This document shows positions 1-64,000 of a stretch of DNA of 64,000 nt, in pieces. Numbering within the stretch: the first letter of the stretch is position 1; every line of letters starts with the position of its first letter. Made by a program: the position numbers and the translations under genes. The notes under the pieces are model-generated. The model saw nothing but the letters and a program-made list of their open reading frames with translations. It was not told the origin of the DNA and did not search any database. The stretch lies in NCBI GenBank assembly GCA_001775095.1, contig MFCA01000025.1, positions 181,232-245,231 of the forward strand, given 5' to 3'. The DNA comes from Candidatus Curtissbacteria bacterium RIFOXYA1_FULL_41_14. Lineage in GTDB: Bacteria; Patescibacteriota; Microgenomatia; Curtissbacterales; GWA2-41-24.

Positions 1-382
1 AGGAGTTTCCAGTTTCTCCAGGCAGGGCCGTACCCGGAAAATGGGCAAGGGACTTATCAAATTTGAGATTATCTACTTGAACTTGGGCATTTTCAATTTC
101 AAGCTTTGGGATTGTTATTTGAAATTCCTGGGGTCTTTCACCTTGTGGCTTGTAATTGGTAGTGAAGTATGAAAAACCGTCCGGATCCTGGGCCACCTGG
201 ACATTAACAGCTAAAGTACTGCTTGCGGAGAGAACCTTTCCTGTGGGAATTGGAAATTCGTCTATTTTGGCAGTAAGCCTTGAAGCCGTAGTTAACTGCC
301 AGGAAAAATATGGCCAAAGCGCAAATATTAAAGACAAGAGACCAACTAACGAGATAAGAGAGAAGAAAAACCTGTCGCCCAT
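1..382 (-). CDS. Sortase family transpeptidase, partial (C-terminus runs off the window start)
   Basis: Manual minus-strand translation from the ATG at 382: MGDRFFFSLISLVGLLSLIFALWPYF... (TM anchor) followed by ...ITIPKLEIENAQVQVDNLKFDKSLAHFPGTALPGETGN, the conserved sortase N-terminal beta-strand and PGE-GN motif. Absent from the ORF track because no stop lies in the window. The plus-strand ORF 156..401 is its shadow. Confidence 0.6.
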   Translation of the reverse strand, partial: MGDRFFFSLISLVGLLSLIFALWPYFSWQLTTASRLTAKIDEFPIPTGKVLSASSTLAVNVQVAQDPDGFSYFTTNYKPQGERPQEFQITIPKLEIENAQVQVDNLKFDKSLAHFPGTALPGETGNS

Positions 383-472
383 TCGCTTACGCTCAGGGTA
401 AACTGCCTGCTTTTGAACTTTCGGCGGTTTTCGATAAACCGGGGGTTTTTTAATATAGACGGCCAAACTCAC

Positions 473-2662
473 TCAACTTGATTCTATTTTAAATGTGATT
501 TTAGATTTATTGCGCGGGATTGAACTGAAAAGAGGCAAATTCGGCGAAAAATCTACAACTACATCATTTACCTGGGGTATTTCCTTGATTATTGCCCTAG
601 TTTCTTTGATTCCCTTACCGGCGATTTTCTCTCGTAAATCATCCTCATTAAATTTTGGTACCAGTCCCACTTGGTATTTACCGGTGAGGTTGAGTGAGAG
701 ATCTTTTCTTTTAACATTCACATCCATAATTTCGACGTTTTCCTCTCTTGCCTGAAGATTTTCAGGGAGATCTTCGGTAGATTCAGCCAGTAATTTTTTT
801 AACTCGGACTCATTATAAACAATACCTGAAGCCTCAACTTCCATGTCGAGATTTAAAAGTGAAGCTTCCTCATCTACCTTTTTATCGAAAATCTTCTTTA
901 AAACTTTAACTATAACTATTTCCTCGGGTAATTTTTGGCCTGAAGTTTTACTTTTAAGATCAGCCTTTGCTTTCTCTGTCAGTGAATCAGTTAAATCTTT
1001 GGTGAGTCTATCCTGATCCTCCTGGGAAACTACTGTTATTTGTCTTTCTTCCCCGCCGGAAAAAGCTTCATCATTGTGTGCCGAATATAAAAGTTCATCG
1101 TACTGTTGAAAGGTGAAATCATTCCCTGCTCCAATATTGCCGCTGGTTCCAAATTCCTGGGCTTTAACAGCGGCTTTATTCTGACCGGGTGTTGAGGCAC
1201 TTCGGGAGGCAACTTCAATATCCCCCTCCAGAGTAAATTGAACCCCGTCTTTGGAAATGATAACTGCCTGAGAGGCAAAATTTTTAGGTGCAGTTGTCCA
1301 GTTTAAAACAGTAACTTCGCCGTGGGCATATTCTCCTAATTTTTTACTACCCGTGGTGACAGCTTTTTGATTTCCACTAGCTTGGACGGTTATTTCTTGG
1401 GCACCTATCTGACCTTCGGAAGCGTTAAGTGAACTACCCGGCAGCGCGCTGACGTTGAAATTATCCTCTTGGGGTTTTGCATCAACAATAATGCGCACTT
1501 GGGCTTCCGTTAATGTTTGGGCGGCAACAAAGGAGCCAATTAAGGCAATAATCAATAAGATACCCAAGATAATTAATAAATTCTTAAGAGGCGGTCTTTT
1601 TTTAAAGGCACCCAAAACCTTAGGCAGCCAGCCGACAGTCATTAAGTCCTGGGCAAAGTCTGACTTTTCGCTTGGTTCTGTTTCAACTCGCCGCGCAGCA
1701 GGTCCTGGTGTTTCGACAGCATATTCTTCTTCGGTATCCTTGGATGTTTTTTCTTCCAAATCGGCTGAGGGCTCTTTTTCCAAAGGAGATTCTTCCGGTT
1801 CCGATTCCTCCCCGGCCTTTTCCAGTAAAACATCCTCACCCTCAACGAATCCTAGTTCATCTGCACCTTTGCCAATTTTTTCTTTTTTTTCTCGTCTGTC
1901 AGCAACTAAGGAGCCTATAGTCGGCTCGTACCCCAATATATCTTGTGCCTGAGCATAGGCAATTGATTTTGCAAGATCCTCATCGCTTACTAGATCAATC
2001 CTTGGCTCCTGTACGAAAAGATCATGCCAGTCGGATTGCGAAAGTTTCTTGAAAATCTGAGAGCCTTCATCTGGTCCATAGATGATAATGCGCGATGGCA
2101 AGTCTGTGCCCTCTTCTTTTAATCTGCCAGCCAGCTGAAGAATTTTTTCAACGGTAGGTTGTGATTTAACAGTCTGACTTTTGACAACTTTATCGTTTTT
2201 TACTAGGTGAATTTCACAAAAATCTCCTAAAATACCAACTAAAAGAGCACTGGGTGTTGTCGATTCTTTAACTTTTAATAAGTGATTTAAACCAGATGCA
2301 AGTGATATAAAGGCTTGAGGATCAAGCTCTAAATCTTGGGCCAAATTTTTAAGAATTTTTGACGTGGCAGCTGAGGGTTCACCATCTTCAAACCAGTAGT
2401 GAGAAAGCCCGAAAACCGTCTGGGAAACATCGCTTTTAGCTTGTTCTGCCGCCGTATCAATGGCTGCCGCTGCCTGGTGAATAAGATTATCTGTATTTGT
2501 AAATGCCCTGTGGCTATATCCTAGAATTTCAACTTCATTTTGCAAATTAAAAGTCCATATGCAGACCAGGATTTTGTCGGGTGTTAAAGAAAGGGAAAGG
2601 TAGTTTTCTGAAGCACCTGTTTCTTTTTTAAAGGGTTTACCGATTATTCCCAAAAGTCCCAT
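473..2662 (-). CDS. PilM-like actin-fold domain fused to an acidic linker, a TM helix and a large extracytoplasmic domain (type IV pilus assembly-like fusion protein)
   Basis: The N-terminus (MGLLGIIGKPF...ENYLSLSLTPDKILVCIW...) resembles the PilM/FtsA actin-like fold. A long E/K/S-rich low-complexity segment follows, then one TM helix (LLIILGILLIIALIGSFVAA) and a ~380 aa C-terminal domain. 729 aa. Confidence 0.45.
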   Translation of the reverse strand: MGLLGIIGKPFKKETGASENYLSLSLTPDKILVCIWTFNLQNEVEILGYSHRAFTNTDNLIHQAAAAIDTAAEQAKSDVSQTVFGLSHYWFEDGEPSAATSKILKNLAQDLELDPQAFISLASGLNHLLKVKESTTPSALLVGILGDFCEIHLVKNDKVVKSQTVKSQPTVEKILQLAGRLKEEGTDLPSRIIIYGPDEGSQIFKKLSQSDWHDLFVQEPRIDLVSDEDLAKSIAYAQAQDILGYEPTIGSLVADRREKKEKIGKGADELGFVEGEDVLLEKAGEESEPEESPLEKEPSADLEEKTSKDTEEEYAVETPGPAARRVETEPSEKSDFAQDLMTVGWLPKVLGAFKKRPPLKNLLIILGILLIIALIGSFVAAQTLTEAQVRIIVDAKPQEDNFNVSALPGSSLNASEGQIGAQEITVQASGNQKAVTTGSKKLGEYAHGEVTVLNWTTAPKNFASQAVIISKDGVQFTLEGDIEVASRSASTPGQNKAAVKAQEFGTSGNIGAGNDFTFQQYDELLYSAHNDEAFSGGEERQITVVSQEDQDRLTKDLTDSLTEKAKADLKSKTSGQKLPEEIVIVKVLKKIFDKKVDEEASLLNLDMEVEASGIVYNESELKKLLAESTEDLPENLQAREENVEIMDVNVKRKDLSLNLTGKYQVGLVPKFNEDDLREKIAGKGIKETRAIIKEIPQVNDVVVDFSPNLPLFSSIPRNKSKITFKIESS

Positions 2663-2697
2663 AAAGTTTATCTAATTATAACAAGTGCAAAAAATTT

Positions 2698-3417
2698 TTA
2701 CTCCGTCTCGGGGATTGATTCTTCTGCTTGATCAGTAGCTTGTGGAAGGTCGGCAAATCCACCAGTGGTTCTTTTGGGCAGAGGCACTGGTTCTTCAACT
2801 TGTATCTCGTTAGCGTCATCGATTTTTACCGGTTCATTTGGTTTTTTACCCAATACGAAAAACCAGACCACAAATAATATAACTGCTACCAGAACTAGGG
2901 AAAAAATAACTATAGCTACAAGTCTTAATTTCTTAATCAGTGAGGGGGGTTCTTGGGGCGACTGGGGTATGTTTTGGTCTGACGAGCCTTGCTGTTTCTG
3001 GGCCACAAATGGGGTCGGATCCGGTTGGCTTGGGGCAACTTGTGTAATTTCACTGGAAGGAGAAGTTTCTTGTTGTGAGGTTAGGTCAGCTATTAGTGGA
3101 GGAACAGGAGGTTTAAATGAAGAAAGATTAGGACCAGCGGCAGAAGGTTCTTGAGGTAATGGCACAGGGGGTAGTCCCTGTGACGGTGACAGTGGTGATG
3201 GCGGGGATAAGGGTTTTTCCGGTATTTTTGGTAAGGTGCTGGGAGAGGGATTGATCGGGGGCGAAGCCGGAGCTGGTGGTTGTTTAAACACACCATCTTC
3301 CTCGCCTGCTACGACAAATTGACCTGGTTGAATTGGGCTTTTGGACAGCGGGGATCCGCCTGTGGGCATATTGGGGCTTTGCGGATTTTGATTGTTTTTT
3401 GGGGCAGATGGGTCCAT
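2698..3417 (-). CDS. Proline-rich membrane-anchored protein (hypothetical)
   Basis: 239 aa with extreme P/S/Q low complexity (PPVPLPQEPSAAGPN...) and a single C-terminal TM helix (LVAIVIFSLVLVAVILFVVWFFVLG). No recognisable catalytic domain. Confidence 0.45.
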   Translation of the reverse strand: MDPSAPKNNQNPQSPNMPTGGSPLSKSPIQPGQFVVAGEEDGVFKQPPAPASPPINPSPSTLPKIPEKPLSPPSPLSPSQGLPPVPLPQEPSAAGPNLSSFKPPVPPLIADLTSQQETSPSSEITQVAPSQPDPTPFVAQKQQGSSDQNIPQSPQEPPSLIKKLRLVAIVIFSLVLVAVILFVVWFFVLGKKPNEPVKIDDANEIQVEEPVPLPKRTTGGFADLPQATDQAEESIPETE

Positions 3418-3563
3418 TTATCGTTCCCTTCGGTCACAATTTCCAATTTCCATTTTCCAATTTTCGTTTTTCCGAAAATACGCTCTCGTATTTCCAATGA
3501 TTGAGCTTCTGGATTTATATTTATTTGAAATTTGACATTTGAAATTTGACATTTGAAATTATT
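3418..3563. repeat. AT-rich intergenic block with tandem repeats (14-bp ATTTGAAATTTGAC x2.5; TTCCAATTT-type repeats); one member of the recurrent AT-rich element family
   Basis: The direct repeat gaaatttgacatttgaaatttgacatttgaaatt and aatttccaatttccattttccaatttt are seen in sequence. The block lies between the alaS stop and the start of the downstream minus-strand gene. Confidence 0.6.
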
Positions 3564-5330
3564 TTACTTATTTATTGTAGCATATATTCTTCTAATTCCT
3601 GAACCTAATGACTCTTCTTTTATTATTTTAAATTTACCCAGCTTTCCGGTTGTTTTTGCATGAGGACCACCGCAAAATTCTTTGGAAAAAGCATCTTCGA
3701 TTTTATCTGTCGGTGAGATATAGTAAACGCTGACTAAATCGCCATATTTTTGCGCAAATAAGCCAATCGCTCCGGCCTCTTGGGCAGCTTCTTTGGGTAT
3801 AGTCTTTTGATAAACTTTAAGATCATTCTTAATTTTCTGATTGACAATATTTTCGACTTTTTTGATCTCGTTATCGGTTAATTTTTCTTGGTGGCTAAAA
3901 TCGAACCTTAATCTTTCTTCGGTAATATGAGACCCGGCTTGATGGACATGCGTGCCCAGGACTTCTCGAAGCGCCTGATGCAGTAGATGAGTAGCGGTGT
4001 GAAGTTTGACAGTTTTATCTGATTGACTTACCAAACCTCCTTTAGTTTTTTGACCAGCCTTCTGGGAAAGTTTCTGGTGTGCTCTAAATTCTTTCTCAAA
4101 ACCAACTATGTCTATCTTTTTGTTATTTTCCTCAGCAAGTTCTATGGTTAATTCAATTGGGAAACCATAGTTTTGATAAAGATCGAAAGCATACCGGCCG
4201 CTGATGTCGCCTTTTATCTTTTCAAACTGCCGGATACCTGAAGCAAGTGCCTTTTTAAATTTGTCTTCCTCTTTGGCAAGTTCCTCTAAAATTGTAGCTT
4301 GAAATTCCCCAAGATTTGGATAAATTTCGCCATAAGTCTTAATAACAATTTTAGCCAAATCATTTAAGAAATCCCTTTTAATTTGTAAAAGGGCAGCATG
4401 ACGAATCGCTCTTCTTACTAAACGCCTGAGAACATAACCGCGCTCTACATTTGAAGGAATAACTCCATCTAATATTAGAAAAACAGCTGCTCTCAGATGG
4501 TCAGCTACTATGCGAGCTGATTTTACATTGAAGTTTTCAGATAAATCTTCGATTTTTTTGGCAAGAGGCAAGAAAACATCAATTTCGTAAATCGAGGGGG
4601 TATTTTGAAGAACCATCAATATGCGTTCCAGACCCATACCAGTATCGACATTTTTTTGCTTAAGAGGCCTAAAACTTCCATCGGCCTGACGATCGTACTG
4701 CATAAAAACATCGTTCCAAATTTCGACAAATCGATTTGAATTTCCGGCCGGATCAACTTTTCCTTGACTTGGATTCAGGTCATAAAACATTTCGGTGTCC
4801 GGGCCGCAAGGACCTGTCTGGCCAATCGGTCCCCACCAATTTTGACTCTTGCCATATTTAAAGATATGATCCTCGTTTACCCCAAGTTTTCGCCAGATTT
4901 CGAATGACTCTTGATCAAATGGGGCATCGTTATCACCGGCAAAGACCGAAACATAAATCCTTTTGGAATCAAGTTTTAAGAAGTTTATTAAAAATTCATA
5001 CGACCAGGAAATTGTTTTTTCTTTCCAATAGTCGCCCAGCGACCAATTGCCCAGCATTTCGAAAAAAGTATTATGGACATTATCCCCAACATCTTCAATG
5101 TCATCAGTTCGCAGGCACCTCTGGATATTGACAAGTCTTTGACCTTCTGGATGGGACTGGCCTAAAAGATAAGGAACTAGGGGGTGCATGCCGGCAGTTG
5201 TGAAAAGAACACGTTGAGTCGGGGCAAACTCAACATTTTCCAGAGGGACCAGAGATGCAGATGGAATAATTTTATGCCCTTTCTCTTCAAAAAATTTAAG
5301 AAATTTCTGGCGAAGTTCAATAGATTTCAT
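3564..5330 (-). CDS. alaS: Alanine--tRNA ligase (catalytic and editing domains; lacks the C-terminal C-Ala domain)
   Basis: N-terminal MKSIELRQKFLKFFEEKGHKIIPSASLVP...FTTAGM... and the editing-domain zinc motif HTATHLLHQALREVLGTHVHQAGS...CGGPH. At 588 aa it is shorter than canonical AlaRS. Confidence 0.9.
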   Translation of the reverse strand: MKSIELRQKFLKFFEEKGHKIIPSASLVPLENVEFAPTQRVLFTTAGMHPLVPYLLGQSHPEGQRLVNIQRCLRTDDIEDVGDNVHNTFFEMLGNWSLGDYWKEKTISWSYEFLINFLKLDSKRIYVSVFAGDNDAPFDQESFEIWRKLGVNEDHIFKYGKSQNWWGPIGQTGPCGPDTEMFYDLNPSQGKVDPAGNSNRFVEIWNDVFMQYDRQADGSFRPLKQKNVDTGMGLERILMVLQNTPSIYEIDVFLPLAKKIEDLSENFNVKSARIVADHLRAAVFLILDGVIPSNVERGYVLRRLVRRAIRHAALLQIKRDFLNDLAKIVIKTYGEIYPNLGEFQATILEELAKEEDKFKKALASGIRQFEKIKGDISGRYAFDLYQNYGFPIELTIELAEENNKKIDIVGFEKEFRAHQKLSQKAGQKTKGGLVSQSDKTVKLHTATHLLHQALREVLGTHVHQAGSHITEERLRFDFSHQEKLTDNEIKKVENIVNQKIKNDLKVYQKTIPKEAAQEAGAIGLFAQKYGDLVSVYYISPTDKIEDAFSKEFCGGPHAKTTGKLGKFKIIKEESLGSGIRRIYATINK

Positions 5331-5383
5331 AGTTGCTTAATTATATAAAAATTATAATGAATATAAAGATTATAGTGAAATTT

Positions 5384-5746
5384 TTAAGATTCAGCGCGAT
5401 GGCGGCGGAAGAAGAAGCGGCGGCCTCTTTTTTGAATTTCAGCAATTTGGGATGGAATTTGGGCAGAAACATCTTCGACTTTTGACTTGACTTCCCGGAT
5501 TCCTTCCTCAATTTTATCCCGAACTTGTTGACTTTCTTCTTGTATATCTGGCTCTGCTTCTTCTAACTTTTTAATACCCTCCTGGACATTTTCCCCCATT
5601 TTTTCCAGAAGCTTGGCACCGTCTTTTAAGAATTGCTCTTTAATTTTTTGACCGTCTTTGGTACCAAAAAGATAGGTTAGGGCAGCTCCAATAACTACGC
5701 CGGCGATAAAAGTTGCAAGATTATTACCTTGCCTCTGATCGTTCAT
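5384..5746 (-). CDS. YtxH-like protein
   Basis: N-terminal hydrophobic segment (LATFIAGVVIGAALTYLFGTKDGQKIKEQ) followed by a charged coiled region, the typical YtxH architecture. Overlaps the upstream DUF948-like ORF by 4 bp. Confidence 0.55.
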   Translation of the reverse strand: MNDQRQGNNLATFIAGVVIGAALTYLFGTKDGQKIKEQFLKDGAKLLEKMGENVQEGIKKLEEAEPDIQEESQQVRDKIEEGIREVKSKVEDVSAQIPSQIAEIQKRGRRFFFRRHRAES

Positions 5747-6036
5747 TTTCCTTTTGTCCCCTCTGTCCCTTTTGTGTCTTTTGACCCCTTTTTCAAAAGA
5801 TGTGCAATACCAACACCGGCGGCCATAGCAGTAAATAAATTGCCGGCAGATTCGATTGGTTTTTTAACCTGGCCGACCAAATCATCGGCATCGTCAAAAA
5901 GTCTGTTTAAACGAAACAACGTTCTTCTAAGATCCTTAAGGACGAAATAGACCTGGAAGCCAATTACCACTAAAAAAACTGTTAAAACAATGATTACAGC
6001 AAGAAGAACTATTTGAGTGCTATCGACGGGCAGCAT
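5743..6036 (-). CDS. DUF948-like small membrane protein
   Basis: 97 aa with an N-terminal TM helix followed by a coiled segment. DUF948 proteins commonly precede ytxH. Confidence 0.5.
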   Translation of the reverse strand: MLPVDSTQIVLLAVIIVLTVFLVVIGFQVYFVLKDLRRTLFRLNRLFDDADDLVGQVKKPIESAGNLFTAMAAGVGIAHLLKKGSKDTKGTEGTKGK

Positions 6037-6087
6037 AATAGTTAGTCAAAGTCAACAGTCAAAGTTAAAAGTGACTCTGACTTATTG

Positions 6088-6117
6088 TGTATACTTCAAT
6101 TCCCTACTTCTTGTCAA
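6088..6117 (-). promoter_or_regulatory. Candidate sigma70-like promoter (TTGACA-N18-TATACA on the minus strand) upstream of the DUF948-ytxH-alaS gene string
   Basis: Minus strand reads TTGACAagaagtagggaattgaagTATACA. A hairpin follows (agtcagagtcacttttaactttgact). Confidence 0.3.
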
Positions 6118-6162
6118 TTCCTGGGAACTTGATAAGTTTATGTCATCAGATAAAAGGGGGTT

Positions 6163-6786
6163 TTAGCGAACCAGGCGAATTGTGCGGGTGGCTTTGGATT
6201 TTGGGGAAAGGCGTTTGGAGGCGATTATTTCTATGATGTTTTGACCGTCTTTAAGTTCTAGCTGGTAGGAAAAGTTACCCACCTCGTCTATTGGCACAAA
6301 CATACCTTCTATAGCAACTTGCGCATCTTTTTGGGTTTGTCCAGAAATCACCACGTAGGGAATAGATGTTGTTGAATCATCTTGCGGTGCGTAAATTTCC
6401 AGTTTTGGTGCAGATAGCAATGATAAATATTGAACTGTTAAGTAACCAACAAAGGTAAATACTACTGCGAAAATGGTAATTGTTAATAACTTATTGTATG
6501 TAAACACTATTTTTTTAGGCCGTCTTATGACTGCCTTGGAAGGGTATTTCTTTTCATCGTACTCCCTCCTGTAAAGTGCAGTCATGTGACTGGGGTCAAG
6601 ACCTAAATACGCCGCATAACTTTTAATAAAGCCTTTAACAAAAGGGGGCTCAGGCAAATTTTGCCAATCTCCTGCCTCAAGAGCCTCTAAATATTCTTTT
6701 TTAATGTGCAAGTCCCGGGCTATCTTTTCCAGAGAATACTTTTTTATGCGTCTTTGCGAAGAAAAAACCTCGCTCGTGGTCTTCAT
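6163..6786 (-). CDS. RodZ-like cytoskeleton protein (N-terminal HTH, TM segment, C-terminal domain)
   Basis: HTH-like N-terminus (LEKIARDLHIKKEYLEALEAGDWQNLPEPPFVKGFIKSYAAYLGLD) resembles RodZ. A TM helix (LLTITIFAVVFTFVGYLTV) and an extracytoplasmic tail follow. Confidence 0.55.
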   Translation of the reverse strand: MKTTSEVFSSQRRIKKYSLEKIARDLHIKKEYLEALEAGDWQNLPEPPFVKGFIKSYAAYLGLDPSHMTALYRREYDEKKYPSKAVIRRPKKIVFTYNKLLTITIFAVVFTFVGYLTVQYLSLLSAPKLEIYAPQDDSTTSIPYVVISGQTQKDAQVAIEGMFVPIDEVGNFSYQLELKDGQNIIEIIASKRLSPKSKATRTIRLVR

Positions 6787-6799
6787 GAATTTTTTATAA

Positions 6800-8905
6800 T
6801 CAGGAGGCTTGGGTTTGGGCCTGTATGTATTCCTCAGCGTCTTTTACCAGGACATCGCGGGGTTTTGATCCCTCACCCGGACCAACAATTCCAGCCATTT
6901 CTAACTCATCCAAAAGCCTGGCGGCTCGAGCGTAACCAATACGAAGTCTTCTCTGTAGAAGTGATGCGGAAGCCCTATCATATTGGCAAATTGTCCTCAC
7001 GGCCTCTTCGAAAAATTCATCCTTTGCACCCCCAGTTACGCCAGCAATTTTACCAACAGGCATTTGAGTAACTTCTTCGGTATATTCCGGCTCAATACCT
7101 GATCTTTTGAGAAAGGTAATTAAATTCCTTATCTCGGTATCCGAAACATAAATACCCTGAATTCTTGAAGGTTTTGAAGCATCAGGCGGCACGTAAAGCA
7201 TGTCGCCTTTTCCTAACAACTTCTCGGCACCGGGCTGATCGAGTATAACTCTTGAGTCGACCATTGAAGATACATTAAAGGCAATTCTGCAAGGAATATT
7301 AGCCTTAATTAGTCCAGTAATAACGTCGACAGATGGTCTTTGGGTTGCAACCACCAAATGGACACCGGTGGCCCTAGCCATAGCGGCAAGCCTAACGATG
7401 GCATTTTCAACCTCAACAGGGGCAAATTCCATTAAGTTTTGCAATTCGTCAACAATAATAATGATGTAGGGAAGTGCTTGAAAACCAGAAAGTTCATTAT
7501 ACCCGTTTATATTTCTAACCTGGGCTTCATGAAAGAGTCTGTAGCGTCTATCCATTTCCTGCATAGCCCATTTTAGAGCAGATAGAATTTTTTCAGGCTC
7601 AATAATAACTGGTGTTAATAGGTGAGGAATATCATTATATTCAGAAAGTTCAACACGCTTCGGGTCAACTAGAATAAGCTTAACTTCATGCGGGCTAGCT
7701 CTAAAAAGTAAAGTTGCGATAAAAGAATTTAAAAGAACCGATTTTCCCGAACCGGTCGTGCCGGCGATTAGAACATGGGGCATTCTAGCTATATCGGAAA
7801 TAACTGTGTTGCCTGAAACATCCAAGCCGAGAGCAACTGCCAACTTAGACTTATTGGTACGCAGAGAATCGTCCATCAAAGCATTTTTAAGAGTCACCAT
7901 TTCCGGGCTAAGATTGGGGATTTCTACTCCGACTAGGGATTTTCCGGGAATTGGTGCTTCAATTCTGACATTACCTGTTGAGGTTGCCAAAGCTAGTGCA
8001 AGGTCGTTTTGCAGTGCCAGAACTTTGGAGAGTTTTATGCCCATAGGAATTTCTAGGGCATACTGGGTGACAGTCGGACCAGGATTAACTTCAACAACTT
8101 TGGCGGTTATTCCAAAACTTTCAAGTGTCTTTTCAATTGTTTGGGCGTTATGTTTGACATTACCACGATTCGCAGACAGGCCTTTTGAATCATTAAGAAG
8201 AGATAAGGGAGGATATTGCCAGGCTTGGGTTTGTCCAGGCGCGTTGACGACTACGCTTTGGCCCAAGCCAACGTCTTTTTCTAAAGGTCGATCCTGCGAT
8301 CTTTGCTTCTGATCAACTCTATCGGTTGGCGACTTGATAACAAATTTAGGTTTTCCTAAGCCCAATAATTTAAATATTTTCTCTTGAGAGGACTTCGTTA
8401 GTTTTTTTAATTTTGTGTAAATAGTAACAATTGCATTGACTGCTTGATCGAAACTTGTGTTAAGCGCAATTATCAAAGAGATAAAAAAGGCAAAGAAGAG
8501 TACAAAAAAAGCTCCAACAGGAGTCACCAATGATTTAATAACCAGCCATAAATTAGAACCTAGAAGCCCGGCGAGATTTTCTCCAAAAATAGACATTAGT
8601 GCAATAAATGAAAGCAAGACGCCTAACGAGCCAAGTATTATATTTGGTTTGGAAAAACGGCTTTTTACACCAAGCAATGGTAAGCTAAATGTAATTATCA
8701 AGAATGGAACCAGAAACACGCCAATACCAAACAAATTGTCGAAGTAATCATGAAGCGAAAGTAAAATACCGGTTTGAGTAAAAAAGGATAGAAGAAGAAG
8801 TAAAGATCCTGCCAGCAATACAAAACCTATTATGGTAGAAATTGTTTTCTTCTCGAGAGAAAGTGGCGGATTTTTGTATTTCTTATATCTTCTCATTCTG
8901 GGCAT
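6800..8905 (-). CDS. ftsK: DNA translocase FtsK/SpoIIIE
   Basis: N-terminal TM segments, the motor domain with Walker A GTTGSGKS, and a C-terminal gamma (winged-helix) domain ...LLQRRLRIGYARAARLLDELEMAGIV. Confidence 0.9.
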   Translation of the reverse strand: MPRMRRYKKYKNPPLSLEKKTISTIIGFVLLAGSLLLLLSFFTQTGILLSLHDYFDNLFGIGVFLVPFLIITFSLPLLGVKSRFSKPNIILGSLGVLLSFIALMSIFGENLAGLLGSNLWLVIKSLVTPVGAFFVLFFAFFISLIIALNTSFDQAVNAIVTIYTKLKKLTKSSQEKIFKLLGLGKPKFVIKSPTDRVDQKQRSQDRPLEKDVGLGQSVVVNAPGQTQAWQYPPLSLLNDSKGLSANRGNVKHNAQTIEKTLESFGITAKVVEVNPGPTVTQYALEIPMGIKLSKVLALQNDLALALATSTGNVRIEAPIPGKSLVGVEIPNLSPEMVTLKNALMDDSLRTNKSKLAVALGLDVSGNTVISDIARMPHVLIAGTTGSGKSVLLNSFIATLLFRASPHEVKLILVDPKRVELSEYNDIPHLLTPVIIEPEKILSALKWAMQEMDRRYRLFHEAQVRNINGYNELSGFQALPYIIIIVDELQNLMEFAPVEVENAIVRLAAMARATGVHLVVATQRPSVDVITGLIKANIPCRIAFNVSSMVDSRVILDQPGAEKLLGKGDMLYVPPDASKPSRIQGIYVSDTEIRNLITFLKRSGIEPEYTEEVTQMPVGKIAGVTGGAKDEFFEEAVRTICQYDRASASLLQRRLRIGYARAARLLDELEMAGIVGPGEGSKPRDVLVKDAEEYIQAQTQAS

Positions 8906-8949
8906 ATATTTAATTTTACCTTAAATGTCATTAAATTGCTATAGGGTAC

Positions 8950-10011
8950 TTACCAGGAAGGCAAATATTGCTTTAGATTGTCTTTGGATAAAACTAATCT
9001 TTCGATTTTACCTTCCACTTTTAATTTAGCGATTTTGCGACAAATTCCATTGATCGTCCTGTCCAATGTTCTCATACCTGCATCAAAACCTAAAGGTCTG
9101 ACGATTTCCGGCCAAACTCCTTCTTGAAATTCCAGGTCTTGCTTTGATAAACCTGAAGCAACTATTGCCCTGGGTAGAAGATAGCTTTTGCCGATAATTG
9201 TTTTCTGTTCATCGCTGTAGGAAGGTAACTCAATAAGCTCCAGTCTATCTAAAACTGCTGTGGCGATACCTGCAGTATTATTGGCAGTAGCAATAAACAA
9301 TACTTCACTTAGGTCAAACGGGTAATCTATAAAATGATCAAGGAATTTGCTATTTTGCTCGGGGTCTAAAAGTTCAACCAACACTCCCATAATATCTCCC
9401 TTAGCTTCGTTGGTAATTCTGTCGATCTCGTCAAGAAGAATTACAGGGTTTTTGGTACCAATTCTTCTTAAAACTTTCATGATCTGGCCCGGCTCAGCGT
9501 CGGAGAATGCACGGGATCTTCCTCGAAGTTGCAGTGCCTCCCCCATTCCGCCCATCGGAATTCTTCCAAATTGGCGGCCAAGTGCCTGGGCAATTGAAAA
9601 GGCCATTGTTGTTTTGCCTGTGCCGACCAATCCAACCAAAAGTAAGGCCGGCGCTTTAGTAGAGTGCGGATTTGGATCTTGTTGATTTTGTTTCAAATTA
9701 ACAACAGAAATGTATTCTAAAATTCGTTCTTTGATGTTTTCTAAGCCGTAATGATTAGTGTCTAACACTTTCTTAGCGTGATCAAGGGAAAGAATATCCT
9801 GACTTCGTTTCTCCCAAGGAAGCGCAATAATCCAGTCCAAATATCTGGCGACTTGATCATATTCTTGGGAATAACCTTGAGACGCCGCAAATTTAACTAA
9901 TCTTTCAATTAGTGACTTAGCTCTTTGGTGGAGGTCGGGCGGAATTTTGGCAACATTAAGCTTTGACTCGAGAATCTTAATATCTTCCAGCAAGGCAGGC
10001 GAGGAATTCAC
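8950..10011 (-). CDS. Lon-family AAA+ ATPase domain protein lacking the Lon protease domain
   Basis: Collinear with the Lon ATPase region: YLDWIIALPWEKRS...LDTNHYGLENIKERILEY..LLLVGLVGTGKTT (Walker A)...ILLDEIDR (Walker B)...ELLDPEQNSKFLDHF...IATANN...LDRLELIELPSYSDEQK. The protein ends after the alpha-helical subdomain, with no Ser-Lys protease domain. The start overlaps the upstream ORF by 4 nt (ATGA). Confidence 0.7.
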   Translation of the reverse strand: MNSSPALLEDIKILESKLNVAKIPPDLHQRAKSLIERLVKFAASQGYSQEYDQVARYLDWIIALPWEKRSQDILSLDHAKKVLDTNHYGLENIKERILEYISVVNLKQNQQDPNPHSTKAPALLLVGLVGTGKTTMAFSIAQALGRQFGRIPMGGMGEALQLRGRSRAFSDAEPGQIMKVLRRIGTKNPVILLDEIDRITNEAKGDIMGVLVELLDPEQNSKFLDHFIDYPFDLSEVLFIATANNTAGIATAVLDRLELIELPSYSDEQKTIIGKSYLLPRAIVASGLSKQDLEFQEGVWPEIVRPLGFDAGMRTLDRTINGICRKIAKLKVEGKIERLVLSKDNLKQYLPSW

Positions 10012-11000
10012 TTTAGGTTAATTAAACCAGAAAACTCACTACTTCTCAAAATAAAGTCAAGTTCTCTAACTTGGTTAATTGATCTTGAATAATTATTGCT
10101 CCCTGAAAGAATAAAGTTTGTAAACACATCGCCGGTATTTTGGTCGTTATTTTTAAAAAGGATTATTAAAGATGCGAGAGGGGTATCTTTAGGCGGAAAA
10201 TCAAGTGAGGGCGTCTGAGATTTAAGGGTATTGATTAACTCCTGGGCAGCTTCATATGATGAAGTAAAATATATCAAATCCCCCTCTTGAAAAAATACAC
10301 AAGTTAAATCTTCTCCGTTTAAGCTCTGGGGTAATTTAAACAAATACAATTTAATGTTATCTGTTAATTCTTCTTTGTAGGCAGACTCGTCAGATTGAGG
10401 ATCATTGATATCTTTTAAAGCCAAAAAATCTATATTGGGATTTTTAAAAATAAGTGTAAAGTCGGAATTTGGACCGAATACTACAAGATATTGACCTTGG
10501 TCAGAGGCCAGATTCTTTGAAAGCCAAGCGGAAAATTCTTGGGATAAAATTAATCTTGATTTGATAAAAGCTATGAGATTGCCGCTAAAAACCGCCAAGT
10601 TGGTTGAGGTTGGAATTTTAATACTTTTGGCCTCTTGATCTTGTAGAAAAGACGTATTTACTTTACCTTTAAAGGCGATTTTTCCAGGCAAGATATTTAG
10701 ATTTGCTTTAACTGGCGTTGCGAACGTTAGTTTCGCACTGGAAGTGGCATCCAGTTCAAACTCAACTCCCTTGGCAACACTTTGGGGTAATCCTAATTTT
10801 TCTAGAACTTTCAGAAATTCACTTTGGTCATTGTTAGTAATATCGAAATTCAACTTAAATTCATTCTCGTTGGCGATTAGTGTTACCTGACTTGTATTTT
10901 TATTTTGGATAATAACCAGGACAGCTATGAAGATTAAAAAGAGTAAAGTCAGAGAGAGGGACAAAAATCTCCCAACGGGCGGGTGAAGATTTTTCTTCAT
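10008..11000 (-). CDS. Hypothetical membrane-anchored protein (N-terminal TM), translationally coupled to the Lon-ATPase-like ORF
   Basis: N-terminal signal anchor LSLSLTLLFLIFIAVLVII and a 300-aa extracytoplasmic region without recognised motifs. Its stop overlaps the start of 8950..10011. Confidence 0.45.
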   Translation of the reverse strand: MKKNLHPPVGRFLSLSLTLLFLIFIAVLVIIQNKNTSQVTLIANENEFKLNFDITNNDQSEFLKVLEKLGLPQSVAKGVEFELDATSSAKLTFATPVKANLNILPGKIAFKGKVNTSFLQDQEAKSIKIPTSTNLAVFSGNLIAFIKSRLILSQEFSAWLSKNLASDQGQYLVVFGPNSDFTLIFKNPNIDFLALKDINDPQSDESAYKEELTDNIKLYLFKLPQSLNGEDLTCVFFQEGDLIYFTSSYEAAQELINTLKSQTPSLDFPPKDTPLASLIILFKNNDQNTGDVFTNFILSGSNNYSRSINQVRELDFILRSSEFSGLINLK

Positions 11001-11002
11001 GA

Positions 11003-13270
11003 TTAATATCTTTTAGGGGGTCGTCTTCGGTCAAACCCTCTTGGGCGATTTCGATCAAACTTTCTGGGGCTAAAATTTCTTCTTCCACCACTAAAATCTT
11101 GTGGCTGTGAGTCCGCGGCATCTTTACCGAATCTGGCTGACAAATTGACTCTCCCTTGATCGTCTACTTCGACAACTCTGACTTTAAGCTCCTGTCCAAT
11201 CTGAACCACATCTTCAACTTTGTTAACCCTGTAGGGGGCAAGTTGCGAAATATTAACCAAACCTTCTTTCCCCGGAAGGATTTCAACCATCGCTCCAAAT
11301 GGAAGAATTCTGGTCACCTTGCCTTGATATTCCTCTCCGGGTTTAGCTTCTTTAACGATTCCCTCAACCCATTCTGCCGCTTTTTTACAAGCTTGAGGGT
11401 CTTTACCGCTTATTGTCACTGTTCCTTCATCGTTGATGTCGATTGCACTACCGGTAGCGGCAATAATCTTGTTTATTGTTCTTCCTCCCGAACCGATCAC
11501 CTCGCCGATTTTTGCTGGATCGATTTTAACTAAAATAACAGTAGGTGCAAATTTAGAGATTTTTTCTCTAGATATTGGAATAGCCTTGAGAATTTTTTCT
11601 AGAATGGAAAGTCGGGCAATTTTTGCTTTTTCAACTGCTTCCTTAACGATCTTAATAGGAATACCATCTAGTTTGATATCCATCTGGATTGCAGTTATTC
11701 CCTTAGATGTGCCGGCTATCTTAAAATCCATATCTCCCTGAGCATCTTCCTGATAAGCAATATCGGTTAAAAGAACATATTTTGAGGGATTTTTCTTATC
11801 TGTTACCAAACCAATTGAAATTCCGGCTACTGGTTCTTTAATCGGGACTCCGGCATCCATTAATGCCAACGTTGACCCACAACTTGCCGCCATAGAAGTT
11901 GATCCGGCTGAAGATAAAACTTCTGAAACGACTCTTATAGTGTAAGGGAATACATCTGTGGAAGGTAATACCGGTACAAGTGCTTTTTCGGCCAGTGCGC
12001 CATGTCCAATTTCCCTTCTTCCAGGCGGGCCCAATCTTCGAACTTCGCCTGCCGAAAAGGGAGGAAAGTTGTAGTGATGCATATACTTTTTGGTATTTTC
12101 TCCTTCCATATGTTCTATCAGTTGTTCCAGAGCCGGCGACCCTAAGGTTACGATTGAGAGCACTTGAGTTTCGCCTCTTTGGAAAAGGCCTGAACCATGA
12201 GTTCTTGGTAGAAGACTAACCTTGGCAGTAATTGGACGAATTTCATCAGGGGTGCGGCCATCAGTTCGCTTTTGACCCGCAAGAATTTTTTCCCTCAAGA
12301 AATCGGCAACAACCTCCTCTAAAGCACGGGCGAGCTGTTTTGAAGTAATTTCACTACTGTCATCTTTGACAAATTCCTCCTCAAGAAGTTTTAGTGACTC
12401 GTCAAACCATTTTTCATCTTGTGAAATGCCTGGTTTTTCCAGGTCTTTGATAATTTCTCTCTCAATAAAGTCTTTTACTTGCTTCTGGACAGTGACTTCG
12501 AGTTTATCCGGCTTATATTGTTGTTTTTCAACACCTGCTTCCTTGGTAAAATCGACTATAAGATCACTTACCTGTTTGTTTTTTTCAAGACCAAATTCAA
12601 TTGCACCCACGATTGACTTTTCATCTGTCTGATTGGCTCCAGCTTCAATCATGACGACTTCGTTTTCAGAAGACACCAGAACTAAATCAAGATTGGAAAA
12701 CTCTTCTTCACTTTCCGTTGGGTTTATGAAATAACCGCCGTTCTGTTGACCAACTCTGCATCCTGCTATTGGACCATTCCAAGGGATATCCGAAATAGAA
12801 AGAGCGGCTGAAGTCGCTATCAGTGCAAGAATATCCGGATCGTTCTCCTGATCAACAGAAAGAACAGTAATGATAACCTGAACCTCTGCCTGATAGTCTT
12901 TAGGAAAAAGTGGTCTTATGGAACGATCGATTAGCCTGGAAGTTAAAACGGCTTTTTCCGTGGGACGACCTTCACGTTTGATGAATCTGGAGGTTGAAAT
13001 TTTTCCCCCGGCATAAAGCTTTTCTTCATAATCTACGGCGAGAGGAAAAAAGTCTACGTCTGGTGAGGCTGGTTGAGAAACAACGGTTGCCAGTACTACA
13101 GTTTCCCCGTAGGTTGCCAGGATTGCCCCGTTTGCGTGAAGTGCTAGCTCTCCTGTTTCAAGAGTTAGCTTTCTACCTGCAAGTTCAATTTCTTTGTGAA
13201 CAACTTTTTGCATCGAATATAGTAATTTATGGAGAATTTGGAGCGTTAGAAATCGGGTATTAAGAGCCAA
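11003..13270 (-). CDS. pnp: Polyribonucleotide nucleotidyltransferase (PNPase) with an R/G-rich C-terminal tail
   Basis: Two RNase PH domains, then KH and S1 domains (...GKVTRILPFGAMVEILPGKEGLV...), then an RRNFSPRKFDRNRPRGFDRRRPPKRY tail. Lies directly downstream of rpsO as in the canonical operon. Confidence 0.95.
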   Translation of the reverse strand: MALNTRFLTLQILHKLLYSMQKVVHKEIELAGRKLTLETGELALHANGAILATYGETVVLATVVSQPASPDVDFFPLAVDYEEKLYAGGKISTSRFIKREGRPTEKAVLTSRLIDRSIRPLFPKDYQAEVQVIITVLSVDQENDPDILALIATSAALSISDIPWNGPIAGCRVGQQNGGYFINPTESEEEFSNLDLVLVSSENEVVMIEAGANQTDEKSIVGAIEFGLEKNKQVSDLIVDFTKEAGVEKQQYKPDKLEVTVQKQVKDFIEREIIKDLEKPGISQDEKWFDESLKLLEEEFVKDDSSEITSKQLARALEEVVADFLREKILAGQKRTDGRTPDEIRPITAKVSLLPRTHGSGLFQRGETQVLSIVTLGSPALEQLIEHMEGENTKKYMHHYNFPPFSAGEVRRLGPPGRREIGHGALAEKALVPVLPSTDVFPYTIRVVSEVLSSAGSTSMAASCGSTLALMDAGVPIKEPVAGISIGLVTDKKNPSKYVLLTDIAYQEDAQGDMDFKIAGTSKGITAIQMDIKLDGIPIKIVKEAVEKAKIARLSILEKILKAIPISREKISKFAPTVILVKIDPAKIGEVIGSGGRTINKIIAATGSAIDINDEGTVTISGKDPQACKKAAEWVEGIVKEAKPGEEYQGKVTRILPFGAMVEILPGKEGLVNISQLAPYRVNKVEDVVQIGQELKVRVVEVDDQGRVNLSARFGKDAADSQPQDFSGGRRNFSPRKFDRNRPRGFDRRRPPKRY

Positions 13271-13372
13271 AACCTTGATTCTTACTACTCAACTTCCAAC
13301 AGCCCAATTCCCTTTCTTTGCTTATAAAACCTGTATTATTATACGTTAAATTAAGATAGATAGCAAGTTAGT

Positions 13373-13642
13373 TTACTTGGGTAGTCCTAATTTACCAATA
13401 ATATCTTTATACCTTTCTGGGGCTTTTCTGGTCAGATAATGAAGGAGTCTGCGTCTTTTGTTAATCATCGATAATAGACCCCTTCGAGAATGATCGTCAT
13501 GGCCATGAGATTTTAGATGGGCACCAACATTTTGAATCCGCTGAGAAAGCAGGGCTACTTGAACTTCCGGTGAGCCGGTATCACCCTCGTGGGTTTTAAA
13601 TTTGTCAATTACTTGCTTTTTATTCTCGGCAGTTTTAGCCAT
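13373..13642 (-). CDS. rpsO: 30S ribosomal protein S15
   Basis: 89 aa with [53 protein letters not shown], the S15 signature. Confidence 0.95.
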
Positions 13643-13669
13643 ATAAGTAACTTAGGATGATACTATAAA

Positions 13670-14599
13670 TTAATTCTCTCTGTCAAAGGATTTTGACCCT
13701 TTATAAATTCTCGGTGGTTTCAGCCAATTCCGTGAGACAGCTGCATTTTTATATTCTTGTTTACTTTCAATTTCTTGTATCTTGGGAGTTCTATCCAAAA
13801 TATCAGGTTCAGTAACAGTTGAGGGTTGATAAGTTGGTTCTTGAGTATTTGACATTCTGGCAAAGCTTGACCTTGATACTCCAAATTTTAATAACCAGGC
13901 GGCTATTTCAAGTGCCTGTGAATTAATCCTTCCGGGAGAAAAATTCTGGGTCCCTTCAGATATCCCCGTATAAAGGTTGTAGGCTATGTCCTCGTTTACC
14001 GGTAATGCCAAATCCTGGATCATTTTGGCAGTTAATTCGCTAATTGTTGCAGCTTGGGGATCGTTTATATTAACCTGAGCAAATTTTTGATTCAATGTGC
14101 CTTTGCAAATATTTATAATGAAAGCTTCTGAACTAATATTTTGTTCGTGAGTAATTTGACTGCGCAAATCTTCTTGGGAGTCAAAGCCAATAGAAAAAAT
14201 CAAGTCTGCTTGTGTTATTGTCTCCTTTAATCTAATTTGATCTTTGCTTATTCCTCTTGATCCGGGAATTGGATGAATAAGTATTTTCAGTTGATTTCCT
14301 TCTAAAAAATAAGTTACCTTATCAACATTTTCTACCGCATCGTCAATTAAAACAGTTAAGCCACTTTTTCCTTGGGTCTTACCAATTTTATCTACCCCAT
14401 AAATCTTTTGAGCATCGGCAACTGAAGGAATACGAGAAAATATTGAAACATTTTTACCAAGTTTGACTAGAGAAAGATATAACGCAAGACCCGAAGCAAG
14501 TCCGTCCAGTTGTGAAGAATCGGAAACAACAATAGACACAGAGCCTGCTTTAGTAATTTTTTCCAATGCCTTTTCGTTCGAATTTTGATCCATTGCCAT
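13670..14599 (-). CDS. DHH/DHHA1-family phosphoesterase-like protein (NrnA-like); catalytic motifs appear degenerate
   Basis: Size, position in the nusA-infB-rpsO-pnp string and an N-terminal ...SVSIVVSDSSQLDGLASGLALYLSLVKLGKNV pattern resemble NrnA/DHH proteins. No clean DHH or GGGH motif is seen. Confidence 0.45.
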   Translation of the reverse strand: MAMDQNSNEKALEKITKAGSVSIVVSDSSQLDGLASGLALYLSLVKLGKNVSIFSRIPSVADAQKIYGVDKIGKTQGKSGLTVLIDDAVENVDKVTYFLEGNQLKILIHPIPGSRGISKDQIRLKETITQADLIFSIGFDSQEDLRSQITHEQNISSEAFIINICKGTLNQKFAQVNINDPQAATISELTAKMIQDLALPVNEDIAYNLYTGISEGTQNFSPGRINSQALEIAAWLLKFGVSRSSFARMSNTQEPTYQPSTVTEPDILDRTPKIQEIESKQEYKNAAVSRNWLKPPRIYKGSKSFDREN

Positions 14600-14658
14600 T
14601 TGCTCCTGAGTACTATTCTTATGCAGCTAATGCTTCAATTTAGCGTGTAAGTACATTT

Positions 14659-16092
14659 TTAACCCAAAGATTCTATTATATCTCCTTCTTTAAAGTCAAG
14701 AGCTGGATCTATTCCTAGCCCACAGTCCTGACCATTAGATACAGATTCAATGTTTTTCTTGAATCGTTTAAGAGAAATTATTTTTGTTTCCATAGAGGAA
14801 CCATCGGCTCTTTTGACTACAATGTTATCGCCATTTTTTAATTTGCCATGGGTAACCATAACACCGGCGATTTTTTTCCCTTCGATATCAAAACTGGCGA
14901 CTATTTTTGCCCGGCCAGTGATTTTTAATTCCTGTTTAGCTTTTTCAAAACCAACAACAACATCTTCTATGTCAGATAAAAGATCATAGATGACGTTATA
15001 TTTTTTTATAATAACTCCCTCTTTGTCTGCCTGAGAATTCGCTGCTTTATCGACCCGGACATTGAAAGCAAGTATTGGGGCTTGAGCGACTTTAGCAGTT
15101 GTGATATCAGCTTGGGTAACTTCTCCAACCCCGGCGGAAACTACCAGTAAATTCTCAGGTAAATTGGTAAGTATAGCCTCGAGTGAGCCAGTTACATCAG
15201 CTTTAATAATAACCTTGAACTTGGCCCGTGATTCTTCTGCTTTGGCAATAATGTCAGCAAACGAGGCAGATTTTTGGCTTTCGTGAGTTTTCGTTATAGT
15301 TAAATCATGAACAATACTTCCCACCTCTAAAACTTTTTTGAACCCCAATACCTCAACTGGTTTCCCTGGTTCAGCTTGCGGAATGTTTTTACCCCTATCG
15401 TCAATCAGTGCTTTTACAGTAATTGTCTCATTGTCTTTTTTAATCTTTTGTCCTAATTTGAGAGTGCCTTCTTTAATAATGACGGTGTTCACAGAACCTC
15501 GATTTTTGTCCAAAAAGGATTCAACGACAACTGCCTCAAGCGGGGCATCCGGAAGTGATTGTTGAGGTGATAACTGCCACAGAAGAAGGATCATTTCTAA
15601 TAAATCTTCAATACCTTTGCCTTTTGGAGCCGATACTTCAACAGTTGGAACTTTCCCGCCAAAACTCTCCACGATAATTCCCTCTCTTTCCAGTTCTTTC
15701 TTGACCTTTTCGAGGTTAATATTGGGAAGATCAGTTTTAGTAAATGCGACAATTGCCGGCTTATTAGCATTTTGGGCATGTTTGATGGCTTCAACCGTCT
15801 GAGGTTTAACTCCTTCAGTCGCAGCAACAACCAAAATAACAATATCAGCAACTTCAGCGCCGCGGGAACGCATTTTTTCAAATGCAGCGTGACCCGGGGT
15901 ATCAACAAACGTGATTGGTTTATCCTGAAAAGTTATTTGGTAGGCACCAATATGTTGAGTGATTCCGCCATGTTCGCGTCCTACAATATTGGTCTTGCGG
16001 ATCGCGTCAAGAAGAGTTGTTTTCCCATGATCAACATGACCCATTAAGGTCACAATTGGCGGTCGAAAATTGTCTTTTTCCTGCTTTTCCAT
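14659..16092 (-). CDS. infB: Translation initiation factor IF-2 (G domain to C-terminus; no long N-terminal region)
   Basis: PIVTLMGHVDHGKTTLLDAIRKTNIV...DTPGHAAF...NKPAIVAFTKTD, with the IF-2 C-terminal beta-barrels. Confidence 0.9.
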   Translation of the reverse strand: MEKQEKDNFRPPIVTLMGHVDHGKTTLLDAIRKTNIVGREHGGITQHIGAYQITFQDKPITFVDTPGHAAFEKMRSRGAEVADIVILVVAATEGVKPQTVEAIKHAQNANKPAIVAFTKTDLPNINLEKVKKELEREGIIVESFGGKVPTVEVSAPKGKGIEDLLEMILLLWQLSPQQSLPDAPLEAVVVESFLDKNRGSVNTVIIKEGTLKLGQKIKKDNETITVKALIDDRGKNIPQAEPGKPVEVLGFKKVLEVGSIVHDLTITKTHESQKSASFADIIAKAEESRAKFKVIIKADVTGSLEAILTNLPENLLVVSAGVGEVTQADITTAKVAQAPILAFNVRVDKAANSQADKEGVIIKKYNVIYDLLSDIEDVVVGFEKAKQELKITGRAKIVASFDIEGKKIAGVMVTHGKLKNGDNIVVKRADGSSMETKIISLKRFKKNIESVSNGQDCGLGIDPALDFKEGDIIESLG

Positions 16093-16126
16093 AATTTAAA
16101 ATGTCCTGTGGCAAAAAGGCTTTCAT

Positions 16127-17458
16127 TTAAGTAGTCTTGTCACCACTGGCATTTCCGTCTGCCGGCGGATTTGCGTTTTCATCTTGGTTTACAACCGCTG
16201 ATTCATCAGTGTCTTCAGTCTTGTTTTCAGTGTCCTGGGTGTTTGCAGCTTTCGATATACTCGATACTTTTGGTAACTTTGGCTCTTCTGGCTCTTTTGT
16301 CACTTTTGTACCCTTTATACCTTTGTCTTTCTGATTCGTTGACTGTACTTGATCATCGGTTACAACAGGTGCTTGCCGACCGCCTTTACCGCTTGATTTT
16401 TCTATCGCTCCCTTCTCCTTTACCTTTGGTACTTTTAGTCCCTTTTCAACTACTCCTAAGGCTTTCTTTGCTTTAGCTTGAGCTTCCTTTTCTTTAGCTT
16501 CTACTTCTTTTGGCAGACCGCTTTTACCACGAATATCAATTCTATAACCGGTGAGTCGTGCAGCAAGTCTAACGTTTTGACCCTCTTTGCCAATAGCCAG
16601 AGATAACTGATCGTCAGGTGAAATAACTTCGGCAGTTTTTTCTTTTTCATTGATATTCACCTGTAAATCCTTTGCTGGTGAAAGAGCCGCTTTAATAAAT
16701 TCGACCGGGTCATCCTGGTAGGCAATCACATCTATTTTTTCATCCCCGAGTTCATTTATTACTGCTTGAACCCTAACTCCTTTTTGACCAACACAAGACC
16801 CTACAGGATCCACACCTAATTGATTAGAGGCAACTGCTATTTTAGAACGCGATCCTGCCTCTCTTGCGATCACCTTGATTTGAACGGATCCCTGAGCAAT
16901 TTCCGGAACTTCTTGCTTGAAGAGACCTTCCACCAAACCATTTACAGCTCTTGAAACAATAATTTCTTCGCCTCTTGCGCCTTCCTTAATCCCAACAACA
17001 TAGAACTTTAAGCGCTGGTTTATGTGGTAGTTTTCGCCGTGAGATTGCTCTGCCGGTGGCATAATTCCTTCGGCCTTTCCTAAATTAACGGTGATCACCG
17101 GCCCAGATATTCGCTGAATCATGCCTGAAATAACGGTATCAATTTTGGAAGAATACTCCTGCAAAATTGCATTTTTTTCGGCTTCTCGAATACGCTGCAG
17201 AATTACCTGCTTGGCGGTCTGAGCAGCAATTCGGCCAAAGCCAGGTGGGGTGATATTTTTCTTGCCTTTGGCAAGTTTTACTTCTCCGGAATTAGCGTCA
17301 AGATCGACAACAATATCATCGGGTTCACCGTAATCTTTACGGTAAGCAGCTAGAATTGCTTGCTTAATTGATTCCAGAACAACTTCCGGCTCAATCCCGC
17401 GTTCAGAACATACTTGATTCAGGGCAGATGCAAATTCGGTTCTTGCTTGTATAGCCAT
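16127..17458 (-). CDS. nusA: Transcription termination/antitermination factor NusA with a K/E-rich C-terminal tail
   Basis: NusA N-terminal, S1 and tandem KH domains (...VNLGKAEGIMPPAEQSHGENYHINQRLKFYVV...), then a low-complexity tail. Confidence 0.9.
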   Translation of the reverse strand: MAIQARTEFASALNQVCSERGIEPEVVLESIKQAILAAYRKDYGEPDDIVVDLDANSGEVKLAKGKKNITPPGFGRIAAQTAKQVILQRIREAEKNAILQEYSSKIDTVISGMIQRISGPVITVNLGKAEGIMPPAEQSHGENYHINQRLKFYVVGIKEGARGEEIIVSRAVNGLVEGLFKQEVPEIAQGSVQIKVIAREAGSRSKIAVASNQLGVDPVGSCVGQKGVRVQAVINELGDEKIDVIAYQDDPVEFIKAALSPAKDLQVNINEKEKTAEVISPDDQLSLAIGKEGQNVRLAARLTGYRIDIRGKSGLPKEVEAKEKEAQAKAKKALGVVEKGLKVPKVKEKGAIEKSSGKGGRQAPVVTDDQVQSTNQKDKGIKGTKVTKEPEEPKLPKVSSISKAANTQDTENKTEDTDESAVVNQDENANPPADGNASGDKTT

Positions 17459-17492
17459 TTTTTAGGTTTATTTTTCTTAAGAATTTATTATT

Positions 17493-17517
17493 AAAAAAGG
17501 TGGACTTTCGGCCCACC
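17493..17517 (-). terminator. Intrinsic-terminator-like hairpin plus U-tract in the nusA leader (candidate attenuator)
   Basis: Minus-strand RNA would read GGUGGGC-CGAAA-GUCCACC-UUUUUU: a 7-bp stem with one G-U pair, a 5-nt loop and a 6-U tract, ending 35 nt before the nusA ATG. No minus-strand gene lies upstream to be terminated. Confidence 0.45.
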
Positions 17518-17544
17518 TAGGTCGCTTACCTAAAATGCACTGGA

Positions 17545-17573
17545 ATTTTAGCAAAATGCCTAAGAATAGTCAA
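17545..17573 (-). promoter_or_regulatory. Candidate sigma70-like promoter of the nusA operon (TTGACT-N17-TAAAAT on the minus strand)
   Basis: Minus strand reads TTGACTattcttaggcattttgcTAAAAT, with the -35 at 17568-17573 and the -10 at 17545-17550 (plus coordinates). Sits immediately upstream of the leader hairpin. Confidence 0.4.
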
Positions 17574-17603
17574 TCAAGCTAAGAGCTATAATTAGATTTT
17601 AAG

Positions 17604-18983
17604 ATGCTAAATTCTCTGATTACTCTTGCGGTCTCGTCGGTTGCTTTCTTGCGGACGATTGATGGATTTCCTTTGAGGAATTGGGACGAGGCTTGGTATG
17701 CTGAAGAAATTAAGAATATGGCCGTTGGTTCTTACAGTTTATTGGCAACATTTTGGAATGGTCATTATTACTTTGATAAGCCTCCTCTTTATTTCTGGCT
17801 TTCTTTACCCATCGTTGAATTTTTTGGATTAGGCCAATGGCAAGTCAGACTTGTTACAGTTTTATCGGCGATTTTTGCCTCGATACTTATCTATCTTATT
17901 GGCAAAAAACTTTTTAATGCTACTGTCGGAATAATTTCTTTTGTCGTCTTTGTCAGTCTTGGTCAGGTTGTTATCAGATTCGCTCATGGTAATTTAGATG
18001 CTCTTTTGGTTTTAATGTTTCTAACCTCATTTTATTTTTATCTTGTCTCCTTACAAAAAAGGGTGTTCGCGCCGATTTGCGGAATCGCACTGGGTTTTGG
18101 GTTTTTAGTCAAAGGATGGTTTATTGGCCTTTATCCCGCATTAATAATTTTTCTCTGGTCACTTTTCACCCAGAGAAAAATACCTCGCAATTTCATATTA
18201 ATCATGGTTTTTGCCTTAATTTCGTCTTCCTGGTATTTCATTTTAGGAACTTTAAGATTTGGTGAATCATTTTTCAATTGGTACCTTTTAAATCCTACGG
18301 GAGGACTTCTAAAGTCACCATTTGCCTCTTTCTCGCTTACTTATTTCAGGGACTTGGGACAAGATATCGGTTTTTGGTGGATTCCGATAGTCATTTTTAT
18401 ATTCAAATTTAGAAAAATAGCACAGGCTGAGAGGAAAGTGTTGATGACATTTTTAGTATCAATCCTGGCGTTTATAATCCCTCTTAATTTTCTTTCTGAA
18501 AAATTGGGCTGGTACAATTTGCCGACTTACCCTTTAGTTGCCATAATAGTCGCTTTTGTTTTGGAAAAGCTTTATCGAAAATCTGCCAAAGCGACTATCA
18601 TTTTGATTGGTGTGATTTTGATCTTGCAAATTTTTAATATTAATCGTATTGAAAATATTTATCCGGATAGGTCGAAAGTTGGAGCAAACTTAGGGCTTTT
18701 TGCCCAAAAACTTATCCCAAAAGAAGATACGGTTGTACTTGATGACCATGATTTCACGGCTTTTCTTTTTTATTCAAATCACGGGAAGGTTTTTGTTGTA
18801 GATAGTGAGGGACCAAAACCCGGTGAGTGGTGGATACTTAAATATGACCAACTGGCGATGTTTCTTCTGGACAATCCCAAAACTTGGATTGTTACACCAA
18901 ATTTAGAAAATCTGCCGTTTGAAGTAAAGAGCGAGCAAGTCGCCGGCAATCTCGGGGGCTACAGCTTCATCAAACTTTATTAG
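17604..18983 (+). CDS. GT39/GT83-like membrane glycosyltransferase (PMT/ArnT family)
   Basis: Polytopic membrane protein with an N-terminal ...RNWDEAWYAEEIKNM...FDKPPLYFWL... loop. This loop is characteristic of dolichyl/undecaprenyl-phosphate sugar transferases of the PMT/ArnT type. Confidence 0.65.
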   Translation: MLNSLITLAVSSVAFLRTIDGFPLRNWDEAWYAEEIKNMAVGSYSLLATFWNGHYYFDKPPLYFWLSLPIVEFFGLGQWQVRLVTVLSAIFASILIYLIGKKLFNATVGIISFVVFVSLGQVVIRFAHGNLDALLVLMFLTSFYFYLVSLQKRVFAPICGIALGFGFLVKGWFIGLYPALIIFLWSLFTQRKIPRNFILIMVFALISSSWYFILGTLRFGESFFNWYLLNPTGGLLKSPFASFSLTYFRDLGQDIGFWWIPIVIFIFKFRKIAQAERKVLMTFLVSILAFIIPLNFLSEKLGWYNLPTYPLVAIIVAFVLEKLYRKSAKATIILIGVILILQIFNINRIENIYPDRSKVGANLGLFAQKLIPKEDTVVLDDHDFTAFLFYSNHGKVFVVDSEGPKPGEWWILKYDQLAMFLLDNPKTWIVTPNLENLPFEVKSEQVAGNLGGYSFIKLY

Positions 18984-19025
18984 CAACTACAAGGTCGGAC
19001 CTCGTTGTGCTTTCTTCGACTTCGC

Positions 19026-19871
19026 TCAGGATAAATTCTCCAATTCCTCGAGTAAACGTTTTTGGTCACGATTTAATCTACTTGGAACATGAATTCTGAT
19101 TATGACGTAGTGGTCGCCTTGGCCGTGGCCGGAGACGCGGCGGATGCCTTTGCCACGCAAGCGGATTTGAGTACCGGCGCCAGTGCCAGAGGGAATACGA
19201 ATTTTGACAGGTCCGTCAATCGTCTCAATGTCCTTAACTGTCCCCAGTGCCGCTTGAGAAAAAGAAATTTCTTCCTCAGATATAACATCGTAGCCTCTTC
19301 TTTTAAATTTTCTGTGAGGAGATACCTGACACACAATTACAAAGTTTGAAAAGCGAATTTCCGAACCGTCATCAACACCGGGGGGAATTTTAATCTTTTG
19401 TCTCTTGCCTTCAATTTCAACTTCTTTGGCGACCCCGTGAACCGCTTCCATAAAATCTAAGTTGAGCACGTAGCGGGGCAAGCGGGCTTGACGGCCAAAT
19501 GGTGATCTTTCGCCAAAAACCATTTCAAAAATATCAAAAGGGTCGGCAAATCCGCCAGAATCAAAACCGCCGAAGTCGCCGCTTGACCAACTATAAGTTC
19601 GAAAACCGCCCCCGCCAGGTGGAGCACCAGCACCGCCAAATCCACCGCCGGGTTGAAAGGCAGAATGGCCGAATTGATCGTAAGCTCCCTTTTTCTGAGG
19701 ATCTGAAAGAACTTGGTAAGCTTCGTTTATTTCCTTGAACTTTTCCTCTGCACCGGCCGATTTATCAACGTCAGGATGATGCTTACGCGCCTTAGTACGA
19801 TATGCCTTTTTTAGTTCGTCGGGACTTGCATTTTTCCCGACACCAAGAACTTCGTAATAGTCTTTTTTCAT
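19026..19871 (-). CDS. dnaJ: J-domain chaperone (DnaJ/CbpA-like; G/F-rich region, no zinc-finger domain)
   Basis: J domain [35 protein letters not shown] (HPD motif) and a G/F-rich linker, followed by C-terminal substrate-binding domains. CxxCxGxG repeats are absent. Confidence 0.8.
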
Positions 19872-20024
19872 GAATTCAAAATTTCTAATTTCTAAATCCT
19901 AAATCCTAAATAAATCCAAATATCAAAATACAAAATACAAAATAATTTTAGTGCAAATTCCCCTTTTTTGCACATTTGAATTTTGAAATTGTTTAGAGTT
20001 TAGAATTTAGAGTTTAGGATTTGA
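19872..20024. repeat. AT-rich quasi-palindromic intergenic element (AAATCCTAAA / TTTAGGATTT units around a central hairpin)
   Basis: Left arm ctaaatcctaaatcctaaat..., central hairpin gtgcaaa-ttcccctt-tttgcac, and right arm tttagagtttagaatttagagtttaggattt, which is the imperfect reverse complement of the left arm. Confidence 0.55.
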
Positions 20025-20456
20025 TTAGTTGGAGACTTTCTTGCCAGCCAAATCCTGTCCGCCATATGTCGCTGTAGTCTTGTTGACTTTAAACCCTAAC
20101 TCTCCAACTTTCTGATTGTCTGCTAAGATTTCAAATCTGTAGAGGCCGGCGTGCTGCAGGGGAAAATTAACCAATTCCGTTAGCAAATTAGCTTTGCCGT
20201 TTTGGCCAAGCCTCAGGTTTAATTCTTTAGCTGGAAATTCCGGCTGGCCTTTTTCGGGCGGGATGAGCTTTAACTTTAAGGAATACTCCTGGCCTGGTTC
20301 GCCTTTTAGGACCGCAACCAAAAACATCCGAGGCCAGGTGGTCGGCAGATTGGCTACAAAAAACTGGTCAAAAACGCCGATTATAGAAAGTTTTTGCTCT
20401 TGGGAAACGGACGCATGATCACAAAGTACAAATAGTTCTGTTGAAAGTTTTGCCAT
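20025..20456 (-). CDS. Hypothetical 143-aa protein embedded between dnaK and dnaJ
   Basis: An ORF of clean length with no overlapping alternatives, co-oriented within the hrcA-grpE-dnaK-X-dnaJ string. No recognisable motif (MAKLSTELFVLCDHASVSQEQKLSIIGVFDQFF...). Confidence 0.5.
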   Translation of the reverse strand: MAKLSTELFVLCDHASVSQEQKLSIIGVFDQFFVANLPTTWPRMFLVAVLKGEPGQEYSLKLKLIPPEKGQPEFPAKELNLRLGQNGKANLLTELVNFPLQHAGLYRFEILADNQKVGELGFKVNKTTATYGGQDLAGKKVSN

Positions 20457-20465
20457 TTGTCATCC

Positions 20466-22382
20466 TTACTCTTTGACTACTTCGCCTTCCTGAACTTCAC
20501 CGGTGTCGCTGTCTGCTTTTGCTTTAGCCTCTTCTGTTTGCCCGTCCGGCTCTTTTGGCTCTTCTGGCCCCTTTGTACCTTCTGGTTCTTGTTTTTGATA
20601 CATCGACTCGCCTATTTTGGAAAGAACGCTGGAAAGCTCTTCACTTTTAGTTTTGACCTCATCAATCGGAGCAGATGATTCGATTTCTTTAAGAGCTTTA
20701 ATCTTTTCTTCAACCTCAGTCTTAACATCTGCCGGAACCTTGTCCCCGGCATCTTTAAGCGCTTTTTCGGCCTGATAAACTAAAGCATCGGCCCGGTTTC
20801 TGGTTTCTGTCTCTTCTTTTTTAGTTTCATCCTCTTTGGCATGTTCCTCGGCCTCTTTGGTCATCCTTTCAATCTCGTCTTGAGTCAAGCCTGTTGAGCC
20901 GGTAATCTTAATTGATTGTTCTTTATTTGTAGCTTTATCTTTGGCCTTGACGTTTAGAATTCCGTTGGCATCTAGATCAAAAGTGACCTCAACTTGAGGA
21001 ATTCCTCGAGGTGCCGGCGGAATTCCATCAAGAATAAACCGACCGAGTGATTTGTTATCGCTAGCCATTGGCCTTTCTCCCTGAAGAACATTAATTTCAA
21101 CAGAGGTCTGATTATCGGATGCTGTGGAGAAAACTTCTGTTTTGGAAGTCGGAATAGTGGTGTTTCTGGTTATCAGGGGAGTAGAGACAGCTCCCAAAGT
21201 TTCGATTCCAAGAGTTAGAGGCGTGACATCTAGAAGAACCATTTCCTTCATTTCTCCGCCCAAAACTGCTCCTTGAATAGCTGCTCCGACAGCCACAACT
21301 TCATCGGGATTCAAACCCTTATGCGGTTCTTTACCAAAAAAATCTTTAACTTTGGAAATAACAAGCGGCATTCTGGTCATACCGCCAACTAAAATAACTT
21401 CGTCAATCTTTTTGGCATCAAGTTTGGCGTCTTTGAGACAGTCGCGTACCGGGCCAAACGTTTTGTCAACCAATTCACCGATTATCGATTCGAGTTTTGC
21501 CCTTGAAAGCTTAAGCTGCAAATGTTTGGGTCCAGTTTGATCAGCTGTCAAATAGGGAATAGAAATTTCCGTTTCAGCGGTGGTAGAAAGTTCAATTTTA
21601 GCCTTTTCGGCAGCATCTCTTAGCCGCTGCAGCGCTTGTCTGTCTTTGGATATATCGATACCGGACTCTTTCTTAAATTCCTCTGATAAAAATTCGATAA
21701 TTTTCGCATCAAAATCATCTCCGCCAAGATGGGTATCCCCATTAGTTGCCTTAACTTCAAAAACACCCTCTCCAAGTTCCAGAGTCGAAATGTCAAAAGT
21801 TCCGCCGCCAAGATCGTAAACGGCAATAGTATGAGCATGTGCTTTATCAAGACCGTAAGCTAGTGCAGCCGCTGTCGGTTCGTTGATAATTCTCTCGACC
21901 TTAAAACCAGCAATTTCTCCGGCTTGTTTAGTAGCCTGGCGCTGAGAATCATCGAAGTACGCGGGAACAGTGATCACTGCTTGTTCCACCTTACCGCCAA
22001 GATAGCTTTCGGCATCGGCTTTCATTTTGCCCAAGACCATTGCCGAGATTTCCTGGGGGGTATAGTCTTTGCCTTCGACACTGACAACTGCCATGCCATC
22101 GCGACCTTCTTTAATGTCATATGGCAGCCACTTCATGTCCCTTTGAACTTCAGCATCTTTAAATTTGCGGCCCATCAGTCTTTTTATGGAAAAGATGGTA
22201 GTTTTAGGATTAACAACCATCTGGCGTTTGGCGACATCGCCGACGATGTGTTTTACAGGGTCGACAACCGACGGAATGATATTCCTGCCTTCTGCAGAAT
22301 GGATAACTTTAGGTTTCCCGGCTTCAACCACGGCAACTACCGAATTGGTTGTTCCTAAATCGATACCGATGATTTTAGACAT
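20466..22382 (-). CDS. dnaK: Chaperone protein DnaK (Hsp70)
   Basis: [14 protein letters not shown]..., DLGGGTFD, the full NBD and SBD, and a charged C-terminal tail. Confidence 0.97.
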
Positions 22383-22423
22383 ATATATCCTAATTTATCC
22401 GAATTTGATTGTCCGAATTTATC

Positions 22424-22957
22424 CTAATGCTCTAACTTAGTATATTCGGATTCATTCGTATTATTTTCATTCGTATACATTTGTGTGTTTTTTCCTTCTT
22501 CGGCTTTTTCTTCAGTCTTTTGGTCTATCTGCTGCCTCTCAACTGCAACTTGCGCCGGCCGCAAGACCTTACTATTTATTTTATAACCTTTCCTGATAAC
22601 CTTGGCAATCATGCCATCATTTTGGCCTTCGACAACTGATGTTGCTTCGTGTAAATTCGGGTCAAATTTACTTCCCTGTGCTTCTATTTCTTCAACTCCT
22701 TCTGAGGATAAAACATCTCTAAACTGCTTAATAACCATTTCCAAACCCTCATCCTTTAAGTGCTTCTGCGCATTTTCAAGATTATCAAGAACCGGCAGAA
22801 ACCTTTCAATTAGAATTGCACTTGAGAGTTGGCCAAGTAGCTTTCTTTCCTCTTCTACGCGTCTTTCAAGATTTTGGTAGTCCGCAAGAGCTCTTTTTAA
22901 CTGCTCCTCAAGCTGTTTACTTTTACTGTCGATTTTTGGCAATTGTTTTTTACTCAT
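22424..22957 (-). CDS. grpE: Nucleotide exchange factor GrpE
   Basis: Coiled-coil N-terminus (QLEEQLKRALADYQNLERRVEEE) and a C-terminal beta-domain. Sits between hrcA and dnaK. Confidence 0.85.
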   Translation of the reverse strand: MSKKQLPKIDSKSKQLEEQLKRALADYQNLERRVEEERKLLGQLSSAILIERFLPVLDNLENAQKHLKDEGLEMVIKQFRDVLSSEGVEEIEAQGSKFDPNLHEATSVVEGQNDGMIAKVIRKGYKINSKVLRPAQVAVERQQIDQKTEEKAEEGKNTQMYTNENNTNESEYTKLEH

Positions 22958-22961
22958 AAGA

Positions 22962-23681
22962 TTAAACTCCTAAGCTTGATAATAGTTGCGAAAAGTACCT
23001 CATTGTTGGAATAATCACCTGATAATTAAGTCGGGATGGACCTACTACTGCCAAAACGCCCCGGTGACTGGGCATCTGATAACGGGAAATCACGAACCCA
23101 CAAGGCTCAAGATACGGCACGCCCAATTCCTCACCGAAAAGTATTTTTATCTGTTCTTCTGTTGAAAGTTGGCCAAAGATCGCAGAAAGCATCTCTGCTT
23201 TATCAAGCATCGAAAGCACGGTTTTGGTGATATCGATATCGTAAAACTCCGGCATGTCTAAAATATTGGCCATACCAGACGCGTATATATCGTTTTCTTC
23301 GTCAGTTGCCAGTGCCATAGAGTGAGTTTGATCTGCCAAAACCTTGGCGGTATGGCGAAGGAGTTTGTCGAATCTTTCTTTCTTTTCGCCAAGTTCTTCT
23401 TTAATAGCAACTTCATCTTTTAGAGAAAGAGACTTTTCTTCCATCAATTGATCAACATAAAATTTCATACCGACTGATGTAGGAATCCGACCAGCGGAGG
23501 TGTGCGGTTGTCGAAGATAACCAAGGCTGGTCAGTTTAACCATCTCGTTCCTGATGGTTGCCGGCGAAACCCCAAGTTTTGATTCTTTTTCAATAGTTTC
23601 AGAACCGATTGGTTCGGCGGTTTCGATATATTTTTCGATAACTGCACGAAGCAGATTTTTTTGTCGATCAGTAAGGTCCAT
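22962..23681 (-). CDS. hrcA: Heat-inducible transcription repressor HrcA (short form)
   Basis: N-terminal winged HTH MDLTDRQKNLLRAVIEKYIETAEPIGSETI...GVSPATIRNEM..LGYL, as in HrcA. A CIRCE-like operator lies in its promoter. Confidence 0.85.
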   Translation of the reverse strand: MDLTDRQKNLLRAVIEKYIETAEPIGSETIEKESKLGVSPATIRNEMVKLTSLGYLRQPHTSAGRIPTSVGMKFYVDQLMEEKSLSLKDEVAIKEELGEKKERFDKLLRHTAKVLADQTHSMALATDEENDIYASGMANILDMPEFYDIDITKTVLSMLDKAEMLSAIFGQLSTEEQIKILFGEELGVPYLEPCGFVISRYQMPSHRGVLAVVGPSRLNYQVIIPTMRYFSQLLSSLGV

Positions 23682-23815
23682 CGTAAAATTCCTTCAGAAT
23701 TTAGTTATGAGTTCTGAGGGATGAGTAGTGAGTTTGATGTAATTTCTCAATCCCCAAATCTCAGTACTCAATACTTTTTAATGGCGAGTGGGCAGTTAGG
23801 GCATCTCGCCGTTAT

Positions 23816-23892
23816 TGTCCAGATACTATACAGTATCTGGTTTAAACAGATATCGTATGGTATCTGTTTAAACGGGTACCGTACGGTGCCTG
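23816..23892. repeat. Three consecutive palindromes in the hrcA 5' leader, of which two are tandem copies of a ~30-bp palindromic unit
   Basis: CCAGATACTatacAGTATCTGG followed by GTTTAAACAGATAtcgtatggTATCTGTTTAAAC, then GGTACCGTACGGTGCC. Units 1 and 2 share CAGATAYYRTAYRGTATCTG plus GTTTAAAC. Confidence 0.55.
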
Positions 23893-23893
23893 T

Positions 23894-23921
23894 TTAGCAG
23901 ACAATGTACCACGAGTGCTAA
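23894..23921. promoter_or_regulatory. CIRCE-like HrcA operator (TTAGCAGAC-N10-GAGTGCTAA) overlapping the hrcA promoter
   Basis: Plus strand reads ttagcagac aatgtaccac gagtgctaa. One half-site matches the CIRCE consensus exactly; the other has 7 of 9 matches, and the spacer is 10 nt rather than 9. Confidence 0.6.
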
Positions 23922-23931
23922 TCGTTGTCAA
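23903..23931 (-). promoter_or_regulatory. Candidate hrcA operon promoter (TTGACA-N17-TACATT on the minus strand) with CIRCE in the spacer and -10 region
   Basis: Minus strand reads TTGACAacgattagcactcgtggTACATT. This is the classic arrangement in which CIRCE overlaps the -10 region and the transcription start. Confidence 0.5.
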
Positions 23932-23987
23932 GCCCCCGGCAAATTAGCAATCCAGACATAATTCTGGTATATTTATAGGCCTTAATT

Positions 23988-24623
23988 ATGACAGAAAGAC
24001 GCCTGAAAGAAACAATTGCAACTTATAACGCTGTTGCTTCCGACTACGAACAGCGAACTAATCATCTTGCCCCCACAGAAGAACTGCCAAGATTTACCAG
24101 ATTACTTGCGGCTGGCGCTAAGGTTTTAGATGCAGGTTGTGGTTATGGTCGGGAGCTTCGCCATTTTGTAGATCAAGGATTTATCACATATGGAATTGAT
24201 CTCTCCGAAGGCATGCTTGCAAGAGCAAGACAAAGAACTCCAGAGGCAAGTATCTTAAAGATGGATGTTAGAAAATTAGGTTTTCAGGAAGATTTCCTTG
24301 ATGGTGTTTGGTGCCGGGGAGTATTGCATCATTTGGAAAGAAATCAAATACAAAAAACATTAATTGGGATAAAACGCATACTTAAATCTGATGGGATTTT
24401 GTTAGTCATTTGTCAAAGTGGGACTGGCGAAGCAAAAGTAGAGGAAGAATTAACCTGTGGAAAGCCAAGATTTTTTACTTATTTTTCTGGAAGTGAGCTT
24501 GCGACACTGGTAGCGGACTCGGGTTTTGCTTTAGTAGAAGGGTATACCTACAATGAAAAAGAGCGTTACGGCACAGGTCGAGCAAATTTGAATTTCATAG
24601 TTGTCTTAGCTAGAAAGCCTTAA
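23988..24623 (+). CDS. Class I SAM-dependent methyltransferase
   Basis: Motif I VLDAGCGYGRELRHF, with post-I acidic residues and a Rossmann-fold layout. Confidence 0.75.
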   Translation: MTERRLKETIATYNAVASDYEQRTNHLAPTEELPRFTRLLAAGAKVLDAGCGYGRELRHFVDQGFITYGIDLSEGMLARARQRTPEASILKMDVRKLGFQEDFLDGVWCRGVLHHLERNQIQKTLIGIKRILKSDGILLVICQSGTGEAKVEEELTCGKPRFFTYFSGSELATLVADSGFALVEGYTYNEKERYGTGRANLNFIVVLARKP

Positions 24624-24705
24624 AAATTTACCTAAATACTCTAATGATCTAGATTATTAGAGTGAGTCTATAATCTGAGAGAGCTCTCAATTTTATTAAT
24701 GCGAC

Positions 24706-25113
24706 TCAGAGGCTTTTGAGAAAAGCTTCGATTGTGGGGTAAAATTCGTCGAAAATGAGATAATGGCTTTCGGCTTTTTTCTGATCTCCGATTAAAATAC
24801 ATTTCTTGCCAAGGCCGTAAGCTATTCCGGCTTCAATATGGGCGGATTTGCCGGCAGGTAAAAGCAAAATGAGAATTTGTGAGTTTTTAAGTCCTTCAAG
24901 ATCCTTTTCAAAAATTTTCCTGACCCTTTGATCTTTTTGCCATTTCTTTGTCGATTCAAACTTTTTCATGACTGATTCTGGATCAAGCTTTGAATCAAAA
25001 ATAGAGAAAACTTTTTTTACTTCCCTCGAAGAAACTAAAAACTGTTTTATCTCTTTTTCGCAATCCTTTGACCAGTTCAAGCACTTTATCCCGATTGCGC
25101 CATCTGGAAGCAA
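24706..25113 (-). CDS. Nucleoside 2-deoxyribosyltransferase-like (NDT/LOG-fold) small protein; the start is uncertain (a TTG at 25113, or an internal ATG)
   Basis: ILLLPAGKSAHIEAGIAYGLGKKCILIG matches the NDT-fold core pattern S-x4-E-x-G-x-A-x3-G-K, in which the Glu is the nucleophile in bona fide NDTs. Confidence 0.4.
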   Translation of the reverse strand: MLPDGAIGIKCLNWSKDCEKEIKQFLVSSREVKKVFSIFDSKLDPESVMKKFESTKKWQKDQRVRKIFEKDLEGLKNSQILILLLPAGKSAHIEAGIAYGLGKKCILIGDQKKAESHYLIFDEFYPTIEAFLKSL

Positions 25114-25148
25114 TAAAATACTGATATTTCATATGAGGTCAAAAAGGC

Positions 25149-25655
25149 TTAAGAAGCTTTTGGCTGAATCTGAAAGCTTAATACATCCTTCGGGGATATT
25201 CCGTTACGAGGATCTTCACTCCTAATGAATTGACCTTGGTCACCTTCTTTGAATCTCTGGAACCTGAAACCATACCCAACAGAGCCCCTCGCAAGATTCA
25301 ATTCCATTTCTAATCTGCCTGGCCTTTCTGCTAAAGATTCTGGTAAATCTAAGGGAGGATCGACCAATAGGAAAAATTTTATACTGCTTCCATTATCTAC
25401 CTTTAGGTGAGGGATTTCTCCCGACCACTCGTTATACGTCGGTTCTAATACTTCCACTGCGAGCTTCGCATCTTTAGGCATTCTATCCTTATAGACAGGT
25501 TTAATGACCGTGTCCCAAAGAAAACTAGCTCTTTGTTCGAAAGCAGTATTTCCTCGTAGGGCATTCCATATATCCGCACATCCATTTAACCGCTCGTTAA
25601 GAGCTTCAACATGCGCCTGTTCGCTTTCAATTTCAGCCTGATCTGGACTTTGCAT
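25149..25655 (-). CDS. Hypothetical 168-aa protein (no recognised domain), paired with the NDT-like ORF downstream of lepA
   Basis: Clean ORF. The local composition looks somewhat GC-richer than neighbouring genes (by-eye impression). Confidence 0.4.
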   Translation of the reverse strand: MQSPDQAEIESEQAHVEALNERLNGCADIWNALRGNTAFEQRASFLWDTVIKPVYKDRMPKDAKLAVEVLEPTYNEWSGEIPHLKVDNGSSIKFFLLVDPPLDLPESLAERPGRLEMELNLARGSVGYGFRFQRFKEGDQGQFIRSEDPRNGISPKDVLSFQIQPKAS

Positions 25656-25703
25656 TATAATAAAATACTATCACAGGGTAGTAGTTAATTTCAAAATCGC
25701 CCT

Positions 25704-27620
25704 TTATAGTTTTAATACCGCAAGGAATGCTTCCTGGGGTATGTCTACTTGGCCGAATCTGCGCATGCGTTTTTTGCCTTTTTTTTGCTTTTCCAAAAGC
25801 TTCATTTTGCGCGTTACGTCGCCACCGTAGAGTTTTTGAGTGACGTCTTTTCTGAAAGATGGCACGGTTTCGCGGGCAATGATTTTACCGCCGATGGCTG
25901 CTTGAATCGGAACTGGAATTTGCTGGCGGGGAATAGCCTCTTTTAACTTTACCACTAAACTTTTGCCAACAGTTTCTGCCTTTTGACGCGGAACAATCTG
26001 GACCAAACCCTCAATTGGCTGATGGTTTACCAGAATATCAAGTTTTACAAGGTCGGCATCTTTATATTCGGTGACTTCAAAATCAAACGAGGCGAAGCCT
26101 GACGTTGCACTTTTTAATTGATCATAGAAACCAATCAATAAATCCAGAAGCGGCATCAAGACTTCGATTTTTAAGGTTTTGCCGATATTTTCGAAATTTA
26201 AAATCTCTCCACGTCTTTCATGAATTAAATTGGAAATTTGTCCATAGAATTTTTCCGGTGCGTAAATTACTACTTTGGCATAGGGCTCCTGAACGTTTTT
26301 TGAAGCAGGATTAAACTGGGATGGTTTGTTAATTATCTTCCCATCTACTTCGAAATTGACTGAGGGTGAAGTCACGATAATATCCAAGTCGTATTCGCGC
26401 TCAAGACGTTCCTGAGTAATTTGGGCATGAAGTAGGCCTAAAAAACCAAGGCGAAATCCTTGCCCTAAGGTGAGTGATGTCTCACTTGAGTATGTCAATG
26501 ATGAGTCGTTTAGTTTTAACTTGTCCAAACCGTCTTTCAATTTGAGTAGCTGGTGCGGATCGGTTGGGTAAAATGACAAAAAAACAACTGGTTTTGCCTC
26601 CTGATAACCGGGTAAAGCCTTAGGATTAAGAGTACCAGAAAGAGAAATCGTATCCCCGACTTTGACTTTTGACAGATCTTTGAGGTTTGTGACGAGAAAA
26701 CCTACTTCGCCACAGAAAAGTTTTTCGACATAAGTTGGTTTTGGAGAAAGATACCCGACTTGCAGGACTTCTGCCTTGGTACGTGTTGCCAGAAATAAAA
26801 TTTGACCACCTACTTTGATTTCACCGTCGAACAGGCGGACAGTAGCGACGACTCCTTTATAAGGATCAAGGGCGGAGTCGAAGATTAGTGCTTGAGTCCC
26901 CTTTTTCACTCCCGGAGTGTTCTCCCGGTGTTGGCCAGATTTCACTCCGGGAGTGTTGGCAGAAGACGAACCGGGTTCGCGCGCTTGCTTTTCGACTGTC
27001 CTTGAACCCGGTTCGGGCCAAGAGTTTGGTGCAGGAATTCGATCAATAATCGCTTTGATAACTGACTCGACATTCTCGCCAGTCTTTGCGGAAACCTTGA
27101 GGATTTCTTCTTCCAAAAATCCTAAACTAATTAATTCTTCCTGAGTTTTTTTTATTTCTGCCTGAGGCATGTCAATTTTGTTAATAACTGGAATTATCAT
27201 TAGATCCGCCTCCTTTGCCAAATTAAAGTTAGCGATCGTCTGAGCTTGGACACCCTGAGTGGCATCGACAATCAGAACTGCCCCTTCAACTGAGGCCAAA
27301 GATCTGGAAACTTCGTAGGAAAAGTCGACATGGCCGGGGGTGTCAATGAGGTTTAGCGTATAAGCAAAGCTTGCGGTCCTCGTCGAGTCAAGACTCGACT
27401 GCGGGCCTAAGGAATTAGCGTCTAGCGTATAGTTAAGACGGATGGCTTTAAGTTTAATAGTGATGCCGTGTTCGCGCTCAAGTTCCAAATTATCCAGAAG
27501 TTGGGCTTGGTGATTTTGAGAAACTGCGCCGCATATTTCCATAATCCTGTCGGCCAAAGTTGACTTGCCGTGATCGATATGGGCAATTAAAGCAAAGTTG
27601 CGGATGCATCTTTGATCCAT
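25704..27620 (-). CDS. lepA: Elongation factor 4 (LepA) carrying an in-frame ~38-aa insertion encoded by palindromic repeats
   Basis: MDQRCIRNFALIAHIDHGKSTLADR..., with all LepA domains including the LepA C-terminal domain. The insertion (WPEPGSRTVEKQAREPGSSSANTPGVKSGQHRENTPGVKK) sits between the conserved RIPAP and ALIFDS segments. Confidence 0.95.
   Translation of the reverse strand: MDQRCIRNFALIAHIDHGKSTLADRIMEICGAVSQNHQAQLLDNLELEREHGITIKLKAIRLNYTLDANSLGPQSSLDSTRTASFAYTLNLIDTPGHVDFSYEVSRSLASVEGAVLIVDATQGVQAQTIANFNLAKEADLMIIPVINKIDMPQAEIKKTQEELISLGFLEEEILKVSAKTGENVESVIKAIIDRIPAPNSWPEPGSRTVEKQAREPGSSSANTPGVKSGQHRENTPGVKKGTQALIFDSALDPYKGVVATVRLFDGEIKVGGQILFLATRTKAEVLQVGYLSPKPTYVEKLFCGEVGFLVTNLKDLSKVKVGDTISLSGTLNPKALPGYQEAKPVVFLSFYPTDPHQLLKLKDGLDKLKLNDSSLTYSSETSLTLGQGFRLGFLGLLHAQITQERLEREYDLDIIVTSPSVNFEVDGKIINKPSQFNPASKNVQEPYAKVVIYAPEKFYGQISNLIHERRGEILNFENIGKTLKIEVLMPLLDLLIGFYDQLKSATSGFASFDFEVTEYKDADLVKLDILVNHQPIEGLVQIVPRQKAETVGKSLVVKLKEAIPRQQIPVPIQAAIGGKIIARETVPSFRKDVTQKLYGGDVTRKMKLLEKQKKGKKRMRRFGQVDIPQEAFLAVLKL
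26896..27018. repeat. GC-rich palindromic mini-element inserted in-frame in lepA (2x CACTCCSGGAGTG and 2x GAACCSGGTTC)
   Basis: cactcccggagtg (26907-26919), cactccgggagtg (26943-26955), gaaccgggttc (26968-26978) and gaacccggttc (27004-27014). Related palindromes recur in metG, pcrA and the AddA-like gene. Confidence 0.7.
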
Positions 27621-27814
27621 AGATGAAAGTATAGCAAAGGTGGGGTTAGGTGAGATACGAATTCCTTAAATCCGAAGCACGAAATCCGAAATCCTAAACA
27701 ATATCAAAATCCAAATTACAAAAATTCAAAACTGGAAATTTAGTTTGGAATTTGGAATTTAAAAATTAGAATTTGTTTCGAAATTCGAATTTAGATATTA
27801 GGATTTACCGAATC
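27621..27814. repeat. AT-rich quasi-palindromic intergenic element (same family as 19872-20024)
   Basis: aaatccgaaatcctaaacaatatcaaaatccaaatt ... gaatttggaatttaaaaattagaatttgtttcgaaattcgaatttagatattaggattt. The right half is approximately the reverse complement of the left half. Confidence 0.55.
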
Positions 27815-29482
27815 CTACGGATTCGGTTGCTGGGCATCGATAGACGTAGGTGCAGGTCTGGCTAGCTTGGCAGGTAATCGGATAATTCTTTTGGCAAAAT
27901 TATAAAAAACGACGATCTGCTCAACCTTAAACAGCCAAGAAAGCAAAAGATAAACGGAAAGACCCACAGCTGTGGCAATGGAAGTTAAAACAATTAACTC
28001 AATGGTTCTGGTAGTATCAAAAACTAATTGGTCTAAGAGTTTCATCGGGATATAAAGAAAAATGGCAGTGACAAGACTAATTGCCGACATTTTCAAAATA
28101 GGTAAAAATAGCTCTTTTTGGACAAATTTAACTTTTCTATCTAACAAAAATAAAAGTAAAAGGACATTAATTATATTGGCAGTTGAATAGGCAATCGCAA
28201 GATAAACAATTGAAAGTTTAAAAATAAGGATAAATACAAAACTTAGGAAAATATTAAAAACGACAGTTAAAACATTTATCTTTACGGGCGTAACACTGTC
28301 CCTTAGAGCATAAAATCCCCTGGTTAAAAGCAGGCTCGCTGCTTGCGCGGCAATACCAATTGAAAAGGCAATTAACACTCTACCTGTTAAGAGGGTCGTT
28401 TCCCAAGGAAACTCTTTGGCGCCGAAAACTAGCCTTACAATAGGAACTCTAAGAATCGCCAAAATTGCAGCCGCCGGCAAAATCAAAAAGAGAATTTGGT
28501 GGAGTGATTCAACAAAAATCTTCTTAAATTGCTGATATCTTTTGGCATTAAATTCAATTGAGAGTGATGGCAGAGAGGCTTGAGCAATCGATGCGGCAAA
28601 AAGAGCCGCCGGCACATACTGTAAAACTTGGGCGAAATTAAAAGCGACAATTGAGCCAACTGTGGCGATTGAAGCTAAGGCAATATTGATCATATCTGAA
28701 ATCCTTACTAAGCCAAGAGCAATTGAACGTGGCCACATCAGAGAAAAAGTCTCACGCACATCTTTATTTTTAATATCGAGAACTGGTCTAAATTTAAAAC
28801 CAAGGGACAGTACAAGAGGTAATTGGACTACAAGATGAAGGAGTGCTCCCAGAATCATACCGATTGCCGGGGCATAAATACCAAAGACAGGTACCAAAAA
28901 TATTATTGAGACAATAATACCAATGTTATAAAAAACTGAAGCTAAGGCTGGAACCAGAAATCTCTGAAAAGACTGCAGGATCCCGGTTAAAAATATTGAA
29001 ATAACAAAAAACAACTGGGCTAGGATCATAATTCTTATAAGCCTAGCTATTAAAGGTAAGGTCATTGGATCTTTAGAAATAAGGCCGGGAGCAATTATTG
29101 GGGCGATAAATTTAGCGCAAATAATGACAAGGGCCGAAATGACAACAAAGGCTACAAGACTTAGGGTAATCATCGCGGAAGAAAGATGCCAGGCTTTTTC
29201 TAATTTATCTTTTGATAAGTATTGAGAAAAAACCGGAATGAAGGCAAGAGCAATTGTCCCAAAAATTAACACTTCGAAAATAGCCTCGGGCAAAATTGAT
29301 GCCGCAATGAAACTATCGAGGAGCTTGATGTTGTCACCAAAATACGAGGCCAATAGTCGGTAACGAACAAGACCTAAAATTCTTGAGAGGGCAACAGAAA
29401 AACCGATAACAAATGCGGCGGAAAGAATATCCTCCTGTCTTTTTTTAAAAAAGTTGGCTCCGTTTTTGAGAATATACAACAT
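27815..29482 (-). CDS. murJ: Lipid II flippase MurJ (MviN family)
   Basis: Polytopic (about 14 TM) protein. N-terminal ...AAFVIGFSVALSRILGLVRYRLLASYFG... is typical of MurJ. 555 aa. Confidence 0.8.
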   Translation of the reverse strand: MLYILKNGANFFKKRQEDILSAAFVIGFSVALSRILGLVRYRLLASYFGDNIKLLDSFIAASILPEAIFEVLIFGTIALAFIPVFSQYLSKDKLEKAWHLSSAMITLSLVAFVVISALVIICAKFIAPIIAPGLISKDPMTLPLIARLIRIMILAQLFFVISIFLTGILQSFQRFLVPALASVFYNIGIIVSIIFLVPVFGIYAPAIGMILGALLHLVVQLPLVLSLGFKFRPVLDIKNKDVRETFSLMWPRSIALGLVRISDMINIALASIATVGSIVAFNFAQVLQYVPAALFAASIAQASLPSLSIEFNAKRYQQFKKIFVESLHQILFLILPAAAILAILRVPIVRLVFGAKEFPWETTLLTGRVLIAFSIGIAAQAASLLLTRGFYALRDSVTPVKINVLTVVFNIFLSFVFILIFKLSIVYLAIAYSTANIINVLLLLFLLDRKVKFVQKELFLPILKMSAISLVTAIFLYIPMKLLDQLVFDTTRTIELIVLTSIATAVGLSVYLLLSWLFKVEQIVVFYNFAKRIIRLPAKLARPAPTSIDAQQPNP

Positions 29483-29497
29483 GAATTAATTAACCAA

Positions 29498-29527
29498 TTG
29501 ACCTATTTGACCTATTTGACCTAAAAT
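29498..29527 (+). promoter_or_regulatory. Candidate rpsT promoter (TTGACC-N18-TAAAAT) within a 3x tandem TATTTGACC repeat
   Basis: ttgacctatttgacctatttgacctaaaat lies about 50 nt upstream of the rpsT ATG. Confidence 0.35.
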
Positions 29528-29577
29528 TACCGGGGTCACAAAAGTTTAGTGAATTAATACTTAGAAATTTTATCGAT

Positions 29578-29844
29578 ATGCCGGTAACAAAACAAGCAAT
29601 CAAAAAGGTCAGAGCTGATAAGCGAAAGACGATTATCAATCTTAGAGTTAAAAAAAACCTTAAAAAAACAGTTGCGGCTTTTTCTAAAAACCCGACGACC
29701 GCAGCTTTAAAAACTGTTTATAAGCTGGCAGACCGTGCGGCAAAAACCAATATAATTCACAAAAATAAAGCGGCGCGTTTAAAATCAAGGCTCTCAAATC
29801 TAGTAAAATCTCCAACTAAAACTCGAAAAAAGTCTAATCGTTGA
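29578..29844 (+). CDS. rpsT: 30S ribosomal protein S20
   Basis: 88 aa, basic, MPVTKQAIKKVRADKRKTIINLRVKKNLKK..., with the S20 N-terminal pattern and its helical K/R-rich composition. Confidence 0.8.
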   Translation: MPVTKQAIKKVRADKRKTIINLRVKKNLKKTVAAFSKNPTTAALKTVYKLADRAAKTNIIHKNKAARLKSRLSNLVKSPTKTRKKSNR

Positions 29845-29880
29845 CATCGCGGTATACTAAATATTATCCTTATATAAGTA

Positions 29881-30108
29881 ATGATGAAATCTGCTCGAGT
29901 TATCGGCATTGTATCTTCAGGTTTAAGCTGGCTAACCTTAGCCACGGATGCTTTTGCCCAAACTGCGACCCAATCTGCAAGTAAAGGCGGCACGAGTGGC
30001 GCTCTCCCCAATGCAGGTACAACCGGACTAACCTATTTGATATTTGTGGGTGGTGTAATTTTGTTTGTTTTCGGTACTATCAAGTTGATCTTAAGCTATA
30101 GAAATTAA
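29881..30108 (+). CDS. Small secreted/membrane protein (signal peptide plus C-terminal TM), hypothetical
   Basis: Signal-like N-terminus ending AFAQTA, a G/T-rich middle and a C-terminal helix LTYLIFVGGVILFVFGTIKLIL. Reminiscent of small pilin-like or VirB2-like proteins, but this is not established. Confidence 0.35.
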   Translation: MMKSARVIGIVSSGLSWLTLATDAFAQTATQSASKGGTSGALPNAGTTGLTYLIFVGGVILFVFGTIKLILSYRN

Positions 30109-30111
30109 ATC

Positions 30112-31254
30112 TCACTTCTCTTCAAGTTTAAAGATCTCTCCTTGAATGTATTCTGCCAAATCGGTCCAATTGTTATTTTTGGGCACAAGCACAAACTGGC
30201 CATTATGAGCCTGCGAATCGCCAACTTCCAATACACTTTCATCTCTACCGACATCAAGTACAATTCTTCGAATTGTTGAAGGGTCTATTTTTGCTTCAAG
30301 TTTTAGAAAATAAGGCACATCTTCGTCTGTTATATCGGTGTCAATCGACTGTCCAAAGGTTTTAGCAAGATCAATAATGGTCTTGGGATTTAAGAGAGTC
30401 TGGGTCGATAAGGCCTTTTGGCGAAAGGCTAAGATTACCTTTTGTTGGCGGGCGCTTCTTGCGAAATCCGATCCTTGACCGTTTGTTCCATATCGACTTC
30501 TGACAAATTTTAGGGCCTTTGTTCCGTCCATATGGGTTAAGCCAGTATTAAATGATATCGTTTCATATCGACAGGTAAAGGGATTATTCTGGTCAGTTAT
30601 ATCTTCTAGAGGAATAGCCGAACCGGTAGCATCTTTAACAATTTCCCGAGATATACCGTCAACTTCTTCTGTTTCAATAGTAAGTCCGCAGAGATCGTCC
30701 TGCCTGCCGGCAATTGGATATCGGGAGTCGACAAAAGTATTTTCGACTTCAACATCAAGACCATTTACTAGATCTATAGCTTTAATAAACCCGTCAAAAT
30801 CTATTCGAAAGGCATAATGGATTGGCAGACCAAACAGTTCTACGGATGCCTTTTTTACCTGAGAGAGTCCACTTTCGTCTTTTTCCTGTCCGTAGGCATA
30901 GACTGCGTTGATTTTGGCAGAAACACCCGGCGCCCAAAGATCCCTGGGAATTGATACTAAAACAACGTCTTTTCCTTCTTTATCTACCGATGCCAAAATC
31001 ATTGTGTCAGAAAGATCAGGTCCTTCATGACCTTGTCCGCCAATACCCAGAAGTAGAATATTTGTTCTCCCGTTGTCGCTTTTAAGACCGGTGTCGGTAA
31101 TCAGCTGGACAACGGTTTTTGGACCTTTAAAGATAATCTTATCAAGGCCAGTTATTTTTATTGCTGCAAATGTGAGTGCGGTAAGTAAGATTGTGAAAGT
31201 TAATATTTTAAAAATATTTGGTGACTTTTTACGATCCGTTCCCAGCTGACGCAT
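30112..31254 (-). CDS. LCP family (LytR-CpsA-Psr) cell-envelope phosphotransferase
   Basis: N-terminal TM, then NILLLGIGGQGHEGPDLSDTMILASVDKEGKDVVLVSIPRDLW, the conserved LCP core. Confidence 0.8.
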   Translation of the reverse strand: MRQLGTDRKKSPNIFKILTFTILLTALTFAAIKITGLDKIIFKGPKTVVQLITDTGLKSDNGRTNILLLGIGGQGHEGPDLSDTMILASVDKEGKDVVLVSIPRDLWAPGVSAKINAVYAYGQEKDESGLSQVKKASVELFGLPIHYAFRIDFDGFIKAIDLVNGLDVEVENTFVDSRYPIAGRQDDLCGLTIETEEVDGISREIVKDATGSAIPLEDITDQNNPFTCRYETISFNTGLTHMDGTKALKFVRSRYGTNGQGSDFARSARQQKVILAFRQKALSTQTLLNPKTIIDLAKTFGQSIDTDITDEDVPYFLKLEAKIDPSTIRRIVLDVGRDESVLEVGDSQAHNGQFVLVPKNNNWTDLAEYIQGEIFKLEEK

Positions 31255-31258
31255 TATA

Positions 31259-31975
31259 TTATTGAATTATCGAGTTTTGAATTACTTGAATAAATATTTG
31301 AGGATCAACACTTGCCTGACCAATAAGCCCGCCATCCAAATTATCTTGAGTGAAGAATTCTTTCACATTTTCCGGATTAATGCTTCCTCCATAAATAATC
31401 GACACTTTCTGGCCAATTTTTTGTTTGATCTCTAGAGCTTTTTCATTAGCATTTTTCGGTCTTTCAGGTTTATATTCTCTGCCGCTACTGATAGCGGTTG
31501 GTGGTTCATAAACAAAGATAATTCTTTCTGAATTTTCGGTTATTTGGCTGCTTTCTGTAAGATATAAATCAAGTTGCTTCAGGTCGCTAACACAGAGAAT
31601 TGGGGTAATATTATTTACGAGTAAAGTCTTAACTTTTTTAATTGCATCATCAGCAGTCTCATTAAAATATTTTCTTCTTTCTGAATGACCAACAATTGAA
31701 TATTGTATAATATCCGCTATTTGTGATGCGGCGACTTCTCCGGTGTAAGCTCCTTGCTCAAATTTGGAAATGTCCTGACCTGCTAATTTTAATTTCCAAC
31801 CGGCTGTTTTGATCTTTTCAGCGCAAGAAGCAAGAAAGGTAAATGTTGGACAAACAATAATAGTTCCAGAAAAAGAATTTGAACGAGGTCCGACCTCCTC
31901 AAGCCAGATTGACATTTGATCCCAAGTCTTATTTGCCTTGAGATTGGCAATAACTATTGGTGTTGGATTATTCAT
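31259..31975 (-). CDS. tpiA: Triosephosphate isomerase
   Basis: IANLKAN..., VGHSERR, YEPPTAISSG and IIYGGSINPENV, the TIM catalytic motifs. Confidence 0.85.
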   Translation of the reverse strand: MNNPTPIVIANLKANKTWDQMSIWLEEVGPRSNSFSGTIIVCPTFTFLASCAEKIKTAGWKLKLAGQDISKFEQGAYTGEVAASQIADIIQYSIVGHSERRKYFNETADDAIKKVKTLLVNNITPILCVSDLKQLDLYLTESSQITENSERIIFVYEPPTAISSGREYKPERPKNANEKALEIKQKIGQKVSIIYGGSINPENVKEFFTQDNLDGGLIGQASVDPQIFIQVIQNSIIQ

Positions 31976-32255
31976 ATTTGGAGATTACCTTAATAAAGTT
32001 GTCTTTTTGGGTTGCGCCGATAATCCGATCTACTTCTTTATCTCCTTTTAGGAAAATGTAAGTCGGAATAGACATAACATTGTATTTGGCAGCCATTTCT
32101 TGATTTTCGTCAACATTGATTTTTTCAAAATCAACCTTGCCTTTGAACTCTTTTTCAACCTCATCCACAATCGGCTCCATGAATTTACAAGGGCCACACC
32201 ACTCGGCCCAGAAATCTATAATCTTTAGCATACTTTTGATATTATATATCAACAA
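31968..32255 (-). CDS. trxA: Thioredoxin
   Basis: 95 aa with FWAEWCGPCK (the CGPC active site). Confidence 0.9.
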   Translation of the reverse strand: MLIYNIKSMLKIIDFWAEWCGPCKFMEPIVDEVEKEFKGKVDFEKINVDENQEMAAKYNVMSIPTYIFLKGDKEVDRIIGATQKDNFIKVISKYE

Positions 32256-32391
32256 ACTCGAAATTCGAATATCGAAATTCTAAACAATATTTAAATTCAA
32301 ATGATCTAATGACCAAATTTTGAAGCACTCGTATTTCTGAAATTAGAATTTGTTTCGGATTTCGGATTTATGATTTCGAATTTATTGTAAG
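32256..32391. repeat. AT-rich quasi-palindromic element in the divergent trxA/pcrA promoter region (same family)
   Basis: tcgaaattcgaatatcgaaattctaaacaatatttaaattcaaat ... attagaatttgtttcggatttcggatttatgatttcgaattt. Confidence 0.5.
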
Positions 32392-34251
32392 ATGAATCTC
32401 CTTAAGGATTTAGATCCCGCCCAAGTTGAAGCTGTCAAACAAACAGAAGGACCGGTTTTGATTTTGGCTGGGGCGGGCAGTGGAAAAACACGAGTTTTGA
32501 CATATAAAGTCGCCTATTTAATTTCGCAAGGAGTGAGACCAGAAAATATTCTGGCGGTGACCTTCACAAATAAAGCGGCTAATGAGATGAAGGGGAGAGT
32601 CATAAAGTTATTAGTTCATGGTTCACAGTTCACAGACAGAACCCCCACACCTTATGTCGGTACTTTTCATTCCTTTTGCGCAAAGCTGTTGCGAGTCGAA
32701 GGCAAATATATCGGGATCCCTTCCGGTTATCTAATTTATGATGATGATGACAGTTTAAATTTGGTAAAAAATATCATGAATGAAGAAAGCATCTCGTCTA
32801 AAAATTTTCGGCCGAGTTCGATCTTGGCAGCAATTTCATCGGCAAAAAATGAGTTGGTCTCGTCTTCTGATTATGCCCAATTTGCTCACGGTTATTTTGC
32901 GCAAACCGTGGCGACTGTTTACAAGATTTACCAAAAAGAGCTTGTAAAAATTTACGCCTGTGACTTTGACGATCTATTGGTTAAAAGCGTCGAGGTATTC
33001 AGAAGTAATCCGACGATACTTGATAAATGGGCGAAAAGATTCAGTTATGTTCTGGTCGATGAATACCAGGATGTTAATACTGCCCAGTACATTTTGACAA
33101 AACAGCTTGCCAGCGCGCGTGGCAACTTAACTGTTGTCGGGGATGCCTCGCAGGCGATTTATTCTTTTAGGGGAGCCGATTTTCGCAATATCCTGAATTT
33201 TGAGAGGGATTTTCCCAATTCTAAAATATTTAATCTTGAGCAAAACTACCGATCAACACAAATGATTCTTGACGCAGCCAATGCTGTGATTATCCACAAC
33301 AGTTCACATCCGGTTTTAAAACTTTGGACCAAAAATCCGACCGGCGAAAAAATTGCTCTTTTTAATGCCTCAAGTGAAATTGATGAAGCGAATTTTATCG
33401 TCGAGAGGCTTCTCGATGACATAACAAAGAGACACTACCGGAGTGTGCCCCGAAGTAGCAAAGCGCACTCCGGAAGTGAAAACGGGCCGAGATTCTCTGA
33501 TTTTGCTGTTCTTTATAGAACTAATGCCCAGTCAAGAACTGTCGAGGAAGCATTTTTGCATTCCAATATTCCCTATCGGCTTTACGGGGGCGTGCGTTTT
33601 TACGGGCGCAAGGAAGTTAAAGACGTATTGGCTTATCTGCGCCTAATCGCCAACTCCAAGGACAAAATCGCCAAGGACAGAGTCGAAAAATTAGGCAAAA
33701 AACGCTTTGAAAAATTCCAAGAATTGAAAAAGGATCCGCACCTCGAAAAATTCTCACCGATAGAGCTTATTGATAAGGTACTTGAGACAACCGATTATTT
33801 AGCACTTATTGATGACGGTTCTGAGCAGGGCTTAGCACGGGTTGAAAACGTCAAAGAATTAAAATCTGTGGCTGCTGATTTTGAAAATCTTAGCAGCTTT
33901 TTAGAAAATGTGGCTTTGATGGAAGGAATGGTTACACCGGAAAAATCGTACGAGAATAAGGAGGAATCAGACGTAGTAACACTTATGACTATTCATTCTG
34001 CCAAAGGTTTGGAGTTTGACAATGTTTTTATTATAGGTATGGAAGAAGGTTTATTTCCGCATTCGCGAAGTATGCTGGATCCGTCTCAGATTGAGGAGGA
34101 AAGAAGACTTGCCTACGTTGGAATGACGCGGGCTAAAAAGAAACTTTATCTGACTTATGCGACTAACAGATTATACTTCGGAACCCACAGCGCCAATTTA
34201 GTTTCGCGGTTTGTGGTGGATATACCGGAAGAATTAATTACGGCAATTTAG
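32392..34251 (+). CDS. pcrA: UvrD/PcrA-type ATP-dependent DNA helicase with a short repeat-encoded in-frame insertion
   Basis: Walker A AGAGSGKTRVLTYKVAYLI, with helicase motifs through VLYRTNAQSR and the C-terminal GLEFD...MTRAKKKLYL. The insertion is around aa 345-365 (RHYRSVPRSSKAHSGSENGPR). Confidence 0.9.
   Translation: MNLLKDLDPAQVEAVKQTEGPVLILAGAGSGKTRVLTYKVAYLISQGVRPENILAVTFTNKAANEMKGRVIKLLVHGSQFTDRTPTPYVGTFHSFCAKLLRVEGKYIGIPSGYLIYDDDDSLNLVKNIMNEESISSKNFRPSSILAAISSAKNELVSSSDYAQFAHGYFAQTVATVYKIYQKELVKIYACDFDDLLVKSVEVFRSNPTILDKWAKRFSYVLVDEYQDVNTAQYILTKQLASARGNLTVVGDASQAIYSFRGADFRNILNFERDFPNSKIFNLEQNYRSTQMILDAANAVIIHNSSHPVLKLWTKNPTGEKIALFNASSEIDEANFIVERLLDDITKRHYRSVPRSSKAHSGSENGPRFSDFAVLYRTNAQSRTVEEAFLHSNIPYRLYGGVRFYGRKEVKDVLAYLRLIANSKDKIAKDRVEKLGKKRFEKFQELKKDPHLEKFSPIELIDKVLETTDYLALIDDGSEQGLARVENVKELKSVAADFENLSSFLENVALMEGMVTPEKSYENKEESDVVTLMTIHSAKGLEFDNVFIIGMEEGLFPHSRSMLDPSQIEEERRLAYVGMTRAKKKLYLTYATNRLYFGTHSANLVSRFVVDIPEELITAI
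33430..33480. repeat. Palindromic mini-element inside pcrA (CACTACCGGAGTG ... CACTCCGGAAGTG)
   Basis: cactaccggagtg at 33434-33446 and cactccggaagtg at 33466-33478. Same family as the lepA and metG inserts. Confidence 0.6.
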
Positions 34252-34338
34252 ATTTTGTTCTTCGACAGTAATGGAACTTATACATGGAGTAATTCTGACT
34301 AAAAATTACTACTGGAATAATATATACTATCTATAAAG

Positions 34339-34743
34339 ATGTCTCTATTTAAAGCAATCCATATCTTATTCACGTTGGCCCTTACTTTTTTTGGAATCAT
34401 TTTTGGCGGAATTTTTTTGTTTGGCGGCGGTTTTCCGTCATCCATACCAAAAAGTACAATCGAGTCATATTTTATTGGTCTAAGTTTTTTTGGATTAGTA
34501 TTCTTTTCAATCATGTTTCTGATCAATTTATCCAATTCTCTAAAAAATCTGGAATTACTCTCAAAGTATGGACTATTAGCAACCTCAGTGCTAAGTATTA
34601 TCGGATTAAGCATTTTTGGGAACAGTGAATGGGGACTAGTCTGTTGCCCTCGGGGATATACTGGAGGTTTCTACACAATTTTTTTCTTTTTACTGATCCT
34701 ACATTTTTTAAATTCTACTATCTTAGTTCTAATTAAAAAATAA
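34339..34743 (+). CDS. Hypothetical small polytopic membrane protein (uncertain)
   Basis: Four hydrophobic helices. Competes with the antisense ORF 34299..34613, and neither has recognisable motifs. Confidence 0.3.
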   Translation: MSLFKAIHILFTLALTFFGIIFGGIFLFGGGFPSSIPKSTIESYFIGLSFFGLVFFSIMFLINLSNSLKNLELLSKYGLLATSVLSIIGLSIFGNSEWGLVCCPRGYTGGFYTIFFFLLILHFLNSTILVLIKK

Positions 34744-34803
34744 AGCCTTTCCTCTTAATTTCAGTCTAGCAGATTTTGAGGTAGTTGATTGAGCGAGGTA
34801 GTG

Positions 34804-35229
34804 TTAGCGATAATCTTTTAAAGAGATCACTTTAATGTCTTTAATTTTCGCCTGGTGCTTTGGATTATCAGTAACCAAAACTGCATTTAACAATTTTGCC
34901 AAAGAAACAAAACACGCGTCGTAATAGGTAATTTTTGATTTTTCGCCAATTTTGTAAGTTTCTTCTGCCTGAACTGCACTTTCTGAAACAAATTTTACCG
35001 GCAAAGAATATAACGTGGCTAAACTTGTTTTGGCATCTTGGATTGTATAGTGCTTTCCAGTAAGTAAAGCGTTTCCGACTTCATATTTTGCAAGCTCTGG
35101 AGTAAATATTTCTATATTGCCTTTTTCTGCATCATTTATAATGGCATTTGCCTTGTCCAGACGCAGTTCGTCTTGGCTAGATAACCATTTAATGATAACT
35201 GAAGAATCGCAAATTACTTTTCCTTTCAA
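34804..35229 (-). CDS. vapC: PIN-domain ribonuclease toxin (VapC-like)
   Basis: VICDSSVIIKWLSSQDE...YDACFVSLAK...LVTDN, giving the PIN acidic residues D8, E and D/D. Overlaps the upstream antitoxin ORF by 4 bp. Confidence 0.75.
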   Translation of the reverse strand: MKGKVICDSSVIIKWLSSQDELRLDKANAIINDAEKGNIEIFTPELAKYEVGNALLTGKHYTIQDAKTSLATLYSLPVKFVSESAVQAEETYKIGEKSKITYYDACFVSLAKLLNAVLVTDNPKHQAKIKDIKVISLKDYR

Positions 35230-35603
35230 TGTCTTTGTCTATCTTCTGCAATAAATGCTGATAGATTACCTCTTTTTCCTTTAAGAGAGCGTGATTTTTC
35301 TATCATACGCCACAAATTACGCCAATAAATTGCGTTTAAATGGGAAAGTGATTTGGCTTTAACAGTTTTGCCCCCTCTGTATTCCTTCATACTTTGATTA
35401 GTTGATCTTAGTGCATCTTCGATTTCAAATTCTTCTAATTTCTTATTCATTTTTTCAAGGGTTCGGACATCAACGATGGCAATATCAGGCTTGTTGTTCT
35501 TTAAGACTACAATAGGTTGTTTGGTTTTTTTGACTTCTTCAAAGACATGTTTGTAGTTTCGTTGGATCTCGCGTATGGTGGTAGTTTTAGGGAAAGTAAA
35601 CAT
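35226..35603 (-). CDS. Phd/YefM-like antitoxin with a C-terminal extension
   Basis: The N-terminal TTTIREIQRNYKHVFEEVKKTKQPIVVLKNNKPDIAIVDVRTLEKM is Phd/YefM-like. Its stop overlaps the PIN gene start. Confidence 0.6.
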   Translation of the reverse strand: MFTFPKTTTIREIQRNYKHVFEEVKKTKQPIVVLKNNKPDIAIVDVRTLEKMNKKLEEFEIEDALRSTNQSMKEYRGGKTVKAKSLSHLNAIYWRNLWRMIEKSRSLKGKRGNLSAFIAEDRQRH

Positions 35604-35612
35604 AGTATTGTC

Positions 35613-35653
35613 ATACTATCATATGTAAAATTTACTGTCAATATACAGATGAT
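35613..35653 (-). promoter_or_regulatory. TA-operon promoter (TTGACA-N17-TAGTAT) flanked by a 10-bp inverted repeat (candidate autoregulatory operator)
   Basis: Minus strand reads ATCATCTGTAtaTTGACAgtaaattttacatatgaTAGTAT. The inverted repeat ATCATaTGTA / TACAgATGAT (35618-35627 and 35644-35653) brackets the -35. Confidence 0.45.
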
Positions 35654-35677
35654 AATTTATGCTATTATTGAACCGAG

Positions 35678-36118
35678 ATGGCGGGACTTTTGGTTGGCTT
35701 AATTATTGTTGTCATAATGTTTGGTGCTGGTTTTTCAGTTTATTCAAAATTTTTATCAAACCAAAACATAATTTCATCCAGTCCGTCCCCAATTCAGGAA
35801 GTAAATATTTCAAGTGGTATTGCTGGAAAGATTTTACTTGGTCCTCAATGTCCGGCCGTACAAATAAATCATGAGGATCAGAATTGTGAACCTCGGCCGT
35901 ATCAAACAACGATTGTTGTTAAGACAATTGACGGAAGAAAAGTCACCGAGTTTAGTTCAAACATCAACGGCGAATTTAGGATAAACCTAGCGCCAGGAAG
36001 TTATCGGCTTGAGACCGCTGATCAATCGGAACTTCCTTATCTAACTCCAACTCCGGTTGATGTCGAAGTAAATAAATTTAAAGAAGTAACTCTGCGTTTC
36101 GATACAGGAATCAGATAA
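35678..36118 (+). CDS. Hypothetical secreted/anchored protein (N-terminal TM plus a beta-rich domain)
   Basis: N-terminal LLVGLIIVVIMFGAGF, a Cys pair (CPAV...NCEP), and a beta-strand-rich C-terminus. Confidence 0.4.
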   Translation: MAGLLVGLIIVVIMFGAGFSVYSKFLSNQNIISSSPSPIQEVNISSGIAGKILLGPQCPAVQINHEDQNCEPRPYQTTIVVKTIDGRKVTEFSSNINGEFRINLAPGSYRLETADQSELPYLTPTPVDVEVNKFKEVTLRFDTGIR

Positions 36119-36122
36119 TTCT

Positions 36123-36791
36123 ATGAGGGAAAACCAAATTATCAAGCTGTTAAGATACGTTTTGGTTTTAGGATTTTTATTTATTCTAATTTTGCCCGGA
36201 TACGTCTATTTTCAACATAGGGGTTGGTTTTCTTTTTTGGCAGGAGCTGATTTTAAAACCGCTGCCAGGTTACTTTTTCCTCTTTTCGGTCTCTACGCGT
36301 TTACCTTACTTTGGTCACAACTAATTCTAGGTCCGAATGCCATTTTATTTAGAAAAGTCCAGCCGAAAATTACTATATTTCATCATCGCCAGGGAATTTT
36401 TATCTTTCTTTTGGCAGTTTTTCATCCTACACTAATTTTGATTGCATTTGGATTTTCTCAATATCTAGGCTATAAATTTTTGCCGCAACCGCTTGCTTTG
36501 TATGCATTCTTGGGGACATTAGCCTTGGGTCTTTTGACCTTAACTGTAATCACTGCAATCCTTTCCCGGCTTTCTTTCTTAAGTTACAAATGGCGGATTT
36601 TCCATTTTCTCAACTATGTTGTCTTTGCCTTGGCTTGGATTCATTCCTGGAATTTAGGATCGGATATCAAAAGTACAAATCTTAAATATCTCTGGATATT
36701 TTTCGGGGGGACAGCTTTAATTTCTGCTTTTTTGAGATTCAGACGGACAGGAATTAAAATCGTCTTTTCAAGCCTACGAGGCCAAAAGTAG
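36123..36791 (+). CDS. Polytopic membrane protein with conserved His pairs (ferric-reductase-like / MsrQ-like TM domain?)
   Basis: Six predicted TM helices with His residues spaced within helices (FHHRQGIFIFLLAVFH...; FHFLNYVVFALAWIH). Assignment is tentative. Confidence 0.35.
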   Translation: MRENQIIKLLRYVLVLGFLFILILPGYVYFQHRGWFSFLAGADFKTAARLLFPLFGLYAFTLLWSQLILGPNAILFRKVQPKITIFHHRQGIFIFLLAVFHPTLILIAFGFSQYLGYKFLPQPLALYAFLGTLALGLLTLTVITAILSRLSFLSYKWRIFHFLNYVVFALAWIHSWNLGSDIKSTNLKYLWIFFGGTALISAFLRFRRTGIKIVFSSLRGQK

Positions 36792-37263
36792 TCAAGGAGA
36801 TTCCAAAAACCAAGATTGCCACTGTCGGTAAGATTGATCCTGCCGGAGCGAGACCACCTGCACCTGAGGTGGCAATACTTTCGGGTAGTTGGCCGATGGT
36901 TAGAGTGAATGAGGCGGATTGACTGCCGGATGTAATTGAGACAGTGTTATCACCTGTTAAATCAGCCGCAGGGGTCCAAGACCAGTTACTGGAAGCGTCA
37001 GCAGTTGCCGAAACTGACTGGTTTCCTACTGTGCCGGTAACTGCTGCGCCCGCAGTTGTAATACCTGAGAAAGTCGGCCTTGATGATGTTACCCAAAACT
37101 GAGTTGCTCCCTGAATAAAAGTAGCACCGCCGATTGAGGAAATAAGGCCGGAACCAGCCAAAACAGTGATAAGTGATAAGTGTAAAGTGATAAGTGTAAG
37201 GGAAAAAACTGTTATAGCACTAAGCATTAATCGTTTAGCGTTCAGCGTTAAACGGGCAGCCAT
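36754..37263 (-). CDS. S/T/G-rich putative surface protein with a C-terminal TM plus basic tail; the N-terminal region overlaps GTGATAAGT repeats
   Basis: 169 aa; ...TVAILVFGISLTTFGLVGLKRRF resembles a sorting/anchor signal. Its 3' end overlaps the convergent ORF 36123..36791 by about 38 bp. Confidence 0.35.
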   Translation of the reverse strand: MAARLTLNAKRLMLSAITVFSLTLITLHLSLITVLAGSGLISSIGGATFIQGATQFWVTSSRPTFSGITTAGAAVTGTVGNQSVSATADASSNWSWTPAADLTGDNTVSITSGSQSASFTLTIGQLPESIATSGAGGLAPAGSILPTVAILVFGISLTTFGLVGLKRRF

Positions 37264-37345
37264 AATTTTACGATAGCAGCTTGGTGTAAAAAATGCAAAA
37301 AAAATTGGCTGATTGGACTTTCAGATGGTAGGATAGTTAAGAGAA

Positions 37346-38356
37346 ATGATTGTTCGCGAAGTTAGAGAGGAAGAAAAGACTGCATATAATAAAGCCGTTA
37401 GTCACGTCATTCAATCCTGGGAATGGGGAGAATTTCGCAGAAAAATGGGGCTTGATCTGGTTAGACTTGGACACTTCGAAAGCAATAACTTGTCTTGTGC
37501 TTACCAATTAACTTTTCATCCAGTACCATTTTTTAAATATTCAATCGGCTATTTGCCGAAAGGACCGATGCCGGATGAAAAAATGGTTGAGGCTTTAAAA
37601 ACACTCGGGCAAAAGAAAAATGTCGCCTTTATTAAAATTGAACCCAACGTAATCAGTGATAAGTCAAAAGTGATAAGTGATAAGTTTAGAAATTTAGGAC
37701 TTGTTCAGTCTAAAAAATCACTGTTTACCAAATATAACTTTCTTATTGATCTAACAAAAACGGAAGAACAGCTTTTAGCGGCTATGCATCCGAAAACCCG
37801 TTATAACATCGGGATTGCTCAGAAAAAGGGAGTCGAGGTCTACGAAAGCACTAAAGAAGAAGATTTTGAGATTTATTTAAAACTTTATTTTGAAACCACC
37901 AAACGGCAAAAATATTTTGGCCACACTTCCTCTTATCATAAACTTGTTTGGCAAACGTTAGCCCCCGTCAAAATGGCGCGCTTGCTCATTGCAAAATACC
38001 AGGGAGAACCGCTTGTTGCTTGGATGCTTTTGAATTTCGCCAGTACACTTTATTACCCTTATGGCGGATCATCGAAAGAATATAAGGATGTGATGGCTTC
38101 AAATCTTATTGCTTGGGAAGCAATTCGCCTGGGTAAAAAAATGGGGCTTAAGGTTTTTGACATGTGGGGAGCGCTGGCACCTGATGCTAAAGAGTCTAAT
38201 CCCTGGTACGGATTTCACCGTTTTAAAGCCGGTTATGGTCCGGCGCATGTTGAATATGTCGGAACGTATGACCTTATTTTAAAACCTGCTCTTTACAATA
38301 CTTTAAATATCGCTGATAAGCTCAGATGGATTTATCTTAGGACAAGGCACAGGTAA
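37346..38356 (+). CDS. FemAB/FemX-family peptidoglycan interpeptide-bridge aminoacyltransferase
   Basis: 336 aa, MIVREVREEEKTAYNKAVSHVIQSWEWGEFRRKMG...FLIDLTKTEEQLLAAMHPKTRYNIGIAQKKGVEV..., typical FemX/FemAB motifs. Confidence 0.8.
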   Translation: MIVREVREEEKTAYNKAVSHVIQSWEWGEFRRKMGLDLVRLGHFESNNLSCAYQLTFHPVPFFKYSIGYLPKGPMPDEKMVEALKTLGQKKNVAFIKIEPNVISDKSKVISDKFRNLGLVQSKKSLFTKYNFLIDLTKTEEQLLAAMHPKTRYNIGIAQKKGVEVYESTKEEDFEIYLKLYFETTKRQKYFGHTSSYHKLVWQTLAPVKMARLLIAKYQGEPLVAWMLLNFASTLYYPYGGSSKEYKDVMASNLIAWEAIRLGKKMGLKVFDMWGALAPDAKESNPWYGFHRFKAGYGPAHVEYVGTYDLILKPALYNTLNIADKLRWIYLRTRHR

Positions 38357-38663
38357 CTTGAGCTAGTTTACCCATAGTTGTTTTAATCTCTTGTGGTGTT
38401 TATCGAAAATTTAGTATAATTAATTATCTTCGTTTTTAAGAATTCCTCTTAAAAATACCCGTTTCTAATAAAAACCTCTCAAAATTATCTTTTTTGATCA
38501 TTTTCTTGCAAAAAAACTTTAATATTTAATAAAAAACTGCCAATTGGGGGAATTTTTTAGTATTGAGTGGTCAAATTTTTGTATTTTTTGTGCTTAAACA
38601 AGCAGAATAATTTCTGGCATTAAATAAAATTCATTAGAAGTTTTTATTAATTTTTAAGATTGC

Positions 38664-39476
38664 CTATAGTGGGTTTTGGTCGGACTCTAATTTGCTTGGT
38701 TTATATTGATAAACCAAAAAAGCTTGACTAAATGAGTTCCATTCGGGTGTGACTTCAATAATTCCTCTGTATGCTACGGGTAGAAATAATCTTTTTCTTG
38801 TTTTAGTGAAGCCGAGATCCCAAGAATCTAATTCCTGAAAGAGCTTTCTTTTAAACCTAAATCCATACTCTCTTTGTAAAAATTCTCTGATTAGCCTGGA
38901 ATCTTCATTACTGGCCCTTAAAGGAAAATTATTCATCAAAGCAACACCACCCAATCTTAAAACTCTATGAATCCCTTTAAGCATCGCCATTGGATCGGCA
39001 AGATATTGTGCAGCATGAACTGCTGTGATTATATCGAAAGATTCCGGCCTTAAATATCTCGCTAAAGATTGGGCGTCAGCGATTTTAATCTCAATTCCGT
39101 TCTCATGGATAGCAGAAGGTACTGTGTGATCTGGAGATTCTGGAGGGCAATGATACGGATAAGCTGAGACACCAGTACATTTAATCCGATCGCTCCATTT
39201 TTCTCCACATTCAATCAGGGAGCGGCCTGCACCACAACCAACATCCAGCAAACTGACAAATCCATTTACTGCAATCTTTTCATCCGTAAGCACTATAAAA
39301 TCTTCTCCATTAAAAGACAGTAGATCAGCGTAACCGTTAACATCTTCTCCATCAGCTTTTCTATGCATTAATAACCCTCTTTCAACTTCATACGAAAGCT
39401 CTCTCTGCTGAAACTCAAAGCTATCTCTTCGCACCGACAATATATTAGAAATATTTGGGGCCATTTCTTTAAACAT
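38664..39476 (-). CDS. Class I SAM-dependent methyltransferase
   Basis: Motif I LLDVGCGAGRSLIE and motif post-II ...ESFDIITAVHAAQYL. Confidence 0.75.
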   Translation of the reverse strand: MFKEMAPNISNILSVRRDSFEFQQRELSYEVERGLLMHRKADGEDVNGYADLLSFNGEDFIVLTDEKIAVNGFVSLLDVGCGAGRSLIECGEKWSDRIKCTGVSAYPYHCPPESPDHTVPSAIHENGIEIKIADAQSLARYLRPESFDIITAVHAAQYLADPMAMLKGIHRVLRLGGVALMNNFPLRASNEDSRLIREFLQREYGFRFKRKLFQELDSWDLGFTKTRKRLFLPVAYRGIIEVTPEWNSFSQAFLVYQYKPSKLESDQNPL

Positions 39477-39531
39477 AGTTGGGGAATTCTAACTGAGCTT
39501 TGACTCAAAATCAAATTCAGAGTTGTTATAC

Positions 39532-40122
39532 TTAGGAAATTCTGTAGAGGAAAATTTCGTTTTCTGATTTTAAAGGCTTTTTTTTAGGGAATGCATTAGT
39601 ATTGACCACAATTCGCGCTCCCCTTTTGGCGTTTTGAAAGACGAAATCTTCGAATTTCTGCATGGTTTTTTTGCGGCCGTAGACAAAAATGACATCAGCA
39701 ATTTTAAGATTAGCTTTCCAGAGATTCTGGCGTTTTACGATGACACTCCCTGTCATTCTGGCTTGTCCAGAATCGATTCTGGAGTCGCTTCGCTCCCCAG
39801 AATGACAAGAAGGAAATAGAAAGTAAGCTTTAACTTTGGTAAAGACAATTAAAAATGGATTGATTTCGTAGCCAACAGCGTGGACGCCAGACTTGGCTGC
39901 TGCAAATAAAAGCCGGCCGTCTCCGGAACCAAGATCAACAACAGTCTCGCCCTTTTTAATATTGGCAAGTCTAATAATCGTTCCTATCTTTTCCTTCTTT
40001 GTAGCAACGTAGGGAAGATCTAAGAACAAATCAATGGCAAATAAAAAGAAGGTAATAATGACAAAAAGAAGTAAAAAGATGATGAGTAATAAGAGAACCG
40101 AGATAATGATTATCATAAACAA
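39532..40122 (-). CDS. Membrane-anchored class I SAM-dependent methyltransferase carrying an in-frame repeat insertion
   Basis: N-terminal TM, then VVDLGSGDGRLLFAAAKSGVHAVGYEINPF. A TGTCATTCTGG...CCAGAATGACA element (39751-39807) encodes ...SCHSGERSDSRIDSGQARMTGSV... within the ORF. Confidence 0.6.
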   Translation of the reverse strand: MFMIIIISVLLLLIIFLLLFVIITFFLFAIDLFLDLPYVATKKEKIGTIIRLANIKKGETVVDLGSGDGRLLFAAAKSGVHAVGYEINPFLIVFTKVKAYFLFPSCHSGERSDSRIDSGQARMTGSVIVKRQNLWKANLKIADVIFVYGRKKTMQKFEDFVFQNAKRGARIVVNTNAFPKKKPLKSENEIFLYRIS

Positions 40123-40123
40123 T

Positions 40124-40250
40124 ATCCTATCATCAAATTGACCTAATTGATCTAATATCAGCTAAACTTCATTAGATTTTTAATATTAATTACAATAAAT
40201 AATTGAAGTTTAGCTGATATTAGAAATTAGAGTAATTAGAAATTTATGAC
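40124..40250. repeat. Dispersed ~130-bp repeat, copy 1 (CCTAATTGATCTAAT flank plus an 18-bp-arm hairpin ATATCAGCTAAACTTCA...TGAAGTTTAGCTGATAT)
   Basis: Copy 2 is at 57175-57260 with the same flanks and arms, but the ~30-nt loop is in the reverse-complement orientation. The TTAGAAATTAGAG tail is also shared. Confidence 0.6.
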
Positions 40251-40357
40251 AGATCATTGGATCTTGGCAAGGGAAAAAGGACATATGGTGTTGTATCAGC
40301 AGGTCGCCTTGCGAGGCTTCGCCCTCGCAATGGCGCTCCTCTGATATAGCCGCAATC

Positions 40358-43300
40358 TCAACTTATTTTAGCTAAACTAAATGGACAGATTGCGTTATAA
40401 GCGCAGTAATTGCATGCAGGCACGCGGCCGAAGTATTTGGGATTGGCAACAAAATTGTTGTTTTTTGTGTCCCGGCGGATGTTTTCGGCCGTTTCTAAAA
40501 TTAAATTTTCGGTTTTTTCCAAATCCGCCTTAGTGGGACTGTATGAACCTTCAATCCCCGTTTCTAAAAAATGCAGAGTTACTTTTTCGGGAATAATTTG
40601 ATGACGCTTCCAGTAATTTAGGGCGTAAATAGAAAGTTGTGTTGACTCTTTGGCTTGAGCGTTAGCCCGATCCTCGTCGATATTTTCAGATGATTTATAA
40701 TCTATAATCGTCACTTTACTGCCAAGTCTAATATCTACCCGGTCAAAACGGCCGGTAACAATGACATTTTTTAGGGGAAAATCGAATCTTGCTTCAATCA
40801 GTGTTGGGATATCTTTATTTCTTGCCTCTCGTCTGTAAAATGAGGAAATCGCCAACTTGCCTTGGGCTTTTCGTTTTTCTTCATGCTCAATTGATAAAAA
40901 TCCCTCGCTGTCCCAGGCATTTTCAAATACTTCCAGAACTTGCGGCAGAGTCAAGTTTTTGCCGTTTTTCTTGGATCTTAAGAAGGCGGCAACAGCAGCA
41001 TGCAGTGCCGCGCCGTAAACTATCGCGTGATGACGGAGAATTGGCACACGCAAAATATGGATATAACGATATTTGTAAGCACAGGTCAAATAGTCGTCGA
41101 TTGATCCTTGAGTCAGTTTTAAAACGCTTGTATCAAAAAGAGCTGTCTGAAGACTACGAGCTGGAGTCGGCGCAAATTTTTCGATTTTTTCGACTGGCGA
41201 AAGTCTGGCCGGTGTCGCATCCGTTTTTGGCTTATCTTGAGCCTCCAGAACAAAAGGTGAGACTTTTTTAACTCTCTTGCCGCCGATATCCCTCGAGTGG
41301 GAAAAATACAGTAAATCTTTGGCCCGCGTCATCCCGACATAAAAAAGGCGCCTTTCCTCTTCCTGATGCCAATCGCCTGTTGGCAGTGTTTCTTTGATTA
41401 GTTCTTCGGGAATATCGATTACGTCACCGCGCTGACGTGTTGGAAAATGATCAGAGACCAGATTCACCAGAAAAACAACCCGGAATTCTAAACCTTTGGC
41501 TCCATGAACCGTCATAACATTAACAGCATCCAATTCCGGATCAAATTCAATTGTTGCCGGATCATCGCCTGCCCCACGGATTGCTTCCAGATAATCAACA
41601 AATTGGCTAACTTTCTGGCCGCGGGCAACGTCGGTGAATTCTTTAATCTTGTCGAAAAATTTGGCGATATTTTGAATTTTAATCTGTCCTTCGACTCCTC
41701 CGGTTCTTTCAAGCTTCTTGAGATAACCTGTTCTTTTCAGAAAATCATAAGTAACCCGGCCGACATTTTCACTTCTTCCCAGTTTGATTGACTCCTCAAG
41801 ATCCAAAAGGACTTTATCAATGATTGCTTTTGACTGGTCTGAAATTTCAAGATCATCATGTGAAGCCGAGGCCTGAGGCAGGTTTTTTAGAACATAATAG
41901 AGGGAACGAGTTTTACGACGGGCAAAGGAAGCCAGTTTAATAGCGTCGGTCGGCGGTATTTGGTAAATGTCCGAGGTGATTAAGTTATACAGATTAAGAC
42001 TGTCTTCGAAATCGGAAATTGCGCCTAAAAAAGAAATCAAAAGAGCAATTTCTTCCTGTTGATAAAGGCCTGAGGAGCCGACAAATTTATGGGGAATTCC
42101 TTTCATGTTTAAGGCTCTTAAGAAATGGTCGGCTGCAGCATTGGCACGAACAAGGATGGCAAAATCTTTGTAGTTGTAACGTGTTACTTGTCGCTTGTTA
42201 CGTGTTGCCATTAATTTTTCGATTTCGGAAGCTACAAGATCTGCTTCTTCAGAAATGGTGTCGGCAAATATTTCCTGAGGTGGAATACCTTTTCCTGTTC
42301 TTATTTTACCCCTGGGGTGCGCTGAGTTATGGCCCGGCACACCCCAGGGGTGTATCGATTTGAGTTTTTTGTCGATTCTATTTTGAACTTCGAGTCTGTC
42401 CGGGTCGTTGTGTCTGATTAGTCTATAGGCGCTATCCAAAGTTGGCTGGGTTGAGCGGTAATTTTGAGTCAAAACAACTTGTTTTGCTTTTGGAAAATCT
42501 TTGACGAATTCTAAAATATTGGAAATGGCAGCTCCGCGGAATTTGTAGATAGATTGATCATCATCACCAACGACACAAATATTCTTGTGATTTCTGGCCA
42601 ATATTTTAACCAGTTCATTTTGAGCGTAGTTGGTATCTTGATATTCATCGACCAGAATATATTTAAATTGCTCCTGATATTTACTTAAGATTTTGGGTCT
42701 TTTTTGGAAAAGTTCAATGGTTTTAACAACCTGATCGCCAAAATCCAAAAATCCGGCTTCGTCTTTTAATTTCTCATACATCTCAAAAGCGCCAGCCAGC
42801 TCCTGATATTTCTTTGACTCGATTTTTGACTCTTTGTCTTTAGTCCGCCGGTCTTCGACCCTGAGGCTCAGACCCGAAGGGCTGACGGATTGCGTTAAGC
42901 GTTTAGCGTATAGCGAAAACTCTTTCGGATTTATATTTTCGTCTTTCAGACGCGAAAAAAAAGAAAGGACTGCTGAAATAAATTTTGTCGGATTAGAAAG
43001 AGGCCGCCAGTAATCCAATTGGAACCTAAAAAGATTTTGCTGAAAAAACAATACCTGCTGGGGTCGGGAAAGAATCTTGAAATCCGGTGAAAGACCGATA
43101 TCAAAAGCGTTGTCTCTGAGAATTCGGTCACCAAAGGCATGAAAGGTAGAAATCCAGGTATCGATAAAACCGTATGGGACTAAAATGTCAACTCGTTCTT
43201 CCATTTCACCGGCAGCTTTATCAGTGAAAGTTAAAGCCAAGATTTCTGAGGGTTTGGCCAGTTTCTTTTCGATAATATAGGCGATCCTTCTGGCGATAAC

Positions 43301-43477
43301 GGCAGTCTTGCCTGTACCGGCACCGGCAATAATCAAAAGCGGACCTTCGGTAGTTGTTACTGCTTCTTTTTGCTGTGGATTTAAATTTTTGAGGATCCCA
43401 CTATCCTTACTTCTCGCCTTTTCACTATTGTTCATAGACGGCTCGAAGAGCGAATTTGAGGGACGAGTATCACTCAC
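40358..43477 (-). CDS. AddA/UvrD-like helicase fused to a C-terminal PD-(D/E)XK nuclease with Cys4 (Fe-S) motifs
   Basis: Walker A AGAGTGKTAV and UvrD helicase motifs. The C-terminus has Cas4/AddB-like Cys residues (..DYLTCAYKYRYIHIL... and CNYCAYNAICPF). An internal palindromic insert is at 42308-42353. Confidence 0.85.
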   Translation of the reverse strand: MSDTRPSNSLFEPSMNNSEKARSKDSGILKNLNPQQKEAVTTTEGPLLIIAGAGTGKTAVIARRIAYIIEKKLAKPSEILALTFTDKAAGEMEERVDILVPYGFIDTWISTFHAFGDRILRDNAFDIGLSPDFKILSRPQQVLFFQQNLFRFQLDYWRPLSNPTKFISAVLSFFSRLKDENINPKEFSLYAKRLTQSVSPSGLSLRVEDRRTKDKESKIESKKYQELAGAFEMYEKLKDEAGFLDFGDQVVKTIELFQKRPKILSKYQEQFKYILVDEYQDTNYAQNELVKILARNHKNICVVGDDDQSIYKFRGAAISNILEFVKDFPKAKQVVLTQNYRSTQPTLDSAYRLIRHNDPDRLEVQNRIDKKLKSIHPWGVPGHNSAHPRGKIRTGKGIPPQEIFADTISEEADLVASEIEKLMATRNKRQVTRYNYKDFAILVRANAAADHFLRALNMKGIPHKFVGSSGLYQQEEIALLISFLGAISDFEDSLNLYNLITSDIYQIPPTDAIKLASFARRKTRSLYYVLKNLPQASASHDDLEISDQSKAIIDKVLLDLEESIKLGRSENVGRVTYDFLKRTGYLKKLERTGGVEGQIKIQNIAKFFDKIKEFTDVARGQKVSQFVDYLEAIRGAGDDPATIEFDPELDAVNVMTVHGAKGLEFRVVFLVNLVSDHFPTRQRGDVIDIPEELIKETLPTGDWHQEEERRLFYVGMTRAKDLLYFSHSRDIGGKRVKKVSPFVLEAQDKPKTDATPARLSPVEKIEKFAPTPARSLQTALFDTSVLKLTQGSIDDYLTCAYKYRYIHILRVPILRHHAIVYGAALHAAVAAFLRSKKNGKNLTLPQVLEVFENAWDSEGFLSIEHEEKRKAQGKLAISSFYRREARNKDIPTLIEARFDFPLKNVIVTGRFDRVDIRLGSKVTIIDYKSSENIDEDRANAQAKESTQLSIYALNYWKRHQIIPEKVTLHFLETGIEGSYSPTKADLEKTENLILETAENIRRDTKNNNFVANPKYFGRVPACNYCAYNAICPFSLAKIS
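42308..42353. repeat. Palindromic mini-element inside the AddA-like CDS (ACCCCTGGGGTGCGC ... GCACACCCCAGGGGT)
   Basis: 15-bp inverted arms whose cores are themselves palindromic (CCCCTGGGG / CCCCAGGGG), with a 13-nt loop. It encodes ...HPWGVPGHNSAHPRG... in frame. Confidence 0.55.
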
Positions 43478-43502
43478 GGTGCCATTTTAGCATGGCATAT
43501 AA

Positions 43503-45410
43503 TTGGTGCATAATGAAATTATGAAGAAATCTTTTTTGGCCGTCTTTTTATTTTTTATCTTTTTTCTGTTTTTCCCGAATTCCATTTTGGCAAAAGATTA
43601 CTATTTTCCAAAAGTTGAAGGTCAGTATCAAATCCAGAGCGATGGGTCGGTCGGAGTTTTGGAACGAAGAACTTATGAATTTTCAGGAAGCTTTAGTTGG
43701 GCAGATATTTTCATTCCTCTTAAGATTTCGCGCAAGGGTTACAGCTATAATGCGCAAATTATAAATTTCATGGTTTCGGAAAATGGCAAGGGGGTAAATT
43801 TAGTCGAAAACGGCCCTCAAGGCGACAAATATTACGCTAAATGGACTTACAGCGCTTTTAACCAAACAAGAACTTTTGATATTTCCTACACGCTAATTGG
43901 GGCTTTGGGGCAAGGAGAAGATTACACCGAATTTTACTGGCAGGTTATTGGTGATCAGTGGGATAAGAGGACCCAAAACGCAGAATTTTTGGTGACTTTT
44001 CCCAATAATATCCCAAGAGATCAAGTTTATGTATTTGCTCACGGGCCTCTAAACGGAAAGTATGATTTTGTAGGCAATAACCAGGCTAAATTTACAGTTT
44101 CTGATATAAGACCGAAGCAATTCGTTGAGGTCAGATTAGTATTCCCTAAGGGCAATATACTGGCTCAACAAAACTCGCAAAATAACTTGCAAAAGTTACT
44201 AGCTGAGGAAAAGAGCATTCTAGAAAAAGAGCAAAGAAATGCAGTTTTAAGGGGTGTATTCTTACTACTATTATTTTTGGTCACCGGATTGTGGGTAGTG
44301 TATTGGATTTGGGCTTGGTTTAAATACGGTAAGGAGTATAAGGTGGAAGTACCTAAATATCATCACGATCCCCCATCCAGACTGCCGCCGGCACTAGTGG
44401 AAATTCTTTTAAACCAGAATAATAATATCGGTACCCAGTCTTTCATAGCCACGCTTTTTGATTTGGCAAAAAAGAAATATCTCTCAGTCGCGACAAGGAG
44501 GTATTTGGTAAAGATCTTATTTTTTACACAGTCTAAGTACGAATATGCAATAGTTTTCAAGATTGAAAGAGAGAATCTTAACAATAATCCGAATCTTAGT
44601 ACATTCGAAAAAATGTATTTAAGAGAACTTGGAGATTTACATTCCCATTTGACTGAAGAACAACTTGTAGGTTTTGGTATAAAACGGGATGATCACGTTG
44701 TTACTTTTGATGACCTTAAAAAACATATAAAGACCGCTGGATTTGGAAGTTTTTGGCAATCTTTTAGAAAGGCAGTTAAAAAAGAGGCGGAGAAAAGAGG
44801 TTTTTTGGAGCAGGGTAGTGTTAAGAAGCATAACTGGTTCTGGATTTCTGCTGCTATTCTTGGTGTCTTAAACTTTACTGCTCTTAGTTTACTTTCCAAT
44901 GCTTTTTTTACGGGGGTCTTGGCATCATTTTTTTCCCTTTTTTGGTTTGTTGTCATTTTCCGCATCATATTGGGCATAAGGCTTTTATTCTCCAAAAAAG
45001 GGAGGGGGTTCCATCTTTTCTACTTTATGAGACGCTGGAGTAAAACTTACGGGGAGGAAGCCCGCAAGTGGCAGGCATTCAGGAATTTCTTGGAAGACAT
45101 CGGACATTTTAGGGATAAATTACCCCACCATTTACCGATTTGGGAAGAATACTTAGTCTACGGAATACTTTTTGGTCAAACAGACAAAATTCTAAAGCTT
45201 ATGCCGCAATACATTGGTGAACAGGTACCTAATTGGTACGTAGGCGATGGCTATGTAGGAATAGGTTCCTTTTCGGATTTTTCAACTTCACTGAATAGTT
45301 TATCTACTAATATCTCCTCCAGCTTCAAAGCCGGAACCGGCGGAAGTTTTTCCGGTGGTGGCGGTTTCGGTGGCGGAGGAGGAGGTGGAGGCGGTGGCGG
45401 CGCCGGATAA
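43503..45410 (+). CDS. DUF2207-like membrane protein with a poly-Gly C-terminus
   Basis: Signal/TM N-terminus and a large extracytoplasmic domain, then TM helices. The tail is SFSGGGGFGGGGGGGGGGGAG. This architecture is typical of DUF2207/YciQ-like proteins. Confidence 0.65.
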   Translation: MVHNEIMKKSFLAVFLFFIFFLFFPNSILAKDYYFPKVEGQYQIQSDGSVGVLERRTYEFSGSFSWADIFIPLKISRKGYSYNAQIINFMVSENGKGVNLVENGPQGDKYYAKWTYSAFNQTRTFDISYTLIGALGQGEDYTEFYWQVIGDQWDKRTQNAEFLVTFPNNIPRDQVYVFAHGPLNGKYDFVGNNQAKFTVSDIRPKQFVEVRLVFPKGNILAQQNSQNNLQKLLAEEKSILEKEQRNAVLRGVFLLLLFLVTGLWVVYWIWAWFKYGKEYKVEVPKYHHDPPSRLPPALVEILLNQNNNIGTQSFIATLFDLAKKKYLSVATRRYLVKILFFTQSKYEYAIVFKIERENLNNNPNLSTFEKMYLRELGDLHSHLTEEQLVGFGIKRDDHVVTFDDLKKHIKTAGFGSFWQSFRKAVKKEAEKRGFLEQGSVKKHNWFWISAAILGVLNFTALSLLSNAFFTGVLASFFSLFWFVVIFRIILGIRLLFSKKGRGFHLFYFMRRWSKTYGEEARKWQAFRNFLEDIGHFRDKLPHHLPIWEEYLVYGILFGQTDKILKLMPQYIGEQVPNWYVGDGYVGIGSFSDFSTSLNSLSTNISSSFKAGTGGSFSGGGGFGGGGGGGGGGGAG

Positions 45411-45421
45411 TCCGTAAGGAA

Positions 45422-46414
45422 TTATTTCTCTTTCAAAGATTTTGCAGATTTTCCCTCAATGGATTGGACTGTAGAGATCCTTGAGGATAGACGGGTGAAG
45501 CGGGTATTGACATCGTCTGATGATGCAGCGGCGTTTTTGATGTGTTTGGTAAGGACGGAGAGAGACCCTCCGAATTTCTCGGTTTCGTCACCGATCTCGC
45601 GAAGTGCGGCCAAAATTTGTCCGGCTTGCTTTTCAATTTTGGCTCCCTCCAAACTCATAATGATCGCTCGAAGATAAGCGTATAGAGTGTTGGGCGACAC
45701 CGGCCGAACGCGTTTACGGTAAGCGTAGTCATCAATTTCTGGGGAGTTGGTTAAAATTTCATAATAAACAGGTTCCGCAGGAATATACATCAGGGCAAAA
45801 TCCAAAGTTCCCTCCTGGGGTCTAATGTATTTTGAGGCGATTGCGTCAATATGTTTTTTGACGTCGGCAATGAAGGCTTTTCGATGATCGTTTCTTTCCT
45901 TTTCGCCGTCGGCTTTGGCCATTTTGCGAAAATTTTCCATCGGGAATTTGGCGTCAATCGGAATAATTCCCTGCTCCAACTTTAGAGCAGCATCGACAAT
46001 TTCGCCTCCTTTAAAAGCATACTGAAGATGGAAATTCTGTTTGGGAAGGATTTGACCAAGTAGATCTTTTAAAATTGCTTCCCCTATCTGACCGCGCATT
46101 TTTGGCGAACGCAAGAATTCCTGAAGATCGCGCATCGACCTTCCTAGTTCAGTCATCTCGCCGACAGACTTGGAAACATCCGAAATTACCTGGGCGGCCC
46201 GATCCAACCTTTCATTAATTGCGCGAGTTTGCTTAACCATCGAGTCGGTAGTTTTATCCATCGATCCGCGCATGTCAGAGACAAGCTGAGTCAAAAGTTT
46301 AGTGGTTTCGTCAGAAGATTTTGAGTCAAGTAACTTTTTGATTTGGAAATAAAGAACGGCGAAGGCAATAACCACCAACGCACCGATTATTAATATTATG
46401 GCTTGAGAATCCAT
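45422..46414 (-). CDS. rmuC: DNA recombination protein RmuC
   Basis: N-terminal TM, a long coiled coil and the C-terminal RmuC nuclease-like domain (...FALMYIPAEPVYYEI...). Confidence 0.8.
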   Translation of the reverse strand: MDSQAIILIIGALVVIAFAVLYFQIKKLLDSKSSDETTKLLTQLVSDMRGSMDKTTDSMVKQTRAINERLDRAAQVISDVSKSVGEMTELGRSMRDLQEFLRSPKMRGQIGEAILKDLLGQILPKQNFHLQYAFKGGEIVDAALKLEQGIIPIDAKFPMENFRKMAKADGEKERNDHRKAFIADVKKHIDAIASKYIRPQEGTLDFALMYIPAEPVYYEILTNSPEIDDYAYRKRVRPVSPNTLYAYLRAIIMSLEGAKIEKQAGQILAALREIGDETEKFGGSLSVLTKHIKNAAASSDDVNTRFTRLSSRISTVQSIEGKSAKSLKEK

Positions 46415-46596
46415 CCGCTAGATTGTACCAAATGTTGTGTAATTTTCAATTTGAAATTCCCGACCTCGTCTCGACTCGGTCGAGGACGGGTTGAAATTTT
46501 TAATCAAATCTAAATGTTTCAATTTTGAAAAATTAGATCATTGAAAATTCAATAAAAATTGTAAATTAAAAATTAAAAATTGTTTACAATGGTATT
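46415..46596. repeat. AT-rich element with an embedded GC-rich hairpin (CCCGACCTCGTCTCGAC TCGGTCGAGGACGGG) in the divergent promoter region
   Basis: aatttcaatttgaaattcccgacctcgtctcgactcggtcgaggacgggttgaaattttt..., with an ATTGAAAATT-rich context like the other AT-rich elements. Confidence 0.5.
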
Positions 46597-46971
46597 ATGG
46601 TTCGCCTTTTGCCTTTTGCTTTTTTGATTCTCTGTGCCTCGCTGTTCGGTCTCTTCTGGATTGTGATTGAGGTTGATCCTGATTCGGCACCTTGGTATAT
46701 CTTTGTTCTGTTGATCCTCCTGGTCTTTCTGACTGTCTTCTCTTTTTTGGGACTTTTTCTCTATTTTCTAAGAACCAGATTTTACAAGCGATACAGCGCT
46801 AAGTGGTATGTCTATACTTCTTTTAAAATGGCCTTTTTTGTGGCACTTTTCGTGACATTGACTGCAACTTTGGCTATTTTGCAGTTAGTGACTCTTTTTA
46901 ACGTGATCTTGGCAATCTCGGCAGTATCTCTGTTTGCCATTTGGAGTTATTTGGGAAAAAATAGTTACTAG
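46597..46971 (+). CDS. Hypothetical small membrane protein (four TM helices)
   Basis: 124 aa and entirely hydrophobic helices. No motifs. Confidence 0.35.
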   Translation: MVRLLPFAFLILCASLFGLFWIVIEVDPDSAPWYIFVLLILLVFLTVFSFLGLFLYFLRTRFYKRYSAKWYVYTSFKMAFFVALFVTLTATLAILQLVTLFNVILAISAVSLFAIWSYLGKNSY

Positions 46972-46988
46972 TTTCTAGTCGCTAGTCC

Positions 46989-47465
46989 CTAGTCACTTAA
47001 GATAATTATCCCTTCCCTCCAGCCGCCGGGGTCTTTGATTAATTGGCCGTCCTTTTGATAAATATGTGAGGTAATAGCAATCGACTTATTTTGATAGGAG
47101 GATGGAATTTGCCAGTCGAGTTTATACGGAGCTGATTTTACCTCTCCAATCATCTGCCATTTACCATCAGTATAAGTTTTGACCCAAAACTGTACTTTAT
47201 CAACTTTTTGCGGCTCGTCGACCGACAGTTCAATTAATAAGTTGTTACTTCTGACGATATCGCCTGCTTGTGGATTGACAAGGATACCGCCAGTTGCATT
47301 TTCCTGTTGATTTTGCTGGATAACTGTCGTCGGTCTTGTCAAAAGCGGCCTGACGATCAGAAAAACTACAATTAAAGCGAAAGCGGCCAATGCGACAACT
47401 CCGAAAGGATTAATCGGCCAGGCTTCTCTTCCTTTTTCTATCGGCCCGCGTTTTTCTGATTCCAT
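46989..47465 (-). CDS. Hypothetical membrane-anchored protein with a beta-rich ectodomain
   Basis: N-terminal TM VVALAAFALIVVFLIV and a C-terminal ~110 aa domain (FWVKTYTDGKWQMIGEVKSAPYKLDWQIP). Confidence 0.4.
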   Translation of the reverse strand: MESEKRGPIEKGREAWPINPFGVVALAAFALIVVFLIVRPLLTRPTTVIQQNQQENATGGILVNPQAGDIVRSNNLLIELSVDEPQKVDKVQFWVKTYTDGKWQMIGEVKSAPYKLDWQIPSSYQNKSIAITSHIYQKDGQLIKDPGGWREGIIILSD

Positions 47466-47539
47466 ACTTTTATATAATTTTATCTTGTTTTAGCCCACTG
47501 TCAAATTAAAAGTTTTTGATATAGAATACTTTCGCAACA

Positions 47540-49882
47540 ATGCTTAAATTTACTTTGATAAAAAAATCACTGTTTAAAATACTCTCGATCTTCATTATTT
47601 TTTTAACATGGTTTATCAGACTGGATATCTTCATAGGAGATGTAACGATCTTTCTTATCAAAACGATTCTTTTATCAATCGGGAGGCTTCTTAAAAAATT
47701 AAACTTAGATTTACGAAAAAGGGCGCCAGCAGTATTTCACACGCTTGACAGGCTAATCCATCATCCAGTAGTCGGGCAAGATCGCAGTTTTAAAGTAGGC
47801 TTGGCCACAATTTTTATCCTGATTTTCGCAATCTGGTTCACTACGCGTGATTTACCAAGCCCAAAACAACTTGAGACAAGAAAACTACCCCAAACCACCA
47901 AGATTTATGACCGAGATGGTGAGTTACTTTACAACATTTATTCTGATCAAAATCGCACTGTAGTGCCGCTTTCAGAAATCCCCAATTCGCTAAAGCAAGC
48001 AACAATTGCCATTGAAGATAAAGACTTTTATAAACATAAGGGCTTTGATATCTATGGTATTGCCCGGGCAACCAGAAAAACGGTTTTTGAAGGAAATCTG
48101 CAAGGAGGTTCAACTATAACTCAGCAATTAGTCAAGAGCGCTTTTCTCTCACCTGAGAGGACAATAAGCCGAAAAATCAAGGAACTTTACCTTGCTTTTA
48201 GAGTAGAAATGGCCTTCCCGAAAGACCGGATCTTGGAAATGTATTTAAACCAGGTTCCATACGGAGGAACGGCTTGGGGAGCGGCAGCAGCAGCCGAACA
48301 ATATTTTGGCAAAGATGTTAAAGATCTAACTCTAGCGCAGTCAGCCCTGCTGGCAGGTTTACCAGCGGCTCCTACCTACTATTCGCCTTTTGGACAAGAT
48401 TCCAAACGGGCTAAAGAAAGACAGAAACAGGTCCTAAGAAGAATGGTTGAGGATGGCTATATCTTAAAAGAAGAGGCGGACGCTGCAGCAGGTGAAGAGC
48501 TTTCATTCAAACCCTCAGCGACTGACATCAAAGCTCCCCATTTTGTAATGTATGTCCGCGAGTATTTGGCTGAAAAATATGGTGAAGCAGTAGCTGCTCA
48601 AGGGGGACTTAAGGTGACAACTACCTTGGATTTAGATATTCAGGAAAGCGCGCAGAAAATTGTTAAAGATAACATAGATAAACTCAAAGTGCATCGAGTC
48701 TCAAATGGTTCGGCATTGGTGACTAAACCAAAAACTGGGGAGATTCTGGCAATGGTCGGATCAAAAGATTTTTTTGACACTTCAATCGACGGCAATGTCA
48801 ACGTGACTATTGCTTCGCGTCAACCAGGATCTTCAATCAAACCGGTTAATTACGCAACTGCACTTGAAAGAAGACTAATAACGCCTGCAACAATCATCAT
48901 GGATGTCCCAACCACTTTTTCCGGCGGGCCAGTCCCTTATCGACCAGTTAATTACGATGGCAGATTCCATGGCCCCGTGCAGGTTCGCTTTGCGCTCGGC
49001 AACTCATACAATATTCCGGCTGTAAAAGTTTTGGCCTTAAACGGCGTTGGCGAAATGATTAAGATGGCTAGGGAAATGGGTATAACAACCTTCACCGATG
49101 AATCGCGTTATGGACTTTCTCTAACGCTAGGCGGCGGAGAAGTAAAAATGACCGAAATGGCACAAGCGTTTGGAGTTTTCGCAAACGAAGGTGCCAAGGT
49201 TGACGTAACACCGATTCTCAAAATCGAAGACTCAAACGGAAAAACTTTGGAGGAGTTTAAACCAAAAACCGGCAAAAAGGTCCTTTCGCCGCAAACTTCT
49301 TTTCTGATTTCCTCGATTTTATCTGATAATAGTGCCAGAACTGCCGCTTTCGGACCAAGTAGTAAATTGGTGATTAAAGATAAAACTGTAGCAGTCAAAA
49401 CAGGTACTACTGACGATAAACGCGATAATTGGACAATCGGCTATACACCCAGTTACTTTGTAGCCACTTGGGTTGGCAATAATGACAATACTCCGATGAA
49501 TCCTGCTATTTCTTCTGGTATTACCGGTGCAACGCCGATTTGGAATGAAATTATGACAGATGTTCTAAAAGACAAAGTTAATGAAGCATTCAAAGTGCCA
49601 ACTGGAGTTACGGGCATGGAAATCTGCTCAGTAACCGGAGGAGCTAAAAACGAGGCATGTCCAGGGCGCTTTGAGTATTTTATCGCCGGAACTGAACCGA
49701 AAAAAGATACTTTCGCCAAAGCCAAAGTTTGGATTGACGTGACAACCGGCCAAGTCGTTGAACCTGGATCGCCAAATGCAGAGGAGAAAGAAGAAGTAGT
49801 TCTGCAAGATCCCTATTCCAAGAAAGACTTCTGCGTGACATGCCCAAGGCCCCAAACTTCACCATCACCGGCGCCGGGATAA
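47540..49882 (+). CDS. Class A penicillin-binding protein (transglycosylase plus transpeptidase)
   Basis: GT51 motifs (IAIEDKDFYKHKGFD, ...RKTVFEGNLQGGSTITQQLVK) and transpeptidase motifs SSIKP (SxxK), SYN and KTGT. Confidence 0.9.
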   Translation: MLKFTLIKKSLFKILSIFIIFLTWFIRLDIFIGDVTIFLIKTILLSIGRLLKKLNLDLRKRAPAVFHTLDRLIHHPVVGQDRSFKVGLATIFILIFAIWFTTRDLPSPKQLETRKLPQTTKIYDRDGELLYNIYSDQNRTVVPLSEIPNSLKQATIAIEDKDFYKHKGFDIYGIARATRKTVFEGNLQGGSTITQQLVKSAFLSPERTISRKIKELYLAFRVEMAFPKDRILEMYLNQVPYGGTAWGAAAAAEQYFGKDVKDLTLAQSALLAGLPAAPTYYSPFGQDSKRAKERQKQVLRRMVEDGYILKEEADAAAGEELSFKPSATDIKAPHFVMYVREYLAEKYGEAVAAQGGLKVTTTLDLDIQESAQKIVKDNIDKLKVHRVSNGSALVTKPKTGEILAMVGSKDFFDTSIDGNVNVTIASRQPGSSIKPVNYATALERRLITPATIIMDVPTTFSGGPVPYRPVNYDGRFHGPVQVRFALGNSYNIPAVKVLALNGVGEMIKMAREMGITTFTDESRYGLSLTLGGGEVKMTEMAQAFGVFANEGAKVDVTPILKIEDSNGKTLEEFKPKTGKKVLSPQTSFLISSILSDNSARTAAFGPSSKLVIKDKTVAVKTGTTDDKRDNWTIGYTPSYFVATWVGNNDNTPMNPAISSGITGATPIWNEIMTDVLKDKVNEAFKVPTGVTGMEICSVTGGAKNEACPGRFEYFIAGTEPKKDTFAKAKVWIDVTTGQVVEPGSPNAEEKEEVVLQDPYSKKDFCVTCPRPQTSPSPAPG

Positions 49883-49942
49883 ACCCTATTCGTCATTCTG
49901 AGCGAAGTCGAGTCCTAATTCGACAAAGCGAGGAATCTTGAC

Positions 49943-50515
49943 TCAATCTAAAAATCTAAAGGTTGCGAGGATTTGGCTCAAATTTTGGCCGGATATATTC
50001 ATTATTCTATCGCTTGAAATAGAAATTATTACATGGCTTTCTGAAATTTTTATGGCTTTTCTACTTGCTACCGTTATTTCTTTAGCGTTAGGATAGTAGT
50101 CTTTTCTTATTTTATCGACTGTATCGCCTTGTGCTCCAAAACCGAATATAAAAACTTCGTTTCCTTTATGATCACCGTCGCTGTGATCTGCTTTTGTACC
50201 TTCCATAAAAAAACTAACGTTTTCTTCTTGAGGAAGCCAGGAGGGACTTTCATAAAACCAGTTAGGAGGATATTTGAAGACAAAGTATTTGTTTTCATAG
50301 ATTTTCCAATTTGCTGTTTCCGCGGAACCATTCGGTTCACGGCCAGCGTCTGAAATTGGACTGGGTTGGGCTTGAACCGACGGTTCGGAACTTGGAGTTG
50401 ATTTGTTTTTGATGTTTTTGAGGAGAGTAGTGTTGAAATAAAGAGTTAATGCCACGCCAAGAGTAATCAGGGCGAGAATAATCATTACCGGAGGAGTTAA
50501 ATATCCCCTTCTCAT
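49943..50515 (-). CDS. Paralog family member 1: secreted/anchored protein with a conserved signal anchor, an ETANWK-YPxxW motif and a C-terminal QILATFRFLD
   Basis: MRRGYLTPPVMIILALITLGVALTLYFNTTLLKNIKNKSTPSSEPS... is nearly identical at DNA level to the N-terminus of 53138..53791. The C-terminal motif is shared with all three paralogs. Confidence 0.6.
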   Translation of the reverse strand: MRRGYLTPPVMIILALITLGVALTLYFNTTLLKNIKNKSTPSSEPSVQAQPSPISDAGREPNGSAETANWKIYENKYFVFKYPPNWFYESPSWLPQEENVSFFMEGTKADHSDGDHKGNEVFIFGFGAQGDTVDKIRKDYYPNAKEITVASRKAIKISESHVIISISSDRIMNISGQNLSQILATFRFLD

Positions 50516-50557
50516 ACTTTCATCATTTCACTTCCGTGAGAGAGAGTCAAAGGAGAC

Positions 50558-50971
50558 TTACAATAATTCCGCGGGGGTAACCGGTAACAGTTTTTCTATT
50601 TTGGAAAAATCAGTGTCATAAGTAACTAGCTTTACATCACTAGGTACTTGAGTGACAATCAAACAGTCTGCATATTTAATATTGTGTTTCTTATAAAGTA
50701 AAAGGGCTCTTCTGGTGTCTGTTTTTTCGATTATTGTTAAATTTCTCAAAGAAATCAGGTTGTCGGTATCAGAAAGCACTTTATCTTTTGGAAATTTGTA
50801 AAGCTTAATCAGTACAAACTGGATTTCCAAAACTACTATATTGGAAGTGTAAGAACGGATTTTTCCTTCTTCTCCGGCTTCAAAAAATTTTTGACATTCT
50901 TCGAATTTTTGTTTGTCGTCAGCAGTTAAAAATCGGATAAAGACGCTCGTGTCTATAAAAACTTTTGTCAT
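50558..50971 (-). CDS. vapC: PIN-domain toxin (VapC-like); start placed at the internal ATG (MTKVFIDTSVF...) just downstream of the antitoxin stop
   Basis: VFIDTSVFIRFLTADD...NIVVLEIQ...ADCLIVTQVPSDVKLVTYDTDF, the PIN acidic residues. The longer track ORF (to 51031) overlaps the antitoxin. Confidence 0.7.
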   Translation of the reverse strand: MTKVFIDTSVFIRFLTADDKQKFEECQKFFEAGEEGKIRSYTSNIVVLEIQFVLIKLYKFPKDKVLSDTDNLISLRNLTIIEKTDTRRALLLYKKHNIKYADCLIVTQVPSDVKLVTYDTDFSKIEKLLPVTPAELL

Positions 50972-50975
50972 TTTC

Positions 50976-51203
50976 TTATCTGGAGTAATCGATGTATTCG
51001 CGAATTTTTTCTGCAGGAATAGGCTTAGCAACTTTGTATTTACCAGCCAGCGACATAAGTTTGGATTTTAATGGTTCGATAATTATTTTTGATTGTTCAA
51101 CCTTTATAAGTGCTCTACCATGTTTTGTAAGCCCTGCTTTCTTGCGGATCGAAACAGGTATGTGGACTTGGAATTTAGGAGTAATTGTGGTTATTGTTTC
51201 CAT
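50976..51203 (-). CDS. vapB: AbrB/SpoVT-type antitoxin (VapB-like)
   Basis: 75 aa; TITPKFQVHIPVSIRKKAGL... resembles a swapped-hairpin AbrB domain. It lies immediately upstream of the PIN gene. Promoter: TTGACA-N17-TACAAT with the inverted repeat TATTGAC...GTCAATA over the -35 (51214-51245). Confidence 0.6.
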   Translation of the reverse strand: METITTITPKFQVHIPVSIRKKAGLTKHGRALIKVEQSKIIIEPLKSKLMSLAGKYKVAKPIPAEKIREYIDYSR

Positions 51204-51319
51204 ATCAATACATATTGTATGTTATTGACTTTTTATTGTCAATAATTAAACAACATCAATTACTTAATTTAATCGAGGAATTTGCTTGCAGTGCTTGCCC
51301 TGAGTTTACCGAAGGGAGA

Positions 51320-52195
51320 TTATTCGAATCTGAAGGTGGAGAGGATTTGGTCAAAAATTTCTTGCCCTTTAAGTATTTCTTTTTCGTCCCGGGATTGAGT
51401 TTCCAATTCTAATATTAGAATCCGCTTAAAATCTTTCGAGAAAAGATCTACAGCAGTGATATGTTCAGAACCTGCGCGAGGAAGCGGTTGAATCCCTTCT
51501 TGCCCATTCACTCTTACAGTCTTTATCGTGTAAGGTAACTGTTCGAAATCATAAAGGTCAGCAAATGGTTTTCCAGTATTATTATTATAATTCCCTTGAT
51601 TTATGAAACTTAATAAATATGCACCTTGTGGGTCTTCTATTTCTTGAACTGACCTACTCCCAAAGATTTGGATAGATTTTTGTGTCCAACTTGTAGGATA
51701 TTTGAAAGAGTACGAATTGTCTTGAGAGGTGTATGTTTTCCAATTTGCAGTTTCGTCGGATTGATTTTGCTCAATAAGCTTTAAAAGTATTTGTTTGTCG
51801 GTGTCATTTATCACACCATCCGCATCTAAATCAGCAAGCGGATGATAATTTTTTTGCCCTCGACTAGTTCCTAAGGCAGTATTAAGTAAATTAAGATCTG
51901 CAACATTACACATTCCATCTGAGTTGACATCGCAAGGTGCAATATCTAACGATTCTTGGTTGATGACTTCGGTAAAAGATTTACCATCAGGGGTTTTACA
52001 TTGTCTAGGGTAGGTTAAAATGATTCGGTTGCCGGCTCTGGCACAATCTTCAAATGAATTTATTGCGGGACTTGGGGTTGGTTGGTTCTTGATGTTTTTG
52101 AGAAGATTGGTGTTGAGGAAAAGAGTTAATGCAACGCCAAATGTAATCAGGGCGAGGATAATAAGTACTGGCGGCGTTAGATATCCCCTTCTCAT
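51320..52195 (-). CDS. Paralog family member 2 with an extra module containing two dockerin-like Ca-binding repeats
   Basis: Same N-terminus (MRRGYLTPPVLIILALITFGVALTLFLNTNLLKNIKNQPTPS) and same C-terminus (FDQILSTFRFE). The middle carries DVNSDGMCNVADLNLL and DLDADGVINDTDKQILLKLI, which follow the dockerin type I DxNxDGxxNxxD pattern. Confidence 0.6.
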   Translation of the reverse strand: MRRGYLTPPVLIILALITFGVALTLFLNTNLLKNIKNQPTPSPAINSFEDCARAGNRIILTYPRQCKTPDGKSFTEVINQESLDIAPCDVNSDGMCNVADLNLLNTALGTSRGQKNYHPLADLDADGVINDTDKQILLKLIEQNQSDETANWKTYTSQDNSYSFKYPTSWTQKSIQIFGSRSVQEIEDPQGAYLLSFINQGNYNNNTGKPFADLYDFEQLPYTIKTVRVNGQEGIQPLPRAGSEHITAVDLFSKDFKRILILELETQSRDEKEILKGQEIFDQILSTFRFE

Positions 52196-52240
52196 ACTTT
52201 CATCATTTCATTTCCTCAGAGAAGAGTCAAAGTGAGGAAG

Positions 52241-52280
52241 AGCCAGAGAGTCAGAAAGTCAGAAAGTCAGAAAGTCAGAG
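52241..52280. repeat. Tandem octamer repeat (AGTCAGAA x4-5) in the leader between the PIN stop and the paralog-2 start
   Basis: agccagag agtcagaa agtcagaa agtcagaa agtcagag. Confidence 0.7.
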
Positions 52281-52283
52281 AGG

Positions 52284-52700
52284 TTAGAGACGAAAAGTTT
52301 CGAAGAGATCTTTTGGTGTTAAAGCAATCGAGGGCTTTAAAAATTCGGCTACTTTTTTGTTTAAAAAGTCTTTTTTATCCAAAGTTACCAAAAAATCAGA
52401 TTTTGATTGTTTTGCTTCGGCTAAAATAACCGCATCTTTTTCGACAATTATCTTTTTCGCTTGTCTGATTAACTCTAAGTCTGGTTTTTGATCTAAAATA
52501 TGGGTTTTCTCTACCAACTTAAAAAAACGCTCAAGTGCATATGACTGCAATTTTTTTCTGATATTTCTTTCAGTTTCGGTCAGAACCAAGTGCGAAACAA
52601 CCAGCTTGATATTTTTATAGGTAAAAAGTTTAGCCGAGCCGCCTGTTGGAGAATTAGCAGCAGTGAATAGAACGCTTGAATCAATAAAGACAGACTTCAT
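52284..52700 (-). CDS. PIN-domain toxin (VapC-like)
   Basis: MKSVFIDSSVLFTAAN...VVSHLVLTETERN...FLVTLDKKDF (PIN). Its start overlaps the antitoxin stop by 1 nt. Confidence 0.7.
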   Translation of the reverse strand: MKSVFIDSSVLFTAANSPTGGSAKLFTYKNIKLVVSHLVLTETERNIRKKLQSYALERFFKLVEKTHILDQKPDLELIRQAKKIIVEKDAVILAEAKQSKSDFLVTLDKKDFLNKKVAEFLKPSIALTPKDLFETFRL

Positions 52701-52963
52701 TATAGTCTATCTTCTTTTTGCCACTTTTCGATTTCCTTTTTAGTGAATTCTCTCGTTAGAGGCAGAAGGGTAGGATCGATAAACGTCTTGCCGTAAATTT
52801 TTCTAATTTCTTCTTCAAGTTTCGTAAGATAATCAATATCGACAAGGGCCGCGCGAGGCGTACCGCCTTTAGTAAGTATGATATATTTTTCCCCTTTGAC
52901 CTTTTGGGTCAGGCTGCTTAAATTGCTTCTGACTTTCGTTATCGGAACGATATCGATATTCAT
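52700..52963 (-). CDS. Phd/YefM-family antitoxin
   Basis: 87 aa; ITKVRSNLSSLTQKVKGEKYIILTKGGTPRAALVDIDYLTKLEE is the Phd/YefM fold pattern. Confidence 0.65.
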   Translation of the reverse strand: MNIDIVPITKVRSNLSSLTQKVKGEKYIILTKGGTPRAALVDIDYLTKLEEEIRKIYGKTFIDPTLLPLTREFTKKEIEKWQKEDRL

Positions 52964-53137
52964 ATTTTAATTATCCAACACGTACAAAAAAATGTCAAGT
53001 ATTATGTACATTATACTGTCATTCTGAGCCTTTCGCCGGTCACTCTGAATCCTTCGATTGTCATTCTGAACGTAGTGAAGAATCTCAGGGTAAACTCCGT
53101 AAAGGGTCTCAAGATAAACTCCGCGAAGAATCTTGAT

Positions 53138-53791
53138 TCAGTCTAAAAATCTGAACGTTGAGAGGATTTGGTCAAAAACTTGCTCATGATTACCCTGAAA
53201 ATCTAAATTGGGATAACTAATCATATATTGATTGCTGTTATGATTAACATAAACTCTAGCTTCTTTTCTGCGGGGTCCTTCGGATTTTTCAGTTGTTATA
53301 TTAACAACACCTTTCTCACCTGCAACTTCGAAACTTGTGAAGGTGTCGTATTTTGTAGATTTTGGTAATGGTCCGTAATCGGGGTCTTCAGGTATTGGTT
53401 GAACATAGACATAAAAATCCGCTGGTAGAACATCACCAAAAAAACAATCTGCAAGTGCCGTTTTATTTACAAAAAGATAGCCTCGAATACCCTTGTCGCA
53501 AGGTGGAGTTTCATTATCGTAAACAAACCAACTGGAAGGGTACTTGATCGAGAACCCCAACTGGGTGTTTGTATATGTTTTCCAATTTGCTGTTTCCGCG
53601 GAATCATTCGGTTCACGGCCAGCGTCTGAAATTGGACTGGGTTGGTCTTGAACCGACGGTTCGGAACTTGGAGTTGATTTGTTTTTGATGTTTTTTAGAA
53701 GATTTGTGTTGAAATAAAGAGTTAATGCCACGCCAAGAGTAATCAGGGCGAGAATAATCATTACCGGAGGAGTTAAATATCCCCTTCTCAT
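53138..53791 (-). CDS. Paralog family member 3 (same signal anchor, ETANWKTY...KYPSSW motif and C-terminal FDQILSTFRFLD)
   Basis: The first ~60 aa are nearly identical to 49943..50515. The central ~120 aa are divergent. Its 3' flank repeats the 3' flank of paralog 1. Confidence 0.6.
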   Translation of the reverse strand: MRRGYLTPPVMIILALITLGVALTLYFNTNLLKNIKNKSTPSSEPSVQDQPSPISDAGREPNDSAETANWKTYTNTQLGFSIKYPSSWFVYDNETPPCDKGIRGYLFVNKTALADCFFGDVLPADFYVYVQPIPEDPDYGPLPKSTKYDTFTSFEVAGEKGVVNITTEKSEGPRRKEARVYVNHNSNQYMISYPNLDFQGNHEQVFDQILSTFRFLD

Positions 53792-53853
53792 ACTTTCATC
53801 ATTTCACTTCCTGTTTTTAAACACAATTGGCATAGTGAGAATCTAATCAATAT

Positions 53854-53916
53854 TGTCATTCCGAACTTGCTTCGGAATCTAACTCCCGAAGTGGGAAGTT
53901 GGAAGTGAGAATGTAG
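53854..53916. repeat. TGTCATTCCG hairpin element (TGTCATTCCGAACTTGCTTCGGAATC ... GTGAGAATGTAG) in the divergent promoter region
   Basis: Inverted repeat ATTCCGAA cttgc TTCGGAAT. Same terminal motif as the elements at 39751, 49886, 53025, 58984 and 63449. Confidence 0.55.
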
Positions 53917-54079
53917 ATATTGTGGTGGGATGTGGGAAGAAAACAAAATCCCACTTCTCATATCATTAATCCTTTAATCCCATTTCTCACCTCTCACTTC
54001 ATAGATTCTGGATCCTGAATCGAGTTCAGGATGACAAAAGGGCATAGGTTTTGGAACCGTTTCATACTATAATTTGCTC

Positions 54080-55567
54080 ATGGTGAAACGAATATACATT
54101 ACTACTGCGATTCCGTACGTTAATGCAGCGCCGCATATTGGTTTTGCTTTGGAGGCCGTGCAGGCGGATTGTCTGGCGCGGTTCTATCGAGCGATTGGCT
54201 ATGACGTTTATTTTTCAACTGGAACGGACGAGAACAGCCTCAAAAATGTCCAGGCAGCGGAAGCTGAGGGTATTCCCGTCCAAAAACTGGTCGATAAATA
54301 CGCCAAACAGTTTGAACATCTGAAAGGGGCTTTAAATCTCTCCTGGGATGTCTTTATCAGAACCAGTAACCAGACACACTTTGTGGGTGCCCAGAAACTA
54401 TGGAGTCTTTGCAACAAAGATATTTATAAGAAGAAATATCGGGGCCTTTATTGCGTTGGCTGTGAATTGTTTTACTCCCCTGGCGAACTGATTGACGGAA
54501 AGTGTCCTGAGCATCAAACGATACCGGAGGAAGTCGAAGAAGAAAATTATTTTTTTGCTCTCTCAAAGTATCAAGAATATCTGGAGAAATTGATTGCCAC
54601 GGATAAATTGCGGATTACGCCGATAAGTCGGAAGAATGAGGTTTTGTCATTTATTAAAAGAGGGCTTGAGGATTTTAGTATTTCAAGATCAGTTGCGAGG
54701 TCAAGAGGCTGGGGAGTACCGGTCCCTGGTGACCAGAGTCAAGTTCAATATGTCTGGTTTGATGCCTTGACTAACTACCTAACAGCACTGGGTTTTGGGA
54801 ATGATGAAACTCTATACAAAAAATATTGGGCTGATTCCCCTAGATCCACTCCAGGAGTGAGCTTAGTTACATCCCGGCACACTCCGGGAGTGAACAAAGA
54901 CCGAGTAACTCGCCTGCATGTCATCGGTAAAGGCATTATCAGATTTCATGCAATCTATTGGCCGGCCATGCTAGCTTCAGCCGGACTTCCCCTGCCAAAT
55001 GAGGAGTTTGTCCATGGCTACATTACAGTAGAAGGACAAAAGATTTCCAAGTCACTTGGAAATGTAATTGATCCTTTCGAATTAACCGAAAAATTTGAGG
55101 TTGATCCTGTCCGCTACTTTCTGCTTAGGGAAATTCCTGCCTGGGGCGATGGTGATTTTTCGATTATCAGATTTAAAGAGCTTTACAATGGCGAACTGGC
55201 CAATGGTTTGGGAAATTTAGTGGCCAGAGTAGCTAGACTTTGTGCGGATGTGAATTTGAATTTACCGTCGAAAAAGAATTTTAAATTTAAAAAAGTGGTC
55301 AGTGACAACCTAAAAAACTTCCGTTTTGATCTTGCGTTACTTTCTCTTTGGGACGATATTTCTTCTCTTGATAAAAAAATAAATGAGGAAAAACCTTGGG
55401 AACTTGAGGGTAAAACCCTGAAAAAAGCAATTTCACCCATTGCCCAACAAATCCGCGAGGTTGCTTTTAATTTAAGTCCGTTTTTACCGGAAACTTCTGA
55501 AAAGATCATTGAACACTTTACTGGCACGGTTAAACAACAAGCTCCGCTCTTTCCCCGCCTTCACTAA
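54080..55567 (+). CDS. metG: Methionine--tRNA ligase (catalytic core) with an in-frame repeat-encoded insertion; likely leaderless (TATAAT at 54068-54073)
   Basis: HIGH motif PHIGFA and KMSKS as KISKSLGN, with a zinc-knuckle-like C..C..C region. The track ORF starts at the TTG at 54074, and the ATG at 54080 is preferred. Insertion: DSPRSTPGVSLVTSRHTPGVNKDRVTR, just before the conserved HVIGKGIIRFH. Confidence 0.9.
   Translation: MVKRIYITTAIPYVNAAPHIGFALEAVQADCLARFYRAIGYDVYFSTGTDENSLKNVQAAEAEGIPVQKLVDKYAKQFEHLKGALNLSWDVFIRTSNQTHFVGAQKLWSLCNKDIYKKKYRGLYCVGCELFYSPGELIDGKCPEHQTIPEEVEEENYFFALSKYQEYLEKLIATDKLRITPISRKNEVLSFIKRGLEDFSISRSVARSRGWGVPVPGDQSQVQYVWFDALTNYLTALGFGNDETLYKKYWADSPRSTPGVSLVTSRHTPGVNKDRVTRLHVIGKGIIRFHAIYWPAMLASAGLPLPNEEFVHGYITVEGQKISKSLGNVIDPFELTEKFEVDPVRYFLLREIPAWGDGDFSIIRFKELYNGELANGLGNLVARVARLCADVNLNLPSKKNFKFKKVVSDNLKNFRFDLALLSLWDDISSLDKKINEEKPWELEGKTLKKAISPIAQQIREVAFNLSPFLPETSEKIIEHFTGTVKQQAPLFPRLH
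54838..54912. repeat. Palindromic mini-element inside metG (CACTCCAGGAGTG ... CACTCCGGGAGTG ... GAGTAACTC)
   Basis: cactccaggagtg at 54847-54859 and cactccgggagtg at 54880-54892. The same 13-mer palindrome occurs in lepA. Confidence 0.65.
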
Positions 55568-55590
55568 AGTTTCGGCGGGCAAGCTAGAAT

Positions 55591-56268
55591 ATGACTGATA
55601 AGACTAATAAGACAAAACTTTTCGTTTGGGATTTTCATGGAACTTTAGAGGAGGGTGTCGAGATAGGTTTTTTTGAAATTTTAAAAAAACTTGCCAAGAA
55701 ATTTAAGGCTGATAGAAAGATTACACTTTTTGAGGTCAGGGAAAAATACGGAATAACCGTTGCTGAATATCTGAGATTTTTTTTCCCAAAAGCTAACATT
55801 CTCCAAATTAAGAAAATGATGGAGGAGGTCGCCGAAATTCAAAATCAAAACCATCTCAAAGAATATGTCAGGCCTGCTCCAGGAGCCATTGAGGTTTTAT
55901 CAAAAATCAAAAAGGCCGGGTATGAGAATATTGTGGTTTCAAATTCGCACCCTAAGCATATCGAATTTCTAATCGATATTGTCGGAATGAAAAATCTGAT
56001 TAGCCGAGTTTTTGCGGTTGACCGGCATTACAGCCATAGAAAACAGAATCCGACAAAAGAAAAGGTCAAGATTTTCAAAATGATTATCAAACAAAAAAAC
56101 TTGAAGGCCAGACAGCTAATTACAATTGGAGATAAAGCAACTGATGTCAATGCTGGAATTTTGGCAGGAGGGACAACCTATCAGTATCTTCATAAAGGAT
56201 TTCCGATTGATGGGACAGAAGCAGACTATAAAATTCACGATCTTAGAGAGATTTTGGGGGAAATTTGA
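55591..56268 (+). CDS. HAD-superfamily hydrolase
   Basis: Motif I FVWDFHGTLEEG (a DxHGT-type start), a C-terminal ITIGDKATDVNAG (motif IV-like) and a capping region. Confidence 0.65.
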   Translation: MTDKTNKTKLFVWDFHGTLEEGVEIGFFEILKKLAKKFKADRKITLFEVREKYGITVAEYLRFFFPKANILQIKKMMEEVAEIQNQNHLKEYVRPAPGAIEVLSKIKKAGYENIVVSNSHPKHIEFLIDIVGMKNLISRVFAVDRHYSHRKQNPTKEKVKIFKMIIKQKNLKARQLITIGDKATDVNAGILAGGTTYQYLHKGFPIDGTEADYKIHDLREILGEI

Positions 56269-57170
56269 TGCTAGTTGATAGTCACGCTCATCTAGACTCA
56301 GTCGAGGATCTTGGGACCGTCCTCGGCCATGCCAGGTCTGAGGGAATTAGCGAAATAATTACAGCCGGAACTTCGATTGAATCGAGCAGAAAGTGCGTGG
56401 AAATTGCAGAACAACGCAGAATAGGTACGCGGATATACGCAACGATTGGTATTCACCCTCAAGATGGAGAAAATGAAATAAAGAATCTCGGTTTGTATCA
56501 ATGTATTAATTCATTGATACAAATCACTAAGACTTCTGACAGAGTAATTGGAATTGGGGAAACAGGATTGGATTATTACGAGACAGGCGACACGAAACAA
56601 GTAACAAGTAAGGATGATAAAAAAAATCAGAGAGAATTATTTAGAGAACAGGTAAAACTTGCGGTGCAGCTAAAACTACCGCTTGTCATTCATTGCCGTA
56701 ATGCGTGGGAGGAGACCTTTAGTTTACTGACAAGACATAATCATTATTCTTCGAGTGGAGCGAAGCGGAATCGAGAAGTTCCGATAAAGAAGTTCTCGAC
56801 AAGCCTTTCGACCATGAGCTCAAGACCGAATGGCTCGAACAATAAGTTAACAGGTGTTTTTCATTCATGGACTGGAGATTGGAACGCGGCAAGAAAAGCT
56901 TTAGATCTCGGTTTTTACATCTCTTTTTCCGGAATCGTCACTTTCAAAAATGCTCAAGAAATCCAGGAAGTTGCTCAAAAAGTGCCTCTGGATCGAATAC
57001 TACTGGAGACTGATTCCCCATATCTTTCTCCAGAACCGCTTCGTGGAAAAACAAATGAACCGAAAAATGTTAAAATAGTGGCTCAGTTTGTTGCCGATCT
57101 TCGGCATTTGTCTTTTGAAGAGATAGCGGGAATTACATCGGAAAATGCGGGGAGGTTGTTTGGAATTTGA
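56265..57170 (+). CDS. tatD: TatD-family metal-dependent hydrolase/DNase with a ~35-aa insertion
   Basis: MMLVDSHAHLDS, IGETGLDYY, PLVIHCRNAWEE, and a C-terminal LLETDSPYLSPEP. The insertion (HYSSSGAKRNREVPIKKFSTSLSTMSSRPNGSNNKL) contains DNA related to the GAGCGAAG...GGAATC repeat family (about 56750-56860). Confidence 0.85.
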   Translation: MMLVDSHAHLDSVEDLGTVLGHARSEGISEIITAGTSIESSRKCVEIAEQRRIGTRIYATIGIHPQDGENEIKNLGLYQCINSLIQITKTSDRVIGIGETGLDYYETGDTKQVTSKDDKKNQRELFREQVKLAVQLKLPLVIHCRNAWEETFSLLTRHNHYSSSGAKRNREVPIKKFSTSLSTMSSRPNGSNNKLTGVFHSWTGDWNAARKALDLGFYISFSGIVTFKNAQEIQEVAQKVPLDRILLETDSPYLSPEPLRGKTNEPKNVKIVAQFVADLRHLSFEEIAGITSENAGRLFGI

Positions 57171-57174
57171 ATAA

Positions 57175-57400
57175 TTAACCTAATTGATCTAATTGTTCTA
57201 ATATCAGCTAAACTTCAATTATTGTAATTAATATTAAAAATCTAATGAAGTTTACTGATATATCAGATTCGCCGAAGGCGAAGGCTGATATTAATCTAAA
57301 TAAATCCCAATTAAAAAAATACCCAAAAATAATTTAGTCATTAGTCATTGGGAGTTGGGAATTGATTAGAATAATTAGACTAATTAGAAATTAGAGATTT
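57175..57400. repeat. Dispersed repeat, copy 2 (CCTAATTGATCTAAT...ATATCAGCTAAACTTCA hairpin with the loop inverted relative to copy 1), plus a nested ATATCAG..CTGATAT GC-hairpin and a TTAGAAATTAGAG tail
   Basis: Compare with 40124-40250. Copy 2 adds atatcagattcgccgaaggcgaaggctgatat (nested palindrome TTCGCC-GAA-GGCGAA). Confidence 0.6.
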
Positions 57401-57404
57401 TAAT

Positions 57405-58895
57405 ATGCTGAAACGCTTTGTTGAGCGCTACGATAAACAAGTTCATCGCTTCCTGGAGATTCTTCCGGGAACTTTTTCGTGGAGTTTAATTCTTTTCCCG
57501 ATATGGGGTTCATTCTGGATTCCCCACTACGTTGCTTATTACATCATCCTTTTTGATATTTTTTGGTTCTATAAAGCCGGGGCCTTGGCTATAACTTCAC
57601 TGATGTCACATATAAAGTTAAATGCCTCCTCAAAGTATGACTGGCTTTCAGATGTTAAGAAACTGCCCGATTTTAAAAAGGTCCATCATCTGGTAGTCAT
57701 TCCCACATTTAAAGAACCTTTGGGCACTATTGATCGGGGAGTTGAATCTATCGCTAAACAAGACTTCCCGAAAGATCAAATTTCGGTTTGCGTTGCTTTT
57801 GAAGAAAGGGAAGGCCAGACTGCTCGGGAGAAAGCCAAGGTTCTCAATAAAAAGTTCGGAAGCAAATTTGCCAATTTTATCATTACCTTCCATCCGGATA
57901 TCACCAAAGAGGTTAAGGGAAAATCTTCTAATCAAGCTTATGCCGGAAGAATTGCCAAGCAAATACTAGTAGATAAACAAAAGCTAGATATCAACCATAT
58001 AACCGTTACATCCAAAGATGCAGATGGAGTTTTTAGTGAAAAATACTTCTCTTGCCTTGCCTATAAGTTCTTAACAAGCGAAAATAAATATCTCCTCTTT
58101 TGGCAACCGATTGTCCTTTTTTATTCGAATATCTGGAAAGTCCCAGTGCCAATCAGAGTTATGAGCACCTTTTCATCTGTCTGGCAAACCGCTTTGAATT
58201 CAAGAACGGATAGACTGGTGAATTATTCGATGTATTCCCTTTCTCTGAAACTTCTTGATGATGTCGGCTACTGGGATGTTGACGTCATTCCGGAGGACTA
58301 TCGAATCTTTTTCAAAACCTTTTTTGCCAAAGACGGCAAGATTGAGGTTGATCCGATCTTTTTAGCAGTTTATGCGGATGCCGCCGAATCCAAAGGTTAT
58401 TTTAAATCGCTTGTCAATCTTTACGAGCAGGAAAAAAGGTGGGCCTGGGGAGTTTCCGATGACGCTTACATCATCAAAAAATGGCTGACTCATACGCATA
58501 TTCCGTTTTGGCAAAGAACTATCCGCGTATTTAAAGTCTTGGAAGACCACTTTTTGTGGCCGGTTAATTGGTTCGCAATTACTTTAGGCGCGACTATTCC
58601 GGTTCTTTTAAATCCTGCTTTTGCCCAGACTGTCATGGGACAAAACTTGCCGAAGGTTTCTTTTGGAATTTTATCCGCCTGCTGGATCTTTTTGGCTGTA
58701 ATTCTAGTTATTGATTTCCGCCAGAGGCCAAAAAGACAAGAGCAAATTTCATTTCTTCGGAAACTGATGATTCCCTTTGAATTTGTCTTGATGCCTGTTG
58801 TTACTTTGATTTTCACCGCTCTTCCCGGTATCGATGCTCACACCCGACTAATGCTTGGGAAATATTTGGAATATAGAGTCACAGAGAAGGTATAG
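57405..58895 (+). CDS. Family 2 membrane glycosyltransferase (processive synthase-like)
   Basis: N-terminal TM helices, then a GT-A domain (HHLVVIPTFKEPLGTIDRGVESIAKQDFPKD...; the DAD equivalent is VTSKDADGVF), then C-terminal TM helices. A QxxRW-like WQRTIRVF is present. Confidence 0.7.
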   Translation: MLKRFVERYDKQVHRFLEILPGTFSWSLILFPIWGSFWIPHYVAYYIILFDIFWFYKAGALAITSLMSHIKLNASSKYDWLSDVKKLPDFKKVHHLVVIPTFKEPLGTIDRGVESIAKQDFPKDQISVCVAFEEREGQTAREKAKVLNKKFGSKFANFIITFHPDITKEVKGKSSNQAYAGRIAKQILVDKQKLDINHITVTSKDADGVFSEKYFSCLAYKFLTSENKYLLFWQPIVLFYSNIWKVPVPIRVMSTFSSVWQTALNSRTDRLVNYSMYSLSLKLLDDVGYWDVDVIPEDYRIFFKTFFAKDGKIEVDPIFLAVYADAAESKGYFKSLVNLYEQEKRWAWGVSDDAYIIKKWLTHTHIPFWQRTIRVFKVLEDHFLWPVNWFAITLGATIPVLLNPAFAQTVMGQNLPKVSFGILSACWIFLAVILVIDFRQRPKRQEQISFLRKLMIPFEFVLMPVVTLIFTALPGIDAHTRLMLGKYLEYRVTEKV

Positions 58896-59108
58896 AAAGT
58901 ATGGAAGTGGACTCTGCGGTCCTCATCGAGACAGGCTCGATTGCGGGCCTAAGGGTAACTGAAAAGGTATGAATTTTAAGGGAGTCATTCTGTTCCTTGC
59001 TTCGCTCGAAAAATTTCTCGCTACGCAAGCAAATACGCGTGACGGAGAAAGTATAACTTCCCTTGTCAACTTGACTTATCAGTTTTCACTTGGTAAGGTA
59101 CGGACTCC

Positions 59109-60338
59109 ATGGACTCGTCTCTGTCCGAAGACCACCATAGTAAGTTGAAAGTTGCCCTGGTGTGGGGGCTTTCTATGACCCTGATAGTCGGGGTCTTTTT
59201 TTTAGGCCTTTTTTTAACCAATAGAAATCCCTATATTAAAAATTTTCTTAAAAAGCCCAGCAAGAATGACAGGTGGGAAATATTTGGTTTTGCCCCTTTT
59301 TGGTCGCTCGACAGGCTCAGTAACATCGATTGGAATGTATTAACTACGTTTGCTTACTTTTCCATACCCGTTGATGCCGATGGTTCACTAAATAAAGATT
59401 CGTATGAGTGGAGTGTTTTTAATTCCCAAAAGCTCAAGAAGCAATTTGATCTTGCAAAGGCAAATAACGTAAAGAGGGTCGTAACTTTGACTCAAATGGA
59501 GAAAGGCAGCATTGAATCGTTTCTAGCTGATTCTTCGAATTGGCAAAGGCTGGCTAGTGAAAGTGTCGATTTGCTTTCTGGGGATCAGCTTGAGGGGGTA
59601 AATATAGATTTTGAATACATGCCCTCAAATGACTTTTTGCGAAATAGATTTTCCGAATTTATGGAAAATTATAGCCAGATACTTTCTGAAAAATTACCTT
59701 ATGATCCTTACATCACTGTTTCAGTAATAGCGTCTTCTGAAAAGGAAAATAGCAAAATGATATATGACATTCAAAGACTTTCCAAATCTGCCGATTCAAT
59801 TTTTATGATGGCATATGACTTTTATTATCCTGGTTCGGAAAAGATCGGGCCTAGTGCTCCGCTTTACGGATACAACGGGGGAAATGGACCCTTCTGGTAT
59901 GACGTATCAACAGCAGTCGAGGATTTTTTAAAAGTCACAGAACCTTCCAAAATAATCATGGGTGTTCCCTACTATGGCTGGAATTATCCTGCTTATTCAC
60001 CGGAACCTAAAACCCCAAAGTTAGCGGGAACACAAGGTTTTCCAACAACAAATGAGAGGGTGGAAGAGAGTAGACTGTTGAAAGTTACCCCCTTGGGTGG
60101 GTGGGATGATCAGGCAAAAGTCAGCTGGCGGAGTTATTGGGACGGAAATAATTGGTACGTTGTATACATGGAAGATGAAAATTCCCTTTCTTATAAGTTT
60201 GATTTTGTCAAAGACAAAAAACTTGCGGGAGTTGGAATTTGGGCTCTTGGTTTTGACTCGCCCGATTCCCAGTTCTGGTCGCTCATGCTTCGGAAATTTG
60301 GAGAAAAGGAGAAGAGTTTAGCATTTTTAGGAAACTAG
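59109..60338 (+). CDS. Glycoside hydrolase family 18-like protein (membrane-anchored); start uncertain
   Basis: Catalytic-motif region GVNIDFEYM (the DxxDxDxE-like acid E), and a C-terminal LAGVGIWALGFD typical of GH18. The first ~20 codons lie in GC-rich, repeat-like DNA, so the true start may be the downstream Met. Confidence 0.65.
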   Translation: MDSSLSEDHHSKLKVALVWGLSMTLIVGVFFLGLFLTNRNPYIKNFLKKPSKNDRWEIFGFAPFWSLDRLSNIDWNVLTTFAYFSIPVDADGSLNKDSYEWSVFNSQKLKKQFDLAKANNVKRVVTLTQMEKGSIESFLADSSNWQRLASESVDLLSGDQLEGVNIDFEYMPSNDFLRNRFSEFMENYSQILSEKLPYDPYITVSVIASSEKENSKMIYDIQRLSKSADSIFMMAYDFYYPGSEKIGPSAPLYGYNGGNGPFWYDVSTAVEDFLKVTEPSKIIMGVPYYGWNYPAYSPEPKTPKLAGTQGFPTTNERVEESRLLKVTPLGGWDDQAKVSWRSYWDGNNWYVVYMEDENSLSYKFDFVKDKKLAGVGIWALGFDSPDSQFWSLMLRKFGEKEKSLAFLGN

Positions 60339-60418
60339 TTAACATTTTTGGTCTAGGGAACAAAGCTGGAAGAGTTGAAAAAAGACTGATTCTTACCGCA
60401 CTACTCATCTTTTTAAGC

Positions 60419-61405
60419 TTGTTTGTTATCGCCCGCAAAACTGAGGTTAAATCGACTCTCACTGATGATTCAGTTACTTTTGAGGCAAAAGATCATCTAG
60501 AAAAGGCAAAAAATAAAATAAAAGGGGACGAGAATTGGAAACCTCAAGGATGGGGATCCGGCGAGTATCTAGAAACTATTCCAAAAATAAAAGCGGGGGT
60601 TGTTTTGAATTTAGAAAGCGGTGATGTAATCTGGTCAATGAATCTTAAAGATAAAATTGCACCCGCGTCCTTAACAAAAGTGGCAACTGTCATAACCGCA
60701 ATAGATCTTCAAGCCCTGGACACGCAGCTTGAAGTTTCCTCACAAGCAGCTTCGCAGATACCGACAATAATTGGCCTAAAGGCTGGGGAAAAATTAACGT
60801 TATCTGAGGCGATATCGGCTGCAATTTTGACAAGCGCAAACGATGCAACCGAAGCAATAGCCTCATCTATTGGCCTTATGGTTGGAAATGGAACCGCGGA
60901 TTTTGAAGAAGTGGTAAACTACAAACTTCAAAAGATCGGGGCTCGTCAAACCCACTTTGTAACTTCGACGGGTCTTGACGACCCAAATCACTATTCAACA
61001 GTTTATGATCTTGCGATAATCGCCCATGAAGCTCTTTCCAACTACCCCTTTGTTGCTGATGTCGCAGATGATACCTATCGAAGACTGGACGCTAACAGTA
61101 ATCACCCTTTATTCGACCTTCCCAACTGGAACGCTCTTTTGGGCACATATCCGGGAGTTAACGGCTTAAAAATCGGTTTTACTGAAGACGCCGGACATGT
61201 AAATATAGTATCCGCAGAGCGTGAAGGTAAGAAATTACTCTCAATAGTTATCGGTGCAAAATCCTTGGAAGAAAGAGAGATTGCGGCGGCTACTCTTTTA
61301 AACTATGGCTTTTCAAAATATAATATTGAACCTTTTCCTGTTGAACAGTTGAATTTAGTTGAAAGATATCAAGATTGGCAGAAACAATTGAGTTCAGTCA
61401 AGTAA
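60419..61405 (+). CDS. D-alanyl-D-alanine carboxypeptidase (S11 family, PBP5-like)
   Basis: PASLTKVATVITAID (SxxK), SANDA (SxN) and KIGFTEDAG (KTG-like). Confidence 0.8.
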   Translation: MFVIARKTEVKSTLTDDSVTFEAKDHLEKAKNKIKGDENWKPQGWGSGEYLETIPKIKAGVVLNLESGDVIWSMNLKDKIAPASLTKVATVITAIDLQALDTQLEVSSQAASQIPTIIGLKAGEKLTLSEAISAAILTSANDATEAIASSIGLMVGNGTADFEEVVNYKLQKIGARQTHFVTSTGLDDPNHYSTVYDLAIIAHEALSNYPFVADVADDTYRRLDANSNHPLFDLPNWNALLGTYPGVNGLKIGFTEDAGHVNIVSAEREGKKLLSIVIGAKSLEEREIAAATLLNYGFSKYNIEPFPVEQLNLVERYQDWQKQLSSVK

Positions 61406-61427
61406 ACTAAAAGGTGCTACTATTAAA

Positions 61428-62246
61428 TTGATGAGAAAAGGTGTTACCCTCATCGAACTTTTGGTTGTTATCTCCATTCTGGTTATACTGGCGGTCATCT
61501 TCGCAATGATATTCATAGGTCCTGCAGCCAGGGCCAGAGATAGCGGCAGGCTCTATGATTCAGACAGGTTAAGGAAAAATCTGGAAATTTATCGCTCTGA
61601 GAATGACAAGTACCCGGAGTCAGACGAGTGGACAAAGTTGGAAGACGATGCGGAAGCTAATGGCCCTTTCTATCAGGCAATGATCACTTATCTTAAAAAC
61701 ATTCCCCAAGATCCTCTCAATGGTAAAGAGAATTATGGCTTCTATTACAAAACAATTAATAATGGTGATTGCTACAAAATCCACATCGAAATGGAAAAAC
61801 GCGATCCTTATGAAATCTCCGGTGTTTGTGGCGGTGATATTGCCTATGATGTCGGAGGGGGTGGAGGACCCTCTCCATCACCATCAGGTGGTGGACCATC
61901 TACTTCTCCGGCACCATCCGGGGGTGAAGATATGACGCAAGAATGTATTGAAAATGCAGAGGTTGACGAGTGGATAATTGACTTTGGACATATAGGAGAT
62001 TTGGATAAAGTTAGGATACGTGGACTTCCTAATGATTGCAGCGGTCTACTTTTGACAGTTATTCTATCCGGAAATTTGCCAAATGACGGCTGCGGAGATG
62101 GGGGTGATCCAGAACTCGCAAGGGCAAGTTCGATCATTGCAAACGATGGTGATAACGAAAATAAGACCACCGTAGATTTTGTTCCCAACGTTCCTATTGA
62201 ACCAATTGAGTGTATAGATGCAGAGGTAAGTGGCATATATGAGTAA
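61428..62246 (+). CDS. Type IV pilin / pseudopilin-like protein (prepilin-type N-terminal cleavage/methylation domain)
   Basis: MMRKG|VTLIELLVVISILVILAVIFA, a class III signal with Glu at +5. Followed by a globular domain, a P/S/G linker and a Cys-containing C-terminal domain. Confidence 0.75.
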   Translation: MMRKGVTLIELLVVISILVILAVIFAMIFIGPAARARDSGRLYDSDRLRKNLEIYRSENDKYPESDEWTKLEDDAEANGPFYQAMITYLKNIPQDPLNGKENYGFYYKTINNGDCYKIHIEMEKRDPYEISGVCGGDIAYDVGGGGGPSPSPSGGGPSTSPAPSGGEDMTQECIENAEVDEWIIDFGHIGDLDKVRIRGLPNDCSGLLLTVILSGNLPNDGCGDGGDPELARASSIIANDGDNENKTTVDFVPNVPIEPIECIDAEVSGIYE

Positions 62247-62724
62247 AATTATAGTTTCGATAATTATTATTCTAATGCTAATCGGAGGGCTTTCAATCTG
62301 GTATTTTAGCCCACTAAGAAAAGGTGGACAGCTCCAATTTATTAAAACAAAGGGGAATGGACCTCAGAAACTTGCTATTAAAACAGGAAGGCCGGGGGAA
62401 TTTAAGTTAGTGAAATTTTCAGAGGATGTGGTCAATCCTCTCGAAGTTGAAGGTATCCCAAGTAATAATTTTTCAAAAAATGACAGAATAGGTATCGAGG
62501 GTAAAGTAAATATTCAAAACTCGCAAGCATCAACTATACGAATTTTGGGGAAAGAGAGAGAAGAAATTCAAAAAATCAACCCTTCAATACAAACCAAACC
62601 TGATGGGAGAATTATAATCTGTTGTATTGCCCCTCCAGATAAACCGGGAGAATATGTTTTAGAGTTTCTCTTAAATGGCGAAAGGGCGCCAATTTTCCCT
62701 CTCCTGTTTAAGGTTTCTTCTTAA
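62230..62724 (+). CDS. Hypothetical membrane-anchored protein
   Basis: N-terminal TM IIVSIIIILMLIGGLSIWYF and a 130-aa beta-rich domain. Overlaps the pilin-like gene end by 17 bp. Confidence 0.35.
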   Translation: MAYMSKIIVSIIIILMLIGGLSIWYFSPLRKGGQLQFIKTKGNGPQKLAIKTGRPGEFKLVKFSEDVVNPLEVEGIPSNNFSKNDRIGIEGKVNIQNSQASTIRILGKEREEIQKINPSIQTKPDGRIIICCIAPPDKPGEYVLEFLLNGERAPIFPLLFKVSS

Positions 62725-62739
62725 AAAATCGCCTGTGAT

Positions 62740-63426
62740 CTACAGTCTATCGTATCCGGGGAAATAATCGCGCTTGATATGTTCGGCAGGTACGCCCATT
62801 CCCGGCAGTAATTCTTCAAAATCAACCACCATCGGCTTAGGACCGGAGATATAAAAGTAGAGTTTCGCCAGATCCGGTACATATTTTCTGATTGCTATCT
62901 CGTCCAAATAGTTTGGGGGGACTATGTAGTGTATTTTCAAGTCGGAATGTCTCTTCGCAAGTTGATCGAATTCTTCTTTATATACAATGTCATTAGTTCT
63001 TGAGGCGTAAAGCAAAATCGCATTAATCGGTAGCCTTTGATAATCCAAATCCAAAAGAATCGCCCGAAATGGTGTTACCCCGATGCCGCCCGCAATAAAT
63101 ACACAGTTGCCAGTCGGATCATCAATCACAAAACTCCCTCTTGGACCTTCTGCATAAATTGTCGACCCAATTGGCAAGCCAAAAAGCACTTTTTTGAAGC
63201 TGCTTCCTCTTTCCCGGTCAAATCTTGTCGTCAGTATGATTTGCTTCTCAAACGGAGCGGAGGCAATTGAGAAATAGCGTCTTTCCCCTCTTTCATCAGG
63301 ATTTGGATGTTCAACTCGATACATCAAAAATTGTCCCGGTTTCCATCCAAAATCTTCCTCGCTGTGGAAGATAAATGAATAAACATCACTTGCTTCTTTT
63401 TTCTTGCTGATCAATCCTAAAGTCAT
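62740..63426 (-). CDS. Ferredoxin-NADP reductase-type FAD/NAD(P)-binding oxidoreductase; the track ORF extends to a TTG at 63444, and the ATG at 63426 is preferred
   Basis: RYFSIASAP (the RxYS FAD-binding motif), GGIGVTPF (NAD(P)-binding GxGxxP) and a C-terminal YISGPKPMV. Confidence 0.7.
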   Translation of the reverse strand: MTLGLISKKKEASDVYSFIFHSEEDFGWKPGQFLMYRVEHPNPDERGERRYFSIASAPFEKQIILTTRFDRERGSSFKKVLFGLPIGSTIYAEGPRGSFVIDDPTGNCVFIAGGIGVTPFRAILLDLDYQRLPINAILLYASRTNDIVYKEEFDQLAKRHSDLKIHYIVPPNYLDEIAIRKYVPDLAKLYFYISGPKPMVVDFEELLPGMGVPAEHIKRDYFPGYDRL

Positions 63427-63435
63427 AACGTATAA

Positions 63436-63547
63436 GAGTTTCAAACTCTGTCATTCCGCACTTGCTCGCCCTGAGCAAGGTCGAAGGGATGCGGAATCTA
63501 TACAAATAAGTTTCCAGCTGGATTCTCACTTTCGTGAGAATGACATG
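63436..63547. repeat. Cluster of TGTCATTCCG-family hairpins upstream of the FNR-like gene
   Basis: AGAGTTTcAAACTCT; TGTCATTCCGCACTTGCTCGccctGAGCAAGgtcgaagggaTGCGGAATC; GATTCTCACtttcGTGAGAATGACAT. Confidence 0.55.
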
Positions 63548-63567
63548 AGGATTTTGGTTTCAGTCCT

Positions 63568-63735
63568 CTTACTCCTTTTCCTCTTTCAACTTTTGAAGAA
63601 GCTTCATGGTATTTTCCTTTGCTTCTTCGGCTGATTGGCCAGTCACTTTAGCCGCATCTTCAAAAGATTTATCGGTAATATTGGCCGGAAAACCATGATC
63701 TTCATCCGGCATTTCACACCCGCAGTTATAGCACA
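63568..63735 (-). CDS. Small 55-aa Cys-motif protein (MCYNCGCEMPDEDHGF...), not in the ORF track
   Basis: Manual minus-strand translation: MCYNCGCEMPDEDHGFPANITDKSFEDAAKVTGQSAEEAKENTMKLLQKLKEEKE. Has a CxxCxC motif followed by H. Lies between the FNR-like gene and the hydrolase. Confidence 0.35.
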
Positions 63736-63760
63736 TAAATGTTACACCTCCTTTCGAATT

Positions 63761-64000
63761 TTATTTTAAGTATTTATCAAAAAATTCAACTGACCTTTGC
63801 ATGGCCAGATTAAAACTTGCCCCTGAAATATTGTGATCTGCTCCATCATAGGTGTAATACTCAACTGTTTTACTTGCAGCCTCCAGCGCAGCCTTTAAAC
63901 TTTCGGAAAATTCGGGAGGCACCGATTCATCGGCAAGACCATGATGAAGCTGTATGGGGCCCGAAATATCGGCAACAAAACTAATGGGAGCTATCGACTT
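63761..64000 (-). CDS. Alpha/beta-hydrolase (dienelactone-hydrolase / S9-like) C-terminal fragment; the gene continues beyond the window end
   Basis: Manual translation: ...KSIAPISFVADISGPIQLHHGLADESVPPEFSESLKAALEAASKTVEYYTYDGADHNISG..., which is the catalytic His region (H-G-x-x-D, then a later DH) of an alpha/beta hydrolase. Confidence 0.5.
   Translation of the reverse strand, partial: KSIAPISFVADISGPIQLHHGLADESVPPEFSESLKAALEAASKTVEYYTYDGADHNISGASFNLAMQRSVEFFDKYLK

Follow-up and report, generated by a model that had tools for sequence, protein, structure and literature searches.

Hairpin repeats of a Candidatus Curtissbacteria-like genome as probable members of the CGTC-tagged REP superfamily

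We propose that the short repeats dispersed in DNA from a Candidatus Curtissbacteria-like (CPR/Patescibacteria) genome are most likely REPs of the CGTC/TGTC-tagged superfamily. The DNA examined was a single stretch of 64 kb (the window), which contains about nine REP units and one variant dimer. The superfamily was described by Di Nocera, De Gregorio & Rocco (2013, BMC Genomics 14:522; PMC3733652). According to that survey, its members carry a CGTC tag (TGTC in many repeats, with CCTC variants too), a stem of 8-9 bp, a loop of 4-5 nt with exceptions, and a 3-nt tail with the consensus CCA. Head-to-head dimers with the tags outside, heterodimers included, predominate. Families number tens to thousands of copies per genome and lie mostly between genes near ORF 3' ends; intragenic in-frame dimers encode about 20-30 aa, UvrD-type helicases being among their hosts. 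The survey gives no associated or known transposase, and the hosts it lists are Proteobacteria, Chlorobi, Bacteroidetes, Spirochaetes and Thermotogae, with CPR absent (PMC3733652).

An earlier note on this DNA had picked out a family opening with GTCATTCYG, and the observation was borne out. Exact matches to the motif number 9 in the 64 kb, against 0.94 +/- 1.0 expected; none of 100 shuffles reached 9, and every match falls within 39.7-63.5 kb. A structure scan (GTC, an AT-led stem of at least 7 bp, a loop and the complementary arm; 200 Markov shuffles) found 7 tagged hairpins against 0.73 +/- 0.81 expected, at 39752+, 39806-, 53855+, 54035-, 63450+ and 63544-, and also at 57337, which is likely a chance match. 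Related loci were retrieved by profile scans of genome and metagenome contigs with a methyltransferase alignment, about nine close Curtissbacteria loci being among the matches listed. When perfect hairpins with stems of 8 bp or more and loops of up to 8 nt were collected from about 286 kb of Curtissbacteria DNA, GTC ranked first of the 64 possible 5' trinucleotides by enrichment (13 against 1.9 expected). Tagged hairpins occurred at 30 per 327 kb in Curtissbacteria loci versus 26 per 1,663 kb in other loci.

The unit consists of an unpaired 5' (C/T)GTC tag, a stem of 7-8 bp whose first two pairs are A-T and then T-A, a loop, and a C-led 3-nt tail, about 25-35 nt in all. The tag is TGTC at 39751, 39807(-), 53017, 53059, 53854, 54036(-), 63449 and 63545(-), and CGTC at 49891. 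AT-led 8-bp stems start at 53858, 54012, 63453 and 63522; those at 39755 and 39776 have 7 bp plus a G-T pair, the ATTCTGG units having only 7 perfect pairs. The canonical loop is 4-5 nt (5 at 39752, 53855 and 54035; 4 at 63544), and small secondary hairpins, GAGCGAAGCGA among them, lengthen others (14 nt at 39806, 29 nt at 63450, also at 49891). Tails in the window are CCA (54035, 63544), CTA (53855, 63450) and CGA (39752, 39806). These are also the commonest across the Curtissbacteria loci (CTA 9, CCA 8, CGA 6), where GAC, likewise counted 8 times, is probably the tag of an inverted partner and not a tail. A unit may stand alone or be half of a head-to-head dimer with outward tags; three such dimers lie in the window (39751-39807, 53854-54036 and 63449-63545) and further ones in loci L001, L081, L090, L166, L167 and L168. 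The single units all lie on the + strand, in numbers too small for a test of bias.

The stem sequence varies among copies and genomes while complementarity is kept, as in the covarying pairs ATTCCGAA/TTCGGAAT, ATCCTGAA/TTCAGGAT, ATTCTGAA/TTCAGAAT, ATCCCGAA/TTCGGGAT, ATTCTGG/CCAGAAT and ATTCCCGC/GCGGGAAT; covarying stems are present too in MAG loci labelled Alphaproteobacteria. Single-strand DNA folding, compared with shuffles, gave z-scores of -4.1 and -4.5 for the two strands of 39748-39810, -4.8 for 53851-53883, -2.6 for 54005-54041 and -3.8 for 63446-63550. The units at 53854, 54009 and 63519 agree with the published superfamily in every feature compared, and the comparison with sub-families CGTC-1 to -4 concerns geometry alone, not consensus sequences. 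At the gathering threshold, Rfam returned no family match anywhere in the window. Literature searches with the repeat DNA strings gave nothing beyond primers, no paper joining palindromic elements and Patescibacteria was found, and a search on the candidate phyla radiation and MITEs had a single, unrelated match.

Table 1. Repeat copies and host gene in the window (hairpins written as tag, stem arm, loop, stem arm, tail)
Feature	Positions	Strand	Sequence or remarks
Head-to-head REP heterodimer	39751-39807		In frame in methyltransferase CDS; 57 nt = 19 codons
Unit B	39751-39776	+	TGTC ATTCTGG cttgt CCAGAAT CGA
Unit A	39807-39773	-	TGTC ATTCTGG ggagcgaagcgact CCAGAAT CGA
Host gene, class I SAM-dependent methyltransferase (DOT1/PrmA-like)	39532-40116	-	Pfam
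Degenerate single REP unit	49891-49940	+	CGTC ATTCTGAGCGAAG...GCGAGGAAT CTT; inner TCGA-N-TCGA hairpin
Degenerate REP unit	53017-53053	+	TGTC ATTCTGAG ...14 nt... CTCTGAAT CCT; one stem mismatch
Short-stem-subfamily REP unit	53059-53086	+	TGTC ATTCT gaacgtagtga AGAAT CTC
Canonical REP unit	53854-53881	+	TGTC ATTCCGAA cttgc TTCGGAAT CTA; stem 8, loop 5
Canonical REP unit	54009-54036	-	TGTC ATCCTGAA ctcga TTCAGGAT CCA; stem 8, loop 5
In-frame TatD/YcfH insert, sister-subfamily dimer	56744-56845	+	About 34 codons, HYSSSGAKRNREVPIKKFSTSLSTMSSRPNGSNNK
Doubtful copy	58983-59045	+	AGTCATTCTG...; without closing arm; fold z = +0.3
REP unit	63449-63500	+	TGTC ATTCCGCA, 29-nt loop, TGCGGAAT CTA
Canonical REP unit	63519-63545	-	TGTC ATTCTCAC gaaa GTGAGAAT CCA; stem 8, loop 4

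In agreement with the earlier note, the family is dispersed, with copies in intergenic DNA as well as in-frame copies within genes. Among the intergenic copies, the element placed at 53854-53916 is a real unit, but it ends at 53881, and its inverted partner at 54009-54036 had been overlooked because it reads ATCC instead of ATTC. The two form a head-to-head pair with a spacer of about 127 nt, the right-hand unit lying upstream of MetRS and the pair occupying a divergent promoter region. The element reported at 63449-63547 proved to be a head-to-head heterodimer ending at 63545, with a spacer of 18 nt and 8-bp perfect inverted termini; the loop of its left unit contains a second hairpin, CTTGCTC-gccct-GAGCAAG. 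The copies given as 49886-49942 and 53022-53137 have the tag and a closing GAAT, but they are degenerate: the units at 49891, 53017 and 53059 have 5-bp or mismatched 8-bp stems and long loops, beyond the published ranges for both, and their folding was no better than that of shuffles. We still count all three as family members. The first lies between convergent genes, 9 nt past the stop of PBP1A and 3 nt before that of ORF 49943-50515(-); the 49892 unit begins with 16 nt identical to the GTCATTCTGAGCGAAGCGAAGAATC unit that recurs in L002 and L090, and its 3' end is common to the paralogue flank at 53123-53182. The unit at 53059 lies directly downstream of ORF 53138-53791(-) and is followed by a partial unit up to 53137, ending in GCGAAGAATC; its positions 53060-53084 are identical at 24/25 to L090:10533, in another Curtissbacteria locus. 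The clustering of copies around the paralogue/toxin-antitoxin (TA) locus is due in part to paralogous genes with common conserved 3' ends and flanks. The proposed copy at 58984-59040 has the 5' motif alone, with neither a closing arm nor a significant fold, and is therefore unsupported; the sequence there is either a decayed copy or chance. Small ORFs over intergenic copies, for example 58969-59148 and 63404-63634, are probably spurious.

The dimer at 39751-39807 reads TGTCATTCTGG-cttgt-CCAGAATCGATTCTGG-agtcgcttcgctcc-CCAGAATGACA and has perfect 11-bp terminal inverted repeats. The perfect palindrome noted within it earlier is present at 39767-39782, and the inner stem arms of units A and B are just 2 nt apart (CG, 39774-39775). 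It encodes residues 104-122, CHSGERSDSRIDSGQARMT, of the methyltransferase, which has a membrane helix at its N-terminus. Orthologues without the insert are 173-175 aa long, and the site is empty in the syntenic orthologues L083-L090. The 57-nt dimer is a true in-frame insertion. The AF2 model gives high confidence to the Rossmann core and low confidence to the insert, a surface loop that joins helix 87-100 to strand 124-129 and whose pLDDT falls below 50 over residues 105-119. Removal of inserts in the manner of introns or inteins found no support and was rejected; the inserts are stop-free multiples of three that gene callers read through. A peptide search with a 74-aa concatenation of four open frames of the repeat, a query unsuited to a census of in-frame copies, found P0121 as the sole protein.

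The TatD insert, which the earlier note had described as carrying a related unit, is indeed related, as a sister subfamily with common loop motifs. Its termini are TTATTCTTCGAG...CTCGAACAATAA, with a degenerate tag, and it has the family's inner GAGCGAAGCG and GACAAGC loop motifs; its fold z-score is -1.8. Nothing in E. coli YcfH corresponds to TatD residues 158-195, the insert falling between aligned blocks. Short TatD orthologues are without it, and owing to inserts of this kind orthologue length varies between 256 and 355 aa. The same subfamily occupies the methyltransferase site in L168. A further site, in a UvrD/PDDEXK helicase, is filled in L001, L002 and L168 and empty in the window, so that an in-frame palindromic insert absent from orthologues is found in the methyltransferase, in TatD and, in relatives, in the helicase. 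In the methyltransferase, as at the YYVLKNL loop of the helicase, different genomes have different subfamilies in the loop. At L167:12221-12283 the loop of one unit has another unit nested in it. The helicase 'NDD', encoded by AATGACGAT, resembles the tag, a suggestive but unsupported observation.

Chance or codon-driven matching, GTCATTC encoding V-I/H-S motifs common in enzymes, does explain certain matches that we rejected as copies: the one at 31683 falls in the conserved GHSERR motif of triose-phosphate isomerase, seen also in L002, L081, L086 and L089, the one at 56685 in TatD VIHCR, and those in MazE of L083 and at 58284 (a glycosyltransferase CDS) are likewise coding coincidences. It holds just for these and possibly for 58984. 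As an account of the family it deserves practically no credence and is already refuted for the canonical copies by the shuffle controls, the tag enrichment among hairpins, the significant canonical folds and the near-identical copies in other genomes. Classical MITEs, that is, TIR-bounded deletion derivatives of insertion sequences, moved by a DDE transposase and flanked by target-site duplications, are very unlikely, although small, non-coding, non-autonomous and dispersed elements with presence/absence polymorphism are what bacterial MITEs would provide, and the earlier note had called the repeats MITE-like. The complementary termini on which that comparison drew are real in the dimers (8-11 bp, perfect, on 57-97 nt at 39751-39807 and 63449-63545), but the 57-100 nt MITE look comes about because head-to-head dimers of REP units give terminal inverted repeats. 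The repeated module is one tagged hairpin, also found on its own (53854, 49891, 53059; L090, L167), and the copies are defined by structure and tag, with compensatory stem variation, and not by a common TIR sequence. The target-site duplications and cognate transposase that the note had suggested looking for did not appear at the sites and in the loci compared. The filled methyltransferase site (CCTTCT/element/GGGAGT) shows no flanking direct repeat against the empty site (CACCTTCC^AAGTGT in orthologues), where a duplication of 1-2 bp is possible, the orthologues being diverged; none flanks the helicase sites of L001, L002 and L168. There is no PF01797-type or other transposase among the approximately 66 ORFs of the window, none among the annotated genes of L081, L083-85, L167 and L168, and no parent insertion sequence with matching termini (TGTCATTC...) in the window or the fetched loci.

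Non-mobile signals selected by the host, such as transcript 3'-end, mRNA-stability or DNA-topology hairpins of convergent or conserved function, would fit the intergenic copies lying 1-10 nt from ORF 3' ends (49891; 53017-53137), as CGTC REPs do, and the compensatory changes that maintain the stems. We nevertheless consider this improbable, given copies in coding regions, in a divergent promoter region (53854-54036) and in both orientations, orthologous sites that are empty in close relatives, and a nested copy. Moreover, the left 45 nt of the methyltransferase dimer recur exactly inside an unrelated PF01923 ORF of another genome, L166, and that ORF holds a second, near-identical left unit further along. 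A functional role of some copies can coexist with mobility. A less remote alternative, though still one we hold to be unlikely, is that each intragenic site records one ancient, vertically inherited insertion, whose sequence was refreshed by gene conversion. The methyltransferase junctions of the window and L167 are identical (CTTCT/TGTCATT...ATGACA/GGGA, slashes marking the junctions) around interiors of different subfamilies, in many orthologues this loop carries peptides of related sequence (...SGQARMT, ...SRQARTI), and between the window and L081 the dimer is identical at 56/57 positions (98%) and the gene at 445/572 (78%). Against this, Curtissbacteria with an empty site are scattered among the others, certain occupants (P0005, P0012 and P0020, for example) have unrelated sequences, and the inserts of L081 and P0003, compound and nested, point to repeated events. 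Such an explanation concerns the history of the sites, not the identity of the family, and is therefore compatible with the repeats being REPs.

Taking the repeats as CGTC-tagged REPs, we inferred mobility from comparative patterns: presence or absence of copies varies at orthologous sites, and near-identical copies turned up in unrelated genes and in related loci, as the earlier note had proposed to look for. An alternative source of the high identity of the intragenic copy across diverged genomes would be gene conversion or selection. The repeats would be non-autonomous selfish DNA, whose single-strand hairpin form would be copied by a trans-acting enzyme encoded outside the window. The nearest parallel would be RAYT (Y1-HUH) transposases, which mobilise REPs and REPINs without duplicating the target. 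Genic insertions would persist only if they are stop-free multiples of 3 nt that fall in a surface loop, and would then add a disordered loop of 19-35 residues to the protein; the element reads xHSG.../...ARMT in frame 1. Intergenic copies near ORF 3' ends may act as putative RNA or DNA hairpins affecting transcript ends. It is a speculative and, in our view, unlikely proposition that CGTC-type REPs still move in Curtissbacteria today and target the same protein loops time after time. As a candidate REPtron-like locus we considered L167, where two ORFs lie between inverted REPs at 8386 and 9994; the ORFs have no Pfam match and are paralogous signal-anchored secreted proteins, not nucleases, and the candidate was rejected. 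So was a pre-existing tag-like target (GTCAT, ATGAC or CGTC): CGTC occurs within about 15 nt at 3/8 empty methyltransferase sites, approximately as by chance.

With CGTC-tagged REPs the repeats share the tag, the A,T-led 8-bp stem, in canonical copies the 4-5 nt loop, the CCA/CTA tail, the head-to-head dimers and heterodimers, a largely intergenic placement near ORF 3' ends, some intragenic in-frame dimers that encode about 20-30 aa, also in UvrD-type helicases, and the lack of an adjacent transposase. They differ in the new host phylum, in many loops of 12-44 nt built by secondary hairpins, in one abundant subtype with a 5-bp Watson-Crick stem, and in tails that are often CTA or CGA. Rickettsia conorii RPE-4 corresponds to CGTC-4 and RPE-6 to CGTC-1, as does Neisseria dRS3 to CGTC-1, in the 2013 survey (PMC3733652). 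Like the repeats, Rickettsia palindromic elements are carried in frame by housekeeping genes, in a genome that is small and reduced, and add surface peptide segments with the fold intact; they belong to intracellular alphaproteobacteria, whereas CPR are free-living or episymbiotic, and the stem and loop sequences differ. RPE-1 is unrelated in sequence; it is said, from work of Ogata et al. in 2000, to be about 100-150 bp long, with some inserts reportedly shown to be translated, whereas translation of the inserts here is predicted. The core of dRS3 is ATTCCC-N8-GGGAAT, and it is found in the fetched loci as TGTC ATTCCCGC gaaa GCGGGAAT CCA (L029, L059, L074, L107, L168); the large mosaic intergenic arrays and filamentous-prophage integration sites of dRS3 have no equivalent here. 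The REPIN/RAYT system (Bertels & Rainey 2011, PMC3116915; Nunvar 2010; Ton-Hoang 2012) is similar in its tagged hairpin, in inverted doublets as the mobile-looking entity, in stems that covary by lineage and in leaving no target-site duplication. Its REPs are tagged with GTAG, unlike the (C/T)GTC found here, and neither the window nor the fetched loci showed a RAYT gene.

The repeats belong to an already described class and are not a new kind of element, and none of these findings overturns current understanding. What they do is add CPR/Patescibacteria, a phylum missing from the 2013 survey, to the hosts of the CGTC-tagged REP superfamily, and provide another reduced genome with a Rickettsia-like decoration of housekeeping proteins. 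For annotation, the inserts of 19-35 residues in the methyltransferase, in TatD and in the helicase of relatives are repeat-encoded loops, and not domains, frameshifts or assembly errors. CPR genomes are about 1 Mb in size, and the fetched DNA contained no RAYT; this lineage could therefore expose the mobiliser of CGTC REPs, and very small genomes with apparently recent copies are a convenient place to seek that enzyme. Current mobility and loop targeting, if true, could reveal a site-directed 'homing' mode for REPs.

The dispersed repeats of the window are built from a unit in which a (C/T)GTC tag is followed by a stem (AT-Y-C-Y-R-R...), a loop, a complementary arm ending in AT, and a C-led tail (CTA, CCA or CGA). 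GTCATTCYG, the motif that led the earlier note to propose a family, has nine matches in the window against 0.94 expected, and a scan for GTC-tagged hairpins, whose only requirements were GTC, a perfect AT-led stem of 7 bp or more and a loop, returned 7 sites against 0.73 in shuffles. An unbiased count over about 286 kb of Curtissbacteria DNA put GTC first among the 64 trinucleotides lying 5' of perfect hairpins with a stem of at least 8 and a loop of at most 8 (13 against 1.9 expected). TAG came second, probably because it is complementary to CTA, a common tail. In single-strand DNA folding, the canonical copies do much better than shuffles (z -2.6 to -4.8). The stems covary: complementarity is kept though the stem sequence differs among copies and genomes (ATTCCGAA, ATCCTGAA, ATTCTGAA, ATCCCGAA, ATTCTGG, ATTCCCGC, ATCCCGG, ATTCCAGC).

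Repeats and associated features of the window (HH dimer, head-to-head pair with tags outside)
Feature	Coordinates	Strand	Details
Canonical REP unit	53854-53881	+	TGTC ATTCCGAA cttgc TTCGGAAT CTA
Canonical REP unit	54009-54036	-	TGTC ATCCTGAA ctcga TTCAGGAT CCA
Canonical REP unit	63519-63545	-	TGTC ATTCTCAC gaaa GTGAGAAT CCA
REP unit, tag and stem kept	39806	-	loop enlarged; ggagcgaagcgact
REP unit, tag and stem kept	63450		29-nt loop with a second hairpin inside
HH dimer	39751-39807		2 nt between inner stem arms
HH dimer	63449-63545		spacer 18 nt
HH dimer	53854-54036		spacer ~127 nt
TatD insert	~56744-56845		~34 codons
Second palindromic family	33433-33478, 42308-42352, 54848-54892		two CACTCCNGGAGTG palindromes ~20 nt apart
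AT-rich palindromic intergenic element, three copies	19872-20024, 27640-27814, 32256-32391		~150 nt; AAATCCGAAATCCTAAAC...GTTTAGGATTTCGGATTT-like
Palindromic repeat, two copies	40129-40240, 57166-57260		~100 nt; TCTAATATCAGCTAAACTTCA ... TGAAGTTTAGCTGATATTAGA
Secreted PsbP_2/dockerin-like paralogues, three	49943-50515, 51320-52195, 53138-53791

Inverted pairing with the tags outside recurs in three window pairs; the one inside the methyltransferase gene reads exactly as in the earlier note; its inverted termini are perfect over 11 bp, and its central palindrome is CCAGAATCGATTCTGG. A frequent short variant, GTCATTCTGAGCG(A/C)AGCGAAGAATC, present in loci L002 and L090 of other genomes and at 49892 and 53060 in the window, has a Watson-Crick stem of just 5 bp. 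Its loop holds GCGAAGC, the very stable DNA mini-hairpin, to which the nearest-neighbour fold model gives no score. Degenerate copies at 49891-49940, 53017-53053 and 53059-53086 were counted as members because of their near-identity to units elsewhere, not because of folding, and part of what 49928-49987 shares with 53123-53182 is due to paralogous secreted-protein genes whose 3' ends and flanks are conserved. The observation of the earlier note is confirmed, with corrected boundaries and one missed unit added (54009-54036); its copy at 58984 found no support. Candidates at 58284, 31683 and 56685 were rejected as coding coincidences. About 28 nt past the helicase stop codon, within a longer imperfect palindrome, the hairpin CCA TTGCGAGG gcgaag CCTCGCAA (40309-40330) could be related to the GTCATTGCGAGG REP subfamily, its tag having mutated, or could be a terminator.

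The canonical units agree with every geometric criterion of the CGTC-tagged REP superfamily (Di Nocera, De Gregorio & Rocco 2013, PMC3733652). According to that paper, HH dimers predominate, REPs lie mostly near ORF 3' ends, and dimers inside genes code for 20-30 residues, with UvrD-type helicases, other repair genes and tRNA synthetases as notable hosts; members include Rickettsia conorii RPE-4/RPE-6 and Neisseria dRS3, and CPR is not among the five host phyla given there. By its geometry the window family joins this superfamily as a new member, hosted by CPR, and its in-frame insertions are RPE-like. The MITE-like label first given to it was apt in part for its behaviour and wrong as to its kind.

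In the methyltransferase gene the dimer is a true insertion. Orthologues 173-175 aa long do without it, numerous others have variable inserts at that very loop (protein alignment A1), and the site is empty in the syntenic loci L083-L085 and in L086-L090, a presence/absence polymorphism. The 57 nt add 19 codons, read as CHSGERSDSRIDSGQARMT in the coding orientation, and hand translation left four of the element's six frames open. The insert survives in frame within a disordered loop: in the AlphaFold2 model the Rossmann core is confident, and residues 105-119, between helix 87-100 and strand 124-129, have pLDDT <50. The L081 orthologue (P0006) shares ~70% protein identity and 445/572 nt of gene DNA with that of the window, whereas the dimers are identical at 56/57 positions, setting aside a 21-nt secondary insertion in one loop. 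Near-identical copies also stand in unrelated contexts: the left 45 nt recur exactly in L166, inside a truncated PduO-type adenosyltransferase ORF, with a second, near-identical left unit downstream in the same ORF. This excess of identity, together with the copies in unrelated genes, argues for recent copying, or gene conversion, from copies elsewhere in the genome. In the near-identical strain L082, the 261 nt aligned with 39640-39900 differ only by C to G at one position of the REP stem (GTCATTGTGG), which breaks one base pair and replaces Ser with Cys.

Other genes are decorated likewise. The TatD insert, which has no counterpart in Escherichia coli YcfH or in short orthologues (alignment A5), was rightly related to the family: its termini (TTATTCTTCGAG...CTCGAACAATAA) and inner motifs (GAGCGAAGCG and GACAAGC) identify a sister subfamily whose four arms have all changed in concert (TGG/CCA to TCGA/TCGA). 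This subfamily also occupies the methyltransferase loop of L168; that of L167 is filled by a TGTCATTGCGA...TCGCGATGACA subfamily, with junctions identical to those of the window. In the UvrD/PDDEXK helicase, REP dimers follow YYVLKNL in L001, L002 and L168 and are absent there in the window, L003, L004, L081, L083, L089 and L090. Curtissbacteria TatD orthologues vary between 256 and 355 aa in length because repeat-encoded segments sit in at least six separate loops (such as PSTSSGQA, VILRSEATPES...ARMT, SHPEFISGS, KQSLRSS...AGL and SGPPKLTSRLSS...RLEERNRRV), which suggests that several repeat families decorate the proteome widely. Units also nest, one lying within another's loop at L167:12221-12283. 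The UvrD/PDDEXK helicase of the Curtissbacteria locus L168 (5215-9447, 1410 aa) contains an intein (Hint/Intein_splicing matches) besides its REP dimer, and a 90-aa GIY-YIG ORF separates it from the methyltransferase gene.

Further repeats accompany the family. The CACTCCNGGAGTG palindromes lie inside three genes: one for a UvrD helicase, one for the UvrD/PDDEXK helicase (giving the peptide HPWGVPGHNSAHPRG) and one for MetRS (STPGVSLVTSRHTPGV), the in-frame reading being confirmed for the latter two only; PMC3733652 reports the same gene classes as REP-decorated. The three AT-rich copies align with a mean column identity of ~70%, and the element folds into one long hairpin (z = -2.7). The TCTAATATCAGCTAAACTTCA ... 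TGAAGTTTAGCTGATATTAGA repeat, with arms 94-100% identical, is the most MITE-like feature of the window; one copy lies upstream of the REP-bearing methyltransferase gene and the other downstream of the REP-bearing TatD gene. PIN and Phd-PIN toxin-antitoxin genes lie between the secreted paralogues (49943-53791), each of which has a different hairpin repeat in its 3' flank, and comparable REP-flanked secreted paralogues occur at L167:8446-9825. Nine-nucleotide periodic repeats (TTGGCTCTT-like; 16270-16332 and 20537-20599) inside the NusA and DnaK ORFs probably encode low-complexity tails.

The setting is a ~40% G+C stretch of compact housekeeping genes (AlaRS, FtsK, PNPase, IF-2, NusA, DnaK/DnaJ/GrpE, LepA, MurJ, TIM), with two UvrD-type helicases, PBP1A, MetRS, TatD and several PIN/Phd toxin-antitoxin pairs; tRNA and Rfam searches gave no match across it. 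Among named organisms, its proteins find their best relatives in Candidatus Curtissbacteria (CPR/Patescibacteria), and L083-L085 and L167-L168 are syntenic with ~27.8-47.5 kb.

By analogy with GTAG-REPs and RAYT, the units would spread through a single-strand hairpin form by means of a trans-acting enzyme and would insert without target duplication, selection then sieving the intragenic copies so that open, loop-located insertions survive. No transposase was found among the ~66 window ORFs, and no mobilising enzyme is encoded there or among the annotated genes of L081, L083-L085, L167 and L168; two REP-flanked L167 ORFs considered as nucleases proved to be secreted paralogues. The recurrent filling of the same loops could reflect either targeting or an ancient insertion followed by concerted evolution, and the empty sites checked lend no support to a simple tag-like target. 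The chief remaining value of the family is that the REP mobiliser can be looked for here in a small genome.

Follow-up and report, generated by a model that had tools for sequence, protein, structure and literature searches.

The building blocks of the locus described here, surface proteins and toxin–antitoxin (TA) pairs, are of known kinds. Its pairs resemble type II TA modules (VapBC-like, and Phd/YefM with PIN) in their antitoxin-then-toxin order, their expected domains, the acidic residues of their PIN proteins and the palindromes at their promoter-like sites. A stabilising role in the Vibrio superintegron and in further mobile regions has been proposed for such modules (a passage of PMC12548467 that cites Iqbal et al. 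2015), and in ANME-1 they cluster in variable hot spots (PMC13385816). As in those systems, unrelated TA modules sit here among small accessory genes in what appears to be a recombination-prone array; unlike in the superintegron, it is paralogous genes, through their 5' and 3' ends, and not attachment sites that supply the repeated homology.

The surface proteins (c1, c2 and c3 below) share with Pfam PsbP_2 (PF18933, "PsbP-like protein") the W-x-x-Y...(F/Y)S-x-KYP-x-x-W hairpin and C-terminal helix motif common to that family, but c1 is too divergent for the model, and the three add a lineage-specific, homogenised signal-anchor head, to which c2 joins a Cys module and a dockerin. Their first hairpin also resembles that of PsbP, with weak, local matches to Pfam PsbP and NCBIfam PSII_PsbP, whereas sequence identity to PsbP/CyanoP (photosystem II) and Mog1 is only 10–18% and the host is a non-photosynthetic CPR bacterium; orthology to PsbP was rejected (NCBIfam PsbP equivalog, 20.5 bits; cut-off, 60). 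The mycobacterial proteins Apa, MTC28 and LpqN are likewise exported, and PDB entries name Apa and MTC28 proline-rich, much as a Pro/Ser-rich segment precedes the domain here. They come from a different phylum and have no detectable sequence relationship to the window proteins. We know of no array or TA context for them. Finally, c2 recalls cellulosomal type I dockerins in its Dockerin_1 match and two Ca-binding repeats, but its dockerin lies between anchor and PsbP-like domain, and the locus holds no cohesin partner or glycoside hydrolase.

How, then, do such genes come to alternate with TA genes? Our preferred reading, to which we give a probability of about 0.6, takes the two together: the surface-protein genes form an array prone to recombination, which captures selfish TA modules and retains them. 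The family membership and fold of the proteins, their mosaicism, the variability of the locus and the enrichment of TA genes beside family genes are established here.

A variable islet between two core genes

The window is the whole stretch of 64,000 nucleotides that was analysed, from an uncultured groundwater bacterium, Candidatus Curtissbacteria (Microgenomates, CPR/Patescibacteria). The region of interest is a variable accessory islet between the conserved core genes for a class A penicillin-binding protein (PBP) and methionyl-tRNA synthetase (MetRS), in which three minus-strand paralogs, the only family copies in the 64-kb window, alternate with an AbrB–PIN and a Phd–PIN pair (Table 1). 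The open reading frame (ORF) list agreed with the coordinates and strand that the initial annotation had given for the paralogs (190, 291 and 217 aa). Pfam Transgly and Transpeptidase were found on the identical PBP gene of contig L003, and tRNA-synt_1g on a gene identical to the window MetRS; orthologs in Curtissbacteria are 71–88% identical for the PBP bordering the interval and 65–76% for MetRS. On inspection, none of the ORFs in the interval has the size of an integrase, and none of its repeats resembles attC.

Table 1. Features of the islet and its borders (positions in the window)
Feature	Position	Strand	Basis
Class A penicillin-binding protein (PBP1A), left core boundary, 780 aa	47540..49882	+	ORF; transglycosylase + transpeptidase
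Paralog c1, 190 aa: signal anchor, S/P linker, divergent PsbP-like domain	49943..50515	-	ORF; family HMM
Putative gene-conversion tract in c1: 20 nt upstream + codons 1-75	50290..50535	-	96% identical to 53566-53811
c1 promoter-like TTGACT-17-(TG)AATGAT, ending 6 nt 5' of c1 ATG	50522..50550	-	Consensus match
PIN-domain toxin (VapC-like), pair 1, 137 aa from ATG at 50971	50558..50971	-	Pfam PIN 56.5 bits
AbrB/MazE(SpoVT)-type antitoxin, pair 1, 75 aa	50976..51203	-	Pfam, NCBIfam, ortholog context
TA1 promoter-like site TTGACA-17-TACAAT, overlapped by palindrome TTATTGAC-N8-GTCAATAA	51214..51245	-	Consensus match
Paralog c2, 291 aa: signal anchor, two-Cys module, dockerin, PsbP-like domain	51320..52195	-	ORF; Pfam; AlphaFold model
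c2 type I dockerin, residues 89-140, two Ca-binding repeats	51776..51931	-	Pfam Dockerin_1
c2 two-Cys module, residues 44-76, INSFEDCARAGN..YPRQCKTPDGKSF	51968..52066	-	Conserved in several relatives
c2 promoter-like TTGACT-17-(TG)AATGAT, same element as c1	52202..52230	-	Consensus match
8-nt tandem repeat CAGAAAGT x4.5, between PIN2 stop and c2	52244..52279	.	Repeat search
PIN-domain toxin, pair 2, 138 aa	52284..52700	-	Pfam PIN 31.2 bits; TIGR00305 29.1 bits (cut-off 29.15)
Phd/YefM-type antitoxin, pair 2, 87 aa	52700..52963	-	Pfam + NCBIfam
TA2 promoter-like site TTGACA-17-GATAAT + adjoining 20-nt palindrome	52970..53017	-	Consensus match
REP/MITE-like repeat array, motif GTCATTCTGAGC, after c3	53018..53135	.	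Repeat search
Paralog c3, 217 aa: signal anchor, S/P linker, PsbP-like domain	53138..53791	-	ORF
Putative gene-conversion tract in c3	53566..53811	-	DNA identity to c1 tract
Methionyl-tRNA synthetase (MetRS), right core boundary	54074..55567	+	ORF; divergent from c3

Across about 20 Curtissbacteria-type genomes with a syntenic PBP-to-MetRS interval, the content runs from nothing (55–346 bp) up to one, two or three paralogs, and the TA modules (AbrB–PIN, MazE–Fic/Doc and Phd–ParE types) occur almost only alongside paralogs or their remnants. Some genomes carry unrelated genes instead, among them a 488-aa ORF in L019 and L022 (matching a FAD-binding domain in L019) and a methyltransferase-like ORF in L019 and L044. 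Copy number and content, which the initial annotation had suggested comparing across relatives, vary strongly among related species, and the locus is not conserved unchanged.

Mosaic members of a very large family

The family to which the three paralogs belong is very large (23,899 clusters at 50% identity, E ≤ 1e-10) and functionally uncharacterised. In each paralog a Pro/Ser spacer links an N-terminal membrane anchor to a Mog1/PsbP-fold domain outside the cytoplasm. Our searches found 236 homologs, for the most part in Patescibacteria/Microgenomates; several bear the Pfam PsbP_2 domain or a PsbP-related name (some are "PsbP-related protein" at NCBI), and family members often form multi-domain proteins with 2–6 repeats. 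Against PsbP_2, c3 scores over the cut-off and c2 slightly under. The Pfam search gave no match for c1, which a family HMM built without window sequences nonetheless recovered (E 5.8e-39; residues 66–190 alone, E 2e-17; the middle alone, not significant); other heads occur on a few relatives of the c1 body.

In the predicted structure of c3 (pLDDT 87.2) a disordered linker joins a transmembrane helix (8–33) to an alpha/beta domain, and the AlphaFold model of c2 (pLDDT 80.4) exceeds 90 in its PsbP-like part. The dockerin repeats and Cys-pair module claimed for c2 are both present: Pfam Dockerin_1 scores 28.9 bits (cut-off 22.9) on a dockerin that has two DxNxDGxxNxxD-type repeats visible in the sequence and low confidence in the model, while the two-Cys module, for which no Pfam family matched, is modelled as a helix and three strands (pLDDT 83–90). 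Fold matches are generic, at 10–13% identity, with PsbP, Mog1 and mycobacterial envelope proteins scoring alike. From fold and topology, the paralogs are most likely binding modules tethered at the cell surface, with a signal anchor or possibly a cleaved signal peptide at the N-terminus; this accords with the earlier call of secreted proteins, since they are predicted to be exported or membrane-tethered and are not enzymes.

What did the initial annotation make of their shared parts? It had described a near-identical signal anchor (residues 1–42 are 83–86% identical among the three), an ETANWK(T/I)Y...KYPxxW motif (found in all three) and a conserved C-terminus (the ends read (F)(D/S)QIL(S/A)TFRF), and in these it was right. 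It had also seen a layout in which both ends are conserved and the middle varies. The pattern exists, but for the most part it characterises the family at large and is not a cassette design of this locus: ETANWKTY..KYP..W and FDQILSTF(K/R)F are near-invariant across 52 diverse members, and in the structure model the first forms the opening beta-hairpin, and FDQILSTFRF the last helix, of the Mog1/PsbP-fold domain.

Judged by sequence comparison, the paralogs are mosaic, the histories of head and body being discordant and the breakpoints falling at the two conserved motifs. The identity between c1 and c3, first put at about 180 nt, is real but longer (96% over 246 nt, including 20 nt 5' of the ATG); codons 1–28 are identical, codons 1–70 differ by three synonymous and four non-synonymous changes, and past ETANWK identity collapses abruptly; the proteins are 95–96% identical in the head and 15–16% in the body. 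Over the final ~60 nt and the flank the two copies share 82% identity, a similarity that had been read as a near-identical 3' flank; it stands, except that the flank is the start of the REP/MITE-like repeat and not a duplicated gene end. Full-length relatives of c2, 58% identical overall, match it at 87–96% in the head and 26–29% in the body (P0013, 96% and 29%, with a 151-aa head and an unrelated body; P0017, 87% and 26%), whereas P0121 reverses this (31% and 72%), as do P0002, P0004, P0005 and P0006 for c3 (26–30% and 55–65%). In L057, part of one paralog is 85% identical in DNA to the Cys module of c2, and the dockerin of the other paralog is 85% identical to that of c2. The word "diversifying," as first applied to the system, is not borne out: bodies have ordinary orthologs at 55–72% identity in other genomes and therefore look reassorted, not hypermutated.

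Toxin–antitoxin genes beside family genes

Pfam bore out the two type II pairs between the copies, AbrB/MazE-type with PIN and Phd/YefM with PIN. For the PIN protein of pair 1, the ATG start is most likely, and a TTG at 51031 was set aside; residues D7, E49, D102 and D120 are visible, and the weak NCBIfam VapC equivalog match (25 bits against a cut-off of 80) places it as VapC at superfamily level only. Its antitoxin, 4 nt away from stop to PIN start, scores under both cut-offs (MazE_antitoxin, 19.5 bits against 24.7; TIGR01439 AbrB, 23.7 against 28.3), and its 74% identical ortholog in L016 adjoins a PIN gene. In pair 2, where the PIN gene and the antitoxin stop share 1 nt, the antitoxin scores over both (PhdYeFM_antitox, 31.2 bits against 29.8; TIGR01552, 21.5 against 20.8). 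Both operons look intact, and the toxins are presumably active. The operator-like promoter predicted for each pair is there as a sigma-70-like site matching 11 of 12 consensus positions and overlapping or abutting a palindrome; these are the strongest promoter-like sites of the locus.

Is the alternation peculiar to this genome? In 78 metagenome loci selected by family motif alone, there are 65 TA genes, of which 57 are no more than 600 bp from a family gene. This zone makes up 24% of non-family sequence, and the enrichment is about 20-fold (binomial p 8e-27), although the p value overstates independence because TA genes come in pairs, and the TA models, seeded from sequences near family genes, favour the near set. 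Pfam, applied to 150 neighbouring small ORFs, returned HicA (8), PIN (6), nucleotidyltransferase (5), Fic and MazE (4 each), BrnT, HicB, ParE and Phd (3 each), and HEPN, HepT and CopG (2 each); among 150 distant ORFs no TA family had two or more members, a control that counts only such families and so could miss single TA genes. In 423 kb of other CPR DNA the background is three TA genes. The claim that TA modules separate the cassettes thus extends to many relatives, far above chance, and we found no published report associating the PsbP-like family with TA genes.

The association has its bounds. Junctions between consecutive family genes held TA genes in seven of eight cases in the MetRS-selected loci plus the window, all seven in the PBP-to-MetRS interval, but in 16 of 52 in the metagenome loci; the 36 of 52 without, together with the two thirds of metagenome-set loci that have no TA, mean that TA genes are not needed to keep arrays. 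The metagenome loci (80) were the best matches to c3, and the association may be limited to Curtissbacteria-like Microgenomates. In the 423 kb of MetRS-selected CPR DNA, none of seven family genes has a TA neighbour.

How the array may have formed and been kept

We suggest that the head (5' leader, anchor, linker and extra modules) would be homogenised between copies in one genome by gene conversion and bodies exchanged or reassorted between relatives, with the two conserved motifs supplying short homology where breakpoints fall. Such repeated homologous segments could make the array a hot spot for recombination and uptake of foreign DNA, and arrays of this family would draw TA modules of many kinds across Microgenomates. 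Selfish TA cassettes landing there would be kept because their loss is penalised, and as a side effect would make it less likely that the array collapses through head-to-head recombination. That the modules may stabilise the array, as the initial annotation had it, is by analogy a reasonable inference.

Might paralogs and TA genes instead be independent passengers in permissive spots, the TA genes having no effect on retention of the array? The unrelated genes in the interval of L019, L022 and L044, the involvement of at least eight TA families (which argues against a specific partnership), the many metagenome junctions without TA and the lower G+C of the islet (36–38% against 40–44% in the flanks) all suit this account. 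It is nonetheless rather unlikely, given how local the enrichment is, how often TA and family genes share a strand (38 same, 9 other) and how seldom TA genes stand in the interval apart from paralogs or remnants. It departs from our preferred reading solely in denying the stabilising effect.

In sixteen cases a family gene directly follows a toxin gene of the same strand, −4 to 105 nt separating toxin stop and paralog start; in the window the PIN-to-paralog gaps measure 42 and 88 nt, and neither contains a terminator-like site. This co-orientation and these tiny gaps could mean functional coupling, and with the strength of the TA promoter-like sites they invite the idea of a three-gene operon, in which an autoregulated TA promoter drives a surface protein (e.g., in stress or phage switching) or the paralog is a third TA component. 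We consider this improbable. The many unrelated TA families at this position speak against a co-evolving partner, TA genes are missing from two thirds of family loci, and other modules lie downstream of family genes or on the opposite strand; c1 and c2 have their own conserved promoter-like element, and the upstream segment of ~40–66 nt is conserved in other species whatever TA type precedes it; and the toxins act in the cytoplasm, from which the paralogs are predicted to be exported.

Still harder to credit is a defence island, with PsbP-fold immunity or decoy proteins facing envelope-targeting effectors or phage, arrays akin to orphan-immunity clusters and TA genes for abortive infection. 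Arrays do differ between strains and species, and TA modules are, as is established, common in defence islands (PMC13385816). Against this stand the generic fold matches, an enormous family whose 2–6 repeat domains are unlike typical immunity proteins, the lack of any effector or secretion-system gene in the PBP-to-MetRS interval (ORFs and annotation of the window and contig L003) and PADLOC models that gave no convincing match to any of the seven proteins.

A chimeric assembly made by the repeated heads and tails, to which several other-sample contigs ending inside repeats (at 53140, 53214 and 51786) might point, is effectively refuted by independent other-sample contigs that span the whole locus at 99.9–100% identity (three fully identical, one with five SNPs and one 8-nt repeat unit) and by the same architecture assembled in other species with different sequences. 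The population does vary within the islet: contig L004 has one unit fewer of the 8-nt tandem repeat, and a variant represented by L001 and L002 lacks the REP/MITE-like array and has a different c3 tail, its breakpoint falling inside the c3 tail motif.

Exported PsbP-fold paralogs of an uncharacterised family

What are the three minus-strand genes that lie between the genes for PBP1A (47540..49882, plus strand) and MetRS (54074..55567, plus strand), and what do they have in common? An ORF listing of 47-57 kb returned them exactly where the initial annotation had put them (c1, c2 and c3 in the table below), with residues 1-42 83-86% identical among the three, in keeping with the near-identical signal anchors it had described, with the ETANWK(T/I)Y...KYPxxW motif in each, and with QIL(S/A)TFRF at the end of all of them, the shared C-terminus that it had claimed. 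A tblastn search for further copies elsewhere in the 64-kb window found only c1-c3. The arrangement is no assembly artefact: it is found at 99.9-100% identity on contigs from other samples. The apparent strain variants (180 and 207 aa) are alternative start calls at Met11 only, on contigs of the same genome (99.9-100% identity). The islet, as we call the stretch between PBP1A and MetRS, has a G+C content of 36-38%, as against 40-44% in its flanks. The intergenic regions of 47000-57000 gave no Rfam match, and there is no tRNA in the window.

Features of the window, and one variant of it in the population
Feature	Position	Strand	Remarks
c1	49943-50515	minus	190 aa
PIN1, PIN toxin	50558-50971		ATG start taken; between c1 and c2
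AbrB/MazE-type antitoxin	50976-51203		partner of PIN1; c1-c2 gap
c2	51320-52195	minus	291 aa
Dockerin of c2	51729-51958		
Cys module of c2	51962-52075		
8-nt tandem repeat	52244-52279		CAGAAAGT x4.5; between PIN2 stop and c2 promoter-like site
PIN2, PIN toxin	52284-52700		between c2 and c3
Phd/YefM antitoxin	52700-52963		partner of PIN2; c2-c3 gap
c3	53138-53791	minus	217 aa
Leaders of c1, c2, c3	50516-50537, 52196-52217, 53792-53813		
REP/MITE-like palindromic repeats	53018-53135, 49892-49903, 53855-53866, 54024-54035		intergenic parts of the islet
Population variant	52961-53240		counterpart L001:8120-8290, L002:5180-5299
Phd-like antitoxin and PIN toxin	34804-35603	minus	125 aa and 141 aa, overlapping
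Small membrane-anchored protein	35678-36118		divergent from the preceding pair
Big_7 protein	46989-47465	minus	158 aa; adjoins PBP1A

Pfam's PsbP_2 (PF18933, cut-off 27) matches c3 at 29.2 bits and c2 at 26.4, just below the cut-off, and does not match c1; a family HMM built without the window's sequences fits all three (E 2.4e-75, 1.1e-33 and 5.8e-39, the last for c1), with no fit to the middle region of c1 taken alone. Some of the 236 relatives returned by a homology search are called "PsbP-related protein," and the named ones are almost all Patescibacteria/Microgenomates. When 52 diverse members are aligned, W70, Y73 and T212 never vary and E66, T67, K71, T72, Y84, P85, I209, L210, S211, F213 and F215 at least 90% conserved, and the ~110 residues between the two motifs can hardly be aligned. 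The layout with a variable middle between a conserved head motif and a conserved tail had been taken for a trait of this locus; the pattern stands, but the motifs are conserved across all this diversity, and it is therefore a hallmark of the family and not specific to the locus. Many N-termini in the same alignment read M-x-(K/R/Q)-G-(F/Y/S/L) and then a hydrophobic stretch (others are long low-complexity tails), which resembles the prepilin (class III) signal minus its Glu at +5. Type IV prepilin-like processing at MRRG↓Y was provisionally rejected as a family feature, given the absence of Glu +5 and the long N-terminal tails of many members.

The family is large: among 1.84 billion cluster representatives, a profile search found 49,165 matches at E<=1e-3, of which 23,899 reach E<=1e-10. 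Of the top-scoring proteins (P0182-P0304), many are 330-980 aa long and carry 2-6 tandem PsbP-like domains, so the domain is repeated within genes as well as between them.

No solved structure matches any family member by sequence, and fold comparison alone is informative. The AlphaFold model of c3 (pLDDT 87.2) has the Mog1/PsbP alpha-beta fold, and that of c2 (pLDDT 80.4) probably has it too. In c3, a predicted TM helix (residues 8-33) and a disordered Pro/Ser linker lead to a compact alpha/beta domain, of which ETANWKTY..KYP is the first hairpin and FDQILSTF the last helix; c2 has the same anchor, followed by a small two-Cys module (48-75) that is modelled with confidence, by the dockerin region at low confidence, and by a PsbP-like domain (153-291) modelled at >pLDDT 90 with the strand/helix order of c3. 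The dockerin is of type I (Dockerin_1 28.9 bits vs a cut-off of 22.9, residues 89-140), with its repeats, DVNSDGMCNVAD and DLDADGVINDTD, visible in the translation; no cohesin appears in the ORF listing of the PBP-MetRS interval. PsbP proper, of photosystem II, is a different matter: NCBIfam PSII_PsbP gives c2 20.5 bits against a cut-off of 60 and does not match c1 or c3, and a photosynthetic context would be expected, whereas the relatives of c1-c3 come from Patescibacteria. On these scores, c1-c3 are evidently not PsbP orthologs. They are probably new members of a Pfam family that is known but uncharacterised, and we conclude that they are membrane-tethered, possibly signal-peptide-cleaved, extracytoplasmic PsbP-like proteins, for which the modelled fold suggests a binding role.

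Head/body mosaicism with breakpoints at conserved motifs

We split the proteins at the ETANWK motif and compared the head (leader, anchor, linker and any extra modules) and the body (the PsbP-like domain after it) separately. The two identities are strongly discordant among paralogs and relatives, and the mosaic architecture proposed earlier is thus upheld.

Identity of heads and bodies (P numbers are homologous proteins)
Pair	Head	Body
c1 vs c3	96%	15%
c2 vs P0013	96% (151 aa)	29%
c2 vs P0017	87%	26%
c2 vs P0121	31%	72%
c3 vs P0002, P0004, P0005, P0006	26-30%	55-65%

The near-identical 5' DNA reported for c1 and c3 is a tract of 246 nt at 96% identity that starts 20 nt upstream of the ATG: codons 1-28 are identical, codons 1-70 differ by three synonymous and four non-synonymous changes, and identity collapses directly after the ETANWK codons. 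The c2 head, which differs from the c1 and c3 heads over 42 codons by 9-10 synonymous and 5-6 non-synonymous changes, is older than theirs. Relatives of the c1 body are few (P0178, P0179), and their heads are unrelated to that of c1. Within c2, the Cys module is 85% identical in DNA to a segment of the second paralog of L057, a locus of another species, and the dockerin is 85% identical to a segment of the first; the modules have therefore been reassorted between paralogs. In other arrays, heads are clearly more similar in 6/12 usable pairs (14/300 in control pairs), which is suggestive but thin evidence that heads there are more alike than bodies. Heads look as if they were homogenised within a genome by gene conversion, and bodies look like older lineages that have been exchanged; the bodies have ordinary orthologs, with no sign of hypermutation. 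We left P0003 (a c3-like head with a different end) out of this evidence as a frameshifted, low-complexity artefact.

Variation of this kind can be seen within the population. Two contigs (L001 and L002) match the window exactly across c3 as far as the tail motif; from there they go on in other codons (…ILSTFKFLD, with KFLD vs RFLD in the window), do without the REP-like array of ~115 nt that comes after c3 in the window, and rejoin the window sequence at the Phd promoter; a breakpoint therefore lies inside the conserved tail motif. L004, from another sample of the same population, has one unit fewer of the 8-nt repeat. The likeness of the 3' flanks of c1 and c3 is real as similarity but is not a duplicated gene flank, being the start of a REP/MITE-like element. 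Of the 11 window matches to motif GTCATTCTGAGC of this element, 5 fall in this 4-kb locus, with ~4 matches expected by chance across the whole window; in other CPR loci, the element is found translated as '...ILR(F/Y)AQNDN' in spurious or extended ORFs.

Before the ATG, c1-c3 have a leader in common, GGAA(G/A)TGAAATGATGAAAGT, in which a 4-codon mini-ORF (ATG ATG AAA GTA TGA) ends with a stop that overlaps the start codon of the paralog. The promoter-like TTGACT-17-TGaAATGAT precedes c1 and c2, and because its -10-like AATGAT ends 6 nt ahead of the ATG, the paralog mRNA could be nearly leaderless.

A hypervariable interval and its toxin-antitoxin modules

By its MetRS relatives, which are 65-76% identical, the organism is a Candidatus Curtissbacteria. 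PBP, MetRS and TatD (usually with a HAD hydrolase) are syntenic in ~20 Curtissbacteria genomes, and what lies between the first two of these core genes differs in almost every one.

Content of the PBP-to-MetRS interval in relatives (L numbers are contigs or loci from other genomes or samples)
Content	Loci
Empty (55-346 bp)	L009, L012, L013, L018
One paralog	L020, L023
Nothing but a 48-aa head remnant	L015
Only AbrB-PIN (its antitoxin 74% identical to that of the window) and a head-like remnant	L016
Paralog and MazE-Fic/Doc	L011, L021
Two paralogs alternating with two MazE-Doc pairs	L014
Three paralogs with a single MazE-Doc pair	L010
MazE-Fic between two paralogs	L058
Phd-ParE between two paralogs	L057
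Unrelated genes	L019:7599-9892, L022:8461-9927, L044:2457-3290

The unrelated genes are a 488-aa ORF (with a FAD-binding domain in L019) and/or a SAM methyltransferase-like ORF (cyclopropane-fatty-acid-synthase-like in L019). By its own account, the initial annotation would have been refuted by a well-known enzyme family at an invariant locus; since the interval varies so much across Curtissbacteria, and the family is uncharacterised, it is not refuted in this way.

The two predicted toxin-antitoxin (TA) pairs it had seen between the copies are there, AbrB/MazE-PIN and Phd/YefM-PIN, one per gap, and at superfamily level they appear ordinary. Pfam PIN scores 56.5 bits for PIN1 and 31.2 bits for PIN2, and PhdYeFM scores 31.2 bits, above its cut-off; the antitoxin of PIN1 scores 19.5 bits with MazE/AbrB, below the cut-off, and 23.7 bits with TIGR01439. 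Each small DNA-binding antitoxin gene lies directly upstream of its PIN gene (spacing 4 nt for AbrB-PIN1 and -1 nt for Phd-PIN2), the gene organisation of type II TA, and position and motif in the translations point to putative acidic active-site residues D7, E49, D102 and D120 in PIN1 and D7, E43, D90 and D108 in PIN2. The two best promoter-like sites of the locus (11/12 consensus positions) lie directly upstream of both antitoxin genes, each overlapping or abutting a palindrome. Tandem duplication of a unit of TA and paralog was rejected: the two antitoxins come from separate families, and the Doc modules of L014, two in number, diverge from each other. A third TA pair of the window, Phd-PIN, adjoins no family gene.

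How common is such interleaving? Scanning a metagenome collection with the two family motifs only, we kept the best 80 loci, 78 of which have a complete family gene. Arrays among them reach seven or eight family genes, and TA pairs are interleaved in many (for example L069, L075, L103, L113, L117 and L120). The largest array, L103:4755-12100, packs seven or eight family genes into 7.3 kb, interleaved with an AbrB-PIN pair and, in the opposite orientation, a Doc-AbrB pair. TA genes were sought among all ORFs with iterated HMMs for 13 TA component families, seeded from family-gene neighbours, and 26 of the 78 loci have them. Of the 65 TA genes, 57 are no more than 600 bp away from a family gene, a zone that makes up 24% of the non-family sequence: an enrichment, with these neighbour-seeded HMMs, of ~20-fold (binomial p 8e-27).

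Because of that seeding, we used Pfam as an unbiased control on two sets of 150 small ORFs. In the set no more than 1.2 kb from family genes, it matched HicA (8), PIN (6), nucleotidyltransferase (5), Fic (4), MazE (4), BrnT, HicB, ParE and Phd (3 each), and HEPN, HepT and CopG (2 each); in the more distant set, no TA family had two or more matching ORFs. The other CPR DNA of the MetRS-selected set, 423 kb in all, has three TA genes and seven family genes, none adjacent, and TA density is ~0.07/10 kb in background CPR DNA vs ~5/10 kb in the 600 bp beside family genes of the sampled loci. TA genes occupy 7/8 consecutive family-gene junctions in the MetRS-selected loci and the window, all seven in the PBP-to-MetRS interval, and 16/52 in the metagenome loci. 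TA modules between copies thus recur in many arrays, and diverse modules are strongly and locally enriched beside family genes.

Possible roles of TA modules in the arrays

Does the islet belong to a kind of system already described? Integrons and superintegrons have IntI, attI and attC cassettes; the islet has neither integrase nor attC and is not an integron. All non-overlapping ORFs of at least 100 aa in the PBP-MetRS interval are accounted for, none of integrase size or domains, and a repeat search of the locus found only paralog heads, tails and REP-like repeats. It also differs from a diversity-generating retroelement (DGR), with no TR/VR-like direct repeat in 49500-54200 and no RT-sized ORF in the interval.

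TA genes are mostly co-oriented with family genes (38 vs 9), and in 16 cases the toxin gene ends -4 to 105 nt before the start of the next paralog. Because no terminator-like site separates PIN and paralog in the window, read-through from TA promoters into the paralogs may occur. An immunity or defence role of the PsbP-fold proteins is suggested by generic fold matches only, with no support from gene context or from PADLOC, whose models of known anti-phage defence systems gave one marginal match only (c1 to PDC-S15, E 0.004, 14 bits). Several findings speak against a specific functional partnership of TA module and paralog: the modules represent at least eight TA families that are unrelated, two thirds of the family loci are without a TA, and c1 and c2 have their own promoter-like element, the segment upstream of which is conserved across species whichever TA precedes it. 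DGR-type hypermutation (no template repeat) and carriage by a phage or mobile element (none of 2.9 million viral contigs has a family relative, the window has no tRNA, and no ORF of the interval is integrase-like) we reject.

Why, then, might TA modules accumulate here? In the reading that we favour, repeated homologous segments would make the arrays recombination hot spots, selfish TA cassettes that landed in them would persist, and a TA module between direct repeats would penalise deletions, by analogy with the TA cassettes of the Vibrio superintegron. For those cassettes and for other variable regions, a stabilising role has been proposed (PMC12548467; PMC13385816). TA-rich variable arrays are of an already known kind; we found no literature linking the PsbP_2-type family with TA modules in CPR bacteria.

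One could go further and see in the arrays a system by which an ultra-small bacterium, probably attached to a host, exchanges cassettes of its surface repertoire, with the TA operons as locks, a reading that we consider unlikely (roughly one chance in seven). The homogenised 5' head and the invariant ETANWKTY and FDQILSTF segments may be built-in recombination handles, and through them paralogs, or DNA taken up from relatives, may supply whole binding domains for exchange; the interleaved TA operons may be locks, co-selected against the collapse of multi-copy arrays; and read-through into the next paralog may couple surface-protein expression to TA state.

The genomes of CPR bacteria, the Patescibacteria, are tiny and leave little room for accessory DNA. 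According to one study, it has been hypothesised that TA-type systems are largely lacking where genomes are reduced (PMC12455944). Here, the genes of one of the largest uncharacterised families of CPR exported proteins (~24,000 clusters, E<=1e-10) sit in arrays that differ between closely related species, evolve by head/body swaps at two conserved motifs, and make their arrays the preferred address of TA modules in the sampled genomes, all of which bears on how these bacteria vary the surface they show to hosts and phages. If TA modules do protect or regulate the arrays, these would be an integron-like solution without an integron and would offer a way to get at surface variation between strains of uncultured episymbionts; if the modules do neither, the family genes are still of practical use for marking accessory hot spots in the genomes of Microgenomates.

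On the far side of PBP1A, the Big_7 protein (an N-terminal anchor and a bacterial Ig domain) is likewise a small tethered surface protein and yet is conserved, being syntenic in Curtissbacteria at 55-83% identity.
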